A stretch of DNA of 64,000 bases from Candidatus Avigastranaerophilus sp. (GCA_045599645.1 JAZRWI010000089.1:33657-97656); one strand, 5' to 3'; shown: positions 1 through 64,000, counted from the first letter of the stretch. Notes: generated by a model from the letters alone, not told the origin. Program-made: numbers and translations.

Positions 1-2507
1 GTAACATTAACAGCACCTTTTCCTAGCGTTGCGGCAACATCTGTTGCGAATGAAGTAGCTTGATATGCTGTGTCTGAAATAGCTCTAACGACTGCACTAT
101 TGTCGTAAGCTTTACTTGAGATTTTTCCAGCTATTTCCATATAGGCGACACCCATCTTACAGGTGTCTTTTGCCATGCCTGCAATTACGCCTGTAGTGAA
201 GCCCTCGTCATCGGAAAATACTTTATCAATGCTCTTTCTTGTGTCAGAGTAGAATTTATCTGTACCAACATAGTCATAGAATTCATCACCGAATTTTTTC
301 GGGTCGTTTACTGCTTCTATAGCTATTGATGCTCCATCTGCGAAATTTTTAATATTTTCGCCGTAAACTCCATCCTGTATTCTTTGTACAACTTCATCTG
401 TGTTGCCTGTGAACACTGTTGAAGCACTATCTATTGCCAGATTAGCTGCATTTTTGATATTACCCGTAGGTGAACATATTCCGCTGGCAGTTGTGCCACC
501 GAAGCAGAACTGATTTGCAGCGTCAAGGCCTACTAGGGCTAAATTATTTTCTGTTATTGCCCCCATAAAGTTATTTGTTATCATGGATTTGGCCATTGCA
601 TAAGGAATGTTATCACCGGCTTTTGTGTTTGCATAGGCATCTCCTGCTATACCAAGCCAGCCTAAGGTGCTTCCGGCGAATTTTCCGACCTTACCTACAC
701 CAGATATGACTTTACCTGCTATTTTATCTTTTGTGGCAACTTTGATTGTGTCCATATAATCATTGGCCATATTGTTCCACAATTTGTCTTGAAAAGGTTT
801 TATATAATTTTTGTAGCGTTCGTCTCCGAGAGTTATTAGATTTCCTGCTAAGCCGGCATCGTCACCGCTGCCCCATTCCAGGATTTTGTCTGTGATTTCC
901 TGAGGGCGTTCAAGAACAGCGTCTATGAATCTGCCATAAGTTCTATAAAAATCTTCAAATTCTTTTTCGATATTTTTGCCGGCAGCTTTTTTTATTTCCT
1001 CCCCTTCAATCATTGTTTTCAATTTACTACGAGGACTATTGTCAAATAAAAAAGAATTTATTTTTTCGTAGCTGTTTCCTGTTGTTTTTCCTTCTTCCTC
1101 GTCTTCTTCTTTTTTCTTTTTAGGAAGGCTGGCAGTATTGCCAGACGCAGTTTCTCCTGTTGTTCCTGTTGGAAGAGAACTTGCACCTGCTCCTGTTCCA
1201 GCGCTAGCGGTTCCTGCACCGGCAGCACCTGATGCGGTACCTGCTCCTGTGGCAGCACCAGCGGCACTAGCACCCGCAGCGGCAGCACCAGCGGCGGCGG
1301 CTCCTGCTGCAGCACTGGCGGCCCCGGCAGCTCCGGCAGCTGCTCCTGCGGCTCCACCGAAGCTTGAACCGCAAATGTTTTCCATTGGCGGTCTGGAACC
1401 GTATTTCATCATATTGTTAACTGTTTTTAATTGTGATGCACTTTGTTTTGTAGCTTTAAGGCTTTCGCGAAGGGCGTTCAGTTCTTCTTCCTTTTGTACT
1501 TTTTCCTGAGGTGTCTTAGCGTTTCTTACACTTGCTTCAGCTTGTTTTATCTGTGCTTCAAGCCTTGGTATTTCTTTTTCTATATCCCTGAGAGCTTTGT
1601 TCATTTGTGACTGGTAATCGCAATTTGCGATTGGAATGATGCATAGAATAAATAATGCCAATGCTGTAGCAGCTGGAACCATTGGTGTTTTGAACAGTGA
1701 TACTATATATGCTATGGCTCCGATACCGGCTACTATGTAACCGATGTCATAGAAAATTTCTGCCTGTTTGGAGATAAACCAGCAGGAAGCAAAAGCTATG
1801 AGTGAGCCCCATGAAATGCCTAATAGCAACATTCTTGCTGCCTTTGGGTTTACAGGTCTGTTTTTGGCAAAAGAATTCAAACCGGCTAGCAATATGCTTT
1901 TGGGGTCTGCCTGTATTTTCATGCAAAGGAAAAACAGGACTAAGCCTATTATGCTGTTGTATTTATCAAGATTTACGGTCATGAAATTGAACAATACAAA
2001 TGCAATACCGATGCCGGTAACAAAGGAACAGATATTCGATAGCTTTCTACCTTCGAAATCTGGTTTTAATTGAAAAACAAGCTTTTTATCAGTGGTTCCC
2101 ATGAGAATGGAAATAATCAGGCCACCGATGATTGATTTACCCAGTACACCGCCAAGTATAGAGGTTAAATTCCCGTATATACCAGCTTTTGCATAGGTAA
2201 AGAAGCAGAACAGGTTCAGCAGGAAGGGTATGCCTTTTCGACTGTAGTCTTCAACCAGAAGATTGGTAAAAAACCAGCCTAGAGCAAGGACTACGACGGT
2301 GATTATGACTTTCTTAACGAATAAAGCCTTGAGGCCTTTGAATAGATTCTTTAAGATCAGCAGAATTATATCAATGGGACCCATGCCGTCGAAGGGGTTT
2401 CCTGGTATGGCAGAGCCTTTTCCGAAAAGAACAAATTTAAGCTTTTGCATGAAGCCTGCTGGCTGGGTTTGAAGCTGATTCTGATTTGTATTATTCTGGT
2501 TTTCCAT
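1..2507 (-). CDS. Hypothetical large membrane protein, C-terminally truncated by the window edge (>835 aa): N-terminal multi-pass TM region, coiled coil, Ala/Gly-rich low-complexity linker, then a globular region
   Basis: Not in the supplied ORF track because it runs off the window. I checked the minus-strand frame codon by codon from ATG 2507-2505 down to about 1380 and read on to position 3 without meeting a stop. A GGAGA-type RBS lies 4-9 nt upstream. The start is 18 nt after the stop of the upstream gene 2526..3776. Track ORFs 1058..1357(-), 1138..1509(+), 1768..2073(+) and 2263..2472(+) are alternative-frame shadows of it. Confidence 0.75.
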   Translation of the reverse strand, partial: MENQNNTNQNQLQTQPAGFMQKLKFVLFGKGSAIPGNPFDGMGPIDIILLILKNLFKGLKALFVKKVIITVVVLALGWFFTNLLVEDYSRKGIPFLLNLFCFFTYAKAGIYGNLTSILGGVLGKSIIGGLIISILMGTTDKKLVFQLKPDFEGRKLSNICSFVTGIGIAFVLFNFMTVNLDKYNSIIGLVLFFLCMKIQADPKSILLAGLNSFAKNRPVNPKAARMLLLGISWGSLIAFASCWFISKQAEIFYDIGYIVAGIGAIAYIVSLFKTPMVPAATALALFILCIIPIANCDYQSQMNKALRDIEKEIPRLEAQIKQAEASVRNAKTPQEKVQKEEELNALRESLKATKQSASQLKTVNNMMKYGSRPPMENICGSSFGGAAGAAAGAAGAASAAAGAAAAGAAAAGASAAGAATGAGTASGAAGAGTASAGTGAGASSLPTGTTGETASGNTASLPKKKKEEDEEEGKTTGNSYEKINSFLFDNSPRSKLKTMIEGEEIKKAAGKNIEKEFEDFYRTYGRFIDAVLERPQEITDKILEWGSGDDAGLAGNLITLGDERYKNYIKPFQDKLWNNMANDYMDTIKVATKDKIAGKVISGVGKVGKFAGSTLGWLGIAGDAYANTKAGDNIPYAMAKSMITNNFMGAITENNLALVGLDAANQFCFGGTTASGICSPTGNIKNAANLAIDSASTVFTGNTDEVVQRIQDGVYGENIKNFADGASIAIEAVNDPKKFGDEFYDYVGTDKFYSDTRKSIDKVFSDDEGFTTGVIAGMAKDTCKMGVAYMEIAGKISSKAYDNSAVVRAISDTAYQATSFATDVAATLGKGAVNV

Positions 2508-2525
2508 TTACTTCTCTCCCTTCTG

Positions 2526-3776
2526 TCAGCGTTCCGGAAATTTTTTGCCACAATTGGTGCAGAACAGGCCTTGCATAACGACCTTACTTCCGCAGAAGGG
2601 GCAGAATTTGAAAACAAATCCAGGCTGCGGAGCCACAACTGGCTGATGTGCCGTAACTGGCTCTGGCTGCTGGGTGACAACTGGTTGAGTGACAACGGCA
2701 GGCTGTGCCGGTGCTGCAATGGGTTGAACTACTGATTCAGGCTGCGGTGCTGCAACTGGTTGAACAATAGGCTTCGGTTGAGGTGCTGCAACAGGCTGCG
2801 GTGCAATAGTAGGTTTGGCTTCTGCAACAGGCTGTGATGCAACAGGCTTGTCTTCCTGGGCAGTCTGTGGAACAATGGCTATAGGCACTGTTTCCCAGAA
2901 GCTAAGGTCAATATTATCTACAGTTGAGAATTGTGCAGAACCATCTGCCTCTGTGATTTCAAACAATTTGTCTGTTGTTATGAAATATTTTCTGTAATTG
3001 CCAGTGCCAAGGTCTTTATAACTGATTCTTACATTGCCACCGTCTGGAACCATGTATTTTCTTGTGCTTTCGCCGGGAAGATAGGTATCTTGTATTTCTG
3101 TGGCGGTCAGGAATCCTTTGCTTACAAGACCAGAAACAGCTTTTTGATATCGATTGTCGTCTTCGTATATATTCAGAATGGCGTTATCTGTAAAAAGGTC
3201 TGCGGCAAGAAGCTCTGTTAGAAAATCTTTCTTGAAGGCCTTCAGATTCACCATTGATTCTTCTTTTGTAAGAGGTCTGCCAGCCGTCTTAAAGGCTTTG
3301 CCGATTACAAAAAGACTTATATTGAGAAGAGAAAGTTCGTCATTGGTAAGAGAAAAGGAAACCTTTTCGCTACTGGCCGGGTGCCAGTTTCCAAAGGTAG
3401 AACTGATGACAAATGGCTTGATTATTTCAGGGAGAACAGGTGATGTGAGACTGACCAGTTTTTGCTTGTAATCAATGACTATATATATCCAGAAGCCTTT
3501 ATAATAATTATATATGCAGGGACCGTTTTCGCTGGCTGAAGCGTTATCAAGTAAAATAGTCTTTTCTGGTTCACAGATAACCTTTGCTATTTTTTCGGCT
3601 TTAACAGTGAGTTTACCGTTTTTGTAAAAGCCCAGCGATTCTGTTTTTGATAAATCGTTTTGAAGGTTTTCTCCTTCATACTGCATATAACCAGCGGAAA
3701 GTTCGCTTGGTTGCAGCCCAGAGGCTTTTAAGAAAGCGGCATAATAATCAAATGTAAAAAGGTGTTGAATAATCAC
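2526..3776 (-). CDS. Hypothetical protein with P/Q/V/A-rich repeat linker and C-terminal zinc-ribbon
   Basis: 416-aa ORF with a GTG start at 3776 and an AGGAGAA RBS about 7 nt upstream. The C-terminus carries CPFC-x13-CTNC (zinc ribbon), preceded by about 75 aa of PQPVAAPQP-type repeats. I recognise no motif in the N-terminal 300 aa. It appears to form an operon with 1..2507. Confidence 0.8.
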   Translation of the reverse strand: MIIQHLFTFDYYAAFLKASGLQPSELSAGYMQYEGENLQNDLSKTESLGFYKNGKLTVKAEKIAKVICEPEKTILLDNASASENGPCIYNYYKGFWIYIVIDYKQKLVSLTSPVLPEIIKPFVISSTFGNWHPASSEKVSFSLTNDELSLLNISLFVIGKAFKTAGRPLTKEESMVNLKAFKKDFLTELLAADLFTDNAILNIYEDDNRYQKAVSGLVSKGFLTATEIQDTYLPGESTRKYMVPDGGNVRISYKDLGTGNYRKYFITTDKLFEITEADGSAQFSTVDNIDLSFWETVPIAIVPQTAQEDKPVASQPVAEAKPTIAPQPVAAPQPKPIVQPVAAPQPESVVQPIAAPAQPAVVTQPVVTQQPEPVTAHQPVVAPQPGFVFKFCPFCGSKVVMQGLFCTNCGKKFPER

Positions 3777-3885
3777 AACTGGTTCTCCTATAAAATCACT
3801 CAGAAATTAATATAGCATATTGTTGGAAATTGGACAATAAAAGGGCGCTGCGCTAGGAGGGCGGCCTTTGGCCTAGGAGGGCGTA

Positions 3886-3930
3886 CCGCGGGAGCAGGTT
3901 GCGTAGTCTGTGGGTTCAGCATTGCCAGCC
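3886..3930. repeat. 45-bp direct repeat, copy A (partner at 11074..11118)
   Basis: CCGCGGGAGCAGGTTGCGTAGTCTGTGGGTTCAGCATTGCCAGCC matches 11074..11118 at 43/45 positions in the same orientation. Read on the minus strand it encodes ..NAEPTDYATCSRG.., a remnant of the C-terminus of the 11049..11489 protein. Confidence 0.9.
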
Positions 3931-4077
3931 ATTGTTTAATCTAAAGTTATTGTTTCTGATTTTTCAGATAATATTGAATTAATAAAGGTTGATTAAATAG
4001 AAGCTTCTGCATTAGTTTTTTCTGTTATTTTTTATTGATTGTGTTATTATAAATAAAAAAAACGGTAGAAAATCAAT

Positions 4078-5370
4078 ATGGAAGAAAAAACCTTAAATAG
4101 CGAAAATAGAATCCTTCAGGCTATGGAAGGTAAGCTTTATGTTTTCCCTGAATCTAGAAACTATTTAATTATTATTTCAGTGGTAATAGTTGTTTTTGCA
4201 TTATGTGTCTGGGGGGTAAAAGGAAAAGTTAATGAGTATGTAAAAGGTGTCGGCATTATTACAACAATGACAAACTATACGCCTGTAACAAGCTTTTGCG
4301 ATGGGCTGATTGAATATCTTGATGTAAATGAAGGCGATGAAGTTATATGTGGACAAACTATTGGAAAAGTTTTTTCTATTGATGTCTATATTGAAGTGAT
4401 GAATATAAGAAAAGAGTTAGATATACATAATAAAAGACTTAAATTTTATCAGACCTCTCTTGAAAATATAAAAATTCGGAAAAAAGAAGTTTCTGATGCT
4501 AGCGTACGATATATTAAGGAAAATCTGGCTCGAATTAATAACCAGATAAAATGGTTCAGTGCTTATATAGAAAAATTGGAAACTGTTTCAAAGCGTGGGG
4601 CTGTTCCCTCTAATCTTGTTGCTGATACAAAATTTAAATTTGATTCAATCTTAGAAAATAAAGCTTTGCAGGAATTTGCTTTGATTGAGAATAAGCTGAA
4701 ATTAGAAGAACAATTGGCGAATTTGGATTTTGAATTAGACAAATATCAGGTGGAATTAGAAGAAATAAAAATAAAAGCCGAGGAAGCTTATTCTAAGTAT
4801 GTTAGATCAGGATATATTTTTGCCAGGGATACTGGTAAGGTTGCAGAAATTACAGCACCAAAAGGCGATCAGGTAAAAAATGGTGATACAGTATTATATT
4901 TGATAACTGAAAAAAATGATGATGCGCTGGTAGAAGTAACAGCTTATTTTCCCTTTAAGGATGTAAGAAAAATAGAAAAAGGTATGAAGGTCAGAGTTAT
5001 TCCTTCATATATAAAATTTGAACACGACGGTGCCATTTTGGGAACAGTTGTCTCTATAGATAGAGATGTTGTATCTGACAAAAAATTACAGCGATTGTAT
5101 AAAAGTGAAACTTTGTCACAGCAATTATTTTCACAAAACGATAATTTACCAGTAAGAGTAACTATTTTTCTTGAACAGAACAGTAAGTCTCCTAGCGGTT
5201 TTAATTGGACAACAGGGATTGGACCAGAAATTAAAATAAAGGATAATACATTATTTTCTGCACTGGTTACTGTTAATCAGGTTGCTCCATTTGAGCTTTT
5301 GTTCGGTAAAATTCAAAAATCTGTATTTGGTAAAAATGAGCAAATGACTTTGGAGAAAATTAATGAATAG
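4078..5370 (+). CDS. HlyD-family membrane-fusion / secretion adaptor protein
   Basis: 430 aa. It has an N-terminal TM anchor (LIIISVVIVVFALCVWGV). Lipoyl-like hairpin motifs (GLIEYLDVNEGDEVICGQTIGKV and GKVAEITAPKGDQVKNGDTVL) flank a long coiled coil. It overlaps the next ORF by 8 nt. Confidence 0.85.
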   Translation: MEEKTLNSENRILQAMEGKLYVFPESRNYLIIISVVIVVFALCVWGVKGKVNEYVKGVGIITTMTNYTPVTSFCDGLIEYLDVNEGDEVICGQTIGKVFSIDVYIEVMNIRKELDIHNKRLKFYQTSLENIKIRKKEVSDASVRYIKENLARINNQIKWFSAYIEKLETVSKRGAVPSNLVADTKFKFDSILENKALQEFALIENKLKLEEQLANLDFELDKYQVELEEIKIKAEEAYSKYVRSGYIFARDTGKVAEITAPKGDQVKNGDTVLYLITEKNDDALVEVTAYFPFKDVRKIEKGMKVRVIPSYIKFEHDGAILGTVVSIDRDVVSDKKLQRLYKSETLSQQLFSQNDNLPVRVTIFLEQNSKSPSGFNWTTGIGPEIKIKDNTLFSALVTVNQVAPFELLFGKIQKSVFGKNEQMTLEKINE

Positions 5371-6583
5371 GTCTTTGGTTTCATTTATTTGTATTCTTCT
5401 ATTAGGAGTTTTTATTTATTTTTGCGGAAATGATGTTTGCGACATTGTTACAAAAAATATTTATTTGATAAGAGATGTAGTTGATAACGGTTTGGTGGAT
5501 AAGAAGCACAGAATAGAAGCTGTTAAGAATAATGAAGTTATTAAATTGGCTTTATTTGGAGATTTAAGTAAATTTAAGAATTATGGGATAGATATTAAGA
5601 AAGCTTATGAATTTGTTGCAGAGGAAATAAATGCTTCCAGGATATTAAATAAGAAATTGCAGATAGTTTCTTTTGATAAAGAAGGCGATGTTTATAGATA
5701 TCAGGAAGTGGCAAAATTGATTGCTGAAGATCCAACTGTTTTTGGTGTAATTGGACCTTTTGAGACTAAGTATTTAATCGGTTTTTCTGAGATTTTTGCT
5801 AGTGCCGGGTTGTTCGAAATTATTCCAATATCAATTCGTGATAGATTTTTTGAAAATAAACCGAAGTCTTTATTTATAACTTCTTCTTCATGTGATTCGG
5901 TTGCTGATGCGTGGATTGAATTCTTCTCTAAGAATGGTTTTAATAATGCTTTTTTGTTGGATTTATTTGAACACCATAATGGCAGATGTGGCGTCAGTAA
6001 AAAAATATTAGAAAAAATGTTTAAATCAAACTTAAACTTTGCTTATAGATATGAAATAGATAAGATTGATGTAGAATGGTTAAGAGAAGATTTGAAAGAG
6101 TCAAAGAGCTATTTTGAATCAAATAATATTTTTATTGTATCAAATAAGCATTTTGATCAAACTTATTCTTTTGAACTGTTAGATATGGTCTTAGATGTAT
6201 TTAATGATGGTAACGTCTTTTATGATGATTTAATTTCATTAGATGAGATTAAGGATATAAAGTTTAATCATGACCGGTTCTTTGCTTCCTGTTTTTATGA
6301 AGATACTGAAGTTTTCAGGGTATTGATAAATAAACTAAGTAAACAGCCATGGTATAAAAATGATTTTATTACTCTTCGCATTTATGAAGATTTATGGCTT
6401 CTAGCAGATGCCATTCAGAAATCAGGAAGTTATGAATGCGATAAAATCTCTGAATATATGCTTAATAATACTTTAAATACTCCATTAGGTAATTTTTCTT
6501 TTTCAAAAGATGGCTATGTTGATAAGTATCCTGCTTGTATTATGAGTATTTCTGATGTTGAAAAGATATGGAGCAATAAATAG
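5363..6583 (+). CDS. Membrane-anchored type-1 periplasmic-binding-protein-like protein (LivK/ANF-receptor fold)
   Basis: 406 aa with an N-terminal hydrophobic signal/anchor. The pattern IKLALFGDLS.. / EEINASRILNKKLQIVSFDKEGD / VFGVIGPFETKY is typical of PBP1 branched-chain-type binding proteins. It is translationally coupled inside the exporter operon. Confidence 0.65.
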   Translation: MNRSLVSFICILLLGVFIYFCGNDVCDIVTKNIYLIRDVVDNGLVDKKHRIEAVKNNEVIKLALFGDLSKFKNYGIDIKKAYEFVAEEINASRILNKKLQIVSFDKEGDVYRYQEVAKLIAEDPTVFGVIGPFETKYLIGFSEIFASAGLFEIIPISIRDRFFENKPKSLFITSSSCDSVADAWIEFFSKNGFNNAFLLDLFEHHNGRCGVSKKILEKMFKSNLNFAYRYEIDKIDVEWLREDLKESKSYFESNNIFIVSNKHFDQTYSFELLDMVLDVFNDGNVFYDDLISLDEIKDIKFNHDRFFASCFYEDTEVFRVLINKLSKQPWYKNDFITLRIYEDLWLLADAIQKSGSYECDKISEYMLNNTLNTPLGNFSFSKDGYVDKYPACIMSISDVEKIWSNK

Positions 6584-6600
6584 GAAGGGCATTTATATTT

Positions 6601-8778
6601 ATGAGACTTTTTAATAGATATTGTAAATGTCCGATAAGGTTTCAGCGCGGTAAAAACGAAAGCGCTTTAGTTGCCCTGCAGATGATTCTGGCTTACTATA
6701 AAGCTTTCGTTCCCATAGAAACATTGAGAGATAATTGTTGTGTTGAAAGAGATGGAATAAATGATGAAGGCCTTATAAAGGTTGGTAGTTTTTATGGTTT
6801 AAACGGTAATGCTTACTTAAATATAAGTTCTGATGATTTATTAAATTACCCGATTCCGTCTGTAATTAAGTTTAATAATGGTGATTATGTGACCTTTACG
6901 GGAATGAAAGGCAATAAATATTGTTTTAACCATCCTGAAAAAGGCGAGTTGTCCTATGGGAAGAGAGAGTTTGAAGAAAATTTTTCAGGAAACCTTTATA
7001 CTTTCACGCAGAATAAAAATTTTAAAACCTTTGGTCATGACAGATCGGTCGCAAATGCTATTTTTCACTTCTCAATGCAGGATTCTGGCGGATTAGTAAT
7101 TTTATTTTTAATTTGTTTGTTATTAGTTCCTCCAACTGTTATAACACCGAATTTAAATAAAATATTTATAGATAATATTTTAAATGATGAAAAGGTATAT
7201 TGGGGTATTCCAATGATATCTATTGTCGTTGTTCTGTTTTTTTTAACTTTGATATTATCTTTCTTTCATAATATTGAACTGACAAAAATGAATCTAAGGT
7301 TGTCTTCGAAAAGTTCTATTGCATATATAATGAAGATGTTTCAGGTTCCTGGCGTTTTTTTTGCTTCCAGGTCTCTGGGGGATTTATCTGAAAGACTTTC
7401 TGAAAATAATCAGGTTGCAAAATTTATTACAGATACTCTTGTTCCTAGATTTATAGAAATAGTAATAATGTTTATTTTTGCTGGTTTGCTATTCTATTTT
7501 GATTCTTTTCTTGCAGCAATTACAGTCCTTGCTGTTGTAGCCAATATTAGTTTGTCGATTGTATATGGTTACACATCAAAATATCTTGCTATAGGTGACC
7601 GGGCGTTCAAAACCTCCGCATCGTCTTCTACAATTGTTGGTATTTCCATGATAGAGTCGATGAAATCAACTTCAACCTGTGCCGATTTTGTAAGGCTATT
7701 TATAAGCAATATTAACGAAATTACAATGGCAAAGGATAAATATACGATTATTTCTTCTTACTATACTTGTATTAGAAGGGCAATTGTATTTTTTACCAAG
7801 AATTGTATTACTCTGTTTGCTGTGCTGAAATTACTTAATGGTGATATTTCCGGTGGTGTGTTCATTGTATTTCAGGTTTTACTAAATGGTATTTTCCAAC
7901 CCGTAGAGGGGATTAACATCCTGATAATAAATATAGCACAGGCAGGAAACTCTATTGGCCGAATTGAAGAAATTTTAGATTATGAAGTTCCTGCGCAAAA
8001 AGAGAATCCTGTTTGTCTAAACGAGCGATTAACCGGAAAAATTGAATTTAAGAATATAACCTTTGGTTATAATAAACTTCAGGAGCCTTTAATAAAGAAC
8101 TTTAATTTAACAATTAATCCGGGCGAAAGAATAGCTATTATTGGTTCGTCTGGTTCTGGCAAGTCAACGATTATTAAACTTCTATCCGGAATATTGAAGC
8201 CATGGTCTGGCGAGGTATGCTTTGATGACCGGTCTATAACAGATTATTCAAATGAATATTTAAGGTATTCATTTGCTTCTGTTGATCAGGATATAGTTTT
8301 ATTTGAAAAAGGCACAGTCAAGGATAATATTGCCTTATATGATTCCGCATTGTCTTTGGAAGAAATTGAAAAAGCTGCAAAAGACGCAGTTATTCACAAA
8401 GTTATTGTCAGCCGGCCGGGTGGATATCTGTCGGAAATGGGCTGTAATGATGGTGGATTTAGCGGTGGTGAAAAGCAGAGACTGGAAATTGCAAGAGCCT
8501 TAGCGGTAAATCCTTCTGTTTTATTGCTTGATGAGGCTACAAGTGCCTTAGATACTTTAACAGAAGCTGAAGTAGATAATAATATAAGAAAAAGGGGAAT
8601 TACAACGGTAATTGTTGCTCACAGACTATCTACAATCAGAGACGCTGATAAAATTATTGTTTTGCATAAAGGAGAAATTAAAGAGGTTGGTAAGCACGAA
8701 GAATTATTGGCATTAAGGGGAATCTATTATTCTTTAGTAAGCTCAGGCAAGGAAGGCGGCGAAGAAAGCTATGATTGA
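6601..8778 (+). CDS. ABC exporter (TMD+NBD) with N-terminal C39-like domain that looks catalytically degenerate
   Basis: 725 aa. The NBD carries Walker A GSSGSGKST, signature FSGGEKQR and Walker B LLLDEAT. A six-TM exporter core precedes it. In the N-terminal 130 aa (C39 fold), the positions I align to the Cys/His/Asp triad read NES-A, DYVTF and NHP. Confidence 0.85.
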   Translation: MRLFNRYCKCPIRFQRGKNESALVALQMILAYYKAFVPIETLRDNCCVERDGINDEGLIKVGSFYGLNGNAYLNISSDDLLNYPIPSVIKFNNGDYVTFTGMKGNKYCFNHPEKGELSYGKREFEENFSGNLYTFTQNKNFKTFGHDRSVANAIFHFSMQDSGGLVILFLICLLLVPPTVITPNLNKIFIDNILNDEKVYWGIPMISIVVVLFFLTLILSFFHNIELTKMNLRLSSKSSIAYIMKMFQVPGVFFASRSLGDLSERLSENNQVAKFITDTLVPRFIEIVIMFIFAGLLFYFDSFLAAITVLAVVANISLSIVYGYTSKYLAIGDRAFKTSASSSTIVGISMIESMKSTSTCADFVRLFISNINEITMAKDKYTIISSYYTCIRRAIVFFTKNCITLFAVLKLLNGDISGGVFIVFQVLLNGIFQPVEGINILIINIAQAGNSIGRIEEILDYEVPAQKENPVCLNERLTGKIEFKNITFGYNKLQEPLIKNFNLTINPGERIAIIGSSGSGKSTIIKLLSGILKPWSGEVCFDDRSITDYSNEYLRYSFASVDQDIVLFEKGTVKDNIALYDSALSLEEIEKAAKDAVIHKVIVSRPGGYLSEMGCNDGGFSGGEKQRLEIARALAVNPSVLLLDEATSALDTLTEAEVDNNIRKRGITTVIVAHRLSTIRDADKIIVLHKGEIKEVGKHEELLALRGIYYSLVSSGKEGGEESYD

Positions 8779-10999
8779 TAATAAAGATAAGGTTCTTAGC
8801 CAGATGAGCGAAATCCTTGAAAAGCATAAAGAATCTGAGAACAAGAGAATAAAATCTATTGAAAATTCTTTTGATAAAATTTTTGGCAATTCAGAAAAAC
8901 GTGATTTTGTTCCTTTGCCTAATAACCCTTTGCAGGCAGTAGTTTCTTATGTGGCTAAGTGCTATGGTTTACCTGATTTTAAACTTATCGATGATTCGGA
9001 TAAGTGCATAGCAGATTGTGACAGTAAAATTCAACGTATTATCGAAATTCTGAAAATTTCATGCGGCCGCTCTGGAATATTGGCTTGTTCAGTCTCTCTT
9101 GCAGATGATTGGTATAGCAGTAGTTTTGATCCGTTGATTGTGATAGGAAAAGATGATTCTTCTGTTTTTGCAGTAGTAAATCAAGGTGACAAGAGTATTG
9201 CCATTAATGGAGCAACAGGTGATAGAATTATTGTAGACAAGGAAACATACAAAAATTTCTATAGCTTTGCCTGGTATTTTGCTCGTTCATTACCTAATAA
9301 ATCTTTGACAATCTGGGAATTTCTGAGGTTTGTTTTTTATCCTCAAAGGCATACTATTATTAAATTTTTGGTAGTGTCTTTCCTGGTAAATACATTTTTG
9401 AGTTTTATTACACCATTAATAAATTATATTGTTTTTAGTGAAATAATACCAAATTCTAATAAAAGCTTAATTTTGTATTTGATAATAGCTACTGTGATTT
9501 TTTCTTTGGCGCAAAGCTGGCTGACTTATGTGCAATATGTTATTTTCGGTGTTCTTGCGCATTGGGGCGAAAAAGAAGTAGCTATTTCCATTTGGGACAG
9601 ATTAACCAGATTGCCTGTTTCTTTTTTTAAGAATATTTCTGCTGGTGATTTAGCCAGTAAATTTTCGGCTATTGGTAATATGTTTTTGGCTGTTCAAAGG
9701 GTTGTAATACACATAGGTGGACTGTTTCTGTTTCTGGGAGCTGCTTATTTTGCACCGATACCTTCTTTATGGGCTCTGTTTCTTGTGACCATAGTTGCAA
9801 TCATTCAATTTTATTCTTATAAATATTCTAAAAAATATATGTCCATTGAAACTGCTATTGGCAATAGAACTCAAGGCGTGTTCGTACAGTTTTTGAAGGG
9901 AATTACAAAATTACGGATTGCTGGTGCAGAAGCTGCTGTTACAGACATTTGGTTAAATGGATTTACAGAACAGAAATTAGTATATAAAAAATCATCTATG
10001 ATTAGTAAAATACCATTGGTTCTTCAGAATACATTGCCACAGATAATGTTTGTTGTTATTTCTTCTGCTATATTAATGCAGTTATATAGCTCGAATAAAT
10101 TGCCAATATCTGATTTTGCTGCGTTTATCTCTGCAATAACTATTTTTTCAAATAGCACTATAAGGATAGGACTTGGTTTAATGGCTTGTTTTTCTGATTA
10201 TGCTTCAATAAGTCAATTCCTTCCAATATTAGAGGCTGTGCCCGAAAAATATGATTACTCTTCAACTGTAACGCAGAATCCGGAAGGAAAGATTGAGGTT
10301 AATCATCTTAAATTCTCTTATGACAATAATAGAGAAGTTCTTAGTGACGTTTCGTTTTGTGCAAATCCAGGGGAACTGATAGCTATAACCGGCTCTTCTG
10401 GTTCTGGAAAATCAACCTTATTCAGGCTTATGCTAGGGTTAGAAACTCCAACAAGTGGTTCAATCCTATATGATGATGTTGATATGCTTCATTTAAACCT
10501 TGAATATTTTCGTAGTAAAATAGGGGTTGTGTTGCAGAATGCTGCTCTAATGCCAGATACAATACTAAGAAACATCATTGGTTATTCTTTGGATTTGTCT
10601 GAAGAAGATGCCTGGAAGGTGGCAGAACAGACAGGCTGTGATGAGGATATCCGAAGTTTTCCAAAACAGATGTATACTAAGATAACTACTGGAAGCGTAA
10701 TTTCTGGAGGGCAGAGGCAGAGAATTGCCTTAGCCAGGGCATTGGTTAAAAAACCAAAGATTATTTTCCTTGATGAGGCTACAAGTGCTTTGGATAATAA
10801 GACTCAGGCTATTGTTACAGAATCTCTCAGGCAGTCTGGAGCTACCAGAATCGTAATCGCTCATAGATTGAGCACTATTATTGATGCTGATAAAATCTTT
10901 TATTTAGACAAAGGAAAAATAGTTGAACAAGGCACTTATAAGGAATTGATGAACCTGAACGGGCACTTTGCTGCTATGGCACGTCGTCAGATTGCTTAA
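8771..10999 (+). CDS. Second ABC exporter (TMD+NBD) with about 190-aa N-terminal accessory domain
   Basis: 742 aa. The NBD carries GSSGSGKST, ISGGQRQR and IFLDEAT. The N-terminal extension (LQAVVSYVAKCYGLP ... FDPLIVIGKDDSSVFAVV ... IIVDKETYKNFY) resembles a second non-catalytic C39-like fold. It overlaps the upstream ABC gene by 8 nt. Confidence 0.85.
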   Translation: MIDNKDKVLSQMSEILEKHKESENKRIKSIENSFDKIFGNSEKRDFVPLPNNPLQAVVSYVAKCYGLPDFKLIDDSDKCIADCDSKIQRIIEILKISCGRSGILACSVSLADDWYSSSFDPLIVIGKDDSSVFAVVNQGDKSIAINGATGDRIIVDKETYKNFYSFAWYFARSLPNKSLTIWEFLRFVFYPQRHTIIKFLVVSFLVNTFLSFITPLINYIVFSEIIPNSNKSLILYLIIATVIFSLAQSWLTYVQYVIFGVLAHWGEKEVAISIWDRLTRLPVSFFKNISAGDLASKFSAIGNMFLAVQRVVIHIGGLFLFLGAAYFAPIPSLWALFLVTIVAIIQFYSYKYSKKYMSIETAIGNRTQGVFVQFLKGITKLRIAGAEAAVTDIWLNGFTEQKLVYKKSSMISKIPLVLQNTLPQIMFVVISSAILMQLYSSNKLPISDFAAFISAITIFSNSTIRIGLGLMACFSDYASISQFLPILEAVPEKYDYSSTVTQNPEGKIEVNHLKFSYDNNREVLSDVSFCANPGELIAITGSSGSGKSTLFRLMLGLETPTSGSILYDDVDMLHLNLEYFRSKIGVVLQNAALMPDTILRNIIGYSLDLSEEDAWKVAEQTGCDEDIRSFPKQMYTKITTGSVISGGQRQRIALARALVKKPKIIFLDEATSALDNKTQAIVTESLRQSGATRIVIAHRLSTIIDADKIFYLDKGKIVEQGTYKELMNLNGHFAAMARRQIA

Positions 11000-11048
11000 A
11001 CATTTTTTGTAACCATTGAATGATTTACTGATTTCTTTTCAAACAGTC

Positions 11049-11489
11049 TCATTTGCTCTTCACTTGCCATTTCCCGCGGGACCAGGTTGCGTAGTCTGTG
11101 GGTTCAGCATTGCCAACCCTGTGCTGAATGATGCCGCGGCCAATGATATAGGTTCCGCAGGTGCAGACCTTGGTGCCCTTGCCTGCAACATACGGAAGGG
11201 CATCCTTGGCGTCTTTTAATTCGTTTATTGGTTTATGACCGCATTTACATGCTGGCAGCGGCTCCTGGCCGATGAAAAGCTGTCTTTCAAGCCAGGCAAT
11301 ACCATGAACTACGAACAGCAAAAGAGCAGGTCCGATTAAAATACCGGCATAGCCCCAGTATTCCCCGTATCTGGAAAAAAACACATCACCGAAATAGCCT
11401 GCGATTATAAGCAGGGCCAGGGCAACAGTTTCCATTTTAAGGCCACCCTTTTTGTTGTTTGTAATTCTTGGTTTCATTGGTTTATACAT
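11049..11489 (-). CDS. Small membrane protein with C-terminal Cys cluster (hypothetical)
   Basis: 146-aa ORF. The more likely start is ATG 11435, preceded by an AAGGGTGG RBS. It has two TM helices and then a CKC...CTC cluster. Its 3' end contains copy B of the 45-bp repeat. The overlapping track ORF 11016..11219(+) is a shadow. Confidence 0.55.
   Translation of the reverse strand: MYKPMKPRITNNKKGGLKMETVALALLIIAGYFGDVFFSRYGEYWGYAGILIGPALLLFVVHGIAWLERQLFIGQEPLPACKCGHKPINELKDAKDALPYVAGKGTKVCTCGTYIIGRGIIQHRVGNAEPTDYATWSRGKWQVKSK
11074..11118. repeat. 45-bp direct repeat, copy B (partner at 3886..3930)
   Basis: Matches copy A at 43/45 positions. It lies inside the 3' coding end of 11049..11489(-). 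Confidence 0.9.
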
Positions 11490-11490
11490 A

Positions 11491-11952
11491 CTTGGTATCG
11501 AAGTGTAGCTAGTAAAGCTTTAAGCTCCAAGCTTTAAGCTTTAAGCTCCAAGCTTTAAGCTCCAAGCTATAAGCTATAAGCTTTAAGCTCCAAGCTATAA
11601 GCTATAAGCTATAAGCTCCAAGCTATAAGCTATAAGCTTTAAGCTATAAGCTCCAAGCTATAAGCTATAAGCTATAAGCTCCAAGCTATAAGCTATAAGC
11701 TTTAAGCTCCAAGCTCCAAGCTATAAGCTATAAGCTTTAAGCTCCAAGCTATAAGCTATAAGCTCCAAGCTATAAGCTATAAGCTTTAAGCTATAAGCTC
11801 CAAGCTTCAAGCTTTAGGCTTCCGGCTTCCAGCGGCCTGCTTTCTCGGCCAAGAGCTAAGAGCCAGCAGCCAAAAGCTTATTGCAACAAACCTTATACCC
11901 ACCTGGTATCGAAGCACTGTCCTGCTTCAAGCTTATAGCTTCCAGCTTCCTA
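11491..11952. repeat. Composite element: conserved 30-bp left end, about 45 tandem heptamers (AAGCTNN), about 100-bp core, short second array
   Basis: 11491-11520 is identical to 18126-18155. The array at 11514-11838 uses the units AAGCTTT, AAGCTCC and AAGCTAT. The core at 11832-11930 (..GGCCTGCTTTCTCGGCCAAGAGCTAAGAGCC..AAACCTTATACCCACCTGGTATCGAAGCACTGTCCTGCTTC) is homologous to the cores at 18306-18409 and 18614-18708. Confidence 0.95.
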
Positions 11953-12384
11953 CTACTTCAGGCTGTCAAGGTGTTGCTTGATTGCGTCGCGCATTGGTTT
12001 GAAGAATGCTGTAGTATCAAGCTTGGGTTCGATTCTTTTCCAGACAGAGTTAATCGGGTAAACAACACTGCCGGTTACTTCGTCTACGAGAGCAGGTTCA
12101 CTGCCGAACTGATCTTCAATGATCTGCCAGCCAAAGCCGAATTCAGCTTTGAGAAGCTCACCGAAGAGGCTGCCAAAGCAGTTGGCCATTTCCTCATTGC
12201 CAGCCTTAGTAGCAGATTTATCTTCTGCCCAGGCCTTGAAAACCTTATCAAGATTTTCAAAATTAACAGGACCTTTTACCATGCCGGAATAGGAAGCGTA
12301 AATTTCGCGGCCCTTAGTGGTATTGGCTGCTATTTTTGTAAGTTCCTTCGGGCTTAAACCCAAAATTCTTGGTGTCATATTCAT
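11953..12384 (-). CDS. Hypothetical cytoplasmic protein (possibly DUF3806-like)
   Basis: 143-aa ORF with balanced composition. The opposite-strand ORF 11881..12357(+) has an unnatural Cys/Phe-rich composition and is taken as a shadow. The family assignment is from memory only. Confidence 0.6.
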   Translation of the reverse strand: MNMTPRILGLSPKELTKIAANTTKGREIYASYSGMVKGPVNFENLDKVFKAWAEDKSATKAGNEEMANCFGSLFGELLKAEFGFGWQIIEDQFGSEPALVDEVTGSVVYPINSVWKRIEPKLDTTAFFKPMRDAIKQHLDSLK

Positions 12385-12484
12385 ATCATTTCTCTTTTTA
12401 TCTTTAAAAATTTTGTTTTACGTGTTAAAACTACTAAGTATTTAAATTATCACACAATTTTCGTCAATAGAAAAGGAATCAAAA

Positions 12485-13693
12485 ATGGCAAATTCTAAAG
12501 TTATTTTAATCGTTAACTGCGGTAGCTCTTCTCTTAAGTATGCTCTTATCAGAATGCCAGAACGTGAACAGCTCGGCAAGGGTCTTGTAGAAAGAATCGG
12601 CCTTGAAATGGGTCATCTTGAACAGAAGGCTAATGGTAAGGTTTATGAAGTTAATCAGAAGATTGAAACCCACAAGGTTGCAATGGAACTGGTTATGAAG
12701 GCTATTACCGATTCAGAAAAGGGTATCATCAAGGATACTAAGGAAATCGCAGCTATCGGTCATCGCGTTCTCCATGGCGGTAAGTATTACTATGATTCAA
12801 TCATTGTTAATGCTGATGTTAAGAAAGCTATTAAGGACTGCTTCGAACTCGGTCCATTACACAACCCGGCTAACCTCATGGGTATCGAAGCTTGTGAAGC
12901 TGCAATGCCAGGCGTTCCAAATGTTGCCGTTTTTGATACTGCTTTTGGTATGTCAATGCCGGAAAAAGCTTACCTCTATGCTATTCCTCACGAATATTAC
13001 GAAAAATATTCTATCCGCCGCTACGGTTTCCACGGAACCAGCCACAAGTTTGTTTCCAACGAAGCTATCAAGTTTGCTAACCTTGATCCCAAGAATGCAA
13101 AGGTTATCGTTTGCCACCTCGGCAACGGCGCCAGCGTTTCTGCTTCAATCGGTGGTAAGTGCGTAGATACTTCTATGGGTCTCACTCCTCTCGAAGGCCT
13201 TATCATGGGCACCAGAAGCGGTGACGTAGACCCGGCAGTTCTTCAGTTCATCATGAACAAGGAACACCTTACTGCTGACCAGATGCTCAACATCCTCAAC
13301 AAGAAGTCTGGCGTTCTCGGTATGAGCGGTGGAGTTTCCAGCGACTTCCGTGATGTCGGTAAGGCTAAGGCTGAAGGCAACCATCTTGCTGAAGTAGCTC
13401 TTGATGCTTTCATTTACAGAGTTGTTAAGTATGTTGGTGCTTACACAGCAGCAATGAACGGCGTTGACGCAATCTGCTTCTGCGCTGGCGTTGGTGAAAA
13501 TGACAAGGCTGCTAGAAAGCAGATTTGTGAACACCTGAGCTATCTGGGTGTTAAGATTGATGATAATGCAAATGATATCCGCGGTGAAAGAAGAGTTATC
13601 TCTGCTGCAGATTCTAAGGTTAAGGTTATCCTTCTTCCAACAAACGAAGAACTTCAGATTGCTATCGATACCTTCGAACTTACTGGTAAGTAA
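12485..13693 (+). CDS. ackA: Acetate kinase
   Basis: 402 aa with hallmark motifs ILIVNCGSSSLKY, GHRVLHGG, YGFHGTSH and LPTNEEL. An AAAGGAA RBS precedes the start. A strong terminator follows. Confidence 0.97.
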   Translation: MANSKVILIVNCGSSSLKYALIRMPEREQLGKGLVERIGLEMGHLEQKANGKVYEVNQKIETHKVAMELVMKAITDSEKGIIKDTKEIAAIGHRVLHGGKYYYDSIIVNADVKKAIKDCFELGPLHNPANLMGIEACEAAMPGVPNVAVFDTAFGMSMPEKAYLYAIPHEYYEKYSIRRYGFHGTSHKFVSNEAIKFANLDPKNAKVIVCHLGNGASVSASIGGKCVDTSMGLTPLEGLIMGTRSGDVDPAVLQFIMNKEHLTADQMLNILNKKSGVLGMSGGVSSDFRDVGKAKAEGNHLAEVALDAFIYRVVKYVGAYTAAMNGVDAICFCAGVGENDKAARKQICEHLSYLGVKIDDNANDIRGERRVISAADSKVKVILLPTNEELQIAIDTFELTGK

Positions 13694-13719
13694 TAACGTC
13701 TGATTCGCTTTTGGTAAAA

Positions 13720-13752
13720 GAAACCACGCGATTATCGCGTGGTTTCTTTTTT
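13720..13752 (+). terminator. Rho-independent terminator of ackA
   Basis: GAAACCACGCGA-tta-TCGCGTGGTTTC forms a perfect 12-bp stem and is followed by TTTTTT. Confidence 0.9.
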
Positions 13753-13818
13753 ATGATTTAGCAAGATATTGCAGAAATTATATATTAAAGTTATACTTTA
13801 ATAAGGTAAGGAGGGCAT

Positions 13819-14064
13819 ATGTCAGCAACGTTAAAAGGTTATTTTGATGGAAACAAAATAGTATTTGATGACAATATAACGCTTAATGCTGGGCAAAAAG
13901 TTCTTGTTACTATACTTGATCAGATTGATTTGAATCAAAAAGCGATCAGAAAAGAAAAAATACATAATGCTTTGCTTAGATTATCTGGGGCTTTGTCTGG
14001 TATAAATATCACTGAAGAAGAAATCCGTGACGAACGTTTGAAAAAGTATGAAACTACTGATTGA
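13819..14064 (+). CDS. Antitoxin of a PIN-type toxin-antitoxin pair (DUF104/VapB-like)
   Basis: 81 aa. The N-terminal pattern (KGYFDGNKIVFDDNITLNAGQKVLVTIL) is typical of small PIN-associated antitoxins. It overlaps the PIN gene by 17 nt. Confidence 0.7.
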   Translation: MSATLKGYFDGNKIVFDDNITLNAGQKVLVTILDQIDLNQKAIRKEKIHNALLRLSGALSGINITEEEIRDERLKKYETTD

Positions 14065-14470
14065 TACAAATGTAATTTTAGATGTTTTGTTACATCGGGA
14101 AGTCTTTTTTGATAATTCTTTCAGTGTTATGCAGTTAATAGAAAAAGATGATTTTGAAGGTTATATTTCGGCCTCATCCATTACAGATATTTTTTATATA
14201 GTAAATAAGAAATTAAAAGATAAAGAGTTGGTTATTAGCTTATTAAAAGATATTTTAACGATTGTTGAAATTCAAGGAGTTAACAGGCAAGAGATTTTTT
14301 CTGCATTAGCTCTTGGGTGGGATGATTTTGAAGATGCTGTTCAATATTCTACAGCTGTTTTTGCTGACATGGATTGTATTATAACAAGAAATAAAAGTGA
14401 TTTTTCAATGTCAAAAATACCAGTTTATACTCCTAAAGAAGCATTAGAAGAATTTTCTAATCAATTATAG
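14048..14470 (+). CDS. PIN-domain ribonuclease toxin (VapC-like)
   Basis: 140 aa with the acidic PIN signature residues in context: LLIDTNV, DFEDAVQ and IITRNKSDF. Confidence 0.85.
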   Translation: MKLLIDTNVILDVLLHREVFFDNSFSVMQLIEKDDFEGYISASSITDIFYIVNKKLKDKELVISLLKDILTIVEIQGVNRQEIFSALALGWDDFEDAVQYSTAVFADMDCIITRNKSDFSMSKIPVYTPKEALEEFSNQL

Positions 14471-14515
14471 ATTAGTTTTTGAAGTGAAAATAAGTAAAAC
14501 GAAAGATAATAAAAT

Positions 14516-15133
14516 ATGACTACTAACCAGACTATTGATTTTTATGATAATAATGCGGCTGATTTTTGTGAAAAGCATGATTCTGTGAGCTTGGATCTGT
14601 TTCATAAAGCGGTCAGGGAAAATATACCGGCAGGTTCTAGGATTATTGAGATTGGCTGTGGTTCTGGTCGTGATGCTGCACGCTCTCTGGCTGATGGCTA
14701 TGATATTATTGCCATGGACGGCTCAAAGGGATTGCTGGCAGAAATTCCTCGTTTTCATCCTGAATTAAAGGACAGGCTGCTTTTCGGTATTCTTCCGTGT
14801 AGATTTGATTACCCTGATGGGTATTTTGACGGCTTTTATTCTGTAGCCTGCCTTATGCATTTATATGAAAAGGATTTGCCCGAAACCCTGAAGGAACTGA
14901 ACAGAATAGTCAAAAAGGGTGGCAAAGGCCTTGCATCTATTCCCACAACACGTAATGATGTAAAGGATGACGGAATTGATGAAAAAGGCCGCGTAATGAA
15001 CGTTATGGCCTTAGAAAAATGGGAAAGCTATTTCAAGGCAGCCGGCTTTGCTGTTTCCCGTGGCGATGAAGAACCCGATAAGCTCGGTCGTCCCGGTATT
15101 TTCTGGTTAACCTTTATCCTGACCAAGCTTTGA
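14516..15133 (+). CDS. Class I SAM-dependent methyltransferase
   Basis: 205 aa. It carries the motif I sequence IIEIGCGSGRDA and a downstream acidic loop (IIAMDGS). Confidence 0.85.
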   Translation: MTTNQTIDFYDNNAADFCEKHDSVSLDLFHKAVRENIPAGSRIIEIGCGSGRDAARSLADGYDIIAMDGSKGLLAEIPRFHPELKDRLLFGILPCRFDYPDGYFDGFYSVACLMHLYEKDLPETLKELNRIVKKGGKGLASIPTTRNDVKDDGIDEKGRVMNVMALEKWESYFKAAGFAVSRGDEEPDKLGRPGIFWLTFILTKL

Positions 15134-15137
15134 TAAG

Positions 15138-16439
15138 TTAGAGGTCTATAGATTGTTCGTCTAGCAGGAACTGTTCCAGACCAAGGTATAGAATGCCTTT
15201 TTCGTCTCGCCATGGCTTTATATAGTCACGAACAACAACTATTTTATTGAAAGAATCAGGTATTCGCTCTAAGGAAGCTATTTCTTGCTTCCTTTTGTCC
15301 GGGTCTGCTATTGATAAAGCAGATTGAATATAATAACGCTTCAGACCACGGTTAACTACAAAATCAACCTCTAATTGTTTCCTTATTTTTTTGTTATCAT
15401 CGGTTTTCAGGTTTTGTTCAACTACACCAACATCTATGTCAAATCCTCTTCTGAGCAAATCGCAGTATAGAATGTTTTCCATAATATGGGTCTCTTCCTG
15501 CTGCCTGAAGCCAAGACGTGCATTTCTTAATCCTACATCAGTAAAATAGTATTTTAGTGGCGTTTTTAAGTATTTTTTGCCTTTTACGTCGAAACGTTCT
15601 GTTTTATTTATTAAAAAGGCATCAACAAAGTAGCCTAAATATTTTTCTATAGTGGCTGAACTGATTTTGATCTGTTTTTCGCTGGCAAAAGTATTTGAAA
15701 GCTTTGTTGGATTGGTAAGAGAGCCTGTTGATGAGGCTACTATATTTATCAAATCTTCTATGATAGATTTTTCGTTTTGTATTTTGTTTCGTTCCAGAAT
15801 GTCTTTAAAATAAGTTCTTGCAAACAAGTCTCGTAGATATTTGCTTTTTTCTTCATGGGTTTCTAGCGAAAGTACAAAAGGCATGCCACCATATGTGTAA
15901 AAATCTTGCCAGATTATTCTTGGGTCACCGTTTTGGGTTTCAAAAAATTCAGCATAGGACAGCGGATGCACACGAATTTCATCTCCTCTGTCTCTAAACT
16001 GGGTCAGAATATCTGAAGATAGCATCTTTGAATTACTACCAGTGATATATATGTCAGCATTTTTTATTTTCATAAGGCCAAGAATTACATCAACAAAAGT
16101 GATTTTATTTTCTTTGCTGTCTATGTATGGATTCTGGATAGTTGAAACGAATTGTATTTCGTCAATAATGATGTAATAGTGTCTGTTACTGTCTACTATT
16201 CTTTCTCTTATATATTTATCGAGTTTAATTGGATTTCTGTATTCTATATTCGATAATTCTTCTAACGAGATTTTTATTATTTCATTGTCTGATATGCCAA
16301 TAGATTTTAAATATTTTGTGTATAACTCAAACAGCAAATAAGATTTTCCACAGCGTCTTATACCGGAAATGATTTTTACTCTTCCGTTGTCTTTTTTCTT
16401 TATTAAGGCTTGTATATACTGGTTCCTGTTGATTTTCAT
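15138..16439 (-). CDS. AAA-type ATPase of the DUF4143 (COG1373) family
   Basis: 433 aa with P-loop GIRRCGKSYLL and Walker B YYIIIDEIQ. The C-terminal region is typical of DUF4143 proteins. Confidence 0.85.
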   Translation of the reverse strand: MKINRNQYIQALIKKKDNGRVKIISGIRRCGKSYLLFELYTKYLKSIGISDNEIIKISLEELSNIEYRNPIKLDKYIRERIVDSNRHYYIIIDEIQFVSTIQNPYIDSKENKITFVDVILGLMKIKNADIYITGSNSKMLSSDILTQFRDRGDEIRVHPLSYAEFFETQNGDPRIIWQDFYTYGGMPFVLSLETHEEKSKYLRDLFARTYFKDILERNKIQNEKSIIEDLINIVASSTGSLTNPTKLSNTFASEKQIKISSATIEKYLGYFVDAFLINKTERFDVKGKKYLKTPLKYYFTDVGLRNARLGFRQQEETHIMENILYCDLLRRGFDIDVGVVEQNLKTDDNKKIRKQLEVDFVVNRGLKRYYIQSALSIADPDKRKQEIASLERIPDSFNKIVVVRDYIKPWRDEKGILYLGLEQFLLDEQSIDL

Positions 16440-16450
16440 AATTTTGCCCG

Positions 16451-16558
16451 AAAAATTATTGCGGATTCCGCATTTTTTTTACGAGTAAATTATATCAGTG
16501 TTATTCGTAAAAATCAAACTACTCAAAAAATTATTGCGGATTCCGCATTTTTTTTACG
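16451..16558. repeat. Two copies of a 33-bp palindrome-containing direct repeat
   Basis: AAAAATTATTGCGGATTCCGCATTTTTTTTACG occurs at 16451-16483 and again at 16525-16558. Each copy contains the inverted repeat GCGGA-T-TCCGC flanked by A and T runs. The pair lies between two co-directional minus-strand genes. Confidence 0.85.
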
Positions 16559-16572
16559 GGTTGGTCTTGGGT

Positions 16573-17547
16573 TTATTTTCGAGAAAAAACAACGGCTTGT
16601 TTTATAGAGGCTAAAATAATACTGACTACTCTTGGCTGTAAATAAATATCGGGAAGTTTGGACTTACTATATTGATATTTTGTTGAGTTGGTAAGTTTTG
16701 TGAGTAAATCAGTAAAGTAGCGTTCCCAACTGAAATAGTTATTACTATTAATGTAATCAGACGGATTCATGAGTATATTATCCAGGTCTTTATCTTCAAA
16801 AAGTTTCGAAGCTAAGATTAACCATTCAAAAGACTCTGGTAAATATAATTTAATGTTTTTATTTCCAATAAGTTTAACAATACGATCTATTTCAGAACCA
16901 AATGCTGCACCATCAGCAATAATCAGGGTGCCTTTATCATTCTGACTATCAAGCAAATGGAATATGTTTGCTTTACCCTTAGCAGATTCACAGTCTATTG
17001 CATTTTGTTGGCAAACAGCAGAAAAAAAATCATTTCCGGAATTTGAATCTTCAGTTATTATTTTTTCTGGGATTATAGGAACAGACAAAAATCTTTCATT
17101 GGAATAAATCTTATAAAATTCGTGATAGGTCTGGTTTAAATAATTATATTTTCCAGAATTTTTAATGCCGTATATTTCATTAACACTGTATGGCAACGAA
17201 TGTAAGCTTTCTCTGGTTACAATAACATAGTAATTGTCTGTATTTTTTATACAATTAGCAAAATCGTGGGAAGAAACAAAATAATTACCTTCATCAATAA
17301 ACACAATGCTATCAGAGATTAAGCCCAGTTGTTTCTGCCAGTTATTACCATTTATTACTGCACAGGTTTTGTCACATATTAATTCGATACCACTTTCTAT
17401 ACCGTTTTCAGAGTATTCGCGAATCATATCAACTAAAGAGGTTTTGCCTGTTGCACTGTTGCCCTGAATTATTGTAATGTTTCGCCTTAGTTCAAAATCA
17501 TAGCGTAAGCGTTTACTACGAATCGATATTTTATGAATGCCTTTCAT
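16573..17547 (-). CDS. Compact P-loop NTPase with C-terminal TOPRIM/DUF4435-like region (OLD/PARIS-like, tentative)
   Basis: 324 aa. Walker A is QGNSATGKTS and Walker B is IVFIDEG only about 45 aa later. The C-terminal half has acidic motifs (IITEDSNSGND and LIIADGAAFGSEID) reminiscent of TOPRIM. The fold assignment is inference. Confidence 0.6.
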   Translation of the reverse strand: MKGIHKISIRSKRLRYDFELRRNITIIQGNSATGKTSLVDMIREYSENGIESGIELICDKTCAVINGNNWQKQLGLISDSIVFIDEGNYFVSSHDFANCIKNTDNYYVIVTRESLHSLPYSVNEIYGIKNSGKYNYLNQTYHEFYKIYSNERFLSVPIIPEKIITEDSNSGNDFFSAVCQQNAIDCESAKGKANIFHLLDSQNDKGTLIIADGAAFGSEIDRIVKLIGNKNIKLYLPESFEWLILASKLFEDKDLDNILMNPSDYINSNNYFSWERYFTDLLTKLTNSTKYQYSKSKLPDIYLQPRVVSIILASIKQAVVFSRK

Positions 17548-17555
17548 AAAATCAC

Positions 17556-18032
17556 CTATACGTATCTGCCAGCTATTGGAATTAATTCTTCCATGCTTGT
17601 AACAATCTGATTTGTATTAAGTAATTTAACCTTGAATTTTTCAGGACCAAAATCCATCAGGTGGCGTAGGTTTATTACAATATCTTTTTCTTTGGCTATC
17701 TTTAATAGCCATTTGGCACAGTTATCGCCACAGGTTGAAGCATTAAATACTTTGTCCGGTTCGTTAAAAATAAGAATCAAAGTTTTAACACCACCAGACA
17801 ACGCCAAGGGCGAAATCTTGCCTAATACTGGACTATCGATAACAGCGTTCCCTAACACAGTAGATTTATCAACATCAAGTATCATTTTTTTGGCAAAATC
17901 GTTTGTTATCCAAGAATCTTCATAAGTATTCTTGAAATATACAGACGTATTAAAAACAGCCTCAGGCATATCGCCATAAAAGATGCTTAACATCAAATTA
18001 CCGCCTTTTTCAGATATCAATAGTATAGCCAT
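17556..18032 (-). CDS. DUF4869-like small protein
   Basis: 158-aa ORF. The probable true start is ATG 17993 (MLSIFYGDMPEA..) with an AAGG RBS. It contains LSGGVKTLILIFNEPD, which resembles an ABC signature. It ends 8 nt before the downstream ATPase gene. Confidence 0.7.
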   Translation of the reverse strand: MAILLISEKGGNLMLSIFYGDMPEAVFNTSVYFKNTYEDSWITNDFAKKMILDVDKSTVLGNAVIDSPVLGKISPLALSGGVKTLILIFNEPDKVFNASTCGDNCAKWLLKIAKEKDIVINLRHLMDFGPEKFKVKLLNTNQIVTSMEELIPIAGRYV

Positions 18033-18125
18033 TTATACAATAATTATCAACAGCGAAATGAAGGCATATAGTTTCGTTTTTAACAAAAGCACCATAAAAA
18101 CAGTTTTATGAATTTATCTTACTTG

Positions 18126-18846
18126 CTTGGTATCGAAGTGTAGCTAGTAAAGCTTTAAGCTTTAAGCTATAGGCTCCAAGCCCCAAGCCCCAAGCCCCAA
18201 GCCCCAAGCCCCAAGCTATAAGCTATAGGCCCCAAGCCCCAAGCTATAAGCTATAGGCCCCAAGCCCCAAGCTATAAGCTATAGGCTCCAAGCTTCTAGC
18301 TTCAGGCTTCCGACGGCCTGCTTTCTCGGCCAAGAGCTAAAAGCTAAGAGCCAAAAGCCTATTGAACCAAACCTTATACCCGCTTGGTATCGAAGCACTG
18401 TCCTGCTTCTAGCTTCAAGCTTCAAGCTTTAAGCTATAGGCTCCAAGCTCCAAGCCCCAAGCTCCAAGCTCCAAGCTCCAAGCCCCAAGCCCCAAGCTAT
18501 AAGCTATAGGCCCCAAGCTCCAAGCCCCAAGCTATAAGCTATAGGCTCCAAGCCCCAAGCCCCAAGCTATAAGCTATAAGCTATAGGCTCCAAGCTTCTA
18601 GCTTCTAGCTTCAGGCTTCCGACGGCCTGCTTTCTCGGCCAAGAGCTAAAAGCCAAAAGCCTATTGAACCAAACCTTATACCCGCTTGGTATCGAAGCAC
18701 TGTCCTGCTTCTAGCTTCAAGCTTCAAGCTTTAAGCTATAGGCTCCAAGCCCCAAGCCCCAAGCCCCAAGCTCCAAGCTCCAAGCTCCAAGCTATAGGCT
18801 CCAAGCTTCTAGCTTCTAGCTTCTAGCTTCTAGCTTCAAGCTTATC
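18126..18846. repeat. Composite element: three heptamer arrays separated by two copies of an about 100-bp core
   Basis: The left end at 18126-18155 equals 11491-11520. The arrays lie at about 18149-18310, 18406-18612 and 18705-18846 and use the units CTTTAAG, CTATAAG, CTATAGG, CTCCAAG, CCCCAAG, CTTCTAG and CTTCAAG. The cores lie at 18306-18409 and 18614-18708 and differ by a 7-nt indel. Confidence 0.95.
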
Positions 18847-18987
18847 TTCGATAGGCTCGGATGCGAACCTGTTTTTTAGGGTTAATTATTTGTACTATTA
18901 TGCCGATGATTAGACCGATGTACTCTGAAAAGTCGAAAACTGTGCTTTCTAACCAAAGCAAATTGAGTTGCCAGGCAGCATGGCGCA

Positions 18988-21900
18988 ATGATTGAGCTAA
19001 TACTGATGGATATTTGCAGGCACAAAATGCAGAAAGACAAAAAATATAGAATTAGAGCGGACATTAAGAAAAGAGCAATGGCTCTGGCTGTTGCTTTGTC
19101 TGTTTTTCTCCAATCCACAACTGTTTCTTTTGCTGCAGCTCCGACTTTTGGTGCCGGTTCAGGCACCAATAGCACTGCAGCGGGTGTTAACAATACTGCT
19201 GACGGTGCAAATAGCACTGCTGTAGGTTTGGGTAACACGGCAAATGGTTCGCATAATGTTGCTGTTGGCTCAACTAATAATGCCGATGGAACCTATACCG
19301 CTGCACTAGGAACTTATAACAATATTAATGGCTATGAAAGTAACGCAATCGGTGACGACAATAATGTTACTGGTTCCCATACAAATGCAATAGGTTCCCG
19401 AAACACCACTGATGCTAATAATAGCAATGCTATAGGGTCATACAATAAAGCAATGGCTGAAAATAGCAGTGCTTTTGGTTACAAGAATACCGCTAATGGT
19501 GAAAACAGTGTGGCTTTCGGTTTTGCTAATCTGGCTGAGATTGGTAGTTCTACGGCAATAGGTGTCTCAAATACTGCTAATGGCGATGAAAGTAGTGCAC
19601 TAGGTTTTTCCAATATTGCTACGGGTAGTTTAAGTTCTGCTATTGGTGCTGAAAATATTGCTGACGGTAATTACAGTAGCGCCTTTGGTGGTCATAACAA
19701 AGCTAATGGTATTCTAAGTAACGCCTTCGGTTATTTTAACGAAGTAAATGGCTATACTAATGTTGCTATGGGTTCCAACAATACTGCTTCAGGTTCCTAT
19801 GCCAGTGCCATGGGAACATTTAATAAAATCTATTATGGTCATGAAAGCAATGCAATAGGTGATGATAATACTGCCAGTGGTACTCGTACTAATGCTATCG
19901 GTAGTTATAACCAAACTTATGCCAATTATAGTAATGCAATAGGTACTCAGAACAACACAAATGGAGAATATGCCAGTGCCTTTGGTGCAGAAAATACTGC
20001 TGGTGGAGAATACAGCAGTGCTTTGGGTTACCACAATACTGCATCGGGCTATTTTAGTTCTGCTGTGGGTAGCGAAAACAAAGCCTATGCCGATTATGGC
20101 TCAGCAATAGGTGTTTATAATTATGTAAACCAAGAATCTGCTAGTGCTTTGGGTTACAAAAATACTTCTTCAGGTCTTGAAAGCAGTGCTATGGGTGCAG
20201 AAAATACTGCTTCAGGAGAAACTAGCAGTGCCATTGGGAATAAGAATAGTGCTGAGGGTGTGAATGCAAGTTCTGTTGGTGTAGAAAATACTGCTGCTGC
20301 TTTCAGTAGTGCTGTTGGTTATTTTAACAAGGCTGTAGGTGGAAATAGCTTTGCTTTCGGTGGTTATAACGAAGCCAATGGAAATTTTAGCAGTGCTTTT
20401 GGTATTGGCAATGATGCTTTTGGCCGCGATAGCACTGCCATGGGCAGTGAGAATGCTGCAACAGGTAATAAGAGTTTGGCTATTGGGTATGCCAACAATA
20501 GAGAGTTTATCCCTATACTTTCCATCTTATCGCCTGTTGATGCCATTGATACAGGTGAAAATAGCACCGCAGTAGGCTATGTTAACGTTGCTATCGGCAC
20601 AAATAGCAGTGCTTTGGGTTATATGAATAGAACCGAAGGTGAAAATAGCACCGCAGTAGGCTATAAGAATTCCTCAGCCGGTCTAAGAAGTAGTTCTATT
20701 GGTTATAATAACGTTGCTAGTGGCACAAACAGTACCGCGGTCGGTTATTCCAACAATGCACATGATTCTATGAGTGCTGCAATGGGTACGGGCAACGAAG
20801 CGATAGGCGAATTTACCAGTGCCATTGGATCTAGCAATTACGTTAAAGGCTATGAAAGTAATGCTATTGGTGATGACAATAATGCTTTGGGTATGAATTC
20901 GAATGCTGTCGGTAGTCATAACGAAGTTTATGACAATAATAGTAATGCAATAGGTACTGGGAACTATATCGAAGGTGAAAACAGCAGTGCTTTTGGTACT
21001 GAAAACGAAGTAATCCTCTCTAATAGCAGTGCTTTCGGTTTGAGTAACAGTGTTTCAGGGGAAAAGAGCAATGCATTGGGTTATAAAAATGAGGTTCTTA
21101 CTAATGATAGCAATGCTATAGGTAGCTTAAATAAATCTAAAGGCGGCCTTAGTAGTGCTATTGGTTATTCTAATGAAGCTTCTGGCTATATGGGCACCGC
21201 TGTCGGTTATGGTAACTCAGCTTTTGCTAATGGAAGCAGCGCTTTGGGTAATGCAAACCAGGCAAACAGCTATGAAAGCAGTGCCATTGGCGCTAAAAAT
21301 ATAGCAAAAGGACCTCAAAGCAGCGCCTTTGGTGCTTCAAATACTGCATTACTCTCCTACAGCACAGCTTTGGGTTATAATAATATTGCTAATGCCGAAT
21401 ACAGTAATGCTTTTGGTAACGTAAATAGAGCTAATAGTGATTATAGCAGCGCGGTAGGTGTTGGCAATATAGCTAATGGGTATTTCAGCAGTGCCTTTGG
21501 GGCCAACAATATTGCAGAAGGGGACTACAGCAATATTTTTGGGATTGATAATGAAGCTTGGGCAGAAAATAGCACCGCAGTAGGCTATGTTAATGTTACT
21601 AGCGGTGCAAATAGCAGTGCTTTTGGTGCAGAGAATGCCGCAGGTGGTGATTACAGCACTGCAGTTGGTTATAAAAATGAGGTTACGAATAAGCACAGTA
21701 TTGCTTTGGGTAGCTTGAATAGTGTTGCAGCTATGCAAAGTAGTGCTATCGGTTATAAAAACGTTGTTTCGGCTTATGAAGGTACTGCTGTTGGTAATTA
21801 TAATGAAGCAAGGGACGTTTCAGCTGGTGCTTTTGGTTATTCTAACAAGGCTATAGGTGAAGAAAGCTATGCTTTCGGTGGTTATAACGAAGCTCATGGA

Positions 21901-24900
21901 GGTCTTAGCAGTGCTTTTGGCTATACAAATATAGTTAAAGGAGAATCCGGCAGTGCTTTTGGCTATACCAATACAGCTAATGGTGACTATAGCAGTGCTT
22001 TTGGTTTTTCTAATACTGCTGAAGGAGAATCCGGCAGTGCTTTTGGTAATTCTAATATAGCTAATGCCCTTGAAAGCAGTGCCTTCGGTTTTAACAATGT
22101 TTCTGAAGGAGAATCCGGCAGTGCTTTTGGTAATTCAAATAACGCTTCGGCATTGGGCAGCAGTGCGTTGGGTAATGCAAATAAGGCTTCTGGTGAGAAT
22201 AGCAGCGCAGTAGGTACAAACAACGTTTCTATGGGAGTGGAAAGTACTGCTATAGGTAATTTTAACGAATCTAAGGCGGAAAGCTCCAGTGCCGTTGGTT
22301 ATGGCAATATTGCTACTGGTTTGAGCACTGTGGCTGTTGGTGCTTACAACGAAGCTATCGGGACTGACAGCATTGCTCTTGGTAAAGACAATATCAGCTA
22401 TTTGGAAAATAGTGTCGCTATTGGTTTGTCAAATCAAGCATTTGAGGAAGATTCCAGTGCCGTTGGTGGCTATAATAATGCTTTGGGCGATATCAGTAAC
22501 GCCTTTGGTAATACTAATAATGCCTTAGGCGATTTCAGCCAGGCTTTCGGTGGGTGGAACATAGCTTCAGGCAGCAGCAGCACTGCTTTTGGTATGAGTA
22601 ACTATTCTGGTGGCGATTACAGCGTGGCTATGGGCTTCGGCAACAACTCAGCTTACGATGAAGACGATTTTGTTGGTGGCGTTATAGCTACCTATGCTTC
22701 AGGTCATTTAAGCACCGCAGTAGGTATTAACAACGTAGCAACTGGAGCTCGAAGCATAGCTGTTGGTTTCCAGAACTTCTCAGATGCTGAATCAAGCAGT
22801 GCAGTCGGTTATAAAAATACCGTAGCAGGCGATGCTAGTAATGGTTTCGGCAGTTTGAATGAAGTTAGCGGCGACTACAGTAGCGCTGTTGGTTATCAGA
22901 ATGCTCTTAATGGCGCAAACAGCAATGCTTTCGGTCTTACAAATGATTTGACAGGTGAATATAGCAACGCTTTTGGTGCAAACAATACAGTTAATAACGA
23001 CTACGCTACTGCTATTGGTACATGGAATGACGCTTCAGGTGAATATAGCAGCGCTGTTGGGTATTCTAATACTGTATCAGATTCTTATAACAGCGCTTTT
23101 GGCTCTAACAATATAGTTTCAGAAAACTATTCCAGCGCTTTTGGTTATCAAAATACTATTTCTGGCGGTTCTAGCAACGCTTTGGGTTATAAAAATACAG
23201 TAAGTGGTATTTATAGCAATGCCGTAGGTGCTTATGATTATGTTGGCGGGAATTATAGCACAGCTATTGGTTATGGCAACAATAGCGAGCTTAATTCATA
23301 CTGTTTCCCTACTTCTCTTATTGATTCTGGTGACTATAGCAGTGCAATAGGCTTTAATAATATTTCATCCGGTGAATACAGCAGTGCTTTTGGTAGTGAA
23401 AACAAAGCTACAGATGGTCAAGCCAGTGCTTTTGGGCATGCCAATGAAGCTACTGGTTATGAATCCAGTGCTTTTGGCGCTTATAATGAGGCTCCAGCCG
23501 ATTTCGGAAATGCGTATGGTTATTCAAATATAGCTTCGGGTGAAGACAGTAATGCTTTTGGTGATTGTAACGAGGCTTCTGGCGATTTTAGCAGTGCTTT
23601 TGGTTATGATAATAAAGCTATTGAAGAAGGCAGTAATGCTTTCGGTTATGGGAACCAGGCTAATGGAGCTTATAGCATTGCTCTGGGTGCAGAAAACCAA
23701 GCAAATGCCGATTACAGCGTAGCCATAGGTTATCAGGCGGTTTCAACAGAAGAAAATACCGTTTCCTTTGGTCATAGCATAGGTGACGCTAAGCCTTATG
23801 GAACCTACAGCGATGAACTTAACAGCAGGCTTGTTCATGTTGCTTCAGGCACAGCGAATACCGATGCGGTAAACTACGGTCAGGTAAAGAGCGGCTTTGC
23901 TTCAGCTACCTATAATGCTTCAACAAAGAAACTGACTCTTAAATCAATTGACGGCACAAGCAGTGAACTGATAATTTCCAATGACGGTGGAGATCTTGAT
24001 CTTTCACTTATTAAAAACAGCCTTGGTCTTCTTGATGATAAGCCAAACACCATTAACAGCAGCGGATCTATTGCAATCGGTTCCGAAAATACTTCCGGGG
24101 TTGCCGGTAAGCGTTCAATAGCTATAGGTATTGCCAACTCTTCAACAGGCAGCTATTCTGTTGCTCTTGGTTCCCAAAATGATGTCAGCGGTTTGAATGG
24201 CACTGTAGTGGGACACGAAAACACTTCTAATGGCGCATACAGCAATGCTTTTGGCTACAACAATACTGCATCAGGCAATGAAAGCAATTCCATAGGCTCC
24301 AATAATCTTGCTTCAGGAAACCAGAGCAGCGCTTTTGGTTATGAAAATGTTGCTGTTGCCACTTTAAGCAATGCCTTTGGTTATGACAACTATGTAACAG
24401 GCGAAAGCAGCAGCGCTTTTGGCGTCAGCAATACCGCAACAGGCACAAACAGCAGCGCTTTTGGCTACAATAGCCATGCTGACGGGTATAGAAGCTCTGC
24501 TTTGGGGTATAACAACCTTGCTGGTTCAGCAAACACTATAGCTATTGGTAGTTCCAATATTGCCTTTTCAGAAAGCAGCATTGCCATTGGTGTATCAAAT
24601 ATTGCTTCCGGCGCTTCCAGCATAGCTATTGGCGCCGATAATAAATCTAATGGCGAATCCAGTGTGGCTTTTGGTAGTGGTAATATTACTAATGCAATCT
24701 ACAGCGTGGCTTTTGGTGGCTGGAATGTAGCCTCTGGCACATTAAGTTCTGTCTTTGGCGTTGACAACATTACAGAAGGCCAGCATAGTGTAGCCCTTGG
24801 TGTTGGTAATAATGCCAAAGATTACAATTTTGACGATCCGTCTGCTGGTATTGTAACTACCTATTCGTCTGGTGAAAGAAGTACCGCTGTTGGGGTTAAC

Positions 24901-27900
24901 AACGTAGCTACCGGCACAAGAAGCACTGCTGTCGGTTACCAGAACTTCTCTGATGGCGATTCAAGCACTGCTTTCGGTTACCAGAACTATGCACTGGGTA
25001 AAAACAGTAGCGCGTCTGGTAATGGTAATATTGCTTCTGGAAGCTACAGTAATGCCTTTGGTTCTAAAAGCAAGACCTCCGGTAGTTATAGCAGTGCCTT
25101 TGGTTATTCTAATGCCGCAACAGGCACAAATGCCAATGCTTTTGGTAGCAATAACAATGTATCAGGAAATCAGAGCAGCGCTTTTGGTGTCTTTAATGCT
25201 GTTACTGCTGGTTCAAGCGGTGCCTTTGGTTTTGATAACAGGGCTTATAGCGACAGAAGTAATGCTTTCGGTTATCAGAATACCGCTTCTGGTTCTCAAA
25301 GCAGCGCTATGGGCTTTAAGAACATAGCTGTTGGTGATAACAGCAGTGTCTTTGGTTTTGAAAACTATGCTACAGGTCCGAACAGCCTGGCTTTCGGTTA
25401 TCAGAACCTTACTGATGCTGAAAAGACTTCTGCTTTCGGTTTCCAGAATAGTGCCCTTGGTTCCGGCAGTGTGGCCTTTGGTCATGCAAATAAATCTATT
25501 GGTGAAGACAGTAATGCTGTCGGGTCTGACAATATTGCAACAGGCACTAAGTCTAGTGCTTTTGGTTATTCTAACAAATCAGAAGGTAATGACAGCTCAG
25601 CCATAGGCTACGACAACTATGCAAAAGCTGAACATAGCAGTGCTTTTGGTAGCGATAACGTTGCAACTGGCACTAAGTCAAATGCATTTGGTTATAGTAA
25701 CTATGCTGATGGTGACTATAGCGCTGCTTTTGGTACCGGCAACTATGCCATAGGTAGTAAAACTACTGCTATTGGTCATTCCAACATCACTCTCAGTGAC
25801 TACAGCACTGCTGTTGGTTATAAAAATACTGCTAATGGCACAGACTCAGTTGCAGTTGGCTATAAAAATACTACTAATGGCACAGATTCAGTTGCTGTTG
25901 GTTACCAGAATACTGCTTCTGAAAGATATGATTCTGCAGTTGGTTATAAGAATACAAGCAGCGGTGCTTACAGCTCTACATTTGGTAATGCAAATACAGC
26001 CTCTGCCAGAGGCAGTAATGCAATAGGCTATCGTAATATCGCTGAAGGTCAATACAGTAGCGCATTCGGTGCAGAAAGCCATGCCATAGCCAATGGTAGT
26101 CTTGCTCTTGGTTATCAGTCTGTTGCGAAGGATGTTAATACTGTTTCCTTCGGTCATGCAGCCGATGATCTTGATGTTGACGGCACAGCCTATGGCACTG
26201 ATAAATACAGCAAGCTTGTTTATGTTGCTTCAGGTTCTGCAAATACCGATGCTGTAAACTACGGCCAGATAAAGAGCGACTTTGCATCAGCAACCTATAA
26301 TGCAGCAAATAATAAGCTCGTTCTGAAATCTGTAGACGGCACTACCAGTGAACTGACCATAACAAGTGATGCTGTAGATAATGATTTGTCTTTAATCAAA
26401 AATTCCCTCGGCCTGCTTGATGCTTACCCGAATACCATTAACAGCAGCGGCTCTATAGCTATCGGTTCTAGAAATGTTTCCGGAACATCAGCAGATACTG
26501 CAATCGCTATTGGTATTGGTAATAAGGCTAATGCTGATAAAGCTATCGCTCTTGGTTATGAAAACGAAGTCAGTGGTTCCTCTGGTACTTCATACGGACA
26601 CAACAATGTTGTTAGCGGCAATAATGGTCTAGCCGTTGGTGATAAGAATCAGGCTAAGAGTGACTATAGTAGTGCTGTTGGTTATGAAAACATAGCTTCA
26701 GGTGCAAACTCCACCGCTTTGGGCAGAACCAGCAAGGCTCTTAGTCAATATGCTACAGCTGTCGGTTATAACAATACCGCCTCTGGTAATAGCAGTAATG
26801 CTGTTGGCAAAGGGAATTCGGCTTCGGCTGACAATTCTAATGCTTTTGGTAACAGTAATACTTCTTCTGGCAACAACAGTAGTTCATTTGGTAATGACAA
26901 CTCAGCCTTAGGTTGGGATAGTATCGCTATGGGTAATAAGAACCAGGCTAGAAGTGATTATAGCGTCGCTATTGGTTATGAAAACATAGCTTCAGGTGCA
27001 AGCTCCACCGCTTTGGGCAGAAGCAGCAAGGCTCTTAATCAATCTGCTACAGCTGTCGGTTACAATAACACTGCTTCTGGCAATAGCAGCGCAGCTGTTG
27101 GTTTTGGCAATCAGGCTCTTGGTTCAAACAGCGGAGCCTTTGGTAGAGGCAATACCGCTTCAGGTTCTTTGGCTAACGCTTTTGGTTACAATAACTTAGC
27201 TTCTGGCTCAGATACTACTGCTTTTGGTAATGGTAATCAGGCTACTGGTGGTGCCAGCAACGCTTTTGGTTATCATAACACCGCTTCTGGCAATAGCAGC
27301 ACAGCAATGGGTTCTGGTAACACTGCTTCAGGCAGTGTCAGCACTGCTGTTGGTTATGGTAATATAGCTTCTAATAGCTATAGCAGTGCCTTCGGTTATC
27401 AAAACAAGGCCTACGGCCAGGGAAGCAGTGCTCTTGGTTATGGCAACCAGGCTCTAGGTACGGATGGTGCCGCTGTTGGTTTTAATAATATAGCTTCTGG
27501 AAGTAATAGTAGTGCTTTTGGCGTTAGCAATATTGCTTCCGGTTCTGGAAATGCTGCTTTCGGTAACAACAACAAAGCTTTGGGCGGTGGCAGTGATGCT
27601 TTGGGCTTGGGCAACACTGCTTCAGGTAACAACAGTAGTGCAATAGGCACTGGTAATACAGCTGCCGGCACATATAGTGTTGCCATGGGCTATAGTAATA
27701 CTGTAACAGGTCAGGGCAGCAGTGCTGTTGGTTGGACAAATACTGTATCCGGTCAGGATAGCAATGCCTTCGGTTTCAGGAATGAAGCTCTGGGCGTAAA
27801 CAGCAATGCTTATGGTAAGATGAATAAGGCTCTTGGTTCAACAAGCAGTGCATATGGTTATGAAAATACTGCAACAGGTTCAAACGGTAGCGCTTTTGGT

Positions 27901-30900
27901 TTTTCAAATGACGCTTTCGGAGCTGGCAGTAATGCTTTCGGTTATGACAATACTGCAACAGGTTCTAATAGCAGTGCCTTTGGTTACCAGAACTTCTCTG
28001 ATGGTAATTACAGCACTGCCCTTGGCTATAAAAACAAGGCTTTAAGTCAGTCCACTACAGCTGTTGGTTATGGCAATAATGTTACAGGCAATGAAGGCAG
28101 TGCTTTTGGCTATAGCAATACAATTGAAAGTGCTGGTGCCACAGCTGTGGGGCATGTTAACTCTGCCCTTGGAATGGGTTCTAGTGCTATCGGTAGTGGT
28201 AATACCGCTAATACTGCTGGTACCACTGCTGTTGGTCAGAACAATAGTGCTTCTGGTAGTAGTGCAAATGCCATTGGTAATGCCAATACTACTTCAGGCA
28301 CTCGCAGCAATGCTTTTGGTAGTGGCAACCTTGCCTCTGGTGAAGGCAGCAACGCTTTCGGTATTGATAATAAGGTCACTGGCTCTTATGGCAGTGCTTT
28401 TGGTTATAGTAATAAATCCAATTCAAATAGCAGCGCCATCGGTTATTTTAACGAAGCAAACGGTATCTCTGCCAATGCCTTTGGTTACCAGAACAAGTCT
28501 GGTGGATGGTATAGCAGCGCTTTCGGTTTTGCCAACATTGCTTCAGGTGAGAACAGTGTTTCCTTTGGTTATAAGAATGATTCTTATGGCAATAACAGTG
28601 TGGCTATGGGTTACACTAACTCATCTCTAGCTGCTGATACTGTTGCTGTCGGTTTCTTCAATGAAGCATCAGTAGCCAGCAGCACGGCAATGGGTCTCAG
28701 CAACACCGTAGCTGCTGCCAGCGGCACAGCTGTTGGTATTGGTAATAGAGTAACAGGCGATAATGGCAGCGCATTTGGTCTGAACAACACTTTATCTGGC
28801 AAGGATGGTAGTGTTTTCGGTAAAAACAATACAGCCACAGGCGATTCTGCAACTGTTATCGGTAGTAACAATACCGGAAACGGCAATAATGGAACCGCTG
28901 TTGGGTATGGCAATCTCTCTGATAATATATATGCTAGTGCCATTGGTTCTTGTAATATTGCAGATGGCGAAGAAACCAGCGCTTATGGTTTCAGTAACCA
29001 GGCTAGTGGTGATGGCAGCAATGCTTTCGGTTCCTATAATAGTACAAATGGTTATTATGCCAGTGCCTTTGGTGATTCGAACGTTTCCAGTGGCGAAGAA
29101 AGCAATGCTTTTGGTTCTTACAATAAAGCAAATGTAGATTATAGCAATGCTTTCGGTTATAGAAACATTGCCAGTGGTGTATATAGCAGTGCAATTGGTA
29201 GCCAAAACCAGGCAAAAGGTGATTATAGTCTTGCTCTTGGCTATCAGGCAGTAGCTAATAACGAAAATGAAGTTTCCTTCGGCCATAGTGCAACAGATCT
29301 TGATGTTAGCGGCACAGCCTATGGAAGTGCTAAATATAGCCAACTTACTTATGTTGCTTCGGGTGCAGCAGATACAGACGCTGTAAACTACGGCCAGATA
29401 AAGGGCGCTTATGCTTCAGCAACCTATAATGCTTCAAGCAAAAAACTGGTTCTTACGTCTGTTGATGGCACAACTAACGAACTGATAATTTCTAATGAAA
29501 GTGCTGATCTTGACCTTGATTTGATAAAGAACAGCCTCGGCCTGCTCTCTACTAATCCGAATACCATCAACAGCAGTGGTTCTATTGCTATCGGTTCATT
29601 GAATCATTCCGGTACTTCTCCAGATAAGCTTGGAATAGCTATCGGGGTTAGCAACAGTGCAACTGGCAGCGGTTCTGTGGCTCTTGGTTTCTCAAATTCC
29701 AATAATGGATATTATGCCGTAACATTAGGCAACAATAACGAAGTAACTTACTCTTATGATAGTGCTGTCGGCTATCAGAATAAGGCTTCCAATGCTTATT
29801 CAAGTGCTTTTGGTTATAACAACACGGCAAATGGTATTTATAGCAGTGCCTTTGGTGGTAGCAATACCGCTTCTGGTTATCAGAGCAGCGCTTTTGGTAG
29901 CAGCAATAAAGCTACTGGCCATTACACCAGTGCTATTGGTTATAGGAATACCGCTTCAGGTCCGAATAGTAGTGCTTTCGGTTTTGACAACACTGCTCAT
30001 GCTACTTACAGTGTTGCAATTGGTTATACTAATAACGCATGGGATAACGAAAGCAGCGCTTTTGGTTATAAAAACAATGCTTATCAACAGGGCGACAATG
30101 CTTTCGGTCATAACAATATCGCATCTGGCTCATACAGCAGCGCTTTCGGTTCTGATAACGTTGCAACAGGCTCTCATAGCAGTGCTTTTGGTTTTGGCAA
30201 CGTAACCAATGGCAGTCAGAGTTTGGTTGCAGGTTATTCAAATAAAGTCTATGGCGCTAATTCTTCTGCTATTGGTAAGTCTAATACTGTTATGAAGGAT
30301 AATTCAGTTGCTTTGGGTTCTGATAACAATGTTTACGGCAATCTAAGCAGTGCCATAGGCTATAAAAATACTGCTTATGAAATGTGCAGCAATGCTGTTG
30401 GTCAGCTTAATACTGCATCTGGCACCCATGCAAATGCTTTCGGTTCTGATAACGTCGCAACAGGCTCATATAGTAGCGCCTATGGTTATTATAACTATTC
30501 TGACGGCTCAGACAGCAGTGCTTTTGGTTATAACAACTATTCATTGGGCAATAACAGCACAGCTGTTGGTTATAAAAACCAGACCTCAGCTCTTGAATCT
30601 ACTGCTGTTGGCTCGTTAAATAAGGCTAAAGGCTCCTACAGCACTGCAATAGGTGCTCAAAACCAGGCAAATGGAAATTACAGCACAGCTATAGGCTATC
30701 AGGCTGTTGCAAATGATGACAATACTGTTTCCTTCGGTCATGCAGCTACAGATCTTGATGTTAACGGCACAGCCTATGGAACAGCCAAGTATAGCAAGCT
30801 TACTTATGTTGCTTCAGGCACAGCAGACACTGATGCTGTAAACTTCGGCCAGATAAGAGTTGCTAGAGACGGTAAGTATGTTGTAGCAACAGAAACCTTA

Positions 30901-33375
30901 AGCAATAATGTTCTTTCTCTTGATAATGCTATTAATGGAATGAGCACTTACGTAACAGCTACCGGTCTTAATGCTGACAGCAAAAAGATTGTTAACGTTG
31001 CTGACGGCACAGATGAAAATGACGCTGTAAATGTTAAGCAGATAAGTCTTACCAGCAATGGCATACATGTAGCAAAGGGCAACACCTTGAGTGAAAATAT
31101 ACTTTCTCTTGATTCTGCTATTGGTGATATGAGCAGCTTCGGTACTAACAATATTGCAAAGAGCACTAATGTTGCAGCCAATTTGAAGAGCCTTGATACT
31201 GCCATCGGTGATATGAGCGGCTTCAGCACCAGCAATTATTTTGCAAAGAGCTCTAACGTGGCTGATAACCTTAAGAGTCTTGATACTGCAATCGGTGACA
31301 TGAGCGGCTTCAGCACCAGTAACTATTTTGCAAAGAGCAATACCAGCGTAGCAACCAACCTGAAGAACCTTGATACTGCTATTGGCGAACATGCAGCCAG
31401 CAGTACCATTCATATTACTTCCGCTGAAAGAGATACCTGGAATGCTAAACAGGATGCTCTCGATGCTAGTCAGACCAGAGCAATTAATTCTGGTATTACT
31501 GCAGACCTGGTAGCTAAATACAATACTTATGTTACTGATTCCGGTCTCAACGCCAATAATAAGAAGATTACAAACCTTGCTTCCGGAACATCTGATACAG
31601 ACGCAGTAAGCTTTGGTCAGATAAGACTTACCAGAGATGGCAAATATATTGTAGCAACAGATACCTTGAGCAATAACCTTCTTGCTCTTGATACTACCAT
31701 TGGCAGTATGAGCGGTTTTATTACAGATAAAGGTATTGATGCAGGTAACAAGAAGATTATAAATGTTGCTTCTGCAACAATAGATTCTGATGCTGTCAAC
31801 TTTGGTCAGATAAGACTTACCAGAGACGGTAAGTATGTTGTAGCAACAGATACATTAAGCAACAATATTCTTTCTCTTGATAAGACTCTTGATAACATGA
31901 GCGCTTATGTAACTACTTCCGGCCTCAATGCCAATAATAAAAAGATCACTAAGGTGGCTGCCGGTTCAGAAGACACAGATGCTGCCAACTATGGCCAGAT
32001 AAAGAATGCTTATGTTGGCGCAACCTACGACGCTGATACCAACAAGCTTACTTTGACAAAGGTAAACGGTGAAAAGAGCGAAGTTCAGATAACCTCTTCC
32101 AAGGAGCTTGAAAAGAAGGTTAACAAGAACCAGCAGGACATCAAGAAGAATGCTGATGCTATAAAGGCAAATTCTGAGAATATTGGTAAGAACGCCAGCA
32201 ATATTGCTAAGAATACAACCAACATCAATAACAATGCTGTTGATATCACTAAGATAAAATCAGATTTAGGTATGGTTTCAACCAAGGAAAATAAATCTGA
32301 CGGTAATGGCTGTATTACTATTGGTTCCGGCAATATTGCCAACGGCTTTGGTGACATTACCATGGCTATTGGTAGCGGCAACAAGGTTTATGGAACTAAT
32401 TCCATAGCTATAGGCTACGGCCACGAAGTAACCGGTAATAATTCAGGTGCTTTCGGTGACCCGACCTACATTAAGGCAGACAATGCCTATGCTATTGGTA
32501 ACAACAATAATATCAGCGGTAATGGCAGCTTTATTGTTGGTAACAACAGCAATGTAAGCGGTTCAGACAGTTTTGTTGTTGGCACAAAGAGCAAGGTAAC
32601 CAAAGAAAACAGCTTTGTTGTTGGCAGTAATAGCACTGTAAGCGGTAAGAACTCAATTGCCATAGGCAGCAATGCTGTTGTTGAACACAATAACGCTGTA
32701 GCTCTTGGTGAAGGCTCAAAGACCTATGCAGATAACAGTGTTTCTGTTGGCACCAAGGAAAAGCAGCGTGTTATCCAGAATGTTGCATCAGGCACTATGG
32801 ATACAGATGCAGTAAACTACGGCCAGTTGAAGGATTACGTTGCTAATAACAGTGCCGGTGCAGCTGAAATGAACCAGATTAATAAGAACTTTAACAGACT
32901 TGATAACAAGATTAACAGCGTCGGTGCCGGCGCAGCAGCTCTTGCCAGTCTCAGACCTATTGACAGTGACAAGGATGTTAAGTGGAGTGGCGGTATCGGC
33001 TATGGTAACCTTCATGGCAAGTCCGCAGCCGCTATTGGCGTATTCTACAGACCGTCACCTGATGTTGTCTACAGTGTTGGCGCTAACGCCGGCGGTGAAG
33101 ACAACATGGTTAATGCTTCTATCAACTTCGCTTTCGGTCATGTTGACAGAAACAAGGATGGAAAGATTATAAAGGCAAGTTCTGGTGACAACAAGAGAAT
33201 TAATGCCCTTGCTGAAGAAAACGAAGAGCTCAGGGCAATGCTGGCTGACCAGAACGTTAAGCTCTGTGTTCAGGACGCAAAGCTTAATGCTCAGACCAAT
33301 AAGATTAACAATCAGGATGTCAGAATCAGACAGCTTGAACGTATGATCAAAAAAATGTCAGAAAAAGGAAAATAA
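18988..33375 (+). CDS. Giant trimeric autotransporter adhesin (type Vc; YadA/Hep_Hag-type head repeats)
   Basis: 4795-aa ORF. The likely start is ATG 19027 (MQKDKKYRIR..AMALAVALSVFLQSTTVSFA signal peptide). Head repeats of the form S-x-A-x-G-x-x-N-x-A-x-G fall into four blocks. Each block ends with a neck junction NTVSFGH..SKL(V/T)YVASG..TDAVNYGQIK, at about nt 23750, 26130, 29265 and 30715. A coiled-coil stalk follows, then a YadA-type anchor (AGAAALASLRPID..NASINFAFG, nt 32905-33141), then a 77-aa tail. Confidence 0.93.
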   Translation: MIELILMDICRHKMQKDKKYRIRADIKKRAMALAVALSVFLQSTTVSFAAAPTFGAGSGTNSTAAGVNNTADGANSTAVGLGNTANGSHNVAVGSTNNADGTYTAALGTYNNINGYESNAIGDDNNVTGSHTNAIGSRNTTDANNSNAIGSYNKAMAENSSAFGYKNTANGENSVAFGFANLAEIGSSTAIGVSNTANGDESSALGFSNIATGSLSSAIGAENIADGNYSSAFGGHNKANGILSNAFGYFNEVNGYTNVAMGSNNTASGSYASAMGTFNKIYYGHESNAIGDDNTASGTRTNAIGSYNQTYANYSNAIGTQNNTNGEYASAFGAENTAGGEYSSALGYHNTASGYFSSAVGSENKAYADYGSAIGVYNYVNQESASALGYKNTSSGLESSAMGAENTASGETSSAIGNKNSAEGVNASSVGVENTAAAFSSAVGYFNKAVGGNSFAFGGYNEANGNFSSAFGIGNDAFGRDSTAMGSENAATGNKSLAIGYANNREFIPILSILSPVDAIDTGENSTAVGYVNVAIGTNSSALGYMNRTEGENSTAVGYKNSSAGLRSSSIGYNNVASGTNSTAVGYSNNAHDSMSAAMGTGNEAIGEFTSAIGSSNYVKGYESNAIGDDNNALGMNSNAVGSHNEVYDNNSNAIGTGNYIEGENSSAFGTENEVILSNSSAFGLSNSVSGEKSNALGYKNEVLTNDSNAIGSLNKSKGGLSSAIGYSNEASGYMGTAVGYGNSAFANGSSALGNANQANSYESSAIGAKNIAKGPQSSAFGASNTALLSYSTALGYNNIANAEYSNAFGNVNRANSDYSSAVGVGNIANGYFSSAFGANNIAEGDYSNIFGIDNEAWAENSTAVGYVNVTSGANSSAFGAENAAGGDYSTAVGYKNEVTNKHSIALGSLNSVAAMQSSAIGYKNVVSAYEGTAVGNYNEARDVSAGAFGYSNKAIGEESYAFGGYNEAHGGLSSAFGYTNIVKGESGSAFGYTNTANGDYSSAFGFSNTAEGESGSAFGNSNIANALESSAFGFNNVSEGESGSAFGNSNNASALGSSALGNANKASGENSSAVGTNNVSMGVESTAIGNFNESKAESSSAVGYGNIATGLSTVAVGAYNEAIGTDSIALGKDNISYLENSVAIGLSNQAFEEDSSAVGGYNNALGDISNAFGNTNNALGDFSQAFGGWNIASGSSSTAFGMSNYSGGDYSVAMGFGNNSAYDEDDFVGGVIATYASGHLSTAVGINNVATGARSIAVGFQNFSDAESSSAVGYKNTVAGDASNGFGSLNEVSGDYSSAVGYQNALNGANSNAFGLTNDLTGEYSNAFGANNTVNNDYATAIGTWNDASGEYSSAVGYSNTVSDSYNSAFGSNNIVSENYSSAFGYQNTISGGSSNALGYKNTVSGIYSNAVGAYDYVGGNYSTAIGYGNNSELNSYCFPTSLIDSGDYSSAIGFNNISSGEYSSAFGSENKATDGQASAFGHANEATGYESSAFGAYNEAPADFGNAYGYSNIASGEDSNAFGDCNEASGDFSSAFGYDNKAIEEGSNAFGYGNQANGAYSIALGAENQANADYSVAIGYQAVSTEENTVSFGHSIGDAKPYGTYSDELNSRLVHVASGTANTDAVNYGQVKSGFASATYNASTKKLTLKSIDGTSSELIISNDGGDLDLSLIKNSLGLLDDKPNTINSSGSIAIGSENTSGVAGKRSIAIGIANSSTGSYSVALGSQNDVSGLNGTVVGHENTSNGAYSNAFGYNNTASGNESNSIGSNNLASGNQSSAFGYENVAVATLSNAFGYDNYVTGESSSAFGVSNTATGTNSSAFGYNSHADGYRSSALGYNNLAGSANTIAIGSSNIAFSESSIAIGVSNIASGASSIAIGADNKSNGESSVAFGSGNITNAIYSVAFGGWNVASGTLSSVFGVDNITEGQHSVALGVGNNAKDYNFDDPSAGIVTTYSSGERSTAVGVNNVATGTRSTAVGYQNFSDGDSSTAFGYQNYALGKNSSASGNGNIASGSYSNAFGSKSKTSGSYSSAFGYSNAATGTNANAFGSNNNVSGNQSSAFGVFNAVTAGSSGAFGFDNRAYSDRSNAFGYQNTASGSQSSAMGFKNIAVGDNSSVFGFENYATGPNSLAFGYQNLTDAEKTSAFGFQNSALGSGSVAFGHANKSIGEDSNAVGSDNIATGTKSSAFGYSNKSEGNDSSAIGYDNYAKAEHSSAFGSDNVATGTKSNAFGYSNYADGDYSAAFGTGNYAIGSKTTAIGHSNITLSDYSTAVGYKNTANGTDSVAVGYKNTTNGTDSVAVGYQNTASERYDSAVGYKNTSSGAYSSTFGNANTASARGSNAIGYRNIAEGQYSSAFGAESHAIANGSLALGYQSVAKDVNTVSFGHAADDLDVDGTAYGTDKYSKLVYVASGSANTDAVNYGQIKSDFASATYNAANNKLVLKSVDGTTSELTITSDAVDNDLSLIKNSLGLLDAYPNTINSSGSIAIGSRNVSGTSADTAIAIGIGNKANADKAIALGYENEVSGSSGTSYGHNNVVSGNNGLAVGDKNQAKSDYSSAVGYENIASGANSTALGRTSKALSQYATAVGYNNTASGNSSNAVGKGNSASADNSNAFGNSNTSSGNNSSSFGNDNSALGWDSIAMGNKNQARSDYSVAIGYENIASGASSTALGRSSKALNQSATAVGYNNTASGNSSAAVGFGNQALGSNSGAFGRGNTASGSLANAFGYNNLASGSDTTAFGNGNQATGGASNAFGYHNTASGNSSTAMGSGNTASGSVSTAVGYGNIASNSYSSAFGYQNKAYGQGSSALGYGNQALGTDGAAVGFNNIASGSNSSAFGVSNIASGSGNAAFGNNNKALGGGSDALGLGNTASGNNSSAIGTGNTAAGTYSVAMGYSNTVTGQGSSAVGWTNTVSGQDSNAFGFRNEALGVNSNAYGKMNKALGSTSSAYGYENTATGSNGSAFGFSNDAFGAGSNAFGYDNTATGSNSSAFGYQNFSDGNYSTALGYKNKALSQSTTAVGYGNNVTGNEGSAFGYSNTIESAGATAVGHVNSALGMGSSAIGSGNTANTAGTTAVGQNNSASGSSANAIGNANTTSGTRSNAFGSGNLASGEGSNAFGIDNKVTGSYGSAFGYSNKSNSNSSAIGYFNEANGISANAFGYQNKSGGWYSSAFGFANIASGENSVSFGYKNDSYGNNSVAMGYTNSSLAADTVAVGFFNEASVASSTAMGLSNTVAAASGTAVGIGNRVTGDNGSAFGLNNTLSGKDGSVFGKNNTATGDSATVIGSNNTGNGNNGTAVGYGNLSDNIYASAIGSCNIADGEETSAYGFSNQASGDGSNAFGSYNSTNGYYASAFGDSNVSSGEESNAFGSYNKANVDYSNAFGYRNIASGVYSSAIGSQNQAKGDYSLALGYQAVANNENEVSFGHSATDLDVSGTAYGSAKYSQLTYVASGAADTDAVNYGQIKGAYASATYNASSKKLVLTSVDGTTNELIISNESADLDLDLIKNSLGLLSTNPNTINSSGSIAIGSLNHSGTSPDKLGIAIGVSNSATGSGSVALGFSNSNNGYYAVTLGNNNEVTYSYDSAVGYQNKASNAYSSAFGYNNTANGIYSSAFGGSNTASGYQSSAFGSSNKATGHYTSAIGYRNTASGPNSSAFGFDNTAHATYSVAIGYTNNAWDNESSAFGYKNNAYQQGDNAFGHNNIASGSYSSAFGSDNVATGSHSSAFGFGNVTNGSQSLVAGYSNKVYGANSSAIGKSNTVMKDNSVALGSDNNVYGNLSSAIGYKNTAYEMCSNAVGQLNTASGTHANAFGSDNVATGSYSSAYGYYNYSDGSDSSAFGYNNYSLGNNSTAVGYKNQTSALESTAVGSLNKAKGSYSTAIGAQNQANGNYSTAIGYQAVANDDNTVSFGHAATDLDVNGTAYGTAKYSKLTYVASGTADTDAVNFGQIRVARDGKYVVATETLSNNVLSLDNAINGMSTYVTATGLNADSKKIVNVADGTDENDAVNVKQISLTSNGIHVAKGNTLSENILSLDSAIGDMSSFGTNNIAKSTNVAANLKSLDTAIGDMSGFSTSNYFAKSSNVADNLKSLDTAIGDMSGFSTSNYFAKSNTSVATNLKNLDTAIGEHAASSTIHITSAERDTWNAKQDALDASQTRAINSGITADLVAKYNTYVTDSGLNANNKKITNLASGTSDTDAVSFGQIRLTRDGKYIVATDTLSNNLLALDTTIGSMSGFITDKGIDAGNKKIINVASATIDSDAVNFGQIRLTRDGKYVVATDTLSNNILSLDKTLDNMSAYVTTSGLNANNKKITKVAAGSEDTDAANYGQIKNAYVGATYDADTNKLTLTKVNGEKSEVQITSSKELEKKVNKNQQDIKKNADAIKANSENIGKNASNIAKNTTNINNNAVDITKIKSDLGMVSTKENKSDGNGCITIGSGNIANGFGDITMAIGSGNKVYGTNSIAIGYGHEVTGNNSGAFGDPTYIKADNAYAIGNNNNISGNGSFIVGNNSNVSGSDSFVVGTKSKVTKENSFVVGSNSTVSGKNSIAIGSNAVVEHNNAVALGEGSKTYADNSVSVGTKEKQRVIQNVASGTMDTDAVNYGQLKDYVANNSAGAAEMNQINKNFNRLDNKINSVGAGAAALASLRPIDSDKDVKWSGGIGYGNLHGKSAAAIGVFYRPSPDVVYSVGANAGGEDNMVNASINFAFGHVDRNKDGKIIKASSGDNKRINALAEENEELRAMLADQNVKLCVQDAKLNAQTNKINNQDVRIRQLERMIKKMSEKGK

Positions 33376-33512
33376 AACTTAGGTATTAAAACTTAGGTAT
33401 TAGGTATTAGGTATTAGGTATTAGGTATTAGGGATTAGGGATTAGGGATTAGGGATTAGGGATTAGGGATTAGGTATTAGGTATTAGGGGTTAGGAGGCC
33501 CCAACCCCTAAT
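33376..33512. repeat. Heptamer array TTAGGTA/TTAGGGA plus 10-bp-stem hairpin between the two adhesin genes
   Basis: It starts directly after the stop at 33373-33375. The order is 2 x AAACTTAGGTATT, then (TTAGGTA)n, then six TTAGGGA units (GGG runs at 33431-33468), then TTAGGTA. The hairpin ATTAGGGGTT..AACCCCTAAT lies at 33483-33512. Confidence 0.95.
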
Positions 33513-33575
33513 ACTTGACCCCGCTGCCTGAGAATCGGGCAGCATATATAGTATCTGTATACAAGGAAGTAGCAG

Positions 33576-36500
33576 ATGTTGTGCAAAAGAAAAAGAGAAT
33601 TTAATCAAAAATTCTGCTTTAAAAGGGATTTGAAGAGCAGAATAGTAGCTATTACTGTTGCGTTGTCTGTTTTTTTACAGACGACAACAGTTTCCTTTGC
33701 TGCTGCTCCGACAATAAACAATGGCTCTGGCATTGACAGCACCGAGGCTGGTGTTGATAATATTGCTTTTGGCGATTACAGCAGCTCCTTTGGCTATATG
33801 AATGTTGCAACAGGCTCGAACAGCAGCGCTTTTGGTTATAAGAATTTTTCTGATGGCAGTGGCAGCGTGGCTTTGGGCTTTTCTAATCTTGCTGCAGGTT
33901 ATTCAGCAATAGCAGTTGGTAGTGGTAATGTCGTTGAAGGCTATAACGGAACTGCTTTTGGCTTTGGGAATAAATCACTAGATGTATATAGCAATGCAGT
34001 TGGAGCTAGCAATATTGCTAAGGGCGAAGAAGCCAGCGCCTTTGGTTTTACTAACCAGGCAAATGGTGGTGGCAGCAATGCTTTTGGTTCTAACAATATT
34101 GCAAATGGTGATTATTCCAATGTTTTTGGGGATTCTAATACCGCTGATGGCAAAGAAAGCAATGCTATTGGTTATAATAACAATGCAACAGGCAATAATA
34201 GTATTGCTATAGGAAGTGGGAATACAACTAGTCTTGATTCTAGTATCGCGGTTGGGGTTTCTAATGCTGCAAGTGCTAACTATGCCAGTGCTTTTGGTTT
34301 TTCTAACTATGCAAAAGCCAGTGGTAGCAATGCTTTTGGGAAAGGCAATATTGCCTCTGGCACTTTTAGCAATGCTTTTGGTGTTGAAAACAAGGCCATA
34401 GGCAATAATAGCAGTGCGTTTGGCTCTAACAATGAAGCAGTTGGTGAAAAAAGCCTGGCTGTAGGTTACGAAAACCATTCGAATGGTTTATATAATTCTG
34501 CTTTGGGATACCAGAACTATTCTAATGGAGATAACAGCTTAGTTGCCGGTTATGGTAACAAGGCTAATGGTAAAAACAGTTATGTTATTGGTTTTCAAAA
34601 CATTGCTGATGGTGAAACAGATATTGCATTAGGTAGCTTTAATGAAGTTTATGCCACAGACACTTATGTTTTCGGTAGTTATAATTATGTTGAAGAAGGA
34701 AACAATAATGTTGCTCTTGGTGAATATAATGACATTTTATATGGCGAAAACAACACTCTGGTAGGCCATTACAATAGCGCTGCTGATGGTGATGATAATG
34801 TTGCTGTAGGTAGCAATAATAGAACAAAAGGTAATAATAATATTGCAATAGGCAATATGAACAATGCTGTAGATAACAGTATTGCAATAGGCTATCAGAA
34901 TAACTACAAGGGCTACAATAGCTCTACTCATAGACATGAATTCTATACACCTGGTGCAAACAGCACTTCGGTCGGTTATAAGAATGTCGCAACAGGCACC
35001 AACAGCAACGCTTTCGGTTATGCTAATATTTCAACAGGCGATAACAGCAGTGCCTTTGGTAATCAAAATACTGCATCTGGATCATACAGCAGCACCTTTG
35101 GTTATAATAACGCTGCTGATGGAACTTTCAGTTCTGCAATAGGGGTTGGTAATATTGCTCTTGGCACAGAAGCCTTTGCTTTCGGTAGTGGTAATGATGC
35201 CATCGGTTATATGAGCACTGCCATGGGTCATCATAACGAAGTTCCGGCCAGTTACGGCATTGCCATCGGTTACATGAATAAATCCCGTGATGAATATGGT
35301 GTTGCCATCGGTGTTTATAATGAGGCTAACGGAAACATCAGCAATGCTATTGGTGGCTACAACAGAGCCTATGGTGAACTAAGCAGTGCTTTTGGTAGAG
35401 ACAACGTTGCTTCTGCTGCAAACGCCAACGCCTTTGGGCGAAACAATAATGCAATGGGTGAAAACAGTAGCGCCTTTGGTTATAACAATACTGCTACAGA
35501 TTCCAACAGCAGTGCCTTCGGGTATAACAATACTGCCAATGGCATTAATTCCAGCGCCTTAGGTTCTTCCAATACTGTAAATGGTCAGGAAAGCACTGTT
35601 ATTGGTTATTGGTCAAAAGTTACTGGTAATGCATCCACCGTTGTTGGACGTGCTAGTAATGTAACAGGCAATAATAGCAATGCTTTTGGTTACTACAACG
35701 TTGTTACTGCTTCTTTATCAAGTGCTATAGGCAGTAGCAATGTGGCTAAGGGATATATCAGTAATGCTGTCGGCTGGAGCAACAACGCTAACGAAGAAGG
35801 CGGTCAGGCCTTTGGTGGTTATAATACAGCAGATGGTAACCGCAGCAGCGCCTTTGGTTATTGGAATATTGCTACAGGTAGTCAAAGCAATGCTTTTGGT
35901 TATTATAACAAGGTTAATAATAACAATAGTAATGCTTTTGGGAATGGCAATAACATCTATAGTAGCAGCAGCAATGCTTTCGGTAGAGCTAATACTGCTT
36001 CTGGCAGCTATTCCAATGCTTTTGGTTCCGAAAATAAAACTTATGGTAGCAATAGCAATGCTGTTGGTCATTCAAACGAATCAATAGGCTCTAAGAGCAG
36101 TGCTTTTGGTTACGATAATACAGCTACCGGCAGTAACAGTAGCGCTTTCGGGTATGCGAATAAAGCTGAGGGCTCGAACAGCAATGCTTTTGGTAATCAG
36201 AATACGGCTGGCGGTATTTATAGTGTTGCTGTTGGTTACAATAACTCAGCCATGAATGAAAAAAGCATCGCTTTTGGGTATGGCAGCATCGCATCTGCTG
36301 CTTACACTACGGCCATCGGTTATCAGAATAAGGCCATGGATTTCGGAAGTGTTGCCATTGGTTCTGGCAATGAATCATACAATAATCATACTATAACCAT
36401 GGGTAAAAATAATATTGCTACAGGCGGTGTTGCTGTTGGTAGCGATAATAAGATAATCGGGGCGATTGCTTTTGGTTCAGGCAATACAGCTACGGGCACA

Positions 36501-39500
36501 TCAGGAAGTGCGATTGGTTATAATAATATTGCTATAGGTGAAAGAGGCACCGCTGTTGGTTATGTGAATAAAGCAACGGCTGGTTGGACCACTGCTGTTG
36601 GTTATCAGAATGAAGCTAATGGTTTTACAAGCAGTGCCTTTGGTTATAAGAGTATAGCCAATGGCGACTATAGCAGTGCTATAGGTAAGGAAAATCAGGC
36701 TCTTGGCAATAGCAGCAGTGCTTTTGGCAATAGCAACACTGCTTCTGGTTCCTTCAGTAATGCTTTTGGCTATAATAATATAGCCTCTGCTTCTGATACT
36801 AACGCTTTTGGTGAAGGTAACAAGGCTTTAGGCAGTTATAGCAGTGCTTTTGGTAGAAGCAATACTTCATCTGGTAGTAGCAGTACTGCTTTTGGGGTTG
36901 ATAATAAGGCTTCAGCCGCAAATAGTCATTCTTATGGCGGTTCAAACCAGGCCTTAGGCGAAAATAGTAATGCCTTCGGTTTTACAAACCAGGCAACAGG
37001 CCTGAACAGCAGTGCTTTCGGCAAGGAAAACAAAGCCATAGATAACAACACAAGTGCTTTTGGTCTTTGCAGTGTTGCTTCAGGTACTGGTAGTAACGCT
37101 TTTGGTTTTTATGATGTTGCTTCAGGCAGCGATAGTAATGCCTTTGGTAAAAGTAATAATGCTTTGGGTAACAGCAGCAATGCCTTCGGTGGTGGTAATA
37201 CTGCTTCAGGTGGAAACAGCAGTTCATTCGGTGTTGGTAATACTTCTTCAGGTTCTGACAGTAGTGCTTTTGGTTTCAGAAATCAGGCAACAGCTCTTAA
37301 CAGCAGTGCTTTTGGTAAGGAAAATAAAGCTATTGGTTTGTATACCAGTGCTTTTGGTTATAGCAACACTGCTTCTGGAACCTTTGGCAATGCCTTTGGC
37401 TATGGAAATATTGCTTCAGGCTCAGACAGCAACGCCTTTGGTAAAGAAAACAAGGCTTTGGCAGAAAACAGCAGTGCCTTTGGTAAAGGCAATACTGCAT
37501 CTGGTGGAAGCAGCAATGCTGTCGGTAGTGGAAATCAGGCATTAGAAGGCAACAGCAATGCTTATGGCACAAATAACAAGGCCAAAATAGAATATAGTAG
37601 TGCCTTTGGTTGCAGCAATACTGCAGATGGCAAATTTGGTAATGCTTTTGGTTATCTCAACTCTGCTTCAGGTTTTGACAGTAATGCTTTTGGTAAAGAA
37701 AACAGAGCTCTTTCAACAAACAGCAGCGCCTACGGTAAAGGCAATGTTGCTTCCGGAACAAGCAGTAATGCCTTTGGTCTGACTAATGTTGCTTCTGGTG
37801 ATAACAGCAATGCAGTTGGTGGAAGCAATTATGCCTTATACGGTGGCGGCAATGCTTTTGGCTCTGGCAACTATGCTTCATCTACAAACGCTAATGCTTT
37901 CGGCCGCGATAACAAAGTTTATTCCCCATATACTGATGCTTTTGGCTCTGGCAATGTGGCATCAGGAAGCTTTGCCAATGCTTATGGTTATAACAACATT
38001 GCTTCTGGCGTAGACAGCAACGCCTTTGGTAAAGACAATAAAGCTCTTGAATCAAACAGCAGTGCATATGGTAGAAGCAATACTGCTGAAGGTATTTATA
38101 GCAATGCTTTTGGTTATGGCAATACAGCATCAGGCAGTAGTAGCAGTGCTGTCGGTCGTGAAAATTATGTGGTAGGGACAGAAAGCAGTGCTTTTGGTAG
38201 TGGTAATAAAGCTTACAATAGTTTCAGCAGTGCTTTTGGTCAGAACAATTTGGCTACAGGTAGTTACACCAGTGCTTTTGGTTGTCAGAATGTTGCTTCT
38301 GGCGCGAAAGCAGTAGCCATGGGTATCAAGAATGTTTCTGACGGTGAAAATAACGTATCTGTCGGTAATAATAACAAAGCCAATAATTATAATTCTAATG
38401 CTTTAGGTATCGATAACACATCTTCAGGCAATAAGAGCAATGCTGTTGGTGTTGCTAATATCTCTACAAGAAGTGAAAGCAGTGCTTTCGGTAACAACAA
38501 TAAGGCTTATGCTGATTACAGCAGCGCCTTTGGTCATAATAATACTGCTTCAGCTACTTATAGCAGCGCCTTTGGTCATGACAATACTGCTTCTGGATCA
38601 AACAGCAGTGCTTTTGGTTACAGCAATATGGCTGCTAGTAACAACAGCAGTGCCTTTGGTGGTAAAAATCAGGCAACAGGTCTCAATAGCAGTGCTTTTG
38701 GTTTAAACAATATTGCTTCCGAAAACTATAGCAGTAGCTTTGGTCAGGGAAATTCTGCTTTGGCTGGTAGCAGCAGTGCTTTTGGCCGTGGTAATATTGC
38801 CTCAGGTTTTGATAGTAGTGCTTTTGGTAGAGAAAACAAGACAATGGGTAGCGATAGTTCTGCCTTTGGTAGAAGTAATACTGCTTCTGGCTCTAAAAGT
38901 GTTGCATTTGGTTACGGCAATACCGCTTCGGGTGCTTCCAGTATAGCTATTGGTAGCGGCAATGTGGCTAATGACAGCGATGGCAGCGCTTTTGGTTATA
39001 ATAATATTTCAACAGGTAACAACAGCAGTGCCTTTGGTTATAGCAATAATGTTTCAGGCATACAAAGTAGCGCTTTTGGTGCTTCCAATAAGGTAACCGG
39101 CGGTTTAAGCAATGCCTTTGGTTATGGCAATATTGCTTCAGATACATATACTAGCGCATATGGTTATATGAATGCAGTAGAAGGTAATAACAGCAGCGCC
39201 TTTGGTTATCGCAATACAGCTTCAAAAGCTACTGCTATCGGTATTTCCAATATCTCACAGGGTGGCAGTGCTGCTTTGGGTAGTAATAACATAGCCACAG
39301 GCTCCAGTAGTATTGCCGTTGGTTTGAACAACAAATCACTGGCTCAGAATACAAGCACCTTTGGCTCTGACAATATTGTTACCGGGAACATTGGTAATGC
39401 TATTGGTAGTAGCAACAAGGTATCCGGTTCAAGCGGCAATTCTTTTGGTAGTAGTAATGAAGTTACCAGCTCCTGGAGCAATGCCTTTGGTAGTAAGAAC

Positions 39501-42500
39501 AAATCTACTGGCGGCTACAGCAACGCTTTTGGTCATAATAATATTGCTTCAGGTCTTTATAGCAGCGTATTTGGTAATGAAAGCCAGTCTATTGCTAATG
39601 GTAGTCTTGCTCTTGGTTATCAGGCTGTTGCAAAGGATGCTAATACTGTTTCCTTTGGTCATGCTGCAGAAGATTTGAATGTCAGTGGCACAGCCTATGG
39701 CACAGATAAGTATAGCAAGCTTGTTTATGTTGCTTCAGGTTCTGTAAATACAGACGCTGTAAACTACGGCCAGATAAAGAGCAGCTTTGCTTCAGCAACC
39801 TATAATGCTGCTGACAACAAGCTTGTTTTGAAGGCTGTAGATGGCACTACCAGTGAGCTCACTATAACAAGTGAAGCTGTAGGCGATGACTTGACTTTGA
39901 TCAAGAATTCCCTCGGCCTGCTTACTGCTAATCCAAACACCATCAACAGCAGCGGTTCAATCGCTATCGGTTCAAAGAACATTTCAGGTACTACAGACAA
40001 TCTTTCAATTGCAATGGGTTTCCAGAATACATCTAATGGCTCTGCTAGCATGGCAATAGGTTCTAATAACTCTGCTATAGCTATGAACTCTTCTGCTGTC
40101 GGCTCATTGAATAAGGCTAATAATCCTTACAGCGCTGCTATGGGTTATAACAATACAGCCGAAGGCACTTATGCTAATGCATTTGGTGTTAACAATACTG
40201 CGAAAGGCCTCAATACTTCGGTTTATGGCTATAATAATACTGTTGAAGGCAGCTTCAGTATGGCTTTTGGTCTGGATAATACTGTTGAAAATACAAATAA
40301 TACGGCATTTGGTTTAAGCAATACCTCTAATGGCAATTATAGTAATGCTTTCGGTTACAACAATGAATCAACAGCCAAGCATTCTAATGCTATTGGTGCT
40401 TACAATGTAGCATCTGCTGAATACAGCCTTGCTTACGGTTATCATAACCTTGCATACAATAAAAGCTCAAGCGCATTTGGTAATGGAAATACTGCAAGGG
40501 GAGATTCTTCCGTTGCTTTCGGTCTTGGCAATAGTACCTTTGCTGTAAATGCCAGTGCCTTGGGTGCAGGCAACAATGCCTATGGACTTATGTCCAGTGC
40601 TATTGGTGTTGTAAACGAAGCCAGCGGAGATTACTCCAATGCTTATGGTGTCAGTAACTATGCTTTGGCAGAAGGCGCCAGCGCATTCGGTTATGTAAAT
40701 GCTGCCTATGGTTTATTTAGTAATGCAATAGGTGCTGAAAACCAGGCATTCGGCAATTTCAGCACAGCCATAGGTTATCAGGCTGTTGCATATGATGATA
40801 ACACAATTTCCTTCGGCCACAGTAAAGGCGATTTGGATCTTGAAGGTAATCCTTATAGCACTGATAGATACAGCAAGCTTGTTTATGTAGCTTCAGGTTC
40901 TGCAAATACCGATGCTGTAAACTACGGCCAGATAAAAGTTGCCAGAGACGGTAAGTATGTTGTAGCAACAGAAACCTTAAGCAATAACATTCTTTCTATT
41001 GATAATGCCATTAATGGAATGAGTACTTACGTAACAGCTTCTGGTCTTAATGCTGCCAGCCAAAAGATTGTTAATGTTGCTGACGGTGTAGATGCCAATG
41101 ATGCTGTAAATGTTAAGCAGATAAGTCTTACCAGTGACGGTATTCATGTAGCAAAAGCCAGTTCTTTGAGCAGTAATATGCTTTCTCTAGATTCTGCTAT
41201 TGGCGATATGAGCAGTTTCAGCACCAGCAACTATTTTGCTAAGAGCTCAAATGTTGCAGACAATATTAAGAGTCTTGATACTGCGATTGGTGATATGAGC
41301 GGCTTCAGCACCAGCAACTATTTTGCCAAGAGTAATACCAGTGTTGCAACCAACCTGAAGAATCTTGATACAGCTATTGGTGAACATACTGCTAGTAGCG
41401 CCGTTCATATAACTTCTGCTGAAAGAGACGCCTGGAATGCTAAGCAGACTGCTCTGAATGCTGACCAGACATTGGCAGTCAATTCCGGTATTACTGCTGA
41501 CATGGTAACAAGGTATAACTCTTATATTACCGCTTCAGGCTTCAATGCAAACAGCAATAAGATCATAAATGTTTCTGCCGGCACATCAGATACGGATGCA
41601 GTTAACTACAGCCAGATAAAGAATGCTTATGTTGGCGTCGCTTACGCTTCAGCAACAAATAAGCTTACTCTGACCAAGGTTAATGGCGAAACAAGTGAAA
41701 TTGAAATTTCCAGTGGAAGCGATGAAGACCTTGCAAGAAAGGTTGAACAGAATAAGCAGGATATCAGCAATAACACTGCAGCTATCAATACCAATACGGA
41801 TAACATCAATAAAAACAAGACCAGTATTGCCAAGAATTCTGATGATATCAAGGCTAATGCTGATAATATCAACAAAAATAAGACCAGTATTGCCAAGAAT
41901 TCTGATGACATCAAGGCCAATGCAGATAACATCAACAAGAACAAAACCAGTATTGCCAAGAATTCTGATGATATCAAGGCCAATGCAGATAACATCAACA
42001 AGAACAAGACTAGTATTGCCAAGAATACTGAAGCTATAAACGCTAATGCCGCAAATATCAGCAAGAACACAACCAATATCAACGCAAATGCTGTTGATAT
42101 TACTAAGATAAAATCAGATCTCGGTATGGTCTCAACCAAGCCGCAGAATCAATCTGATGGTAATGGGTGCATCACTATTGGTTCCGGCAACATTGCCAGT
42201 GGTTCCGGCGCTGTTACCATGGCTATTGGTAGTGACAACAAGGTTTCTGGAGCTAATTCCATAGCTATTGGCTACGGCCACATAATAAACGGCAGCAATT
42301 CTGGCGCCTTTGGTGACCCGACAGACATTGAAGCTGATAATGCCTATGCTATCGGTAACAGCAATAATATCAGCGGTAATGGCAGCTTTATTATTGGTAA
42401 TAACAGCAATATCAGCGGCGCAGGTAGTTTTGTCATGGGCACAAATAGTAAGGTAACTAATGATAGCAGCTTTGTTGTTGGAAGCAATAGCACTGTAAGC

Positions 42501-43298
42501 GGCAAGAACTCAATTGCCATGGGCAGCAATGCCGTTGTTGAACACAATAATGCTGTAGCTCTTGGTGAAGGCTCAAAGACCTATGCAGATAACAGTGTTT
42601 CTGTTGGCACCAAGGAAAAGCAGCGTGTTATCCAGAATGTTGCATCAGGCACTATGGATACAGATGCTGTAAACTACGGCCAGATGAGGGATTATGTTGC
42701 TAATAACAGTACTGGTGCTGCGGATATGAACCAGATTAACAAGAACTTTAACAGACTTGATAACAAGATTAACAGCGTCGGTGCTGGTGCAGCAGCTCTT
42801 GCCAGTCTCAGACCTATTGACAGTGACAAGGATGTTAAGTGGAGCGGCGGTATTGGCTATGGTAATCTCCATGGCAAGTCTGCTGCAGCTGTTGGCGTAT
42901 TCTACAGACCGTCACCTGATGTTGTCTACAGTATTGGCGCCAACGCCGGCGGAGAAGATAACATGGTTAATGCCTCTATCAACTTCGCCTTCGGCCATGT
43001 AGACAGAAAGAAAAATAATCAGACTCAGACTGTTTATAACATCGTTACCCAGAGCAACGAAGAAAATGAAGAAAGGTTTGATTACCTTACAAATGAAAAT
43101 GCGGAATTAAAGGCAAAGGTATCAGAACAGGATTTGAGAATAAAACGTCTGGAACGCCTTATTATAAAGATGTCTGAAAACCAGAAAAATGATGATGATG
43201 ACGACGAAGAAGCCAGACCGTCTGAACGCATACCGCAGAAGCCGTCATGGCCAGCTATAAAATGCTCAGATGGTAAGGCTATGGTGCCGAATATTTAA
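33576..43298 (+). CDS. Second giant trimeric autotransporter adhesin
   Basis: 3240 aa with an AAGGAAG RBS and the signal peptide ..IVAITVALSVFLQTTTVSFA. It has the same head-repeat architecture, with neck junctions at about nt 39640 and 40800. A stalk contains 63-bp tandem repeats. The YadA-type anchor lies at nt 42762-42998 and is followed by a 99-aa tail. Confidence 0.93.
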   Translation: MLCKRKREFNQKFCFKRDLKSRIVAITVALSVFLQTTTVSFAAAPTINNGSGIDSTEAGVDNIAFGDYSSSFGYMNVATGSNSSAFGYKNFSDGSGSVALGFSNLAAGYSAIAVGSGNVVEGYNGTAFGFGNKSLDVYSNAVGASNIAKGEEASAFGFTNQANGGGSNAFGSNNIANGDYSNVFGDSNTADGKESNAIGYNNNATGNNSIAIGSGNTTSLDSSIAVGVSNAASANYASAFGFSNYAKASGSNAFGKGNIASGTFSNAFGVENKAIGNNSSAFGSNNEAVGEKSLAVGYENHSNGLYNSALGYQNYSNGDNSLVAGYGNKANGKNSYVIGFQNIADGETDIALGSFNEVYATDTYVFGSYNYVEEGNNNVALGEYNDILYGENNTLVGHYNSAADGDDNVAVGSNNRTKGNNNIAIGNMNNAVDNSIAIGYQNNYKGYNSSTHRHEFYTPGANSTSVGYKNVATGTNSNAFGYANISTGDNSSAFGNQNTASGSYSSTFGYNNAADGTFSSAIGVGNIALGTEAFAFGSGNDAIGYMSTAMGHHNEVPASYGIAIGYMNKSRDEYGVAIGVYNEANGNISNAIGGYNRAYGELSSAFGRDNVASAANANAFGRNNNAMGENSSAFGYNNTATDSNSSAFGYNNTANGINSSALGSSNTVNGQESTVIGYWSKVTGNASTVVGRASNVTGNNSNAFGYYNVVTASLSSAIGSSNVAKGYISNAVGWSNNANEEGGQAFGGYNTADGNRSSAFGYWNIATGSQSNAFGYYNKVNNNNSNAFGNGNNIYSSSSNAFGRANTASGSYSNAFGSENKTYGSNSNAVGHSNESIGSKSSAFGYDNTATGSNSSAFGYANKAEGSNSNAFGNQNTAGGIYSVAVGYNNSAMNEKSIAFGYGSIASAAYTTAIGYQNKAMDFGSVAIGSGNESYNNHTITMGKNNIATGGVAVGSDNKIIGAIAFGSGNTATGTSGSAIGYNNIAIGERGTAVGYVNKATAGWTTAVGYQNEANGFTSSAFGYKSIANGDYSSAIGKENQALGNSSSAFGNSNTASGSFSNAFGYNNIASASDTNAFGEGNKALGSYSSAFGRSNTSSGSSSTAFGVDNKASAANSHSYGGSNQALGENSNAFGFTNQATGLNSSAFGKENKAIDNNTSAFGLCSVASGTGSNAFGFYDVASGSDSNAFGKSNNALGNSSNAFGGGNTASGGNSSSFGVGNTSSGSDSSAFGFRNQATALNSSAFGKENKAIGLYTSAFGYSNTASGTFGNAFGYGNIASGSDSNAFGKENKALAENSSAFGKGNTASGGSSNAVGSGNQALEGNSNAYGTNNKAKIEYSSAFGCSNTADGKFGNAFGYLNSASGFDSNAFGKENRALSTNSSAYGKGNVASGTSSNAFGLTNVASGDNSNAVGGSNYALYGGGNAFGSGNYASSTNANAFGRDNKVYSPYTDAFGSGNVASGSFANAYGYNNIASGVDSNAFGKDNKALESNSSAYGRSNTAEGIYSNAFGYGNTASGSSSSAVGRENYVVGTESSAFGSGNKAYNSFSSAFGQNNLATGSYTSAFGCQNVASGAKAVAMGIKNVSDGENNVSVGNNNKANNYNSNALGIDNTSSGNKSNAVGVANISTRSESSAFGNNNKAYADYSSAFGHNNTASATYSSAFGHDNTASGSNSSAFGYSNMAASNNSSAFGGKNQATGLNSSAFGLNNIASENYSSSFGQGNSALAGSSSAFGRGNIASGFDSSAFGRENKTMGSDSSAFGRSNTASGSKSVAFGYGNTASGASSIAIGSGNVANDSDGSAFGYNNISTGNNSSAFGYSNNVSGIQSSAFGASNKVTGGLSNAFGYGNIASDTYTSAYGYMNAVEGNNSSAFGYRNTASKATAIGISNISQGGSAALGSNNIATGSSSIAVGLNNKSLAQNTSTFGSDNIVTGNIGNAIGSSNKVSGSSGNSFGSSNEVTSSWSNAFGSKNKSTGGYSNAFGHNNIASGLYSSVFGNESQSIANGSLALGYQAVAKDANTVSFGHAAEDLNVSGTAYGTDKYSKLVYVASGSVNTDAVNYGQIKSSFASATYNAADNKLVLKAVDGTTSELTITSEAVGDDLTLIKNSLGLLTANPNTINSSGSIAIGSKNISGTTDNLSIAMGFQNTSNGSASMAIGSNNSAIAMNSSAVGSLNKANNPYSAAMGYNNTAEGTYANAFGVNNTAKGLNTSVYGYNNTVEGSFSMAFGLDNTVENTNNTAFGLSNTSNGNYSNAFGYNNESTAKHSNAIGAYNVASAEYSLAYGYHNLAYNKSSSAFGNGNTARGDSSVAFGLGNSTFAVNASALGAGNNAYGLMSSAIGVVNEASGDYSNAYGVSNYALAEGASAFGYVNAAYGLFSNAIGAENQAFGNFSTAIGYQAVAYDDNTISFGHSKGDLDLEGNPYSTDRYSKLVYVASGSANTDAVNYGQIKVARDGKYVVATETLSNNILSIDNAINGMSTYVTASGLNAASQKIVNVADGVDANDAVNVKQISLTSDGIHVAKASSLSSNMLSLDSAIGDMSSFSTSNYFAKSSNVADNIKSLDTAIGDMSGFSTSNYFAKSNTSVATNLKNLDTAIGEHTASSAVHITSAERDAWNAKQTALNADQTLAVNSGITADMVTRYNSYITASGFNANSNKIINVSAGTSDTDAVNYSQIKNAYVGVAYASATNKLTLTKVNGETSEIEISSGSDEDLARKVEQNKQDISNNTAAINTNTDNINKNKTSIAKNSDDIKANADNINKNKTSIAKNSDDIKANADNINKNKTSIAKNSDDIKANADNINKNKTSIAKNTEAINANAANISKNTTNINANAVDITKIKSDLGMVSTKPQNQSDGNGCITIGSGNIASGSGAVTMAIGSDNKVSGANSIAIGYGHIINGSNSGAFGDPTDIEADNAYAIGNSNNISGNGSFIIGNNSNISGAGSFVMGTNSKVTNDSSFVVGSNSTVSGKNSIAMGSNAVVEHNNAVALGEGSKTYADNSVSVGTKEKQRVIQNVASGTMDTDAVNYGQMRDYVANNSTGAADMNQINKNFNRLDNKINSVGAGAAALASLRPIDSDKDVKWSGGIGYGNLHGKSAAAVGVFYRPSPDVVYSIGANAGGEDNMVNASINFAFGHVDRKKNNQTQTVYNIVTQSNEENEERFDYLTNENAELKAKVSEQDLRIKRLERLIIKMSENQKNDDDDDEEARPSERIPQKPSWPAIKCSDGKAMVPNI
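41799..42030 (+). repeat. In-frame 63-bp tandem repeat (about 3.5 copies) in the stalk of adhesin 2
   Basis: Copies start at 41799, 41862, 41925 and 41988. Each encodes DNINKNKTSIAKNSDDIKANA. Confidence 0.9.
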
Positions 43299-43348
43299 TT
43301 CATAATTCATAATTCATAATTCATAATTCATAATGCATAATGCATAAT
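43296..43348. repeat. Heptamer array TAATTCA/TAATGCA beginning at the stop codon of adhesin 2
   Basis: (TAATTCA)x5 followed by (TAATGCA)x2, starting with the TAA stop at 43296-43298. Confidence 0.9.
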
Positions 43349-43376
43349 TGATTGTTGATTGATTGGGTTTGGTGTT

Positions 43377-43585
43377 GCTTCGACCAAGTTTGTGCCAATG
43401 CCTGGATTGAGAATTGAAAATTGAGAATTGAGAATTTTTTGTTTTTTTGCTGCTTCGACCAAGTTTGTGCCAATGCCTGGATTGAGAATTGAAAATTGAG
43501 AATTGAGAATTTTTTGTTTTTCTGCTGCTTCGACCAAGTTTGTGCCAATGCCTGGATTGGGTATTGAGAATTGAGAATTTTTGGG
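43377..43585. repeat. 75-bp tandem repeat x3, each containing nested GAGAATT heptamers
   Basis: GCTTCGACCAAGTTTGTGCCAATGCCTGGATTGAGAATTGAAAATTGAGAATTGAGAATTTTTTG.. starts at 43377, 43452 and 43527. Track ORFs 43321..43686(-) and 43328..43624(-) are repeat artefacts. Confidence 0.9.
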
Positions 43586-43664
43586 TTTAGTGCTGTTGAC
43601 GCGCCCTGCGAGGCCTTCCTCCAATTGGGGGAAGGTGGCACAGCGAAGCTGTGACGGATGAGGG

Positions 43665-44455
43665 CTATAGAATCACCCCTATACATCCACTGCTATAAAA
43701 TAGGTCTTAGGTCTTAGGTCTTAGGTCTTAGGTCTTAGGTCTTAGGTCTTAGGTCTTAGGTCTTAGGTCTTAGGTTTTAGGGTTCTGGCTTTTCTCGGCG
43801 GTAAGCTGGTGGTCGATAGCTGATGGCTGCTCTTTCTCGGCCAACAGCCAAAACCTAACAGCGTATAAAATCATCCTTATACATCCACTGCTATAGAATA
43901 TATCTGGCTTTCTAGCTTCTAGCTTCTGGCTTTCTGGCTTCTAGCTTCTAGCTTCTAGCTTCTGGCTTTCTGGCTTCTAGCTTCTAGCTTCTAGCTTCTA
44001 GCTTCTAGCTTCTGGCTTTCTAGCTTCTAGCTTCTAGCTTCTAGCTTCTGGCTTTCTAGCTTCTAGCTTCTAGCTTCTAGCTTCTAGCTTCTGGCTTTCT
44101 AGCTTCTAGCTTCTAGCTTCTGGCTTTCTGTCTTCTAGCTTCTAGCTTCTAGCTTCTAGCTTCTAGCTTCTAGCTTCTGGCTTTCTGTCTTCTGGCTTTC
44201 TGTCTTCTGGCTTTCTGTCTTCTGGCTTTCTGACTTCTAGCTTCTGGCTTTCTAGCTTCTGGCTTTCTGGCTTCTGGCTTCTGGCTTCTGGCTTTCTGGC
44301 TTTCTGGCTTCTAGCTTCTAGCTTCTGGCTTTCTGGCTTCTAGCTTCTAGCTTCTAGCTTCTGGCTTTCTAGCTTCTGGCTTTCTAGCTTCTAGCTTCTA
44401 GCTTCTAGCTTCTAGCTTCTAGCTTCTGGCTTTCTGACTTCTAGCTTTCGACTCG
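43665..44455. repeat. Composite element of a second family: 39-bp motif, (GGTCTTA)n array, about 120-bp core, 39-bp motif, about 545-bp array of AGCTTCT/GGCTTTCT units
   Basis: The motif CTATAGAATCACCCCTATACATCCACTGCTATAAAATAG at 43665-43703 recurs at 43863-43901. The GGTCTTA array lies at 43702-43785. The core at 43786-43904 contains CTTTCTCGGCCAACAGCCAAAACC and CCTTATAC, as in the 18-kb cores. The long array at 43905-44448 ends at the -35 box of the glycosyltransferase gene. Confidence 0.95.
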
Positions 44456-44474
44456 CGGCTTGCTGTGCTATAAT
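44447..44474 (+). promoter_or_regulatory. Putative sigma70-type promoter with extended -10, positioned for a leaderless transcript
   Basis: TTCGAC (44447-44452), a 16-nt spacer, then TGcTATAAT (44466-44474). ATG 44481 lies 7 nt after the -10 element. Confidence 0.4.
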
Positions 44475-46949
44475 CTAGGTATGTTAATAGCTAATTTATC
44501 TAGTTCAGTATTGCCTTCACAGAAGGCTAACAGTGTTCAGGTCATGCGTATGAGTGACGCCTTTACCAGATTGGGTCACTCTGTTATTCTTTTTGGCAGA
44601 ATGCCTGATAATGCTGCTGAAAGACTGAATAATACTGCCATAAGAAAATATTACGGCACAAAGGCTGATTTTGATATAAGGCTTGTGCATTGCAGGTTGA
44701 AGGCCAGGTTTTGGTCTGGCTTGGAATACGGTTTTAAAACTTTTTTGTCAGTTTTAAAATTACAAAATATGTCGTTTAAAAAATTACAAACTTCTCGAAA
44801 TTCTTTTTGGGGGCAGCAAGGTGTGTCATTTAAAAAATTACAATCTCCCCAAGGTTTTTTCTGGGTTTGTCGAAATATGTCATTTAAAAAATTACAGTTA
44901 TTTCGAGGTTTATTTGATTTGTTTTATGGGCGCAATCTGTATGCTCTGATGTTTTGTAATTTTTTTAATAAACCAATAATTTATGAAAGTCATGCTTCGC
45001 CATCATGTGGTCGCAAAAAACTTGAAGAATACTTGTTTAACCAGTCGAATTTTGCCGGCCTGGTGGTAATAAACGAAGCTTTGCATGACTACTATAAAGA
45101 AAACTTTAAGATATTCAGAGATTGCCCTGAAAAGCTAATGGTCTGCCCTGATGGCGGTGAAGAAGCTATTGCCAGAGTAGTTGGAGTGGCTAAAAATCCG
45201 GGTAACCACCCTACTGCTGGCTATGCTGGAAGTCTGTATCCTGGTAAAGGCATAGAAATGATTGCAAAGCTGGCTGAAGCAAGACCTGGTGTAAATTTCG
45301 TTGTTGCGGGTGGCACTGCTGAGCAGGTTGGTCTGATGAAACAAAAATGGCCTTTTATAGACTTACAGTTTAAGGGATTTGTAAAACCATCGGAGCTGGC
45401 TAGCTTTTACAATGAATGTGATATTCTGCTGGCGCCCTATCAGCAACAGGTTTACTCAGATGATAATGAAAAGCGTGATTTGTCTAAGTGGATGTCTCCG
45501 TTAAAGATCTTTGAATACATGGGAACCGGGAAGGCGATGATTGTCTCGGATTTGCCGTGCTTCAATGGTATTTTGCGCGATGAGTCAAATGCTTTGCTTG
45601 TTCGCTGTGATGATACTGCCAAATGGCTTGAAGCTATTGATAAACTTATTGCAAACAAAGACTTGTGCAAAAGTCTGAGTAATAAGGCCTATGCTGATTT
45701 ACAAAGCCAATATACCTGGAAGGCCAGGGCTGAAAGAATTATTGCAGGTTTGTATGCTAAGCACATTGAGACCTCAATAGCTTCTTTGCAAAGTGGCAAA
45801 CCAGTAATTTTGCATATCGTGGGTGACCTCAATGTTGGCGGAGCCGAAAGAACGATGCTTAACCTGCTGCCTTTGCTTAATAAAGGCGATTATGAGCATC
45901 GCATACTGACTTTGTTTGAAGAGGGCGCTCTGGCTGATGATTTCAGAAAAGCTGGTATAAACGTAGAAACATTAGGCTTCTCAAAAAGATTTACAGCCTT
46001 TTTGAACCCTTCTAACCTGATAAGGCTGATAAATACAATTAAAGCCCGAAAGCCGCGGCTTATCCAGACCTGGATGTATCATTCCAATAATCTTGTAAAT
46101 GCCTTGCATTGCTTCTTCAAAGAAATACCTGTTGTGAATAATATCCGTCACAATGACCCGAACGCGGGAACGCTTAAAACCTATGCTTCTGCCGTTGCGG
46201 GAGCGATGCCTGCTTGGATGGCGCCAAAAGCTGTTGTGTGCTGCTCTGAGGTGGCAAAAAAGAATCATATTGCCATTGGTTACCCGAAGGATAAGATGGC
46301 TGTGATTCCTAATGGCTTCGTTGTGAAAGGCTTATCAAAGGAAGAAGCCAGGAAAAGCTGTGTGGAAGCTCTGGCTGTGCCGGCTGAAAACAAGCTTGTG
46401 ATTGTTGCTGGCAGATATTGCAGCGAAAAGGATTTTCCGAATTTTGCGGCTGCAGCGTGTTTGATTTTGAAGAATCGTTCCGATGTAACCTTTTTGTTGT
46501 GCGGCAAAGGTTTGGAAGAATCTAATGCTGAGCTTGTTAAGCTACTTGAAAATAACAATGCAAAAGATAATTGCATGCTGCTGGGCCACAGAAACAATAT
46601 AGAAACATTTATGGCGGCCGCTGATTTGCTTGTTTCTGCTTCTGCTTCAGAGGCTTTTCCGAATGTTATTGCTGAGGCAATGTCGGTAGGCACTCCATGT
46701 GTCGGGACTGATGTTGGGGAAACCAGGGCGATAATTGGTGCTGCTGGTCTGGTTGTTCCAGCCAAGAATCCGCAAGCGCTTGCTGACGCTGTTTTGTCTA
46801 TGCTTTCAAATGCTGAAGCATACAATGATTTTGCTTCTAGAACAAAAGCTCATATTGCTGTCAATTACTCGCTGGAAGCCACAGCTAAGCGATATTCTGA
46901 ATTATGGCAACGGATAACAGGATTTATGCGGATAGAGCAGGGCAAATAA
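44460..46949 (+). CDS. Fused double GT4-family glycosyltransferase
   Basis: 829-aa ORF. The likely start is ATG 44481 (MLIANLSS..KANSVQVMRMSDAFTRLGHSV). There are two GT-B/GT4 modules (about aa 8-430 and 445-829), the second with ILHIVGDLNVGGAERT and an E..FPNVIAEAMSVGTPCV motif. The last 13 codons lie inside a repeat element. Confidence 0.85.
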   Translation: MLCYNLGMLIANLSSSVLPSQKANSVQVMRMSDAFTRLGHSVILFGRMPDNAAERLNNTAIRKYYGTKADFDIRLVHCRLKARFWSGLEYGFKTFLSVLKLQNMSFKKLQTSRNSFWGQQGVSFKKLQSPQGFFWVCRNMSFKKLQLFRGLFDLFYGRNLYALMFCNFFNKPIIYESHASPSCGRKKLEEYLFNQSNFAGLVVINEALHDYYKENFKIFRDCPEKLMVCPDGGEEAIARVVGVAKNPGNHPTAGYAGSLYPGKGIEMIAKLAEARPGVNFVVAGGTAEQVGLMKQKWPFIDLQFKGFVKPSELASFYNECDILLAPYQQQVYSDDNEKRDLSKWMSPLKIFEYMGTGKAMIVSDLPCFNGILRDESNALLVRCDDTAKWLEAIDKLIANKDLCKSLSNKAYADLQSQYTWKARAERIIAGLYAKHIETSIASLQSGKPVILHIVGDLNVGGAERTMLNLLPLLNKGDYEHRILTLFEEGALADDFRKAGINVETLGFSKRFTAFLNPSNLIRLINTIKARKPRLIQTWMYHSNNLVNALHCFFKEIPVVNNIRHNDPNAGTLKTYASAVAGAMPAWMAPKAVVCCSEVAKKNHIAIGYPKDKMAVIPNGFVVKGLSKEEARKSCVEALAVPAENKLVIVAGRYCSEKDFPNFAAAACLILKNRSDVTFLLCGKGLEESNAELVKLLENNNAKDNCMLLGHRNNIETFMAAADLLVSASASEAFPNVIAEAMSVGTPCVGTDVGETRAIIGAAGLVVPAKNPQALADAVLSMLSNAEAYNDFASRTKAHIAVNYSLEATAKRYSELWQRITGFMRIEQGK
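44748..44900 (+). repeat. In-frame 54-bp tandem repeat (about 3 copies) inside the first GT4 module
   Basis: Copies start at 44769, 44823 and 44877 ((A/G)TGTC(G/A)TTTAAAAAATTACA(A/G)). A partial copy lies at 44748. The encoded peptide is (M/V)SFKKLQ + 11 aa. Confidence 0.9.
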
Positions 46950-47330
46950 CCGATTTTTTAGCCTCGGTTTAAGTAGGTGTGTGGTTTGCCAGCGTAGGTT
47001 TTTGCTTGGCGAAAGTAAGCAGGAAAACCTCCCTTGGTCCCTCCTTGGGAAGGAGGGTTAGAAGTGAAATAGCCGATGAGCAGGGCAAATAACCGATTTT
47101 TTAGCCTCGGTTTAAGTAGGTGTGTGGTTTGCCAGCGTAGTTTTTTTGCTTGGCGAAAGTTAGCAGGAAAACCTCCCTTGGTCCCTCCTTGGGAAGGAGG
47201 GTTAGAAGAGAAATAGCCGATGAGCAGGGCAAATAACCGATTTTTTAGCCTCGGTTTAAGTAAGTGTGTGGTTTGCCAGCGTAGGTTTTTGCTTGGCGAA
47301 AGTAAGCAGGAAAACCTCCCTTGGTCCCTC
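46935..47330. repeat. 143/144-bp tandem repeat x3 (third copy truncated), each with a GC-rich palindrome
   Basis: Units start at 46935, 47078 and 47222 (GAGCAGGGCAAATAACCGATTTTTTAGCCTCGG..). Each contains CCCTCCTT-GGG-AAGGAGGG. The first unit supplies the last codons and the stop of the glycosyltransferase gene. Track ORFs 46958..47365(-) and 47220..47429(+) are artefacts. Confidence 0.92.
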
Positions 47331-47629
47331 TGGGAGAGGCTGTCTGAAAACTCGATTTTATGCATTCAAAACAAATTCCTTCTAAAATCAAAACCCTCCC
47401 TACCCTCCCTTAAAAAGGGAGGTTTTTAGGAATCTACTGTATATCGGGATTTTTACAAATTTCTAGTTTTGGGACAGCCTCTGGGAAGGAGGGTTAGAAG
47501 CACAGATTTTAATCTGCAGACCTTTGCATAGCTGAGAATAGCTTAGAGTAAGACAGAAACAATCTAATACCGAGGCCCAAAAATCGGCCTGCTTGTCTTG
47601 ATATCTGCCTTTATCCTGTTATCCGTTGC

Positions 47630-49021
47630 TTACTTTTTCTTCTTGCGGAGGCGGACGCGGATGGCCTGGGAGGCGGCGTTGTCATCGAGGCCGGTGATAG
47701 TCTTGGTTTCGTAGAGAACATCAAGGCCTACAGCAAGGTTAGCCATGGTTTCTTCTGTTAATGCTGAGAATGGGAAGAAAACATCGTTTCCGTCAGCACC
47801 CTTTATGAGGCCAAGTTTCTTCTTTTCGTCGAACTTGGTTATTTTGCCAGGCATAACTTCTGCTTCTGTTGGAGTGCCAATTTTTTCCACATCTACAGCA
47901 ACAGGACTCATTTTGTCTTTTACAATGCCGAATCTGACTGCATCGCCTTTTTTGAGGTCTGCTTCCTTTTCATTTTTGATGGCAGTGTAATGCAGAAGAA
48001 CTTCCGGATATTGTTCGCAGGTAACAACACCTAGACCGGATTCCTTGTTATACCATTTTACAGTGCCTTCAGCGTAAGCGTCCGGACTTGGGTCATAGGT
48101 CATTTCTTCAACTGTCTGGCCAATTTCCTTGCGGACAGCTTCTATCTGGGTAATAAGCTGTCTTACTTCAGGCTGGTTCGGGTCGATCTTCAAGCTGTCG
48201 TGGAAGGTCTGGACAGCCATGCCGAGAAGGCGTTTCTTGAAATAAACGAGGCCTAATTCCATGAGAGATGGAGCGTTGCCTGGTTTAATGCGCAGAGCTT
48301 CGATAAGATGGCTTTCTGCTTCGCCCAGCATATCCATTTCGGACATGATTCCACCGGCTTCTCTGTGGAAGGCTGCATTGTATGGATATCTCTTGAGAAG
48401 CTGCTGATATGTATCGAGAGCTTCTTCGAAGAATTTCATGTGACGGTATATGTCACCGAGCTGTTCCATAGCTTCAGCGTTCTTGGGGTCAACCTTAAGT
48501 AGTTCCTTGAATTCTTCGGCAGCTTTTGTGTAGTTTTCTTCAGCGTTTTCTTCTTCATGTAGAAGTCCGTATATGTCGCCAAGATAACGATGGAAGAAGC
48601 CTTGACGCTGGCCTGTTTCCAAACCCTGCTTGTAATATCTGAGGGATGCTTTCAGGTCACCTTTTAGTCTGCAGACAAGACCCATGGTTTCATAGTAGTC
48701 CGGTTCACCGGGGTTCTGGTTCATGCACCAGTTCAGCTTTTCTTCTGCGCCTTCGAGATCACGGTTTTCCAAATCATAAACCGCTTCCTGATACTGTTCG
48801 TTGACCAGTTCAAGAAATTCGCCTAATTCCATGTCATAGGTTTCTCTTTGGTCTTCGTCTGATAAAATGTCTAAAACCTGTTTAAGCTGTTTTAGTTTGG
48901 GGATGTTTGCCAGTGGTGAATCCGAAGAGAATAATTCGTTGTATTTCTTTCTGTAGGCAGCAGAGACTTCGTCAAAGGTTGCGAAGTTGGGAACGCCCAT
49001 AAGCTGATAGTAGTTTAGCAT
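47630..49021 (-). CDS. J-like domain / TPR repeat / tandem cold-shock-domain fusion protein
   Basis: 463 aa. The N-terminal J-domain-like helices (NYYQLMGV..FDEVSAAYRKKY) have no HPD tripeptide. TPR repeats fill the centre. Two CSD-like modules sit at the C-terminus (GTVKWYNKESGLGVV and GKITKFDEKKKLGLI). Confidence 0.85.
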   Translation of the reverse strand: MLNYYQLMGVPNFATFDEVSAAYRKKYNELFSSDSPLANIPKLKQLKQVLDILSDEDQRETYDMELGEFLELVNEQYQEAVYDLENRDLEGAEEKLNWCMNQNPGEPDYYETMGLVCRLKGDLKASLRYYKQGLETGQRQGFFHRYLGDIYGLLHEEENAEENYTKAAEEFKELLKVDPKNAEAMEQLGDIYRHMKFFEEALDTYQQLLKRYPYNAAFHREAGGIMSEMDMLGEAESHLIEALRIKPGNAPSLMELGLVYFKKRLLGMAVQTFHDSLKIDPNQPEVRQLITQIEAVRKEIGQTVEEMTYDPSPDAYAEGTVKWYNKESGLGVVTCEQYPEVLLHYTAIKNEKEADLKKGDAVRFGIVKDKMSPVAVDVEKIGTPTEAEVMPGKITKFDEKKKLGLIKGADGNDVFFPFSALTEETMANLAVGLDVLYETKTITGLDDNAASQAIRVRLRKKKK

Positions 49022-49158
49022 GAGTTATAAATTGTCCTGCGAAAAGTTTTGTAAAGGTATTATAACATTTTGCACTGTATTGTACAATTTTTAAATTTAG
49101 GGTATGATGTTACGGTGTTTCTACTGTTTTTTTATGACTTTCTATAGCGGAGCTATCT

Positions 49159-50382
49159 GTGAATAAACTTAGATTAACTACTGTATTATTGCTGTTAGTG
49201 CTTGTGGCATCAGGTGTTTATGCCCAGCATAATAAATATTACTTCTATCATTTTGGTGGTCGTGCTGTGCTTTCACGCACGCAAGGCTCTACATGGCTTG
49301 CTCTTCAGCCTGGTCAGCCAATGGAATTGCATCCTGGCGACATAATAAATGTCGAAGGCGATGGCCGTGGTGAAATCAATTTCCCTGATGGCACCTCTGT
49401 AAGAATGAAAAATAATGCTATGGTCACACTGGACCGCTACGGCATCAACCTGAGGATGGGCTATGTCTGGCTTAATGTCAGACGCAGCGCTGATATGTTC
49501 AAGGTTATCACTCCGAAGGGCTCCTGCAGCGTATTGGGAACTTCCTTTGATGTTGATGTTGATAAGTATGGGAAAGCGCGTGTAAGAGTTTTTCAGGGTA
49601 TCGTTGCTGTGAGAGCCTCTGATGATAAGCGTAATAAGCAGCTTGTTCTTCAGGCAGGCATGCATACCTTGCTTGGCGATTCAACTAAGGTTGCTGATAA
49701 GCCTGATAAGTTCCAGCATCAGAGCATAGAAGCAGCTTTACACAGTGAATGGGAACAGAAGAATGTTTATACAGGCATTACCCAGATGAGACCCGGCAAC
49801 ACCTCTGCTGCAGAAGAATACGCTGCTAAGCACAACGAAGACGCTAATATTCCCTCTGCTCCTGTTGTTACTTCTGATGGTTTCCTTCCGTTAATCCGCA
49901 AGGATGACAAGATTGAAATGGAATTCAAGCCTATTGAAAAGATTCTTGAAAATGAACCGGGCACTGAAAGCGAAGAAGGAAAAATCAAGATAATGGCGCG
50001 TCAGCGCTCTGAATTTGCAGAAATGCTCAGACAGCAGCAACTGGAACGTGACTCTGTAATAGGTTTCAGTATTCCTGAAAAGAAGGACATGATGAAGGAT
50101 GGTCATGCTCTTTCCTTTGGCGAATCAAGCAGAACCTCTGAAAATATTACTGATTACGCTTCTTTGGAACGTGAATATTCTTTGTTGAGAAACAGATTGC
50201 TCAGGGTTCAGAGCCAGATCAGGCAAAAAGAAATGGAAATCGGGGCACTTTGTTCCAAGAATGACCCTTCAACAGGTAATAAACTTAAGATTAGAAATGC
50301 ACAGAACAGTCTGATGGAACTGCGTTCTGAAAGCCGCATTGTAACTGCTAAGCTTCGTGAGTTACAACACAAAAAGAAGTGA
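49159..50382 (+). CDS. Secreted FecR-domain protein with C-terminal coiled coil
   Basis: 407 aa with a GTG start, a GGAG RBS and a signal peptide. The FecR-like beta-sandwich pattern is present (GDIINVEGDGRGEINFPDGTSVRMKNNAMV .. FKVITPKGSCSVLGTSFDV .. VRVFQGIVAV). Confidence 0.8.
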   Translation: MNKLRLTTVLLLLVLVASGVYAQHNKYYFYHFGGRAVLSRTQGSTWLALQPGQPMELHPGDIINVEGDGRGEINFPDGTSVRMKNNAMVTLDRYGINLRMGYVWLNVRRSADMFKVITPKGSCSVLGTSFDVDVDKYGKARVRVFQGIVAVRASDDKRNKQLVLQAGMHTLLGDSTKVADKPDKFQHQSIEAALHSEWEQKNVYTGITQMRPGNTSAAEEYAAKHNEDANIPSAPVVTSDGFLPLIRKDDKIEMEFKPIEKILENEPGTESEEGKIKIMARQRSEFAEMLRQQQLERDSVIGFSIPEKKDMMKDGHALSFGESSRTSENITDYASLEREYSLLRNRLLRVQSQIRQKEMEIGALCSKNDPSTGNKLKIRNAQNSLMELRSESRIVTAKLRELQHKKK

Positions 50383-50408
50383 TAATGCAACTTTTTTACT
50401 AAAAACCG

Positions 50409-50437
50409 TTGACAAGTTTTGATTCTATCGTTATGAT
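50409..50437 (+). promoter_or_regulatory. Putative sigma70 promoter of the HU gene
   Basis: TTGACA (50409-50414), a 17-nt spacer, then TATGAT (50432-50437), 47 nt upstream of the start codon. Confidence 0.55.
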
Positions 50438-50484
50438 TCAAATTGTTGAGTCCTATAAATTACTTCAAAAGGGAGAAATCTTAA

Positions 50485-50769
50485 GTGAAAAAGATCGAAT
50501 TGGTTCGCGAAATCGCTAAAACTGCTGAAATGACTCAGGCTCAGGCTGCTAAGGCTCTTGATGCAACTCTTGCTATTATTAAGGCTGCTCTTAAGAACAA
50601 AGATGACGTTCGCCTTGTTGGCTTTGGTTCTTTCAAGGTTAACACCAGAAAAGCTCGCACTGGCATCAACCCACAGACCAAAAAGTCTATCAAGATTCCT
50701 GCTTGCAATGTAGCTAAGTTCGTTCCAGGCAAAGAACTTCGCGAAATGGTAAATTCTAAGAAGAAATAA
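50485..50769 (+). CDS. hup: HU-family DNA-binding protein
   Basis: 94 aa with a GTG start after a GGGAGA RBS. The family pattern is present: ..GFGSFKVNTRKARTGINPQTKKSIKIPA..VAKFVPGKELRE. Confidence 0.93.
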   Translation: MKKIELVREIAKTAEMTQAQAAKALDATLAIIKAALKNKDDVRLVGFGSFKVNTRKARTGINPQTKKSIKIPACNVAKFVPGKELREMVNSKKK

Positions 50770-50782
50770 TCTTTGAATAAAA

Positions 50783-50818
50783 AAGGTCGCTTCAAAATCT
50801 TTGGAGCGGCCTTTTTTA
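50783..50818 (+). terminator. Rho-independent terminator after hup
   Basis: GGTCGCTTCAAA-atc-TTTGGAGCGGCC forms a stem with two non-Watson-Crick positions (a G-U wobble and an A-C mismatch) and is followed by TTTTTT. Confidence 0.7.
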
Positions 50819-50873
50819 TTTGCTTAAAATATTGCTTGTAAAGTACCTCTATTTTGGTTAAACTTTTAGCATT

Positions 50874-52544
50874 ATGAGTATACCAAAGAAACGCTTAGGC
50901 GATATCCTAATAGATTGCAATCTTATTACTGAAGATCAGCTGAAGGAAGCTTTGACCTTTCAGAAGGAGAACGGGCTGAAGCTCGGTGAAGCTCTTTCCC
51001 AGATGGGTCTTGTTACAGAAGACGATATTATTTGGGCCTTAGGTAACCAGTTGAATATTTCATTTATTCATCTCAGCCCCGATATCGTAAATCCTGAAGT
51101 TACAAAGCTTATAGCATCTGATTTTGCTCGCGATTACAGACTTATGCCTCTCTATAAAGCAGGCAACGAAATCAGTGTCTGTATGGTTGACCCACTTGAT
51201 TCAAGACCAATAGAATATCTTGAAGGCAAATTCGGCGCTATAGTTTCAATTTCTATTTGTACTGCTTTTGACTTTGAGCAGACCTTTAATGCTGTTTACG
51301 GCCCATTAGATGTAAATAATGCCAGTGGTGTTGACACAACATCACCTTCAGAAGCCGAAACAAAACAGATGGAACAGGGCATTCCACGTGGTATGGAAGG
51401 CTCTGAAAAGATTATTAACTATATTCTCGGCCAGGCTATCATCAACAACGTTGACCGCATCCATTTCGAACCTTCTGATAAGGGTGTTTTGATACGTTTC
51501 AGATCCAACAATGTTTTGAACCGCAAGATTGAAATACCTGTTAAGGTTCATCATGATGTCATAACCAGACTTAAGAAGCTTTCCCAGCTTTCTGACAGTG
51601 ATATGGAACGTGAAGGCGGCGTAATTGTAGGCCACTTCAAGGTTAATGTTTCTGACAGACAGATTAATATTCAGTCTATTTTCTACCCGACAGTAAACGG
51701 GGAAATGGTTATCCTGCACCTGAGCGACCTTGCTTCTTTGGTAGAACAGATTGCACGCACTGGTAAGGAAGCAATCGGCCGTATTCTCAATGCCGTTCAG
51801 ACTACTCATGGTATACTCTATGTCAGCGGTCCTAGAGAATCCGGTAGAACAACTACTCAATACTGTATTATCAGCAGCTATGATTCAGAAAAGCATAAGC
51901 TGGTTACTATTGAAGATCCGGTTATTTCTACTCTTCCGAATATTACTCAGCTTCAGGTTGGTTCTGGCGATATAAAGACAGCATTAGAAGGCTTGAAATT
52001 GTCTTTGATGCTTGATGCCGATGTTGTCTACGTTGATAAGACAGACAGCAAGGAATTGCTTGAGGAAATGTGCTATGCCGCTCTTGGTGGCAAGACTGTT
52101 CTTACCGGCCTTTTGGCTTATGATGCTGCCAGCAGTATTATAAAGCTTTTGGATACCGGTGTAGACCCTGTTCTTATCGTATCCTCACTTTGCGGCTTCG
52201 TAAATCAGCGTCTGATTCGTATGTTGTGTCCAAATTGTAAGCAGGAAGCAGAAGTTCCTGAAGAATTAAAGGAATATATCGAATTAGACGAAGATAAAAA
52301 CAAGAAGATTTATAAAGCCTGTGGCTGTGATGTTTGTAAACAGACTGGTTACGTAGGTAAAATGCTTGTTACAGAATTCATCCCGTCTACATCAAGATTG
52401 AGACAGATGATTATGAATAAGCAGTCATACCTCGACTTCTCTAACTTTGCTCGTAAGCAGGGTATCAAGAGTATTGAAAAAGAAGCTCTCGACCTTGTTT
52501 TGAAGGGAATTACTTCCGCAGACGAATTTATGAGGCTTTTCTAA
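50874..52544 (+). CDS. GspE/PilB-family protein with N-terminal MshEN-type domain and degenerate ATPase motifs
   Basis: 556 aa. The N-terminus has tandem RLGDILIDCNLITEDQLKEALTFQ and KLGEALSQMGLVTEDDIIWALGNQ motifs. The Asp box VTIEDPV and the tetra-Cys cluster (CPNC..CDVC) are retained. Walker A reads GPRESGRTT, the Walker B region reads LDADVVYVDKTDS, and the His box reads GKTVLTGLLAYD. Confidence 0.85.
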   Translation: MSIPKKRLGDILIDCNLITEDQLKEALTFQKENGLKLGEALSQMGLVTEDDIIWALGNQLNISFIHLSPDIVNPEVTKLIASDFARDYRLMPLYKAGNEISVCMVDPLDSRPIEYLEGKFGAIVSISICTAFDFEQTFNAVYGPLDVNNASGVDTTSPSEAETKQMEQGIPRGMEGSEKIINYILGQAIINNVDRIHFEPSDKGVLIRFRSNNVLNRKIEIPVKVHHDVITRLKKLSQLSDSDMEREGGVIVGHFKVNVSDRQINIQSIFYPTVNGEMVILHLSDLASLVEQIARTGKEAIGRILNAVQTTHGILYVSGPRESGRTTTQYCIISSYDSEKHKLVTIEDPVISTLPNITQLQVGSGDIKTALEGLKLSLMLDADVVYVDKTDSKELLEEMCYAALGGKTVLTGLLAYDAASSIIKLLDTGVDPVLIVSSLCGFVNQRLIRMLCPNCKQEAEVPEELKEYIELDEDKNKKIYKACGCDVCKQTGYVGKMLVTEFIPSTSRLRQMIMNKQSYLDFSNFARKQGIKSIEKEALDLVLKGITSADEFMRLF

Positions 52545-52547
52545 TTT

Positions 52548-53975
52548 ATGGGTGATAATTTTTTCGGAAAATTATTTGGCGGAGATGACAAAAATAAACC
52601 AGCAGGCACTGGGAACGCCCCAAGGCCGACTCCTCCTGCTACAATGCCTCCGAGACCGATAAATCCAGCTATTGCTAATTATCAGCCTCCTAAGCCTCCG
52701 ACACCATCGGCTCCACCACCTCCACGTCCGATGGGAGGTGCTCCGGCGCCTCGTCCAATGCCGCAACGTCCTGCACCACCTCGTCCACCATTGAATACTG
52801 ATGTAATGGGTGGTATGGGAGGAATGGGCGGCGATGCTTTTGCTTCACCTCCATTGCCACCAAAGCCTGCAGAACCTATCAGCAGCGGTAAATCTGACAT
52901 TCAGGAAGGCGAACTCACTATTGACGATCTTCTGAAGATGATTGTTGATAAGGCCGGGTCAGACCTTCATCTTACAGTTGGTTCACCGCCTATGCTGAGA
53001 CTTCAGGGTAAGCTTTGGCCAACTGATTTGCCAGAACTGACTCCGAAGGAAATCCGCCGTCTTGTTTACAATTTCTTGTCAAACGACCAGCGCGAAAAGC
53101 TCGAAAAAGACCTGGAACTGGATATTTCCTACGAATTAAAGGGAGTGGCCCGTTACCGCTGTAACGTCTTTTTTACAAGACTGGGTATGGGAGCTGTATT
53201 CCGTGTTATTCCAACACGTATCAAGACTCTTGCAGAATTGAGACTGCCACCTGTTCTTGGTGATCTGGCCCGCCGCACAAAGGGTTTGATTCTTGTTACC
53301 GGACCTACTGGTTCAGGTAAGTCAACAACTCTTGCAGCAATGGTTGACCAGGTTAACAGTGAACGACAGGACCACATTCTCACTATTGAAGACCCAATAG
53401 AATTTGTTCACAAGCATAAGCAATGCATTGTAAACCAGCGTGAAATCGGTCCTAATACCAAATCCTTCGCCAATGCGCTGCGCTCAGCACTCCGTGAAGA
53501 CCCTGACATTATTCTGGTCGGCGAAATGCGTGACTATGAAACTATTTCTCTCGCAGTAACTGCAGCAGAAACAGGTCACTTGGTATTTGCAACCTTGCAT
53601 ACTCCATCAGCTGCACAGTCTGTTGACCGTATTGTCGACGTTTTCCCTGCACACCAGCAGGATCAGATTAGAACTCAGTTGGCAGACGCGTTACAGGGAA
53701 TTATTGCCCAGCAGCTTATTCCTACTATTGATGGCCAGCGCCGTGAATGTGCTCTCGAAATCATGATTAACACTCCGGCTGTTGCAAACCTTATTCGCGA
53801 TAACAAGACATTCCAGTTGCCGTCTATCATGCAGACCAGCAAACAATCTGGTATGCAGACCATGGACCAGTCACTGATGGACCTTGTAAAATCACGAAAG
53901 ATAAGCCCTCAGGAAGCCTATCGAAGAGCCTTTGACAAGAAAGCCTTCGAACAATACAAACCTAGAGACTACTAA
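52548..53975 (+). CDS. pilT: PilT-type retraction ATPase with about 125-aa proline-rich N-terminal extension
   Basis: 475 aa. The catalytic motifs are intact: GPTGSGKSTT, ILTIEDPIEF, DPDIILVGEMRD and GHLVFATLHT. The PilT-specific AIRNLIRE-like motif reads AVANLIRD. The start is 4 nt after the upstream stop. Confidence 0.9.
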   Translation: MGDNFFGKLFGGDDKNKPAGTGNAPRPTPPATMPPRPINPAIANYQPPKPPTPSAPPPPRPMGGAPAPRPMPQRPAPPRPPLNTDVMGGMGGMGGDAFASPPLPPKPAEPISSGKSDIQEGELTIDDLLKMIVDKAGSDLHLTVGSPPMLRLQGKLWPTDLPELTPKEIRRLVYNFLSNDQREKLEKDLELDISYELKGVARYRCNVFFTRLGMGAVFRVIPTRIKTLAELRLPPVLGDLARRTKGLILVTGPTGSGKSTTLAAMVDQVNSERQDHILTIEDPIEFVHKHKQCIVNQREIGPNTKSFANALRSALREDPDIILVGEMRDYETISLAVTAAETGHLVFATLHTPSAAQSVDRIVDVFPAHQQDQIRTQLADALQGIIAQQLIPTIDGQRRECALEIMINTPAVANLIRDNKTFQLPSIMQTSKQSGMQTMDQSLMDLVKSRKISPQEAYRRAFDKKAFEQYKPRDY

Positions 53976-53978
53976 CAC

Positions 53979-54010
53979 GAAAGCCCGTTTTAAACGGGCT
54001 TTCTTAATTA
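53979..54010 (+). terminator. Rho-independent terminator after pilT
   Basis: GAAAGCCCGTTT / AAACGGGCTTTC forms a stem followed by a T-rich tail. Confidence 0.75.
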
Positions 54011-54031
54011 TTACTGAAAGAAAAACTGTTT

Positions 54032-54574
54032 ATGTTATTGGAATTTGATGATTTATTACTTTACACTTTAAATGCTGAGGAGTTGTCTCTCTGGATAAAT
54101 GATTTACCTGAATTGGAAAAGAAGCTTAACGGTCAATACTGTGCAGAACCAATGGAAGGTATATTCAGAGAGGTTGTTCAGTCGCAGCTTATTCTTGCTA
54201 TGGCTGATACTGCAGAAAACTGGCTGTGGTATACATTCTGGTTTTTAATAAGAAAGTCAGATCGTAAAATAATCGGTTCTCTTGTTTTTAAGGGAAAACC
54301 AGGTGATAATGCTGGTGATGTTGAGATTGGCTATGGTTTAGGCAAGGAATTCGAACATAAAGGATATATGACAAAGGCTGTAAATGCTTTATGCGATTGG
54401 GCAAAGAAACAGTCAGGTGTAAAGAGAATTATAGCTGAAACAGATCTTGATGGCCTGCCTTCCCAGCGATTGCTGCAAAGATGCGGTTTTTCACTATTTA
54501 AAAAGGATACTGCTTCAACCTGGTGGGAATTAATACCTGATAAAAATATGTTCCACATTACAATTACGCCATAG
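54032..54574 (+). CDS. GNAT-family N-acetyltransferase
   Basis: 180 aa with the acetyl-CoA-binding core pattern (VEIGYGLGKEFEHKGYMTKAVNALCDWA .. QRLLQRCGF). Confidence 0.85.
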   Translation: MLLEFDDLLLYTLNAEELSLWINDLPELEKKLNGQYCAEPMEGIFREVVQSQLILAMADTAENWLWYTFWFLIRKSDRKIIGSLVFKGKPGDNAGDVEIGYGLGKEFEHKGYMTKAVNALCDWAKKQSGVKRIIAETDLDGLPSQRLLQRCGFSLFKKDTASTWWELIPDKNMFHITITP

Positions 54575-54738
54575 CAATTGATTATAACAAAGAAAATATT
54601 TATGGAAAAGGTAATGGTATTTTTATACATTGCCAAGGTTATAAACCATATACTTGGGGTTGTGTCGCAATTCCAGAAGAAGATATGCTGGCTTTAATAA
54701 AAGAAGTGGATAAAGATACAAAGGTTTGCATTTTTTAA
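54544..54738 (+). pseudogene. Start-less C-terminal remnant of a YkuD-type L,D-transpeptidase
   Basis: A 64-codon open frame with no start codon reads ..YNYAIAIDYNKENIYGKGNGIFIHCQGYKPYTWGCVAIPEEDMLALIKEV..CIF*. It contains the H-x(n)-GC catalytic signature of YkuD domains. It overlaps the 3' end of the GNAT gene. Confidence 0.5.
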
Positions 54739-54845
54739 TTTATAACGCGCTATGCATATTAAACCATCAATTAAATAGATGGGTATTGAATAGTTTATTC
54801 TAGTGAGTATATAATTTGTAATATATTAAGCAGGAGAAATAGAAA

Positions 54846-55142
54846 ATGGAAATAGTAAAAACTCAGGATGGAAGTACTCTTAAGGTTGCTATATCAGGCA
54901 GACTTGGGGTAAATACTGTTGGAGAATTAGAAGAAGCATTGAATTCATCTCTTGATGGAATTACCGAACTGGATTTGGACTTAGCAGGCCTTGAATTTTT
55001 GTCTTCTGCTGGTCTTCGCCTTATTCTTTCAACTCAGAAGAGAATGAACAAGCAGGGTTGCATGAAGGTATTTAACGTAAACGATACTGTTATGGAAATA
55101 TTTAGCATGACAGGTTTTACTGATATTCTGACAATTAAGTAA
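54846..55142 (+). CDS. STAS-domain anti-sigma-factor antagonist (SpoIIAA/RsbV-like)
   Basis: 98 aa with the conserved phosphorylatable-serine context DLAGLEFLSSAGLRLIL. Confidence 0.88.
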   Translation: MEIVKTQDGSTLKVAISGRLGVNTVGELEEALNSSLDGITELDLDLAGLEFLSSAGLRLILSTQKRMNKQGCMKVFNVNDTVMEIFSMTGFTDILTIK

Positions 55143-55154
55143 TAGCTGTTTTAT

Positions 55155-57182
55155 ATGTCAATTGGTTTAACCAAGCGTAAAACAATATCTGTTATTGTTT
55201 ACTTATTGTTGTCTGCTCTGACTGTTGTTTTGACAATTGGATACATGGCCTTTTCTGCTTTTGAACGTCAGGAAGCGGAGTGGTTGGATTTAGTTGAGGA
55301 AGCAGACTTAAGATATATACGAGAAGTGGTTGGCAAAGGCCAATGGCATATTAAAGATGGCTTTTTATATGTAAATGAGACTTGTCTTGGCGATGGTACC
55401 AAAGAAAAGTCAAATTTGGACATATTCAGCGATTATGCAGAAAAAACAGGAGCCAATTGTTTTATCTATAAACGCTGTTCAGATAGCATAGAGGGCTGGA
55501 TTGACGACCCTGAAGTTTTAAGTGGTAAATATTATGCCGGACATTATCTTTGTGTCTGTGATTCCAGAAAAAATGCCAAGAATAGTTATGTTGGCTGGCC
55601 AATAAGCAAGCGTATTGCAGATGCTATAGAAAAAGACGGAATTTTTAACAAAACCGAATATTATAAATCTGAAGAAGGAATAGTTCGTCTGAGTTTCAGA
55701 GTAGTTGGCGTAAAAGATTCTGACAATGCTGATTATGTAGCATTGATAGCTGTTGGGCGTAACTTGGATGATAGTGAAACTTTCATAGAAAAAACAAGTC
55801 TGCATGTGGCTTTAATTGCTATTGCCCTGATAATTATACTTGGCTTAGGGCTTTGCAGAATGTTTTCTACTCAGATCAAGGATATTGACAAACTTATTGT
55901 TTATCTTTCCTCTGTTGGAACTGAACGATTTAATAATAAACCTATTGTTTTGTCCAATGGGCTAATGTCTGAAATTGCCAATGCTGTGAATGGAATGGTA
56001 TCGGCGTTGCAAGAGAAGGACAGACTTCAGAAAGAACTTAAGATTGCGGCTGGAATCCAGAAAAGTATGCTTCCAAAGGACTTTAAGATTTTTGAAAAAT
56101 ATAAGGAATTTTCGCTTTATGCCGACATGGTTCCTGCAAAAGAAGTCGGTGGTGACTTTTATGACGTTTTCCTTGCTGATGAAAATCATCTTGCAATGGT
56201 GATTGCAGACGTTTCTGGAAAAGGTGTGCCGGCAGCGATGTTTATGGCTGTTACCAGAACTCTTATCAGGAATTCGATGATAGTCGGCAGTGCAGTGGAT
56301 AAGACTTTTACAAAAGTCAATGCTTTCCTTTGCAATGACAATAAGGAAGAAATGTTTGTCACAGCCTGGCTAGGAATACTGAATCTTGAAACAGGAAATC
56401 TTGTTTATGTTAATGCTGGTCATAACCCACCTTTGATTTGCAGTAACGGAAAATTTGAATATATGAAAATGAAGCCTGGTTTTGTTTTGGCTGCAATGGA
56501 TAATTATCAATACAAACAATATGAATTACAGTTTGAACCAGGTGACAAAATAGTATTGTATACCGACGGCGTAACCGAGGCTACAGATATCAACGGCAGT
56601 CTTTATGGAAATAAACGATTTGTAGATTTGCTTAATGAAAACAAAAATAAATCTCCGAAAGAACTTATTGACGAGATTTATACCGATGTAAATGAGTATC
56701 AGAAAAATGTGGAACAGGCTGACGATATTACTGTTCTTGCCGTTGAGTTTAATAAAAAAATGAATTTGTTCGCTTATGAAAAAGATTTTGACTCCGACCG
56801 TAAACAGTTGGATGAAGCAGTTGCTTTTGTAGAAACATATCTTGAAGAATTAGAATGTCCTATGAAGTTTATAATGCAAGTATCTACCGCGGTTGAAGAA
56901 ATTTTCCTGAATATTGTTGATTATGCATATAAAATTAATAAAGGGAAAGTCACTATTGCTGTTGGTCGCGATGAAGTAGATAATTCTCTGATTCTTCGTT
57001 TTACTGATACAAGCTACGCCTTTAATCCGTTAGAATTAAAGAATCCTGATATAAATCTTTCTGCAGAGGAACGAAGCGAAGGCGGTCTAGGAATATTCAT
57101 GGTGAAAAACATTATGGATAGTGTTGATTATAGACGCTCTGATGAAAAAAATATCCTTACGATGAAAAAAAAGATTGCATAA
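55155..57182 (+). CDS. Membrane sensor / PP2C (SpoIIE-type) phosphatase / RsbW-like HATPase kinase fusion
   Basis: 675 aa. Two TM helices bracket an extracytoplasmic domain of about 190 aa. The PP2C motifs are GGDFYDV and DVSGKGVPAAMFM ..YTDGVTEA..DDITVL. The C-terminal region is GHKL-type (..EGGLGIFMVKNIMD..). Confidence 0.85.
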   Translation: MSIGLTKRKTISVIVYLLLSALTVVLTIGYMAFSAFERQEAEWLDLVEEADLRYIREVVGKGQWHIKDGFLYVNETCLGDGTKEKSNLDIFSDYAEKTGANCFIYKRCSDSIEGWIDDPEVLSGKYYAGHYLCVCDSRKNAKNSYVGWPISKRIADAIEKDGIFNKTEYYKSEEGIVRLSFRVVGVKDSDNADYVALIAVGRNLDDSETFIEKTSLHVALIAIALIIILGLGLCRMFSTQIKDIDKLIVYLSSVGTERFNNKPIVLSNGLMSEIANAVNGMVSALQEKDRLQKELKIAAGIQKSMLPKDFKIFEKYKEFSLYADMVPAKEVGGDFYDVFLADENHLAMVIADVSGKGVPAAMFMAVTRTLIRNSMIVGSAVDKTFTKVNAFLCNDNKEEMFVTAWLGILNLETGNLVYVNAGHNPPLICSNGKFEYMKMKPGFVLAAMDNYQYKQYELQFEPGDKIVLYTDGVTEATDINGSLYGNKRFVDLLNENKNKSPKELIDEIYTDVNEYQKNVEQADDITVLAVEFNKKMNLFAYEKDFDSDRKQLDEAVAFVETYLEELECPMKFIMQVSTAVEEIFLNIVDYAYKINKGKVTIAVGRDEVDNSLILRFTDTSYAFNPLELKNPDINLSAEERSEGGLGIFMVKNIMDSVDYRRSDEKNILTMKKKIA

Positions 57183-57205
57183 ACAGTCTGTGTTAATGCA
57201 ATCTT
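57171..57205. terminator. Hairpin between convergent genes (possible terminator for the minus-strand gene)
   Basis: AAGATTGCAT-15 nt-ATGCAATCTT. On the minus strand the hairpin is followed by a T8 run. The left arm overlaps the last codons of 55155..57182. Confidence 0.45.
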
Positions 57206-57230
57206 CTGATTCAATGATGACGCTGGGCAA

Positions 57231-58739
57231 TTATTTCGTTTTATCTTCGACCATAGCTTGAATGATAGAATCCATTATCTTTTCTTCCCAAATGTAATTG
57301 CTACTGAATATGCCGGAAGAACGCGGGTCGTTGTCTTCCTCCACTGCCTCGCCATTAACTGTAAATACAAATCCATCCTGAGGTTTAGCAACAAACCTGT
57401 ATGCTCCTGATAATAGGCCATAACATTCTCCGGTATGACCAACCAAATCAACCTGGTATTTTTCACATGCCTTGGCTTTTGTATTTCCATCAATCAACAT
57501 TGTTCCCAAGCCGTATTTCAGCAAAGTGTCACCATAGGTTTTGCCGTTTTGCAGATTTGCATCATAGGTCCACTGGGCTTTACACATTTCTTCGACTGAA
57601 TCTGGCTGGAGTACTTGATATTCATTAAATTTGCCGTTATTTCCAAGCATCATCAGCATATTGCCGATTTCTGGCAAGCTTATTCTCAAACCGCCCTGTG
57701 GTCCAAAACATGATGGGTTTTTCCCAATTTGATATTTATCAAAAGAGTAAACCGTTGAATATTTGCCGGGAAAATCATAAAGAATTGCAAAAAAATTTTT
57801 TGACTCAACAGCATCTTTGTAAGATGGTTTTACCGAAAAATCATCACACTTCGCAAACCAGGAACCATGTTCATTCCAAACATCAAAGTCGTCTGATTTT
57901 TGATATATTGTTGCCAGATTATTGAATTCTGTGTCTTCCATATTCACTGGAATATAGTCTGCTTTGGTATTTAACTGACTTAAAATATGCTTCTTCTGAT
58001 AAATGTCAAAACGTTCTCCGGTTACTCTTTCGATAATGGCTCCCAGGAGTATATAATTCAAGTTAGAGTAACAAAAATAGATTCCAGGTTCTTCTGCTTT
58101 GCTGGCAAAATGGGCACCGTTTTCCCAAAATTTTCCCTTTGGATTAAAACATTCTTTAAGGCTCAAATATGGCGGAGTACTGTAACACTTGCCATCACGT
58201 ATAGAAGAAGTATGGGCTAAAAGCATACGCACAGTTATTGCAACATCTGGAAAATTTGGATTCCGCAGCGAATAACCGAGATATTCGCTAGCATCCGTAT
58301 CAAGCTTAAGTTTCCCTTCTTCTACCAATTGCATAATTGTAATAGCAGTAAATTGTTTGGAAATAGAAGCTATTCTAAATCGCGTATCACGAGTTATCGG
58401 ACGGTCATTGGCCGGATTTTTTTCATCAATATATGCACGGCCTGCAAAGTGGCTATACACTTCTTTCCCGTTTTTATAGACGATTACACCAATTCCTGGA
58501 ACCTTATAATACTCGTTTGTATTGACCATATCATCAAGCTCTTTTGTAAGCTTTTCTGCTGCTGCTGTTGAAAGTTTTGAAGAAGTCTCTGCTGGTTTTA
58601 CAGTATCAGTTTGGCCATACAAAACTGTGCTTGTTAAAAATATTGCTGCTCCGCATAACGAAATAATATTTTTACCGAATAGAATTCTTGGCATTTGTGA
58701 CAACTCCATATTTATCGAATTTATTAAATTATAATACAA
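57231..58739 (-). CDS. Serine hydrolase of the beta-lactamase / PBP (class C-like) family, secreted
   Basis: 502-aa ORF. The probable start is ATG 58694 (MPRILFGKNIISLCGAAIFL.. signal peptide). The S-x-x-K motif is ASISKQF and a YSN motif lies downstream. Confidence 0.85.
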   Translation of the reverse strand: MYYNLINSINMELSQMPRILFGKNIISLCGAAIFLTSTVLYGQTDTVKPAETSSKLSTAAAEKLTKELDDMVNTNEYYKVPGIGVIVYKNGKEVYSHFAGRAYIDEKNPANDRPITRDTRFRIASISKQFTAITIMQLVEEGKLKLDTDASEYLGYSLRNPNFPDVAITVRMLLAHTSSIRDGKCYSTPPYLSLKECFNPKGKFWENGAHFASKAEEPGIYFCYSNLNYILLGAIIERVTGERFDIYQKKHILSQLNTKADYIPVNMEDTEFNNLATIYQKSDDFDVWNEHGSWFAKCDDFSVKPSYKDAVESKNFFAILYDFPGKYSTVYSFDKYQIGKNPSCFGPQGGLRISLPEIGNMLMMLGNNGKFNEYQVLQPDSVEEMCKAQWTYDANLQNGKTYGDTLLKYGLGTMLIDGNTKAKACEKYQVDLVGHTGECYGLLSGAYRFVAKPQDGFVFTVNGEAVEEDNDPRSSGIFSSNYIWEEKIMDSIIQAMVEDKTK

Positions 58740-58824
58740 ATTTCTTTTTACTTAAATTAATAAATTCTGATTTCGGACTATATTCTATATCGCCGAGGGT
58801 CGCCGAGAGCCTACAACATTTTAA

Positions 58825-58853
58825 TTGACTTTGCTTCAGTCACTCACTAGAAT
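58825..58853 (+). promoter_or_regulatory. Putative sigma70 promoter of the SLH-porin gene
   Basis: TTGACT (58825-58830), a 17-nt spacer, then TAGAAT (58848-58853). A GGAG RBS at 58877-58880 and ATG 58890 follow. Confidence 0.55.
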
Positions 58854-58920
58854 AACGCAATTAAATTTTAATATACGGAGTCTGATTTTATGAAAAAATC
58901 CGTTTTTATGCACGCACTAG

Positions 58921-58940
58921 GTGTGTGTGTGTGTGTGTGT
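58921..58940 (+). repeat. (GT)10 dinucleotide tract inside the signal-peptide coding region
   Basis: GTGTGTGTGTGTGTGTGTGT read directly from the sequence. ATG 58890 reads MKKSVFMHALGVCVCVCQ* through the tract. The long ORF continues in the +1 frame. Confidence 0.98.
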
Positions 58941-60513
58941 CAATAGCGCATTAGCGGCACCTTTTTCTGACGTTTCAGCTAATCACTGGGCCTATGATGC
59001 CATAGAAAACCTGGCTTCCAAAGGGTTGCTTCAGGGATTTAATGACAATACCTTCAAGGGGAACAAAACAGCTACCCGCTATGAACTGGCAGTTCTTACT
59101 GCCAAGATGCTTGGCAACGCTGAAGCTGGCGGAGCCTCTGTAAGCAGATCTGACCTTCAGACCCTGGAAAAGCTTACCGTGGAATTTGCAGACGAACTGG
59201 CTTCTCTGGGTGTTAAAGTCACTTCAATCGAAAGTGACATGGCTGCGGTAAAAGAAGATGTTGCCACCCTTAAGGCTGACGTTGCATCAATAAAGGAATG
59301 CAAAAGCCTTTCAAAGGTAAGAATCAGCGGTGATATGCTTGTTGCACATTACAGCGACAAGATGAAAAATCATTCACTGAATAACCATACTGCTCGCACA
59401 CATTTCAGACTGCAGATGGATGCAGACATTGATGAAAACATCTCTGCACGTGCCCGCTTTAAGCTTATCAACGACACAGCCTGGGATGGAAAAAATAAAA
59501 ATACATCTAATGTCGAAATAGCATACCTGAAGATAAAAAATGCTTTCAACTCAGGTGGCGAACTTAAGCTTGGCCGTGATTTCCATACCCATGGTCACGG
59601 TTTTGTAGTTCATGACTACATGGATGCCATCAGCTATTCAAAGAAGTGCGGCAATATAGATTTAACCTTCAACTGCTTCTTTGACCGCAAGAATGACGAA
59701 AATGGCAATGATTACCACAATTTCTGGAACATCAATGCAGACACAGAATACAAAGGTCATAAGCTTTATGCCGGTGTTTATTACAATACTAAAAAATATG
59801 CCGGTGTAGAAGACAGCAAGAAGGAAACCAGAGTGGAATTCGGTTCTTCCGGTAAACTCACTGATAATAAGAAGCTGACCTATGACCTGGCAGGTGTTTA
59901 CAGCGATACCCAGAACACAGGTGCTCTCCTGGATGAAGCCACCAATTATCATAAGCACGAAAGAGGCTGGTTAGCTCACGGAGCAATCAGCTATGATTCT
60001 CTTAAGCAGTTCAATGCAAAGCTTGCCTATACTTTTGTTGATGACGGTTCTAATGCCAATCTCAGCAATGTTAGCAGAAACGACCTTCTCAGAAGATTCG
60101 ATGAACCGGAAACTATTTTTGAAGACCTTGCCTGGTATAATCTCTGTTCTAACAATAAAATGAACTACAAGAACCTTTCCGATATAAAGGTTCAGATTGG
60201 TTATACTCTTAAGAATGCAGACAAACATAGCTTCAGACTTGCATACGATAAGGTTCAGTCCAAGCAGGATGATATTGCTTTTATTTCCAGCGTGAATAGT
60301 CGTATTGCACCGCCTGACTCAATGTGGCATAAGGTTGACTTTGATATGCTGACTTTTGAATATATGTATAAGCTCTCTGAAAATGCCCGTTTGAGAGTTG
60401 TCTATGCAGCCACCAGAGATGACAGTGTTGTAAAACAGGCAACAGCAGCCAGCCCTGCTGTTGAAGCCGATGATCAGCACACTCTTTTCTTTGAAATATA
60501 TAACAGATTCTGA
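58921..60513 (+). CDS. OmpM-like outer-membrane protein (SLH domain, coiled coil, beta-barrel porin), frame-disrupted relative to its natural ATG at 58890
   Basis: The 530-aa track ORF begins inside the GT tract. The SLH motif is FSDVSANHWAYDAIENLASKGLLQGFNDNTFKGNKTATRYELA. A coiled coil follows. The C-terminal 380 aa has alternating-hydrophobic beta-strands and ends in ..FFEIYNRF. The promoter, RBS, ATG and signal peptide lie upstream in another frame. Confidence 0.8.
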   Translation: MCVCVCVNSALAAPFSDVSANHWAYDAIENLASKGLLQGFNDNTFKGNKTATRYELAVLTAKMLGNAEAGGASVSRSDLQTLEKLTVEFADELASLGVKVTSIESDMAAVKEDVATLKADVASIKECKSLSKVRISGDMLVAHYSDKMKNHSLNNHTARTHFRLQMDADIDENISARARFKLINDTAWDGKNKNTSNVEIAYLKIKNAFNSGGELKLGRDFHTHGHGFVVHDYMDAISYSKKCGNIDLTFNCFFDRKNDENGNDYHNFWNINADTEYKGHKLYAGVYYNTKKYAGVEDSKKETRVEFGSSGKLTDNKKLTYDLAGVYSDTQNTGALLDEATNYHKHERGWLAHGAISYDSLKQFNAKLAYTFVDDGSNANLSNVSRNDLLRRFDEPETIFEDLAWYNLCSNNKMNYKNLSDIKVQIGYTLKNADKHSFRLAYDKVQSKQDDIAFISSVNSRIAPPDSMWHKVDFDMLTFEYMYKLSENARLRVVYAATRDDSVVKQATAASPAVEADDQHTLFFEIYNRF

Positions 60514-60529
60514 TTTCTGGAGTTAAATC

Positions 60530-62104
60530 ATGAAAAAATACATTTTATCAATATTAGTCCTCGTGACCGTGATACTGGCAGCAGTTGGCTGCAGCTCACA
60601 CAGCGGTTTCGGCGGCAATCCTTCCAGCGTAGGTCCTGTCCCGGACCCGACACCTACATCAATTCCCGTTCCAACTCAAGTGAGTGCTGCATATGACCAT
60701 AATCAGAAAATGCTTGAAGCCAGTTGGTCGTGGAATTGGGACGGTGGAACATATCAGAATGTTTCTTATACTGTAATAATAAGGGATTCAAATGATCAGG
60801 AATTTGGAAAAATAGAAAATATATCTGATTGTTTCTGTGATAGTTCAAATACTGATTTGACATTTCCAGCGGGCGACTATAATCTTAATGTAATCGCCGT
60901 CGTAGACGGTCAGAAATCTGAAGAATCAGAAACTGCTGATTTTAATGTTGGTCTTGCTCCAGCAGAACCCATAATTGATAATACGTCTGTTGATGTTTTA
61001 ACGAAACATCGGCCGACTATAACCTGGAAGCCAGGGAACGAGGCTCCGGGAGTAACTTATCATATAAGCTTAAAAGACAATTCAGGGAATATCGTTGATA
61101 GTTGCTCAACTGAAACTCTTGTCTGGAATTCATCAAAATCTATTGATGGCGCACATGAATTCGATATATATGCAGAAAATATTTATGGGAAATCAACTAC
61201 TGCCGTCTATAAATTTACAGTTAAGTTCTGGGAAGGTGATGGAACTCAGTCTAAGCCATATATTATAGCTGACGCTGAACATCTGGACAATGTCAGAGAT
61301 TATCTTAATACTGAAAATGTATATTTTAAGCAAACTAACGACATTGATTTAACTGAATATATTGCCAGTAATTATCCTGACGGCGGTTGGATGCCTATAG
61401 GGGATTATTCAAATACATTTAAAGGGTATTATGATGGTGGCAATAAAAAAATCTCTGGCTTTACTATAAATAGAACTAGCACTGATGATGTTGGTTTATT
61501 TGGTCGTTGCCAAGGCACTTTGAGCAATATAATAATGTATAAACCAATGGTTGAAGGGAGTATTAACGTAGGTGCTTTATCTGGTTCTGCTTTTAATGGT
61601 GAATTTAATCAATGTTGTGTAATCGATGGTTCAGTAAAAGGTGTATCAGAGTGTGGTTTACTTGTTGGAGTCTGTATGGCACACTTCAATGAATGCTTTA
61701 CAAGTGGCGGTAGTATTATAGCTTTAAAAACTGCTGGCGGTTTAATAGGGTTTACAAATAATTCAGATAATGAAATTACAAATTGTTATTCCAGTGGCGT
61801 TACTATTAGTTGTGACGAACGTTCTGCAGGTCTTTGCGGGGAATCATATCGGGCAGATTCTAAGATAACTAATTCGTATTCGGCAAATACCGTAAATTGT
61901 AGTGGTAGTAAAGGGGCTTTTGTTTATGATTCTTCCTCCTTTATTAATATTAGTGATTGCTTTACTACAGAAGAAGGCAATTTGAAAAGCGGTTGCATAA
62001 AAGCCTCTAAATATAGTGAAACAGGTTATTCCTGGGATAGCGATATTTGGGATTTGAGCAAGGATCTGCCAACCCTCAGATGGTATGACAATCTAGGCTA
62101 CTAA
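60530..62104 (+). CDS. Lipoprotein with Ig/Fn3-like repeats and C-terminal GLUG-motif repeats
   Basis: 524 aa with the lipobox LAAVGC. Two repeats of about 90 aa follow. The C-terminus has repeated hydrophobic-Gly motifs (VGLFGRC, VGALSGS, CGLLVGV, AGGLIGF, SAGLCGE) typical of GLUG domains. The gene starts 17 nt after the porin gene. Confidence 0.75.
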   Translation: MKKYILSILVLVTVILAAVGCSSHSGFGGNPSSVGPVPDPTPTSIPVPTQVSAAYDHNQKMLEASWSWNWDGGTYQNVSYTVIIRDSNDQEFGKIENISDCFCDSSNTDLTFPAGDYNLNVIAVVDGQKSEESETADFNVGLAPAEPIIDNTSVDVLTKHRPTITWKPGNEAPGVTYHISLKDNSGNIVDSCSTETLVWNSSKSIDGAHEFDIYAENIYGKSTTAVYKFTVKFWEGDGTQSKPYIIADAEHLDNVRDYLNTENVYFKQTNDIDLTEYIASNYPDGGWMPIGDYSNTFKGYYDGGNKKISGFTINRTSTDDVGLFGRCQGTLSNIIMYKPMVEGSINVGALSGSAFNGEFNQCCVIDGSVKGVSECGLLVGVCMAHFNECFTSGGSIIALKTAGGLIGFTNNSDNEITNCYSSGVTISCDERSAGLCGESYRADSKITNSYSANTVNCSGSKGAFVYDSSSFINISDCFTTEEGNLKSGCIKASKYSETGYSWDSDIWDLSKDLPTLRWYDNLGY

Positions 62105-62134
62105 TCTACTCTCCAGCCTTTAAAAGCGAACTTC

Positions 62135-62172
62135 AAAACTCCGCAGAGCTTTTCCATTTGCGGAGTTTTTTT
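62135..62172 (+). terminator. Rho-independent terminator after the lipoprotein gene
   Basis: AAAACTCCGCA-13 nt-TGCGGAGTTTT followed by a T run. Confidence 0.8.
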
Positions 62173-62174
62173 CT

Positions 62175-62289
62175 AGCAAATTGCCGAATGATTTTCAGCC
62201 AAATTGCTGAATGATTTTTAGCCAAATTGCCGAATGATTTTCAGCCAAAACGCCGAAAAATATTTGACCAAAACGATGAATGATTCTTA
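62175..62289. repeat. Five tandem copies of an about 23-bp unit
   Basis: AGC(C)AAATTGCCGAATGATTTTC occurs three times nearly perfectly, followed by two degenerate copies. The array lies between convergent genes. Confidence 0.85.
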
Positions 62290-62309
62290 ACACAAAGTTA
62301 AATATATTA

Positions 62310-62630
62310 TTAAATAATTTCTAATTGCTGCTTTAACAGTAACAGATCCTTCTTTGATGTTTGCCAGATTATTCTATAATCTGTTCTCATATATTCGTGA
62401 ACAATAATATTTCTCATAGCAATTATTGTTGCCCACGGAATTTGCGGATACTTATCCTTAAAATCCTTTGTTATTCTAGCTGAAGCCTCACCAATAATCA
62501 TAAAGTGATATGAAACCATTTCTTGTTTTTCTATAGAATTTATAAAAGCTTCATAGCTGCAGTCTGTAATTTCTATTATTCTTGCTATTGATTTTAAAAT
62601 ATCTTCTATTCTTGTTTTATTATCTATCAT
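62310..62630 (-). CDS. hepT: HepT-family (DUF86/HEPN) toxin
   Basis: 106 aa with the R-x4-H-x-Y motif (RNIIVHEY). It overlaps the upstream MNT gene by 4 nt. Confidence 0.88.
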   Translation of the reverse strand: MIDNKTRIEDILKSIARIIEITDCSYEAFINSIEKQEMVSYHFMIIGEASARITKDFKDKYPQIPWATIIAMRNIIVHEYMRTDYRIIWQTSKKDLLLLKQQLEII

Positions 62631-63034
62631 AATAAAATCATGTCTTTCTTTACTGATTGATCAAAATACTCGTTTTTTAAAGCAGCATAAGAAATTACAT
62701 CCACATTGCAAGAAAACAGGTTTGATAAATCAATAATCATATTAGCCTGATCAAAAAGTGAAGCATTTTCATTAAAACAAGCCAGGAAATCTATGTCACT
62801 ATTTGGTTTTTCCTCTTTCCGTGCGCAAGAGCCAAATACATAAACCTTATCAGCGTTGTATTTGTTAGCTATCTGATAAATATTTGCTTTTTTATTTAAT
62901 ATTTCATCTAACTTACACATATTTGTAACCTTGCCAATACATTGTATTGAAGGACATTTTAAATTATTTTCACTTTCTAATATCATTATACCCATTTTAT
63001 TCAAATAGAGCAATAATACTACTTTACTAATCAA
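62627..63034 (-). CDS. mntA: MNT-family nucleotidyltransferase antitoxin
   Basis: The motif G-S-x-x-R .. D-x-D is present (VFGSCARKEEKPNSDIDF). The probable true start is ATG 62920 (98 aa, AAGG RBS). The longer track ORF adds an implausible hydrophobic extension. Confidence 0.85.
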   Translation of the reverse strand: MISKVVLLLYLNKMGIMILESENNLKCPSIQCIGKVTNMCKLDEILNKKANIYQIANKYNADKVYVFGSCARKEEKPNSDIDFLACFNENASLFDQANMIIDLSNLFSCNVDVISYAALKNEYFDQSVKKDMILL

Positions 63035-63458
63035 AGAAAGCTGAAAGCTGCGGGTATCGGGTTAAAATATGGTCTTTGGTGAATATTTCGAAGCCGTCGT
63101 GTCAGAAGCGGGGAACGGTGATAGCAGTAATTTGTATTGCCTGCTTCCAAAATCCTCATTCATTATGAAAATTTATTGGATCTATCCTACATCGCTTCCC
63201 AGTCAGCATTGAGATTATATCATTTTTCAGACAATCAATATTCATGCCAATATCATCTCTAAGCACCTCAAAGATATCTGTTCCTGTCCAATAGTTTCCG
63301 TATTCATGACTTAGTTACTAGCGAACAGCCTTTTCCGGTCCGTGGTTTTTTTTATTCTCTTACCTCTTATACTATTCTACTCGAAAAACTTTTCAATTCC
63401 AATTTTTTTTCGAGTAGAACCTTATGCCCCTTATGCCTGCATAGTTTTCCTGACCTTT

Positions 63459-64000
63459 TTAATTGTTGATAAGATAGATAAAACTACGATTATTGCCCTG
63501 TCGTTTTATTATTTTTTTCTTAAGCAGACTCTTTAATATGAGAATTGTTGTTGTCTGAGATTTACAAATGGCTTTCTGAATTGCAATTCGAGAGGCCTTA
63601 GAGTTGGATTTTAAATAATTAACAACTTTCTTTTCTGTATCAGATAGATTGTGATTTTGAAAATCGGAATTGGAAATATCAGAGAACTCTTTTTCTCTAT
63701 GAAAATTTTTATTTGGCAAAGTAATTTTAAAAGAGTTAGGTCCGATTTCTATTTTGGGCTTTATTGAAAAATCGTTGTATGCATTCATTATTTTTGAAAT
63801 TCCTACTCCATAAGATTCTACTAGTTTCAGCCTGTAAAAAATATTTGCCAGATTTGAATTTCTTGAAGAAGACACACCAATCATAATGTCTTCAAAAGAC
63901 ATGCCGGATAAAAGGCCACCTATATTCAATATTTCCAGTCTGTCATCAAACAAGCTAATCAATATAGGACTATTATACGAGTAATCTCTATGTACAATGG
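63459..64000 (-). CDS. C-terminal part of a Schlafen/AlbA_2-type ATP-binding putative transcriptional regulator (COG2865-like), N-terminus outside the window
   Basis: The track ORF starts at TTG 63962, but the frame stays open upstream to the window edge (..IVHRDYSYNSPILISLFDDRLEILNIGGL..). This matches the HRDYS..I..F.DR.EI.N.GGL motif of the family. A C-terminal winged-helix-like region follows. Confidence 0.75.
   Translation of the reverse strand, partial: IVHRDYSYNSPILISLFDDRLEILNIGGLLSGMSFEDIMIGVSSSRNSNLANIFYRLKLVESYGVGISKIMNAYNDFSIKPKIEIGPNSFKITLPNKNFHREKEFSDISNSDFQNHNLSDTEKKVVNYLKSNSKASRIAIQKAICKSQTTTILILKSLLKKKIIKRQGNNRSFIYLINN

Follow-up and report, generated by a model that had tools for sequence, protein, structure and literature searches.

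A (GT)10 tract in the signal-peptide codons of an OmpM-type tether/porin gene is a candidate slipped-strand switch in an uncultivated gut bacterium

The window, that is, the whole 64-kb stretch of DNA that was analysed, contains a gene for an OmpM-like outer-membrane protein that is interrupted near its 5' end by a frame conflict at a GT repeat, and that is followed closely by a lipoprotein gene. The features of the locus, all on the plus strand, are the following:

58825..58853, +: putative sigma-70-type promoter, with -35 TTGACT (58825-58830), a 17-nt spacer and -10 TAGAAT (58848-58853), recognised by consensus match alone
58877..58880, +: ribosome binding site GGAG, 9 nt 5' of the ATG; CGGAG is invariant across the orthologues
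58890..58946, +: true start and dead-end frame in the (GT)10 state, consisting of ATG 58890, 18 codons (MKKSVFMHALGVCVCVCQ) and TAG 58944-58946
58921..58940, +: (GT)10 microsatellite, proposed to act as a slipped-strand switch, which, when read in frame, codes for (Val-Cys)n inside the hydrophobic core of the signal peptide
58942..60513, +: OmpM-like gene body, comprising the NSALA end of the signal peptide, the mature protein and a TGA stop, intact in the +1 frame
58952..58954, +: third-frame stop TAG, which ends the (GT)6/9/12 OFF class after 18-22 codons in an in-silico tract series
58960..59091, +: SLH domain, the peptidoglycan-binding head (Pfam PF00395, E = 3e-11; precursor residues 25-68 once the frame is restored)
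59146..59295, +: helical (coiled-coil) stalk, with AlphaFold2 helices at 69-81, 83-88 and 96-118 (mature numbering), covered by the SlpA and OmpM1 alignments
59317..60507, +: C-terminal outer-membrane beta-barrel of about 18 strands in the AlphaFold2 model
60530..62104, +: lipoprotein gene with its own GGAG, the lipobox AAVGC and a borderline GLUG motif
62194..62221, +: terminator-like hairpin followed by a T-run, the likely end of the operon, found by consensus scan alone

The promoter, the GGAG ribosome binding site and ATG 58890 named in the original prediction are all present with the sequences given there. The promoter (TTGACT-17-TAGAAT) is the top sigma-70-like match between 58500 and 62400 (10/12), an interval that contains no more such matches than shuffled sequences do. 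Its -35 region, ATTGACTT, is unchanged in 7/7 aligned orthologous loci, and the -10 element reads TAGACT in L006, the locus of a second allele of the gene. Downstream of the porin gene, the ATG of the lipoprotein gene (60530) lies 17 nt past the stop codon at 60511-60513, as predicted, leaving a gap of 16 nt; its description as a GLUG lipoprotein is borderline, with a Pfam score of 20.7 bits against a cut-off of 20.5. The porin and lipoprotein genes probably form a two-gene operon and are probably co-transcribed, and the lipoprotein gene would probably be subject to polarity while the porin is OFF.

The reading frames around the repeat were resolved directly in the sequence. In alignment, ATG 58890 coincides with the start codons annotated for the full-length orthologues P0001 and P0002, and the frame that it opens enters the tract and stops at the first TAG behind it, as the prediction had described. 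The SLH, stalk and beta-barrel frame has 523 codons and is +1 relative to ATG 58890; the predicted 530-aa reading frame appears in the ORF list at 58921..60513. In an in-silico series of 5-14 GT units, tracts of 5, 8, 11 and 14 units gave full-length products of 537-543 aa and every other number gave peptides of 16-22 aa, because each wrong frame meets a TAG (58944 or 58952) just past the tract. The repeat sits inside the reading frame, and gain or loss of units toggled a full-length against a truncated product in this series; the proposal that one added or two removed units would restore the gene corresponds to the lengths of 11 and 8. As sequenced, the Sec signal peptide and the mature protein lie in different frames, and they share one only at 5, 8, 11 and 14 units. 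The signal peptide was judged by hydropathy and by alignment to orthologues. The restored precursor aligns with these residue for residue, in agreement with the textbook Sec signal peptide that had been expected, and the tract, which had been assigned to the signal-peptide codons, falls in the hydrophobic core. The hydropathy of the in-frame Val-Cys repeat is 2.4-2.5, as compared with 2.0-2.5 in the signal peptides of the orthologues, so that length steps of three units should be tolerated. Cleavage is predicted between Ala and Ala-Pro. A lipoprotein reading of this signal peptide was rejected, since inspection by eye revealed no canonical lipobox before any Cys.

The tract itself is perfect (TRF: period 2, 10.0 copies, 100% matches) and is longer than the threshold for hypermutable dinucleotide repeats, taken as 6-8 units or more as in PhasomeIt (PMC5953494). 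It lies far above chance expectation: five overlapping GT 12-mers were observed with one mismatch allowed, as compared with 0.2 in shuffled sequences, and no shuffle reached five. All other microsatellites of the 64-kb window are heptamer arrays, and related Riflebacteria OmpM loci, 482 kb in total, contained no dinucleotide run of more than six units. The NCBI product of the gene, P0122, which is 100% identical to that of the window, is annotated from GTG 58927, within the repeat. This start is artefactual. Initiation at the GTGs inside the tract was rejected, as they have no ribosome binding site and would leave an uncharged pre-sequence of 12 residues; the annotation masks both the true start codon and the frameshift.

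The identity of the encoded protein was examined at the levels of sequence and of predicted structure. A single SLH domain is located at the N-terminus, right behind the signal peptide, and aligns to Deinococcus radiodurans SlpA and Veillonella parvula OmpM1; the sequence matches to these two proteins (E-values of 4.5e-18 for SlpA and 1.2e-17 for OmpM1) extend from the SLH domain through the stalk into the first part of the barrel. In the AlphaFold2 model, built with 57 homologues as input (mean pLDDT 79.6), a helical stalk joins the SLH head to a barrel, and a Foldseek search against the PDB returned Campylobacter jejuni MOMP, AlgE, OprD-family porins and V. parvula OmpM1, each with E of about 1e-13. 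Alignments and model together indicate that the gene product is a genuine OmpM-type SLH tether/porin, and the domain, alignment and structural matches thus bear out its earlier description as an OmpM-like SLH porin. OmpM1 (PDB 8BYS, 8BYM, 8BYT) and SlpA (PDB 7ZGX) share with it the arrangement of one N-terminal SLH domain, helical stalk and C-terminal porin barrel, and the Foldseek similarity to OmpM1 has E of about 4e-13, although identity to OmpM1 and SlpA in the barrel is merely about 13%. Furthermore, the approximately 18 strands of the model fit the 18-stranded MOMP, AlgE and OprD at least equally well. OmpM-type proteins are described as the main outer-membrane tether in diderm Terrabacteria, the membrane of Veillonella detaches once every OmpM copy is removed, and the presence of OmpM homologues in Riflebacteria has been noted before (bioRxiv 10.1101/2021.05.31.446380).

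Wherever a homologue is named, its source is a Candidatus Riflebacteria or Ozemobacteraceae MAG, in many cases from rumen, goat or reindeer. Each related genome has between 2 and at least 5 OmpM paralogue loci, so an OFF copy should be tolerable. Within the 64-kb window neither a second OmpM copy nor a shufflon recombinase was found. Orthologues L003-L005 were recognised by synteny (genes for STAS, SpoIIE phosphatase and a minus-strand beta-lactamase-family protein, then the porin); these three and the closer L001 and L002 encode MKKSVLMCVLGLCACTSGAFA followed by AS... and have no repeat. In the DNA alignment (84-91% identity) the orthologues retain the promoter -35, the ribosome binding site and the ATG, and carry GTTTATGCGCCTGCAC at the site of the tract, exactly 4 nt shorter than the 20 nt of GT, so that (GT)8 is the length matching the ancestral in-frame state. 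In this regard, (GT)8 reproduces the orthologous spacing and its 539-aa product has the length of P0002. Synonymous distances mark the tract as a young feature: it is later than the separation from the L001 lineage (dS 0.42) but older than the divergence of the window and L006 (dS 0.06). No repeat was found in the signal-peptide codons of other OmpM paralogues and none of comparable kind at other OmpM loci of the phylum; there is thus no sign of a lineage-wide repeat strategy.

Two tract-bearing sequences were found in the protein collection, P0122, which is the window's own, and P0124 from L006 (GCA_045601105.1). The L006 tract is also (GT)10 and out of frame (L006 267-286). L006 is an independent strain: its gene differs from that of the window at 30 of 1569 nt (1.9%), its upstream flank diverges starting 72 nt before the ATG, its lipoprotein allele has 1030 aa as compared with 524 aa in the window, with the central part replaced, and it is without the toxin-antitoxin insert located downstream in the window. 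This independence bears on whether the tract length could be an assembly or consensus error, the real tract being in frame, e.g. (GT)11, and the gene constantly expressed. We consider such an error very improbable: PCR stutter occurs at dinucleotide runs and both sequences are metagenome-assembled, but two independent assemblies agree on the tract while differing in the gene, in the upstream flank and in the lipoprotein allele, and 20 nt fit well inside read and k-mer length. Stutter, moreover, seldom overturns a consensus.

The search for other tract lengths covered several collections. Among about 15 billion catalogued proteins, none represented an in-frame allele or part of one. In the JGI metagenome contigs, an exact-DNA scan with the upstream flank plus GTGTGT gave 0 matches and a protein-guided scan gave nothing above 48% identity; the GTDB representatives yielded nothing but paralogues of at most 48% identity, and the species of the window was not among the genomes returned. 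A protein search with the N-terminal 184 aa for fragments with other tract lengths had a best match of 62% identity, and exact-protein look-ups of P0122, the GLUG lipoprotein and the SpoIIE phosphatase, which could have revealed this locus in further samples, recorded none. Across all collections searched, the repeat number is 10 units in 2/2 known alleles. The claim of a phase switch is in this way divided: the architecture fits that of slipped-strand switches, but length variation is neither supported nor disproved by a sample of two alleles, both at (GT)10, with no in-frame allele found.

Comparison of the two alleles gave evidence on whether the gene is alive. The differences comprise 19 synonymous and 11 non-synonymous changes, 18 of the 30 being at third codon positions, and dN/dS is 0.158, where a neutral simulation with the observed transition bias predicts 29% synonymous changes (binomial p = 1.1e-4). 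No further stops or indels are present in either allele. Constraint on the tract-bearing alleles is barely relaxed with respect to the family baseline, which is a dN/dS of 0.10-0.12 against tract-free orthologues. The hypothesis that the gene has been dead since the common ancestor of the window and L006 is rejected: because the differences are non-neutral, a long-dead gene is ruled out, and what is left is frequent flipping of the tract, recent independent loss of frame in both lineages, or exchange of the 5' end by recombination, each of which implies either that the tract is mutable or that the population contains functional alleles. The original prediction had proposed that a tract out of frame in all relatives would denote a dead pseudogene; the finding would fail under this rule, which proved too simple for a pair of alleles that are both OFF and under constraint. 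A decaying pseudogene, which would have a dN/dS near 1 and extra lesions, was likewise rejected.

These data also weigh on a recent, non-adaptive pseudogenisation, in which cryptically simple signal-peptide codons would have turned into a GT microsatellite that grew from (GT)8 to (GT)10 and knocked out a redundant paralogue, now decaying with no selection for a return to the ON state. We regard this course of events, the main rival of the switch, as possible, if rather doubtful. It would agree with the finding that both known alleles are OFF at one length with no ON allele in the collections searched, with a tract that is lineage-specific and exactly 4 nt longer than in the orthologues, with the several OmpM paralogues of related genomes, and with an NCBI start of P0122 that already lies at the artefactual GTG in the tract. 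Set against this are the non-neutral differences between the window and L006, under which pseudogenisation needs a recent independent inactivation in both lineages or recombination at the 5' end. Either of these rescues entails a mutable tract, and so brings the explanation near to the switch model minus its adaptive part.

Purifying selection on out-of-frame alleles would also be accounted for if the protein were made despite the frameshift, by ribosomal -2/+1 slippage on (GU)10 or by transcriptional slippage, giving a constant low level of protein with no switch in the DNA. Val and Cys tRNAs could re-pair perfectly 2 nt away. However, stimulatory RNA structure is absent around and after the tract (MFE z-score -0.31), no Rfam family matches anywhere in the window, and the orthologues, without the tract and plainly in frame, do not conserve such a recoding site; a programmed ribosomal frameshift site was rejected on the same three observations. 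To our knowledge, no bacterial mechanism for efficient -2 frameshifting on GU repeats has been established. We judge expression through slippage to be highly improbable.

The interpretation that we put forward, with our confidence in it about evenly divided, is a slipped-strand translational contingency switch acting on one OmpM paralogue that is OFF in both consensus assemblies. GT tracts are in general mutable, and replication slippage would gain or lose GT units. With 8, 11 or 14 units, ATG 58890 would be in frame and yield the Sec precursor MKKSVFMHALG(VC)nVNSALA followed by AP..., which would be exported and cleaved, the SLH-stalk-barrel protein then being inserted into the outer membrane. 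With other unit numbers, translation would end 4-14 nt past the tract and no exportable protein would be made; expression of the downstream lipoprotein would probably be lowered by polarity in this OFF state. (GT)10 would predominate in both sampled populations, a single unit short of the (GT)11 ON state. Switching may be adaptive, e.g. as an escape from phages or host factors directed at the porin, and we infer a useful rate of slippage, the existence of ON cells and adaptive switching as parts of this mechanism. In favour of the switch are a tract that is perfect, 10 units long and placed in the 5' coding region, and a promoter -35, ribosome binding site and ATG shared with expressed-looking orthologues; against it are the two alleles (n=2) with the same (GT)10 and the absence of the tract in orthologues of 84-91% identity. 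Additionally, the selection signal could partly be older than a recent inactivation. Long dinucleotide tracts are also not variable in every case: the study that gave the PhasomeIt threshold saw none vary in Neisseria (PMC5953494).

Switches of similar design are known in other bacteria. In Helicobacter pylori, oipA (hopH), hopZ, sabA, sabB and babB carry CT repeats in their signal-peptide codons and occur as On and Off alleles, with many repeat patterns among hundreds of strains (PMC10564699). As in our locus, oipA has a dinucleotide repeat in the 5' signal-peptide codons of an outer-membrane protein gene, its number sets the frame while the rest of the gene is intact, and the in-frame state can be recognised from the C-terminal portion of its signal peptide (PMC10564699). 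The two differ in the unit (CT versus GT), in the protein, a Hop-family adhesin as opposed to an SLH-anchored OmpM tether/porin, and in the host, which in our case is an uncultivated gut organism and, judging from the homologues, probably a member of the Riflebacteria; furthermore, the many patterns of H. pylori contrast with the two identical alleles known here. The Neisseria opa genes also have a repeat that encodes a hydrophobic part of the signal peptide in members of a multi-copy outer-membrane family, and frame changes switch individual paralogues (PMC5953494), which is the design proposed here. Their repeat, however, is a CTCTT pentamer in leader-peptide codons in place of a GT dinucleotide and is present in every paralogue, whereas in our case it was found in a single paralogue of a single lineage, and for opa, switching has been demonstrated experimentally. 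In the literature searched, no paper links OmpM with phase variation. By analogy with these systems, the mechanism looks like a known one for which the host and the protein family would be new, as a candidate.

If the switch is real, single OmpM paralogues would have to be seen, beyond their structural role, as exposed and dispensable surface antigens or phage receptors, and repeat-based contingency loci would emerge de novo in an uncultivated gut phylum, beyond the well-studied pathogens. A different arrangement was observed in another OmpM paralogue group of related rumen Riflebacteria, at locus L014, where a tyrosine recombinase gene is accompanied by a full-length minus-strand gene and by a plus-strand copy that has lost its 5' part. 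There, a 303-nt inverted repeat (94%) flanks the recombinase gene and begins at the truncation point, and recombinases 77-83% identical to that of L014 adjoin OmpM genes in four further loci. Such shufflon-like OmpM pairs suggest that porin variation is under selection in the lineage. We offer only tentatively, and with more doubt than belief, the wider idea that gut and rumen Riflebacteria vary their OmpM tether/porins by at least two programmed routes, the GT frame switch and, in the second paralogue group, a recombinase-driven process in which an expressed gene and a silent, 5'-truncated one trade barrel cassettes. If this two-route variation were true, no phase- or antigenically variable outer-membrane tether would have been described before it, nor any contingency locus in this uncultivated phylum of diderm Terrabacteria. 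As a separate observation, the window also contains two giant trimeric autotransporter adhesin genes with long heptamer arrays flanking.

The porin of the window is deposited at NCBI as P0122, a protein of 528 aa whose annotated start is a GTG at position 58927, within the GT tract. P0124, the product of the same locus in GCA_045601105.1, is likewise annotated from a GTG inside the tract. Both GTG starts are annotation artefacts: they obscure the true start codon (ATG) as well as the signal peptide and the frameshift.

Our comparison of the window with this second strain (locus L006) also showed differences around the porin and the downstream lipoprotein gene, several of them at the following features:

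Features flanking the porin-lipoprotein module (window coordinates)
58790-58809: 10-nt direct repeat, TCGCCGAGGG TCGCCGAGAG, 16 nt 5' of the porin promoter's -35 box
62169-62257: 23-nt tandem repeat, 3.9 copies
62310-63034, minus strand: HepT/MNT toxin-antitoxin pair

Homology begins just 5' of the porin's -35 box (L006 1-170 against window 58650-58818). The 10-nt direct repeat is missing in L006, whose flank diverges at that point, and farther upstream L006 lacks the beta-lactamase-family neighbour gene. At the other end, about 57 nt in L006 take the place of the 23-nt repeat and the HepT/MNT pair (window 62169-63434). In addition, a 19-27-nt sequence, CCTGCATAGTTTTCTTG, is found once where L006 begins and a second time 3' of the operon (L006 5092-5110), and a copy also follows the operon in the window (63426-63449). 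Either the porin-lipoprotein module is bounded by short direct repeats, or the contig was broken at a repeat.

Within the module, the lipoprotein gene is a mosaic between the two strains (window 60530-62104, L006 1876-4968): the two alleles are nearly identical over the first ~86 nt and 81% identical over the last ~890 nt, but the middle has been replaced, giving products of 524 aa in the window and 1030 aa in L006. The lipoprotein looks like a hypervariable surface protein.

A shufflon-like layout was found in an OmpM paralogue group different from that of the window's porin, in other Riflebacteria from rumen or gut (L014 1-4533; also L008, L015, L162 and L163). In L014, a full-length OmpM gene on the minus strand is accompanied by a gene for a tyrosine recombinase (PF00589) and by an OmpM copy truncated at its 5' end, which begins at the conserved NVTRYQLAMITAKM motif. 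An inverted repeat of 303 nt (94%) and another of 203 nt (92%) join the two copies, whose barrels share just 71% identity. At the four further loci, the recombinase adjoining OmpM genes shares 77-83% identity with its L014 counterpart. The rival reading of this layout is the insertion of a mobile element, in favour of which an IS200-like gene is also present in L163.

Lastly, long tandem heptamer arrays, most of them imperfect, occupy the intergenic spaces on either side of two giant adhesin genes, as well as the region 5' of a glycosyltransferase gene:

Adhesin genes and associated repeats (window coordinates)
18988-33375 and 33576-43298, plus strand: tandem adhesin ORFs of 4795 aa and 3240 aa (Pfam)
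11515-11799, 18150-18843, 33373-33495, 43296-43349, 43376-43579, 43701-43781 and 43910-44447: heptamer arrays
46935-47330: 144-nt tandem repeat, 2.8 copies, 96% matches

Both giant ORFs, which carry YadA head repeats, a stalk and a membrane anchor as well as internal repeats of 42 nt or 84 nt, are trimeric autotransporter adhesins. The arrays include AAGCTAT (40 copies), TTCTAGC (74 copies), TAGGTCT (10 copies, perfect) and TTAGGGA/TTAGGTA (15 copies), and similar heptamers lie 5' of the promoter of the orthologous, tract-less porin of a related genome (L001, ~330-400). The hmw adhesin genes of H. influenzae have 7-bp repeats upstream; the window arrays are reminiscent of these. The glycosyltransferase ORF spans 44460-46949; the 144-nt repeat starts at its 3' end and runs on downstream.
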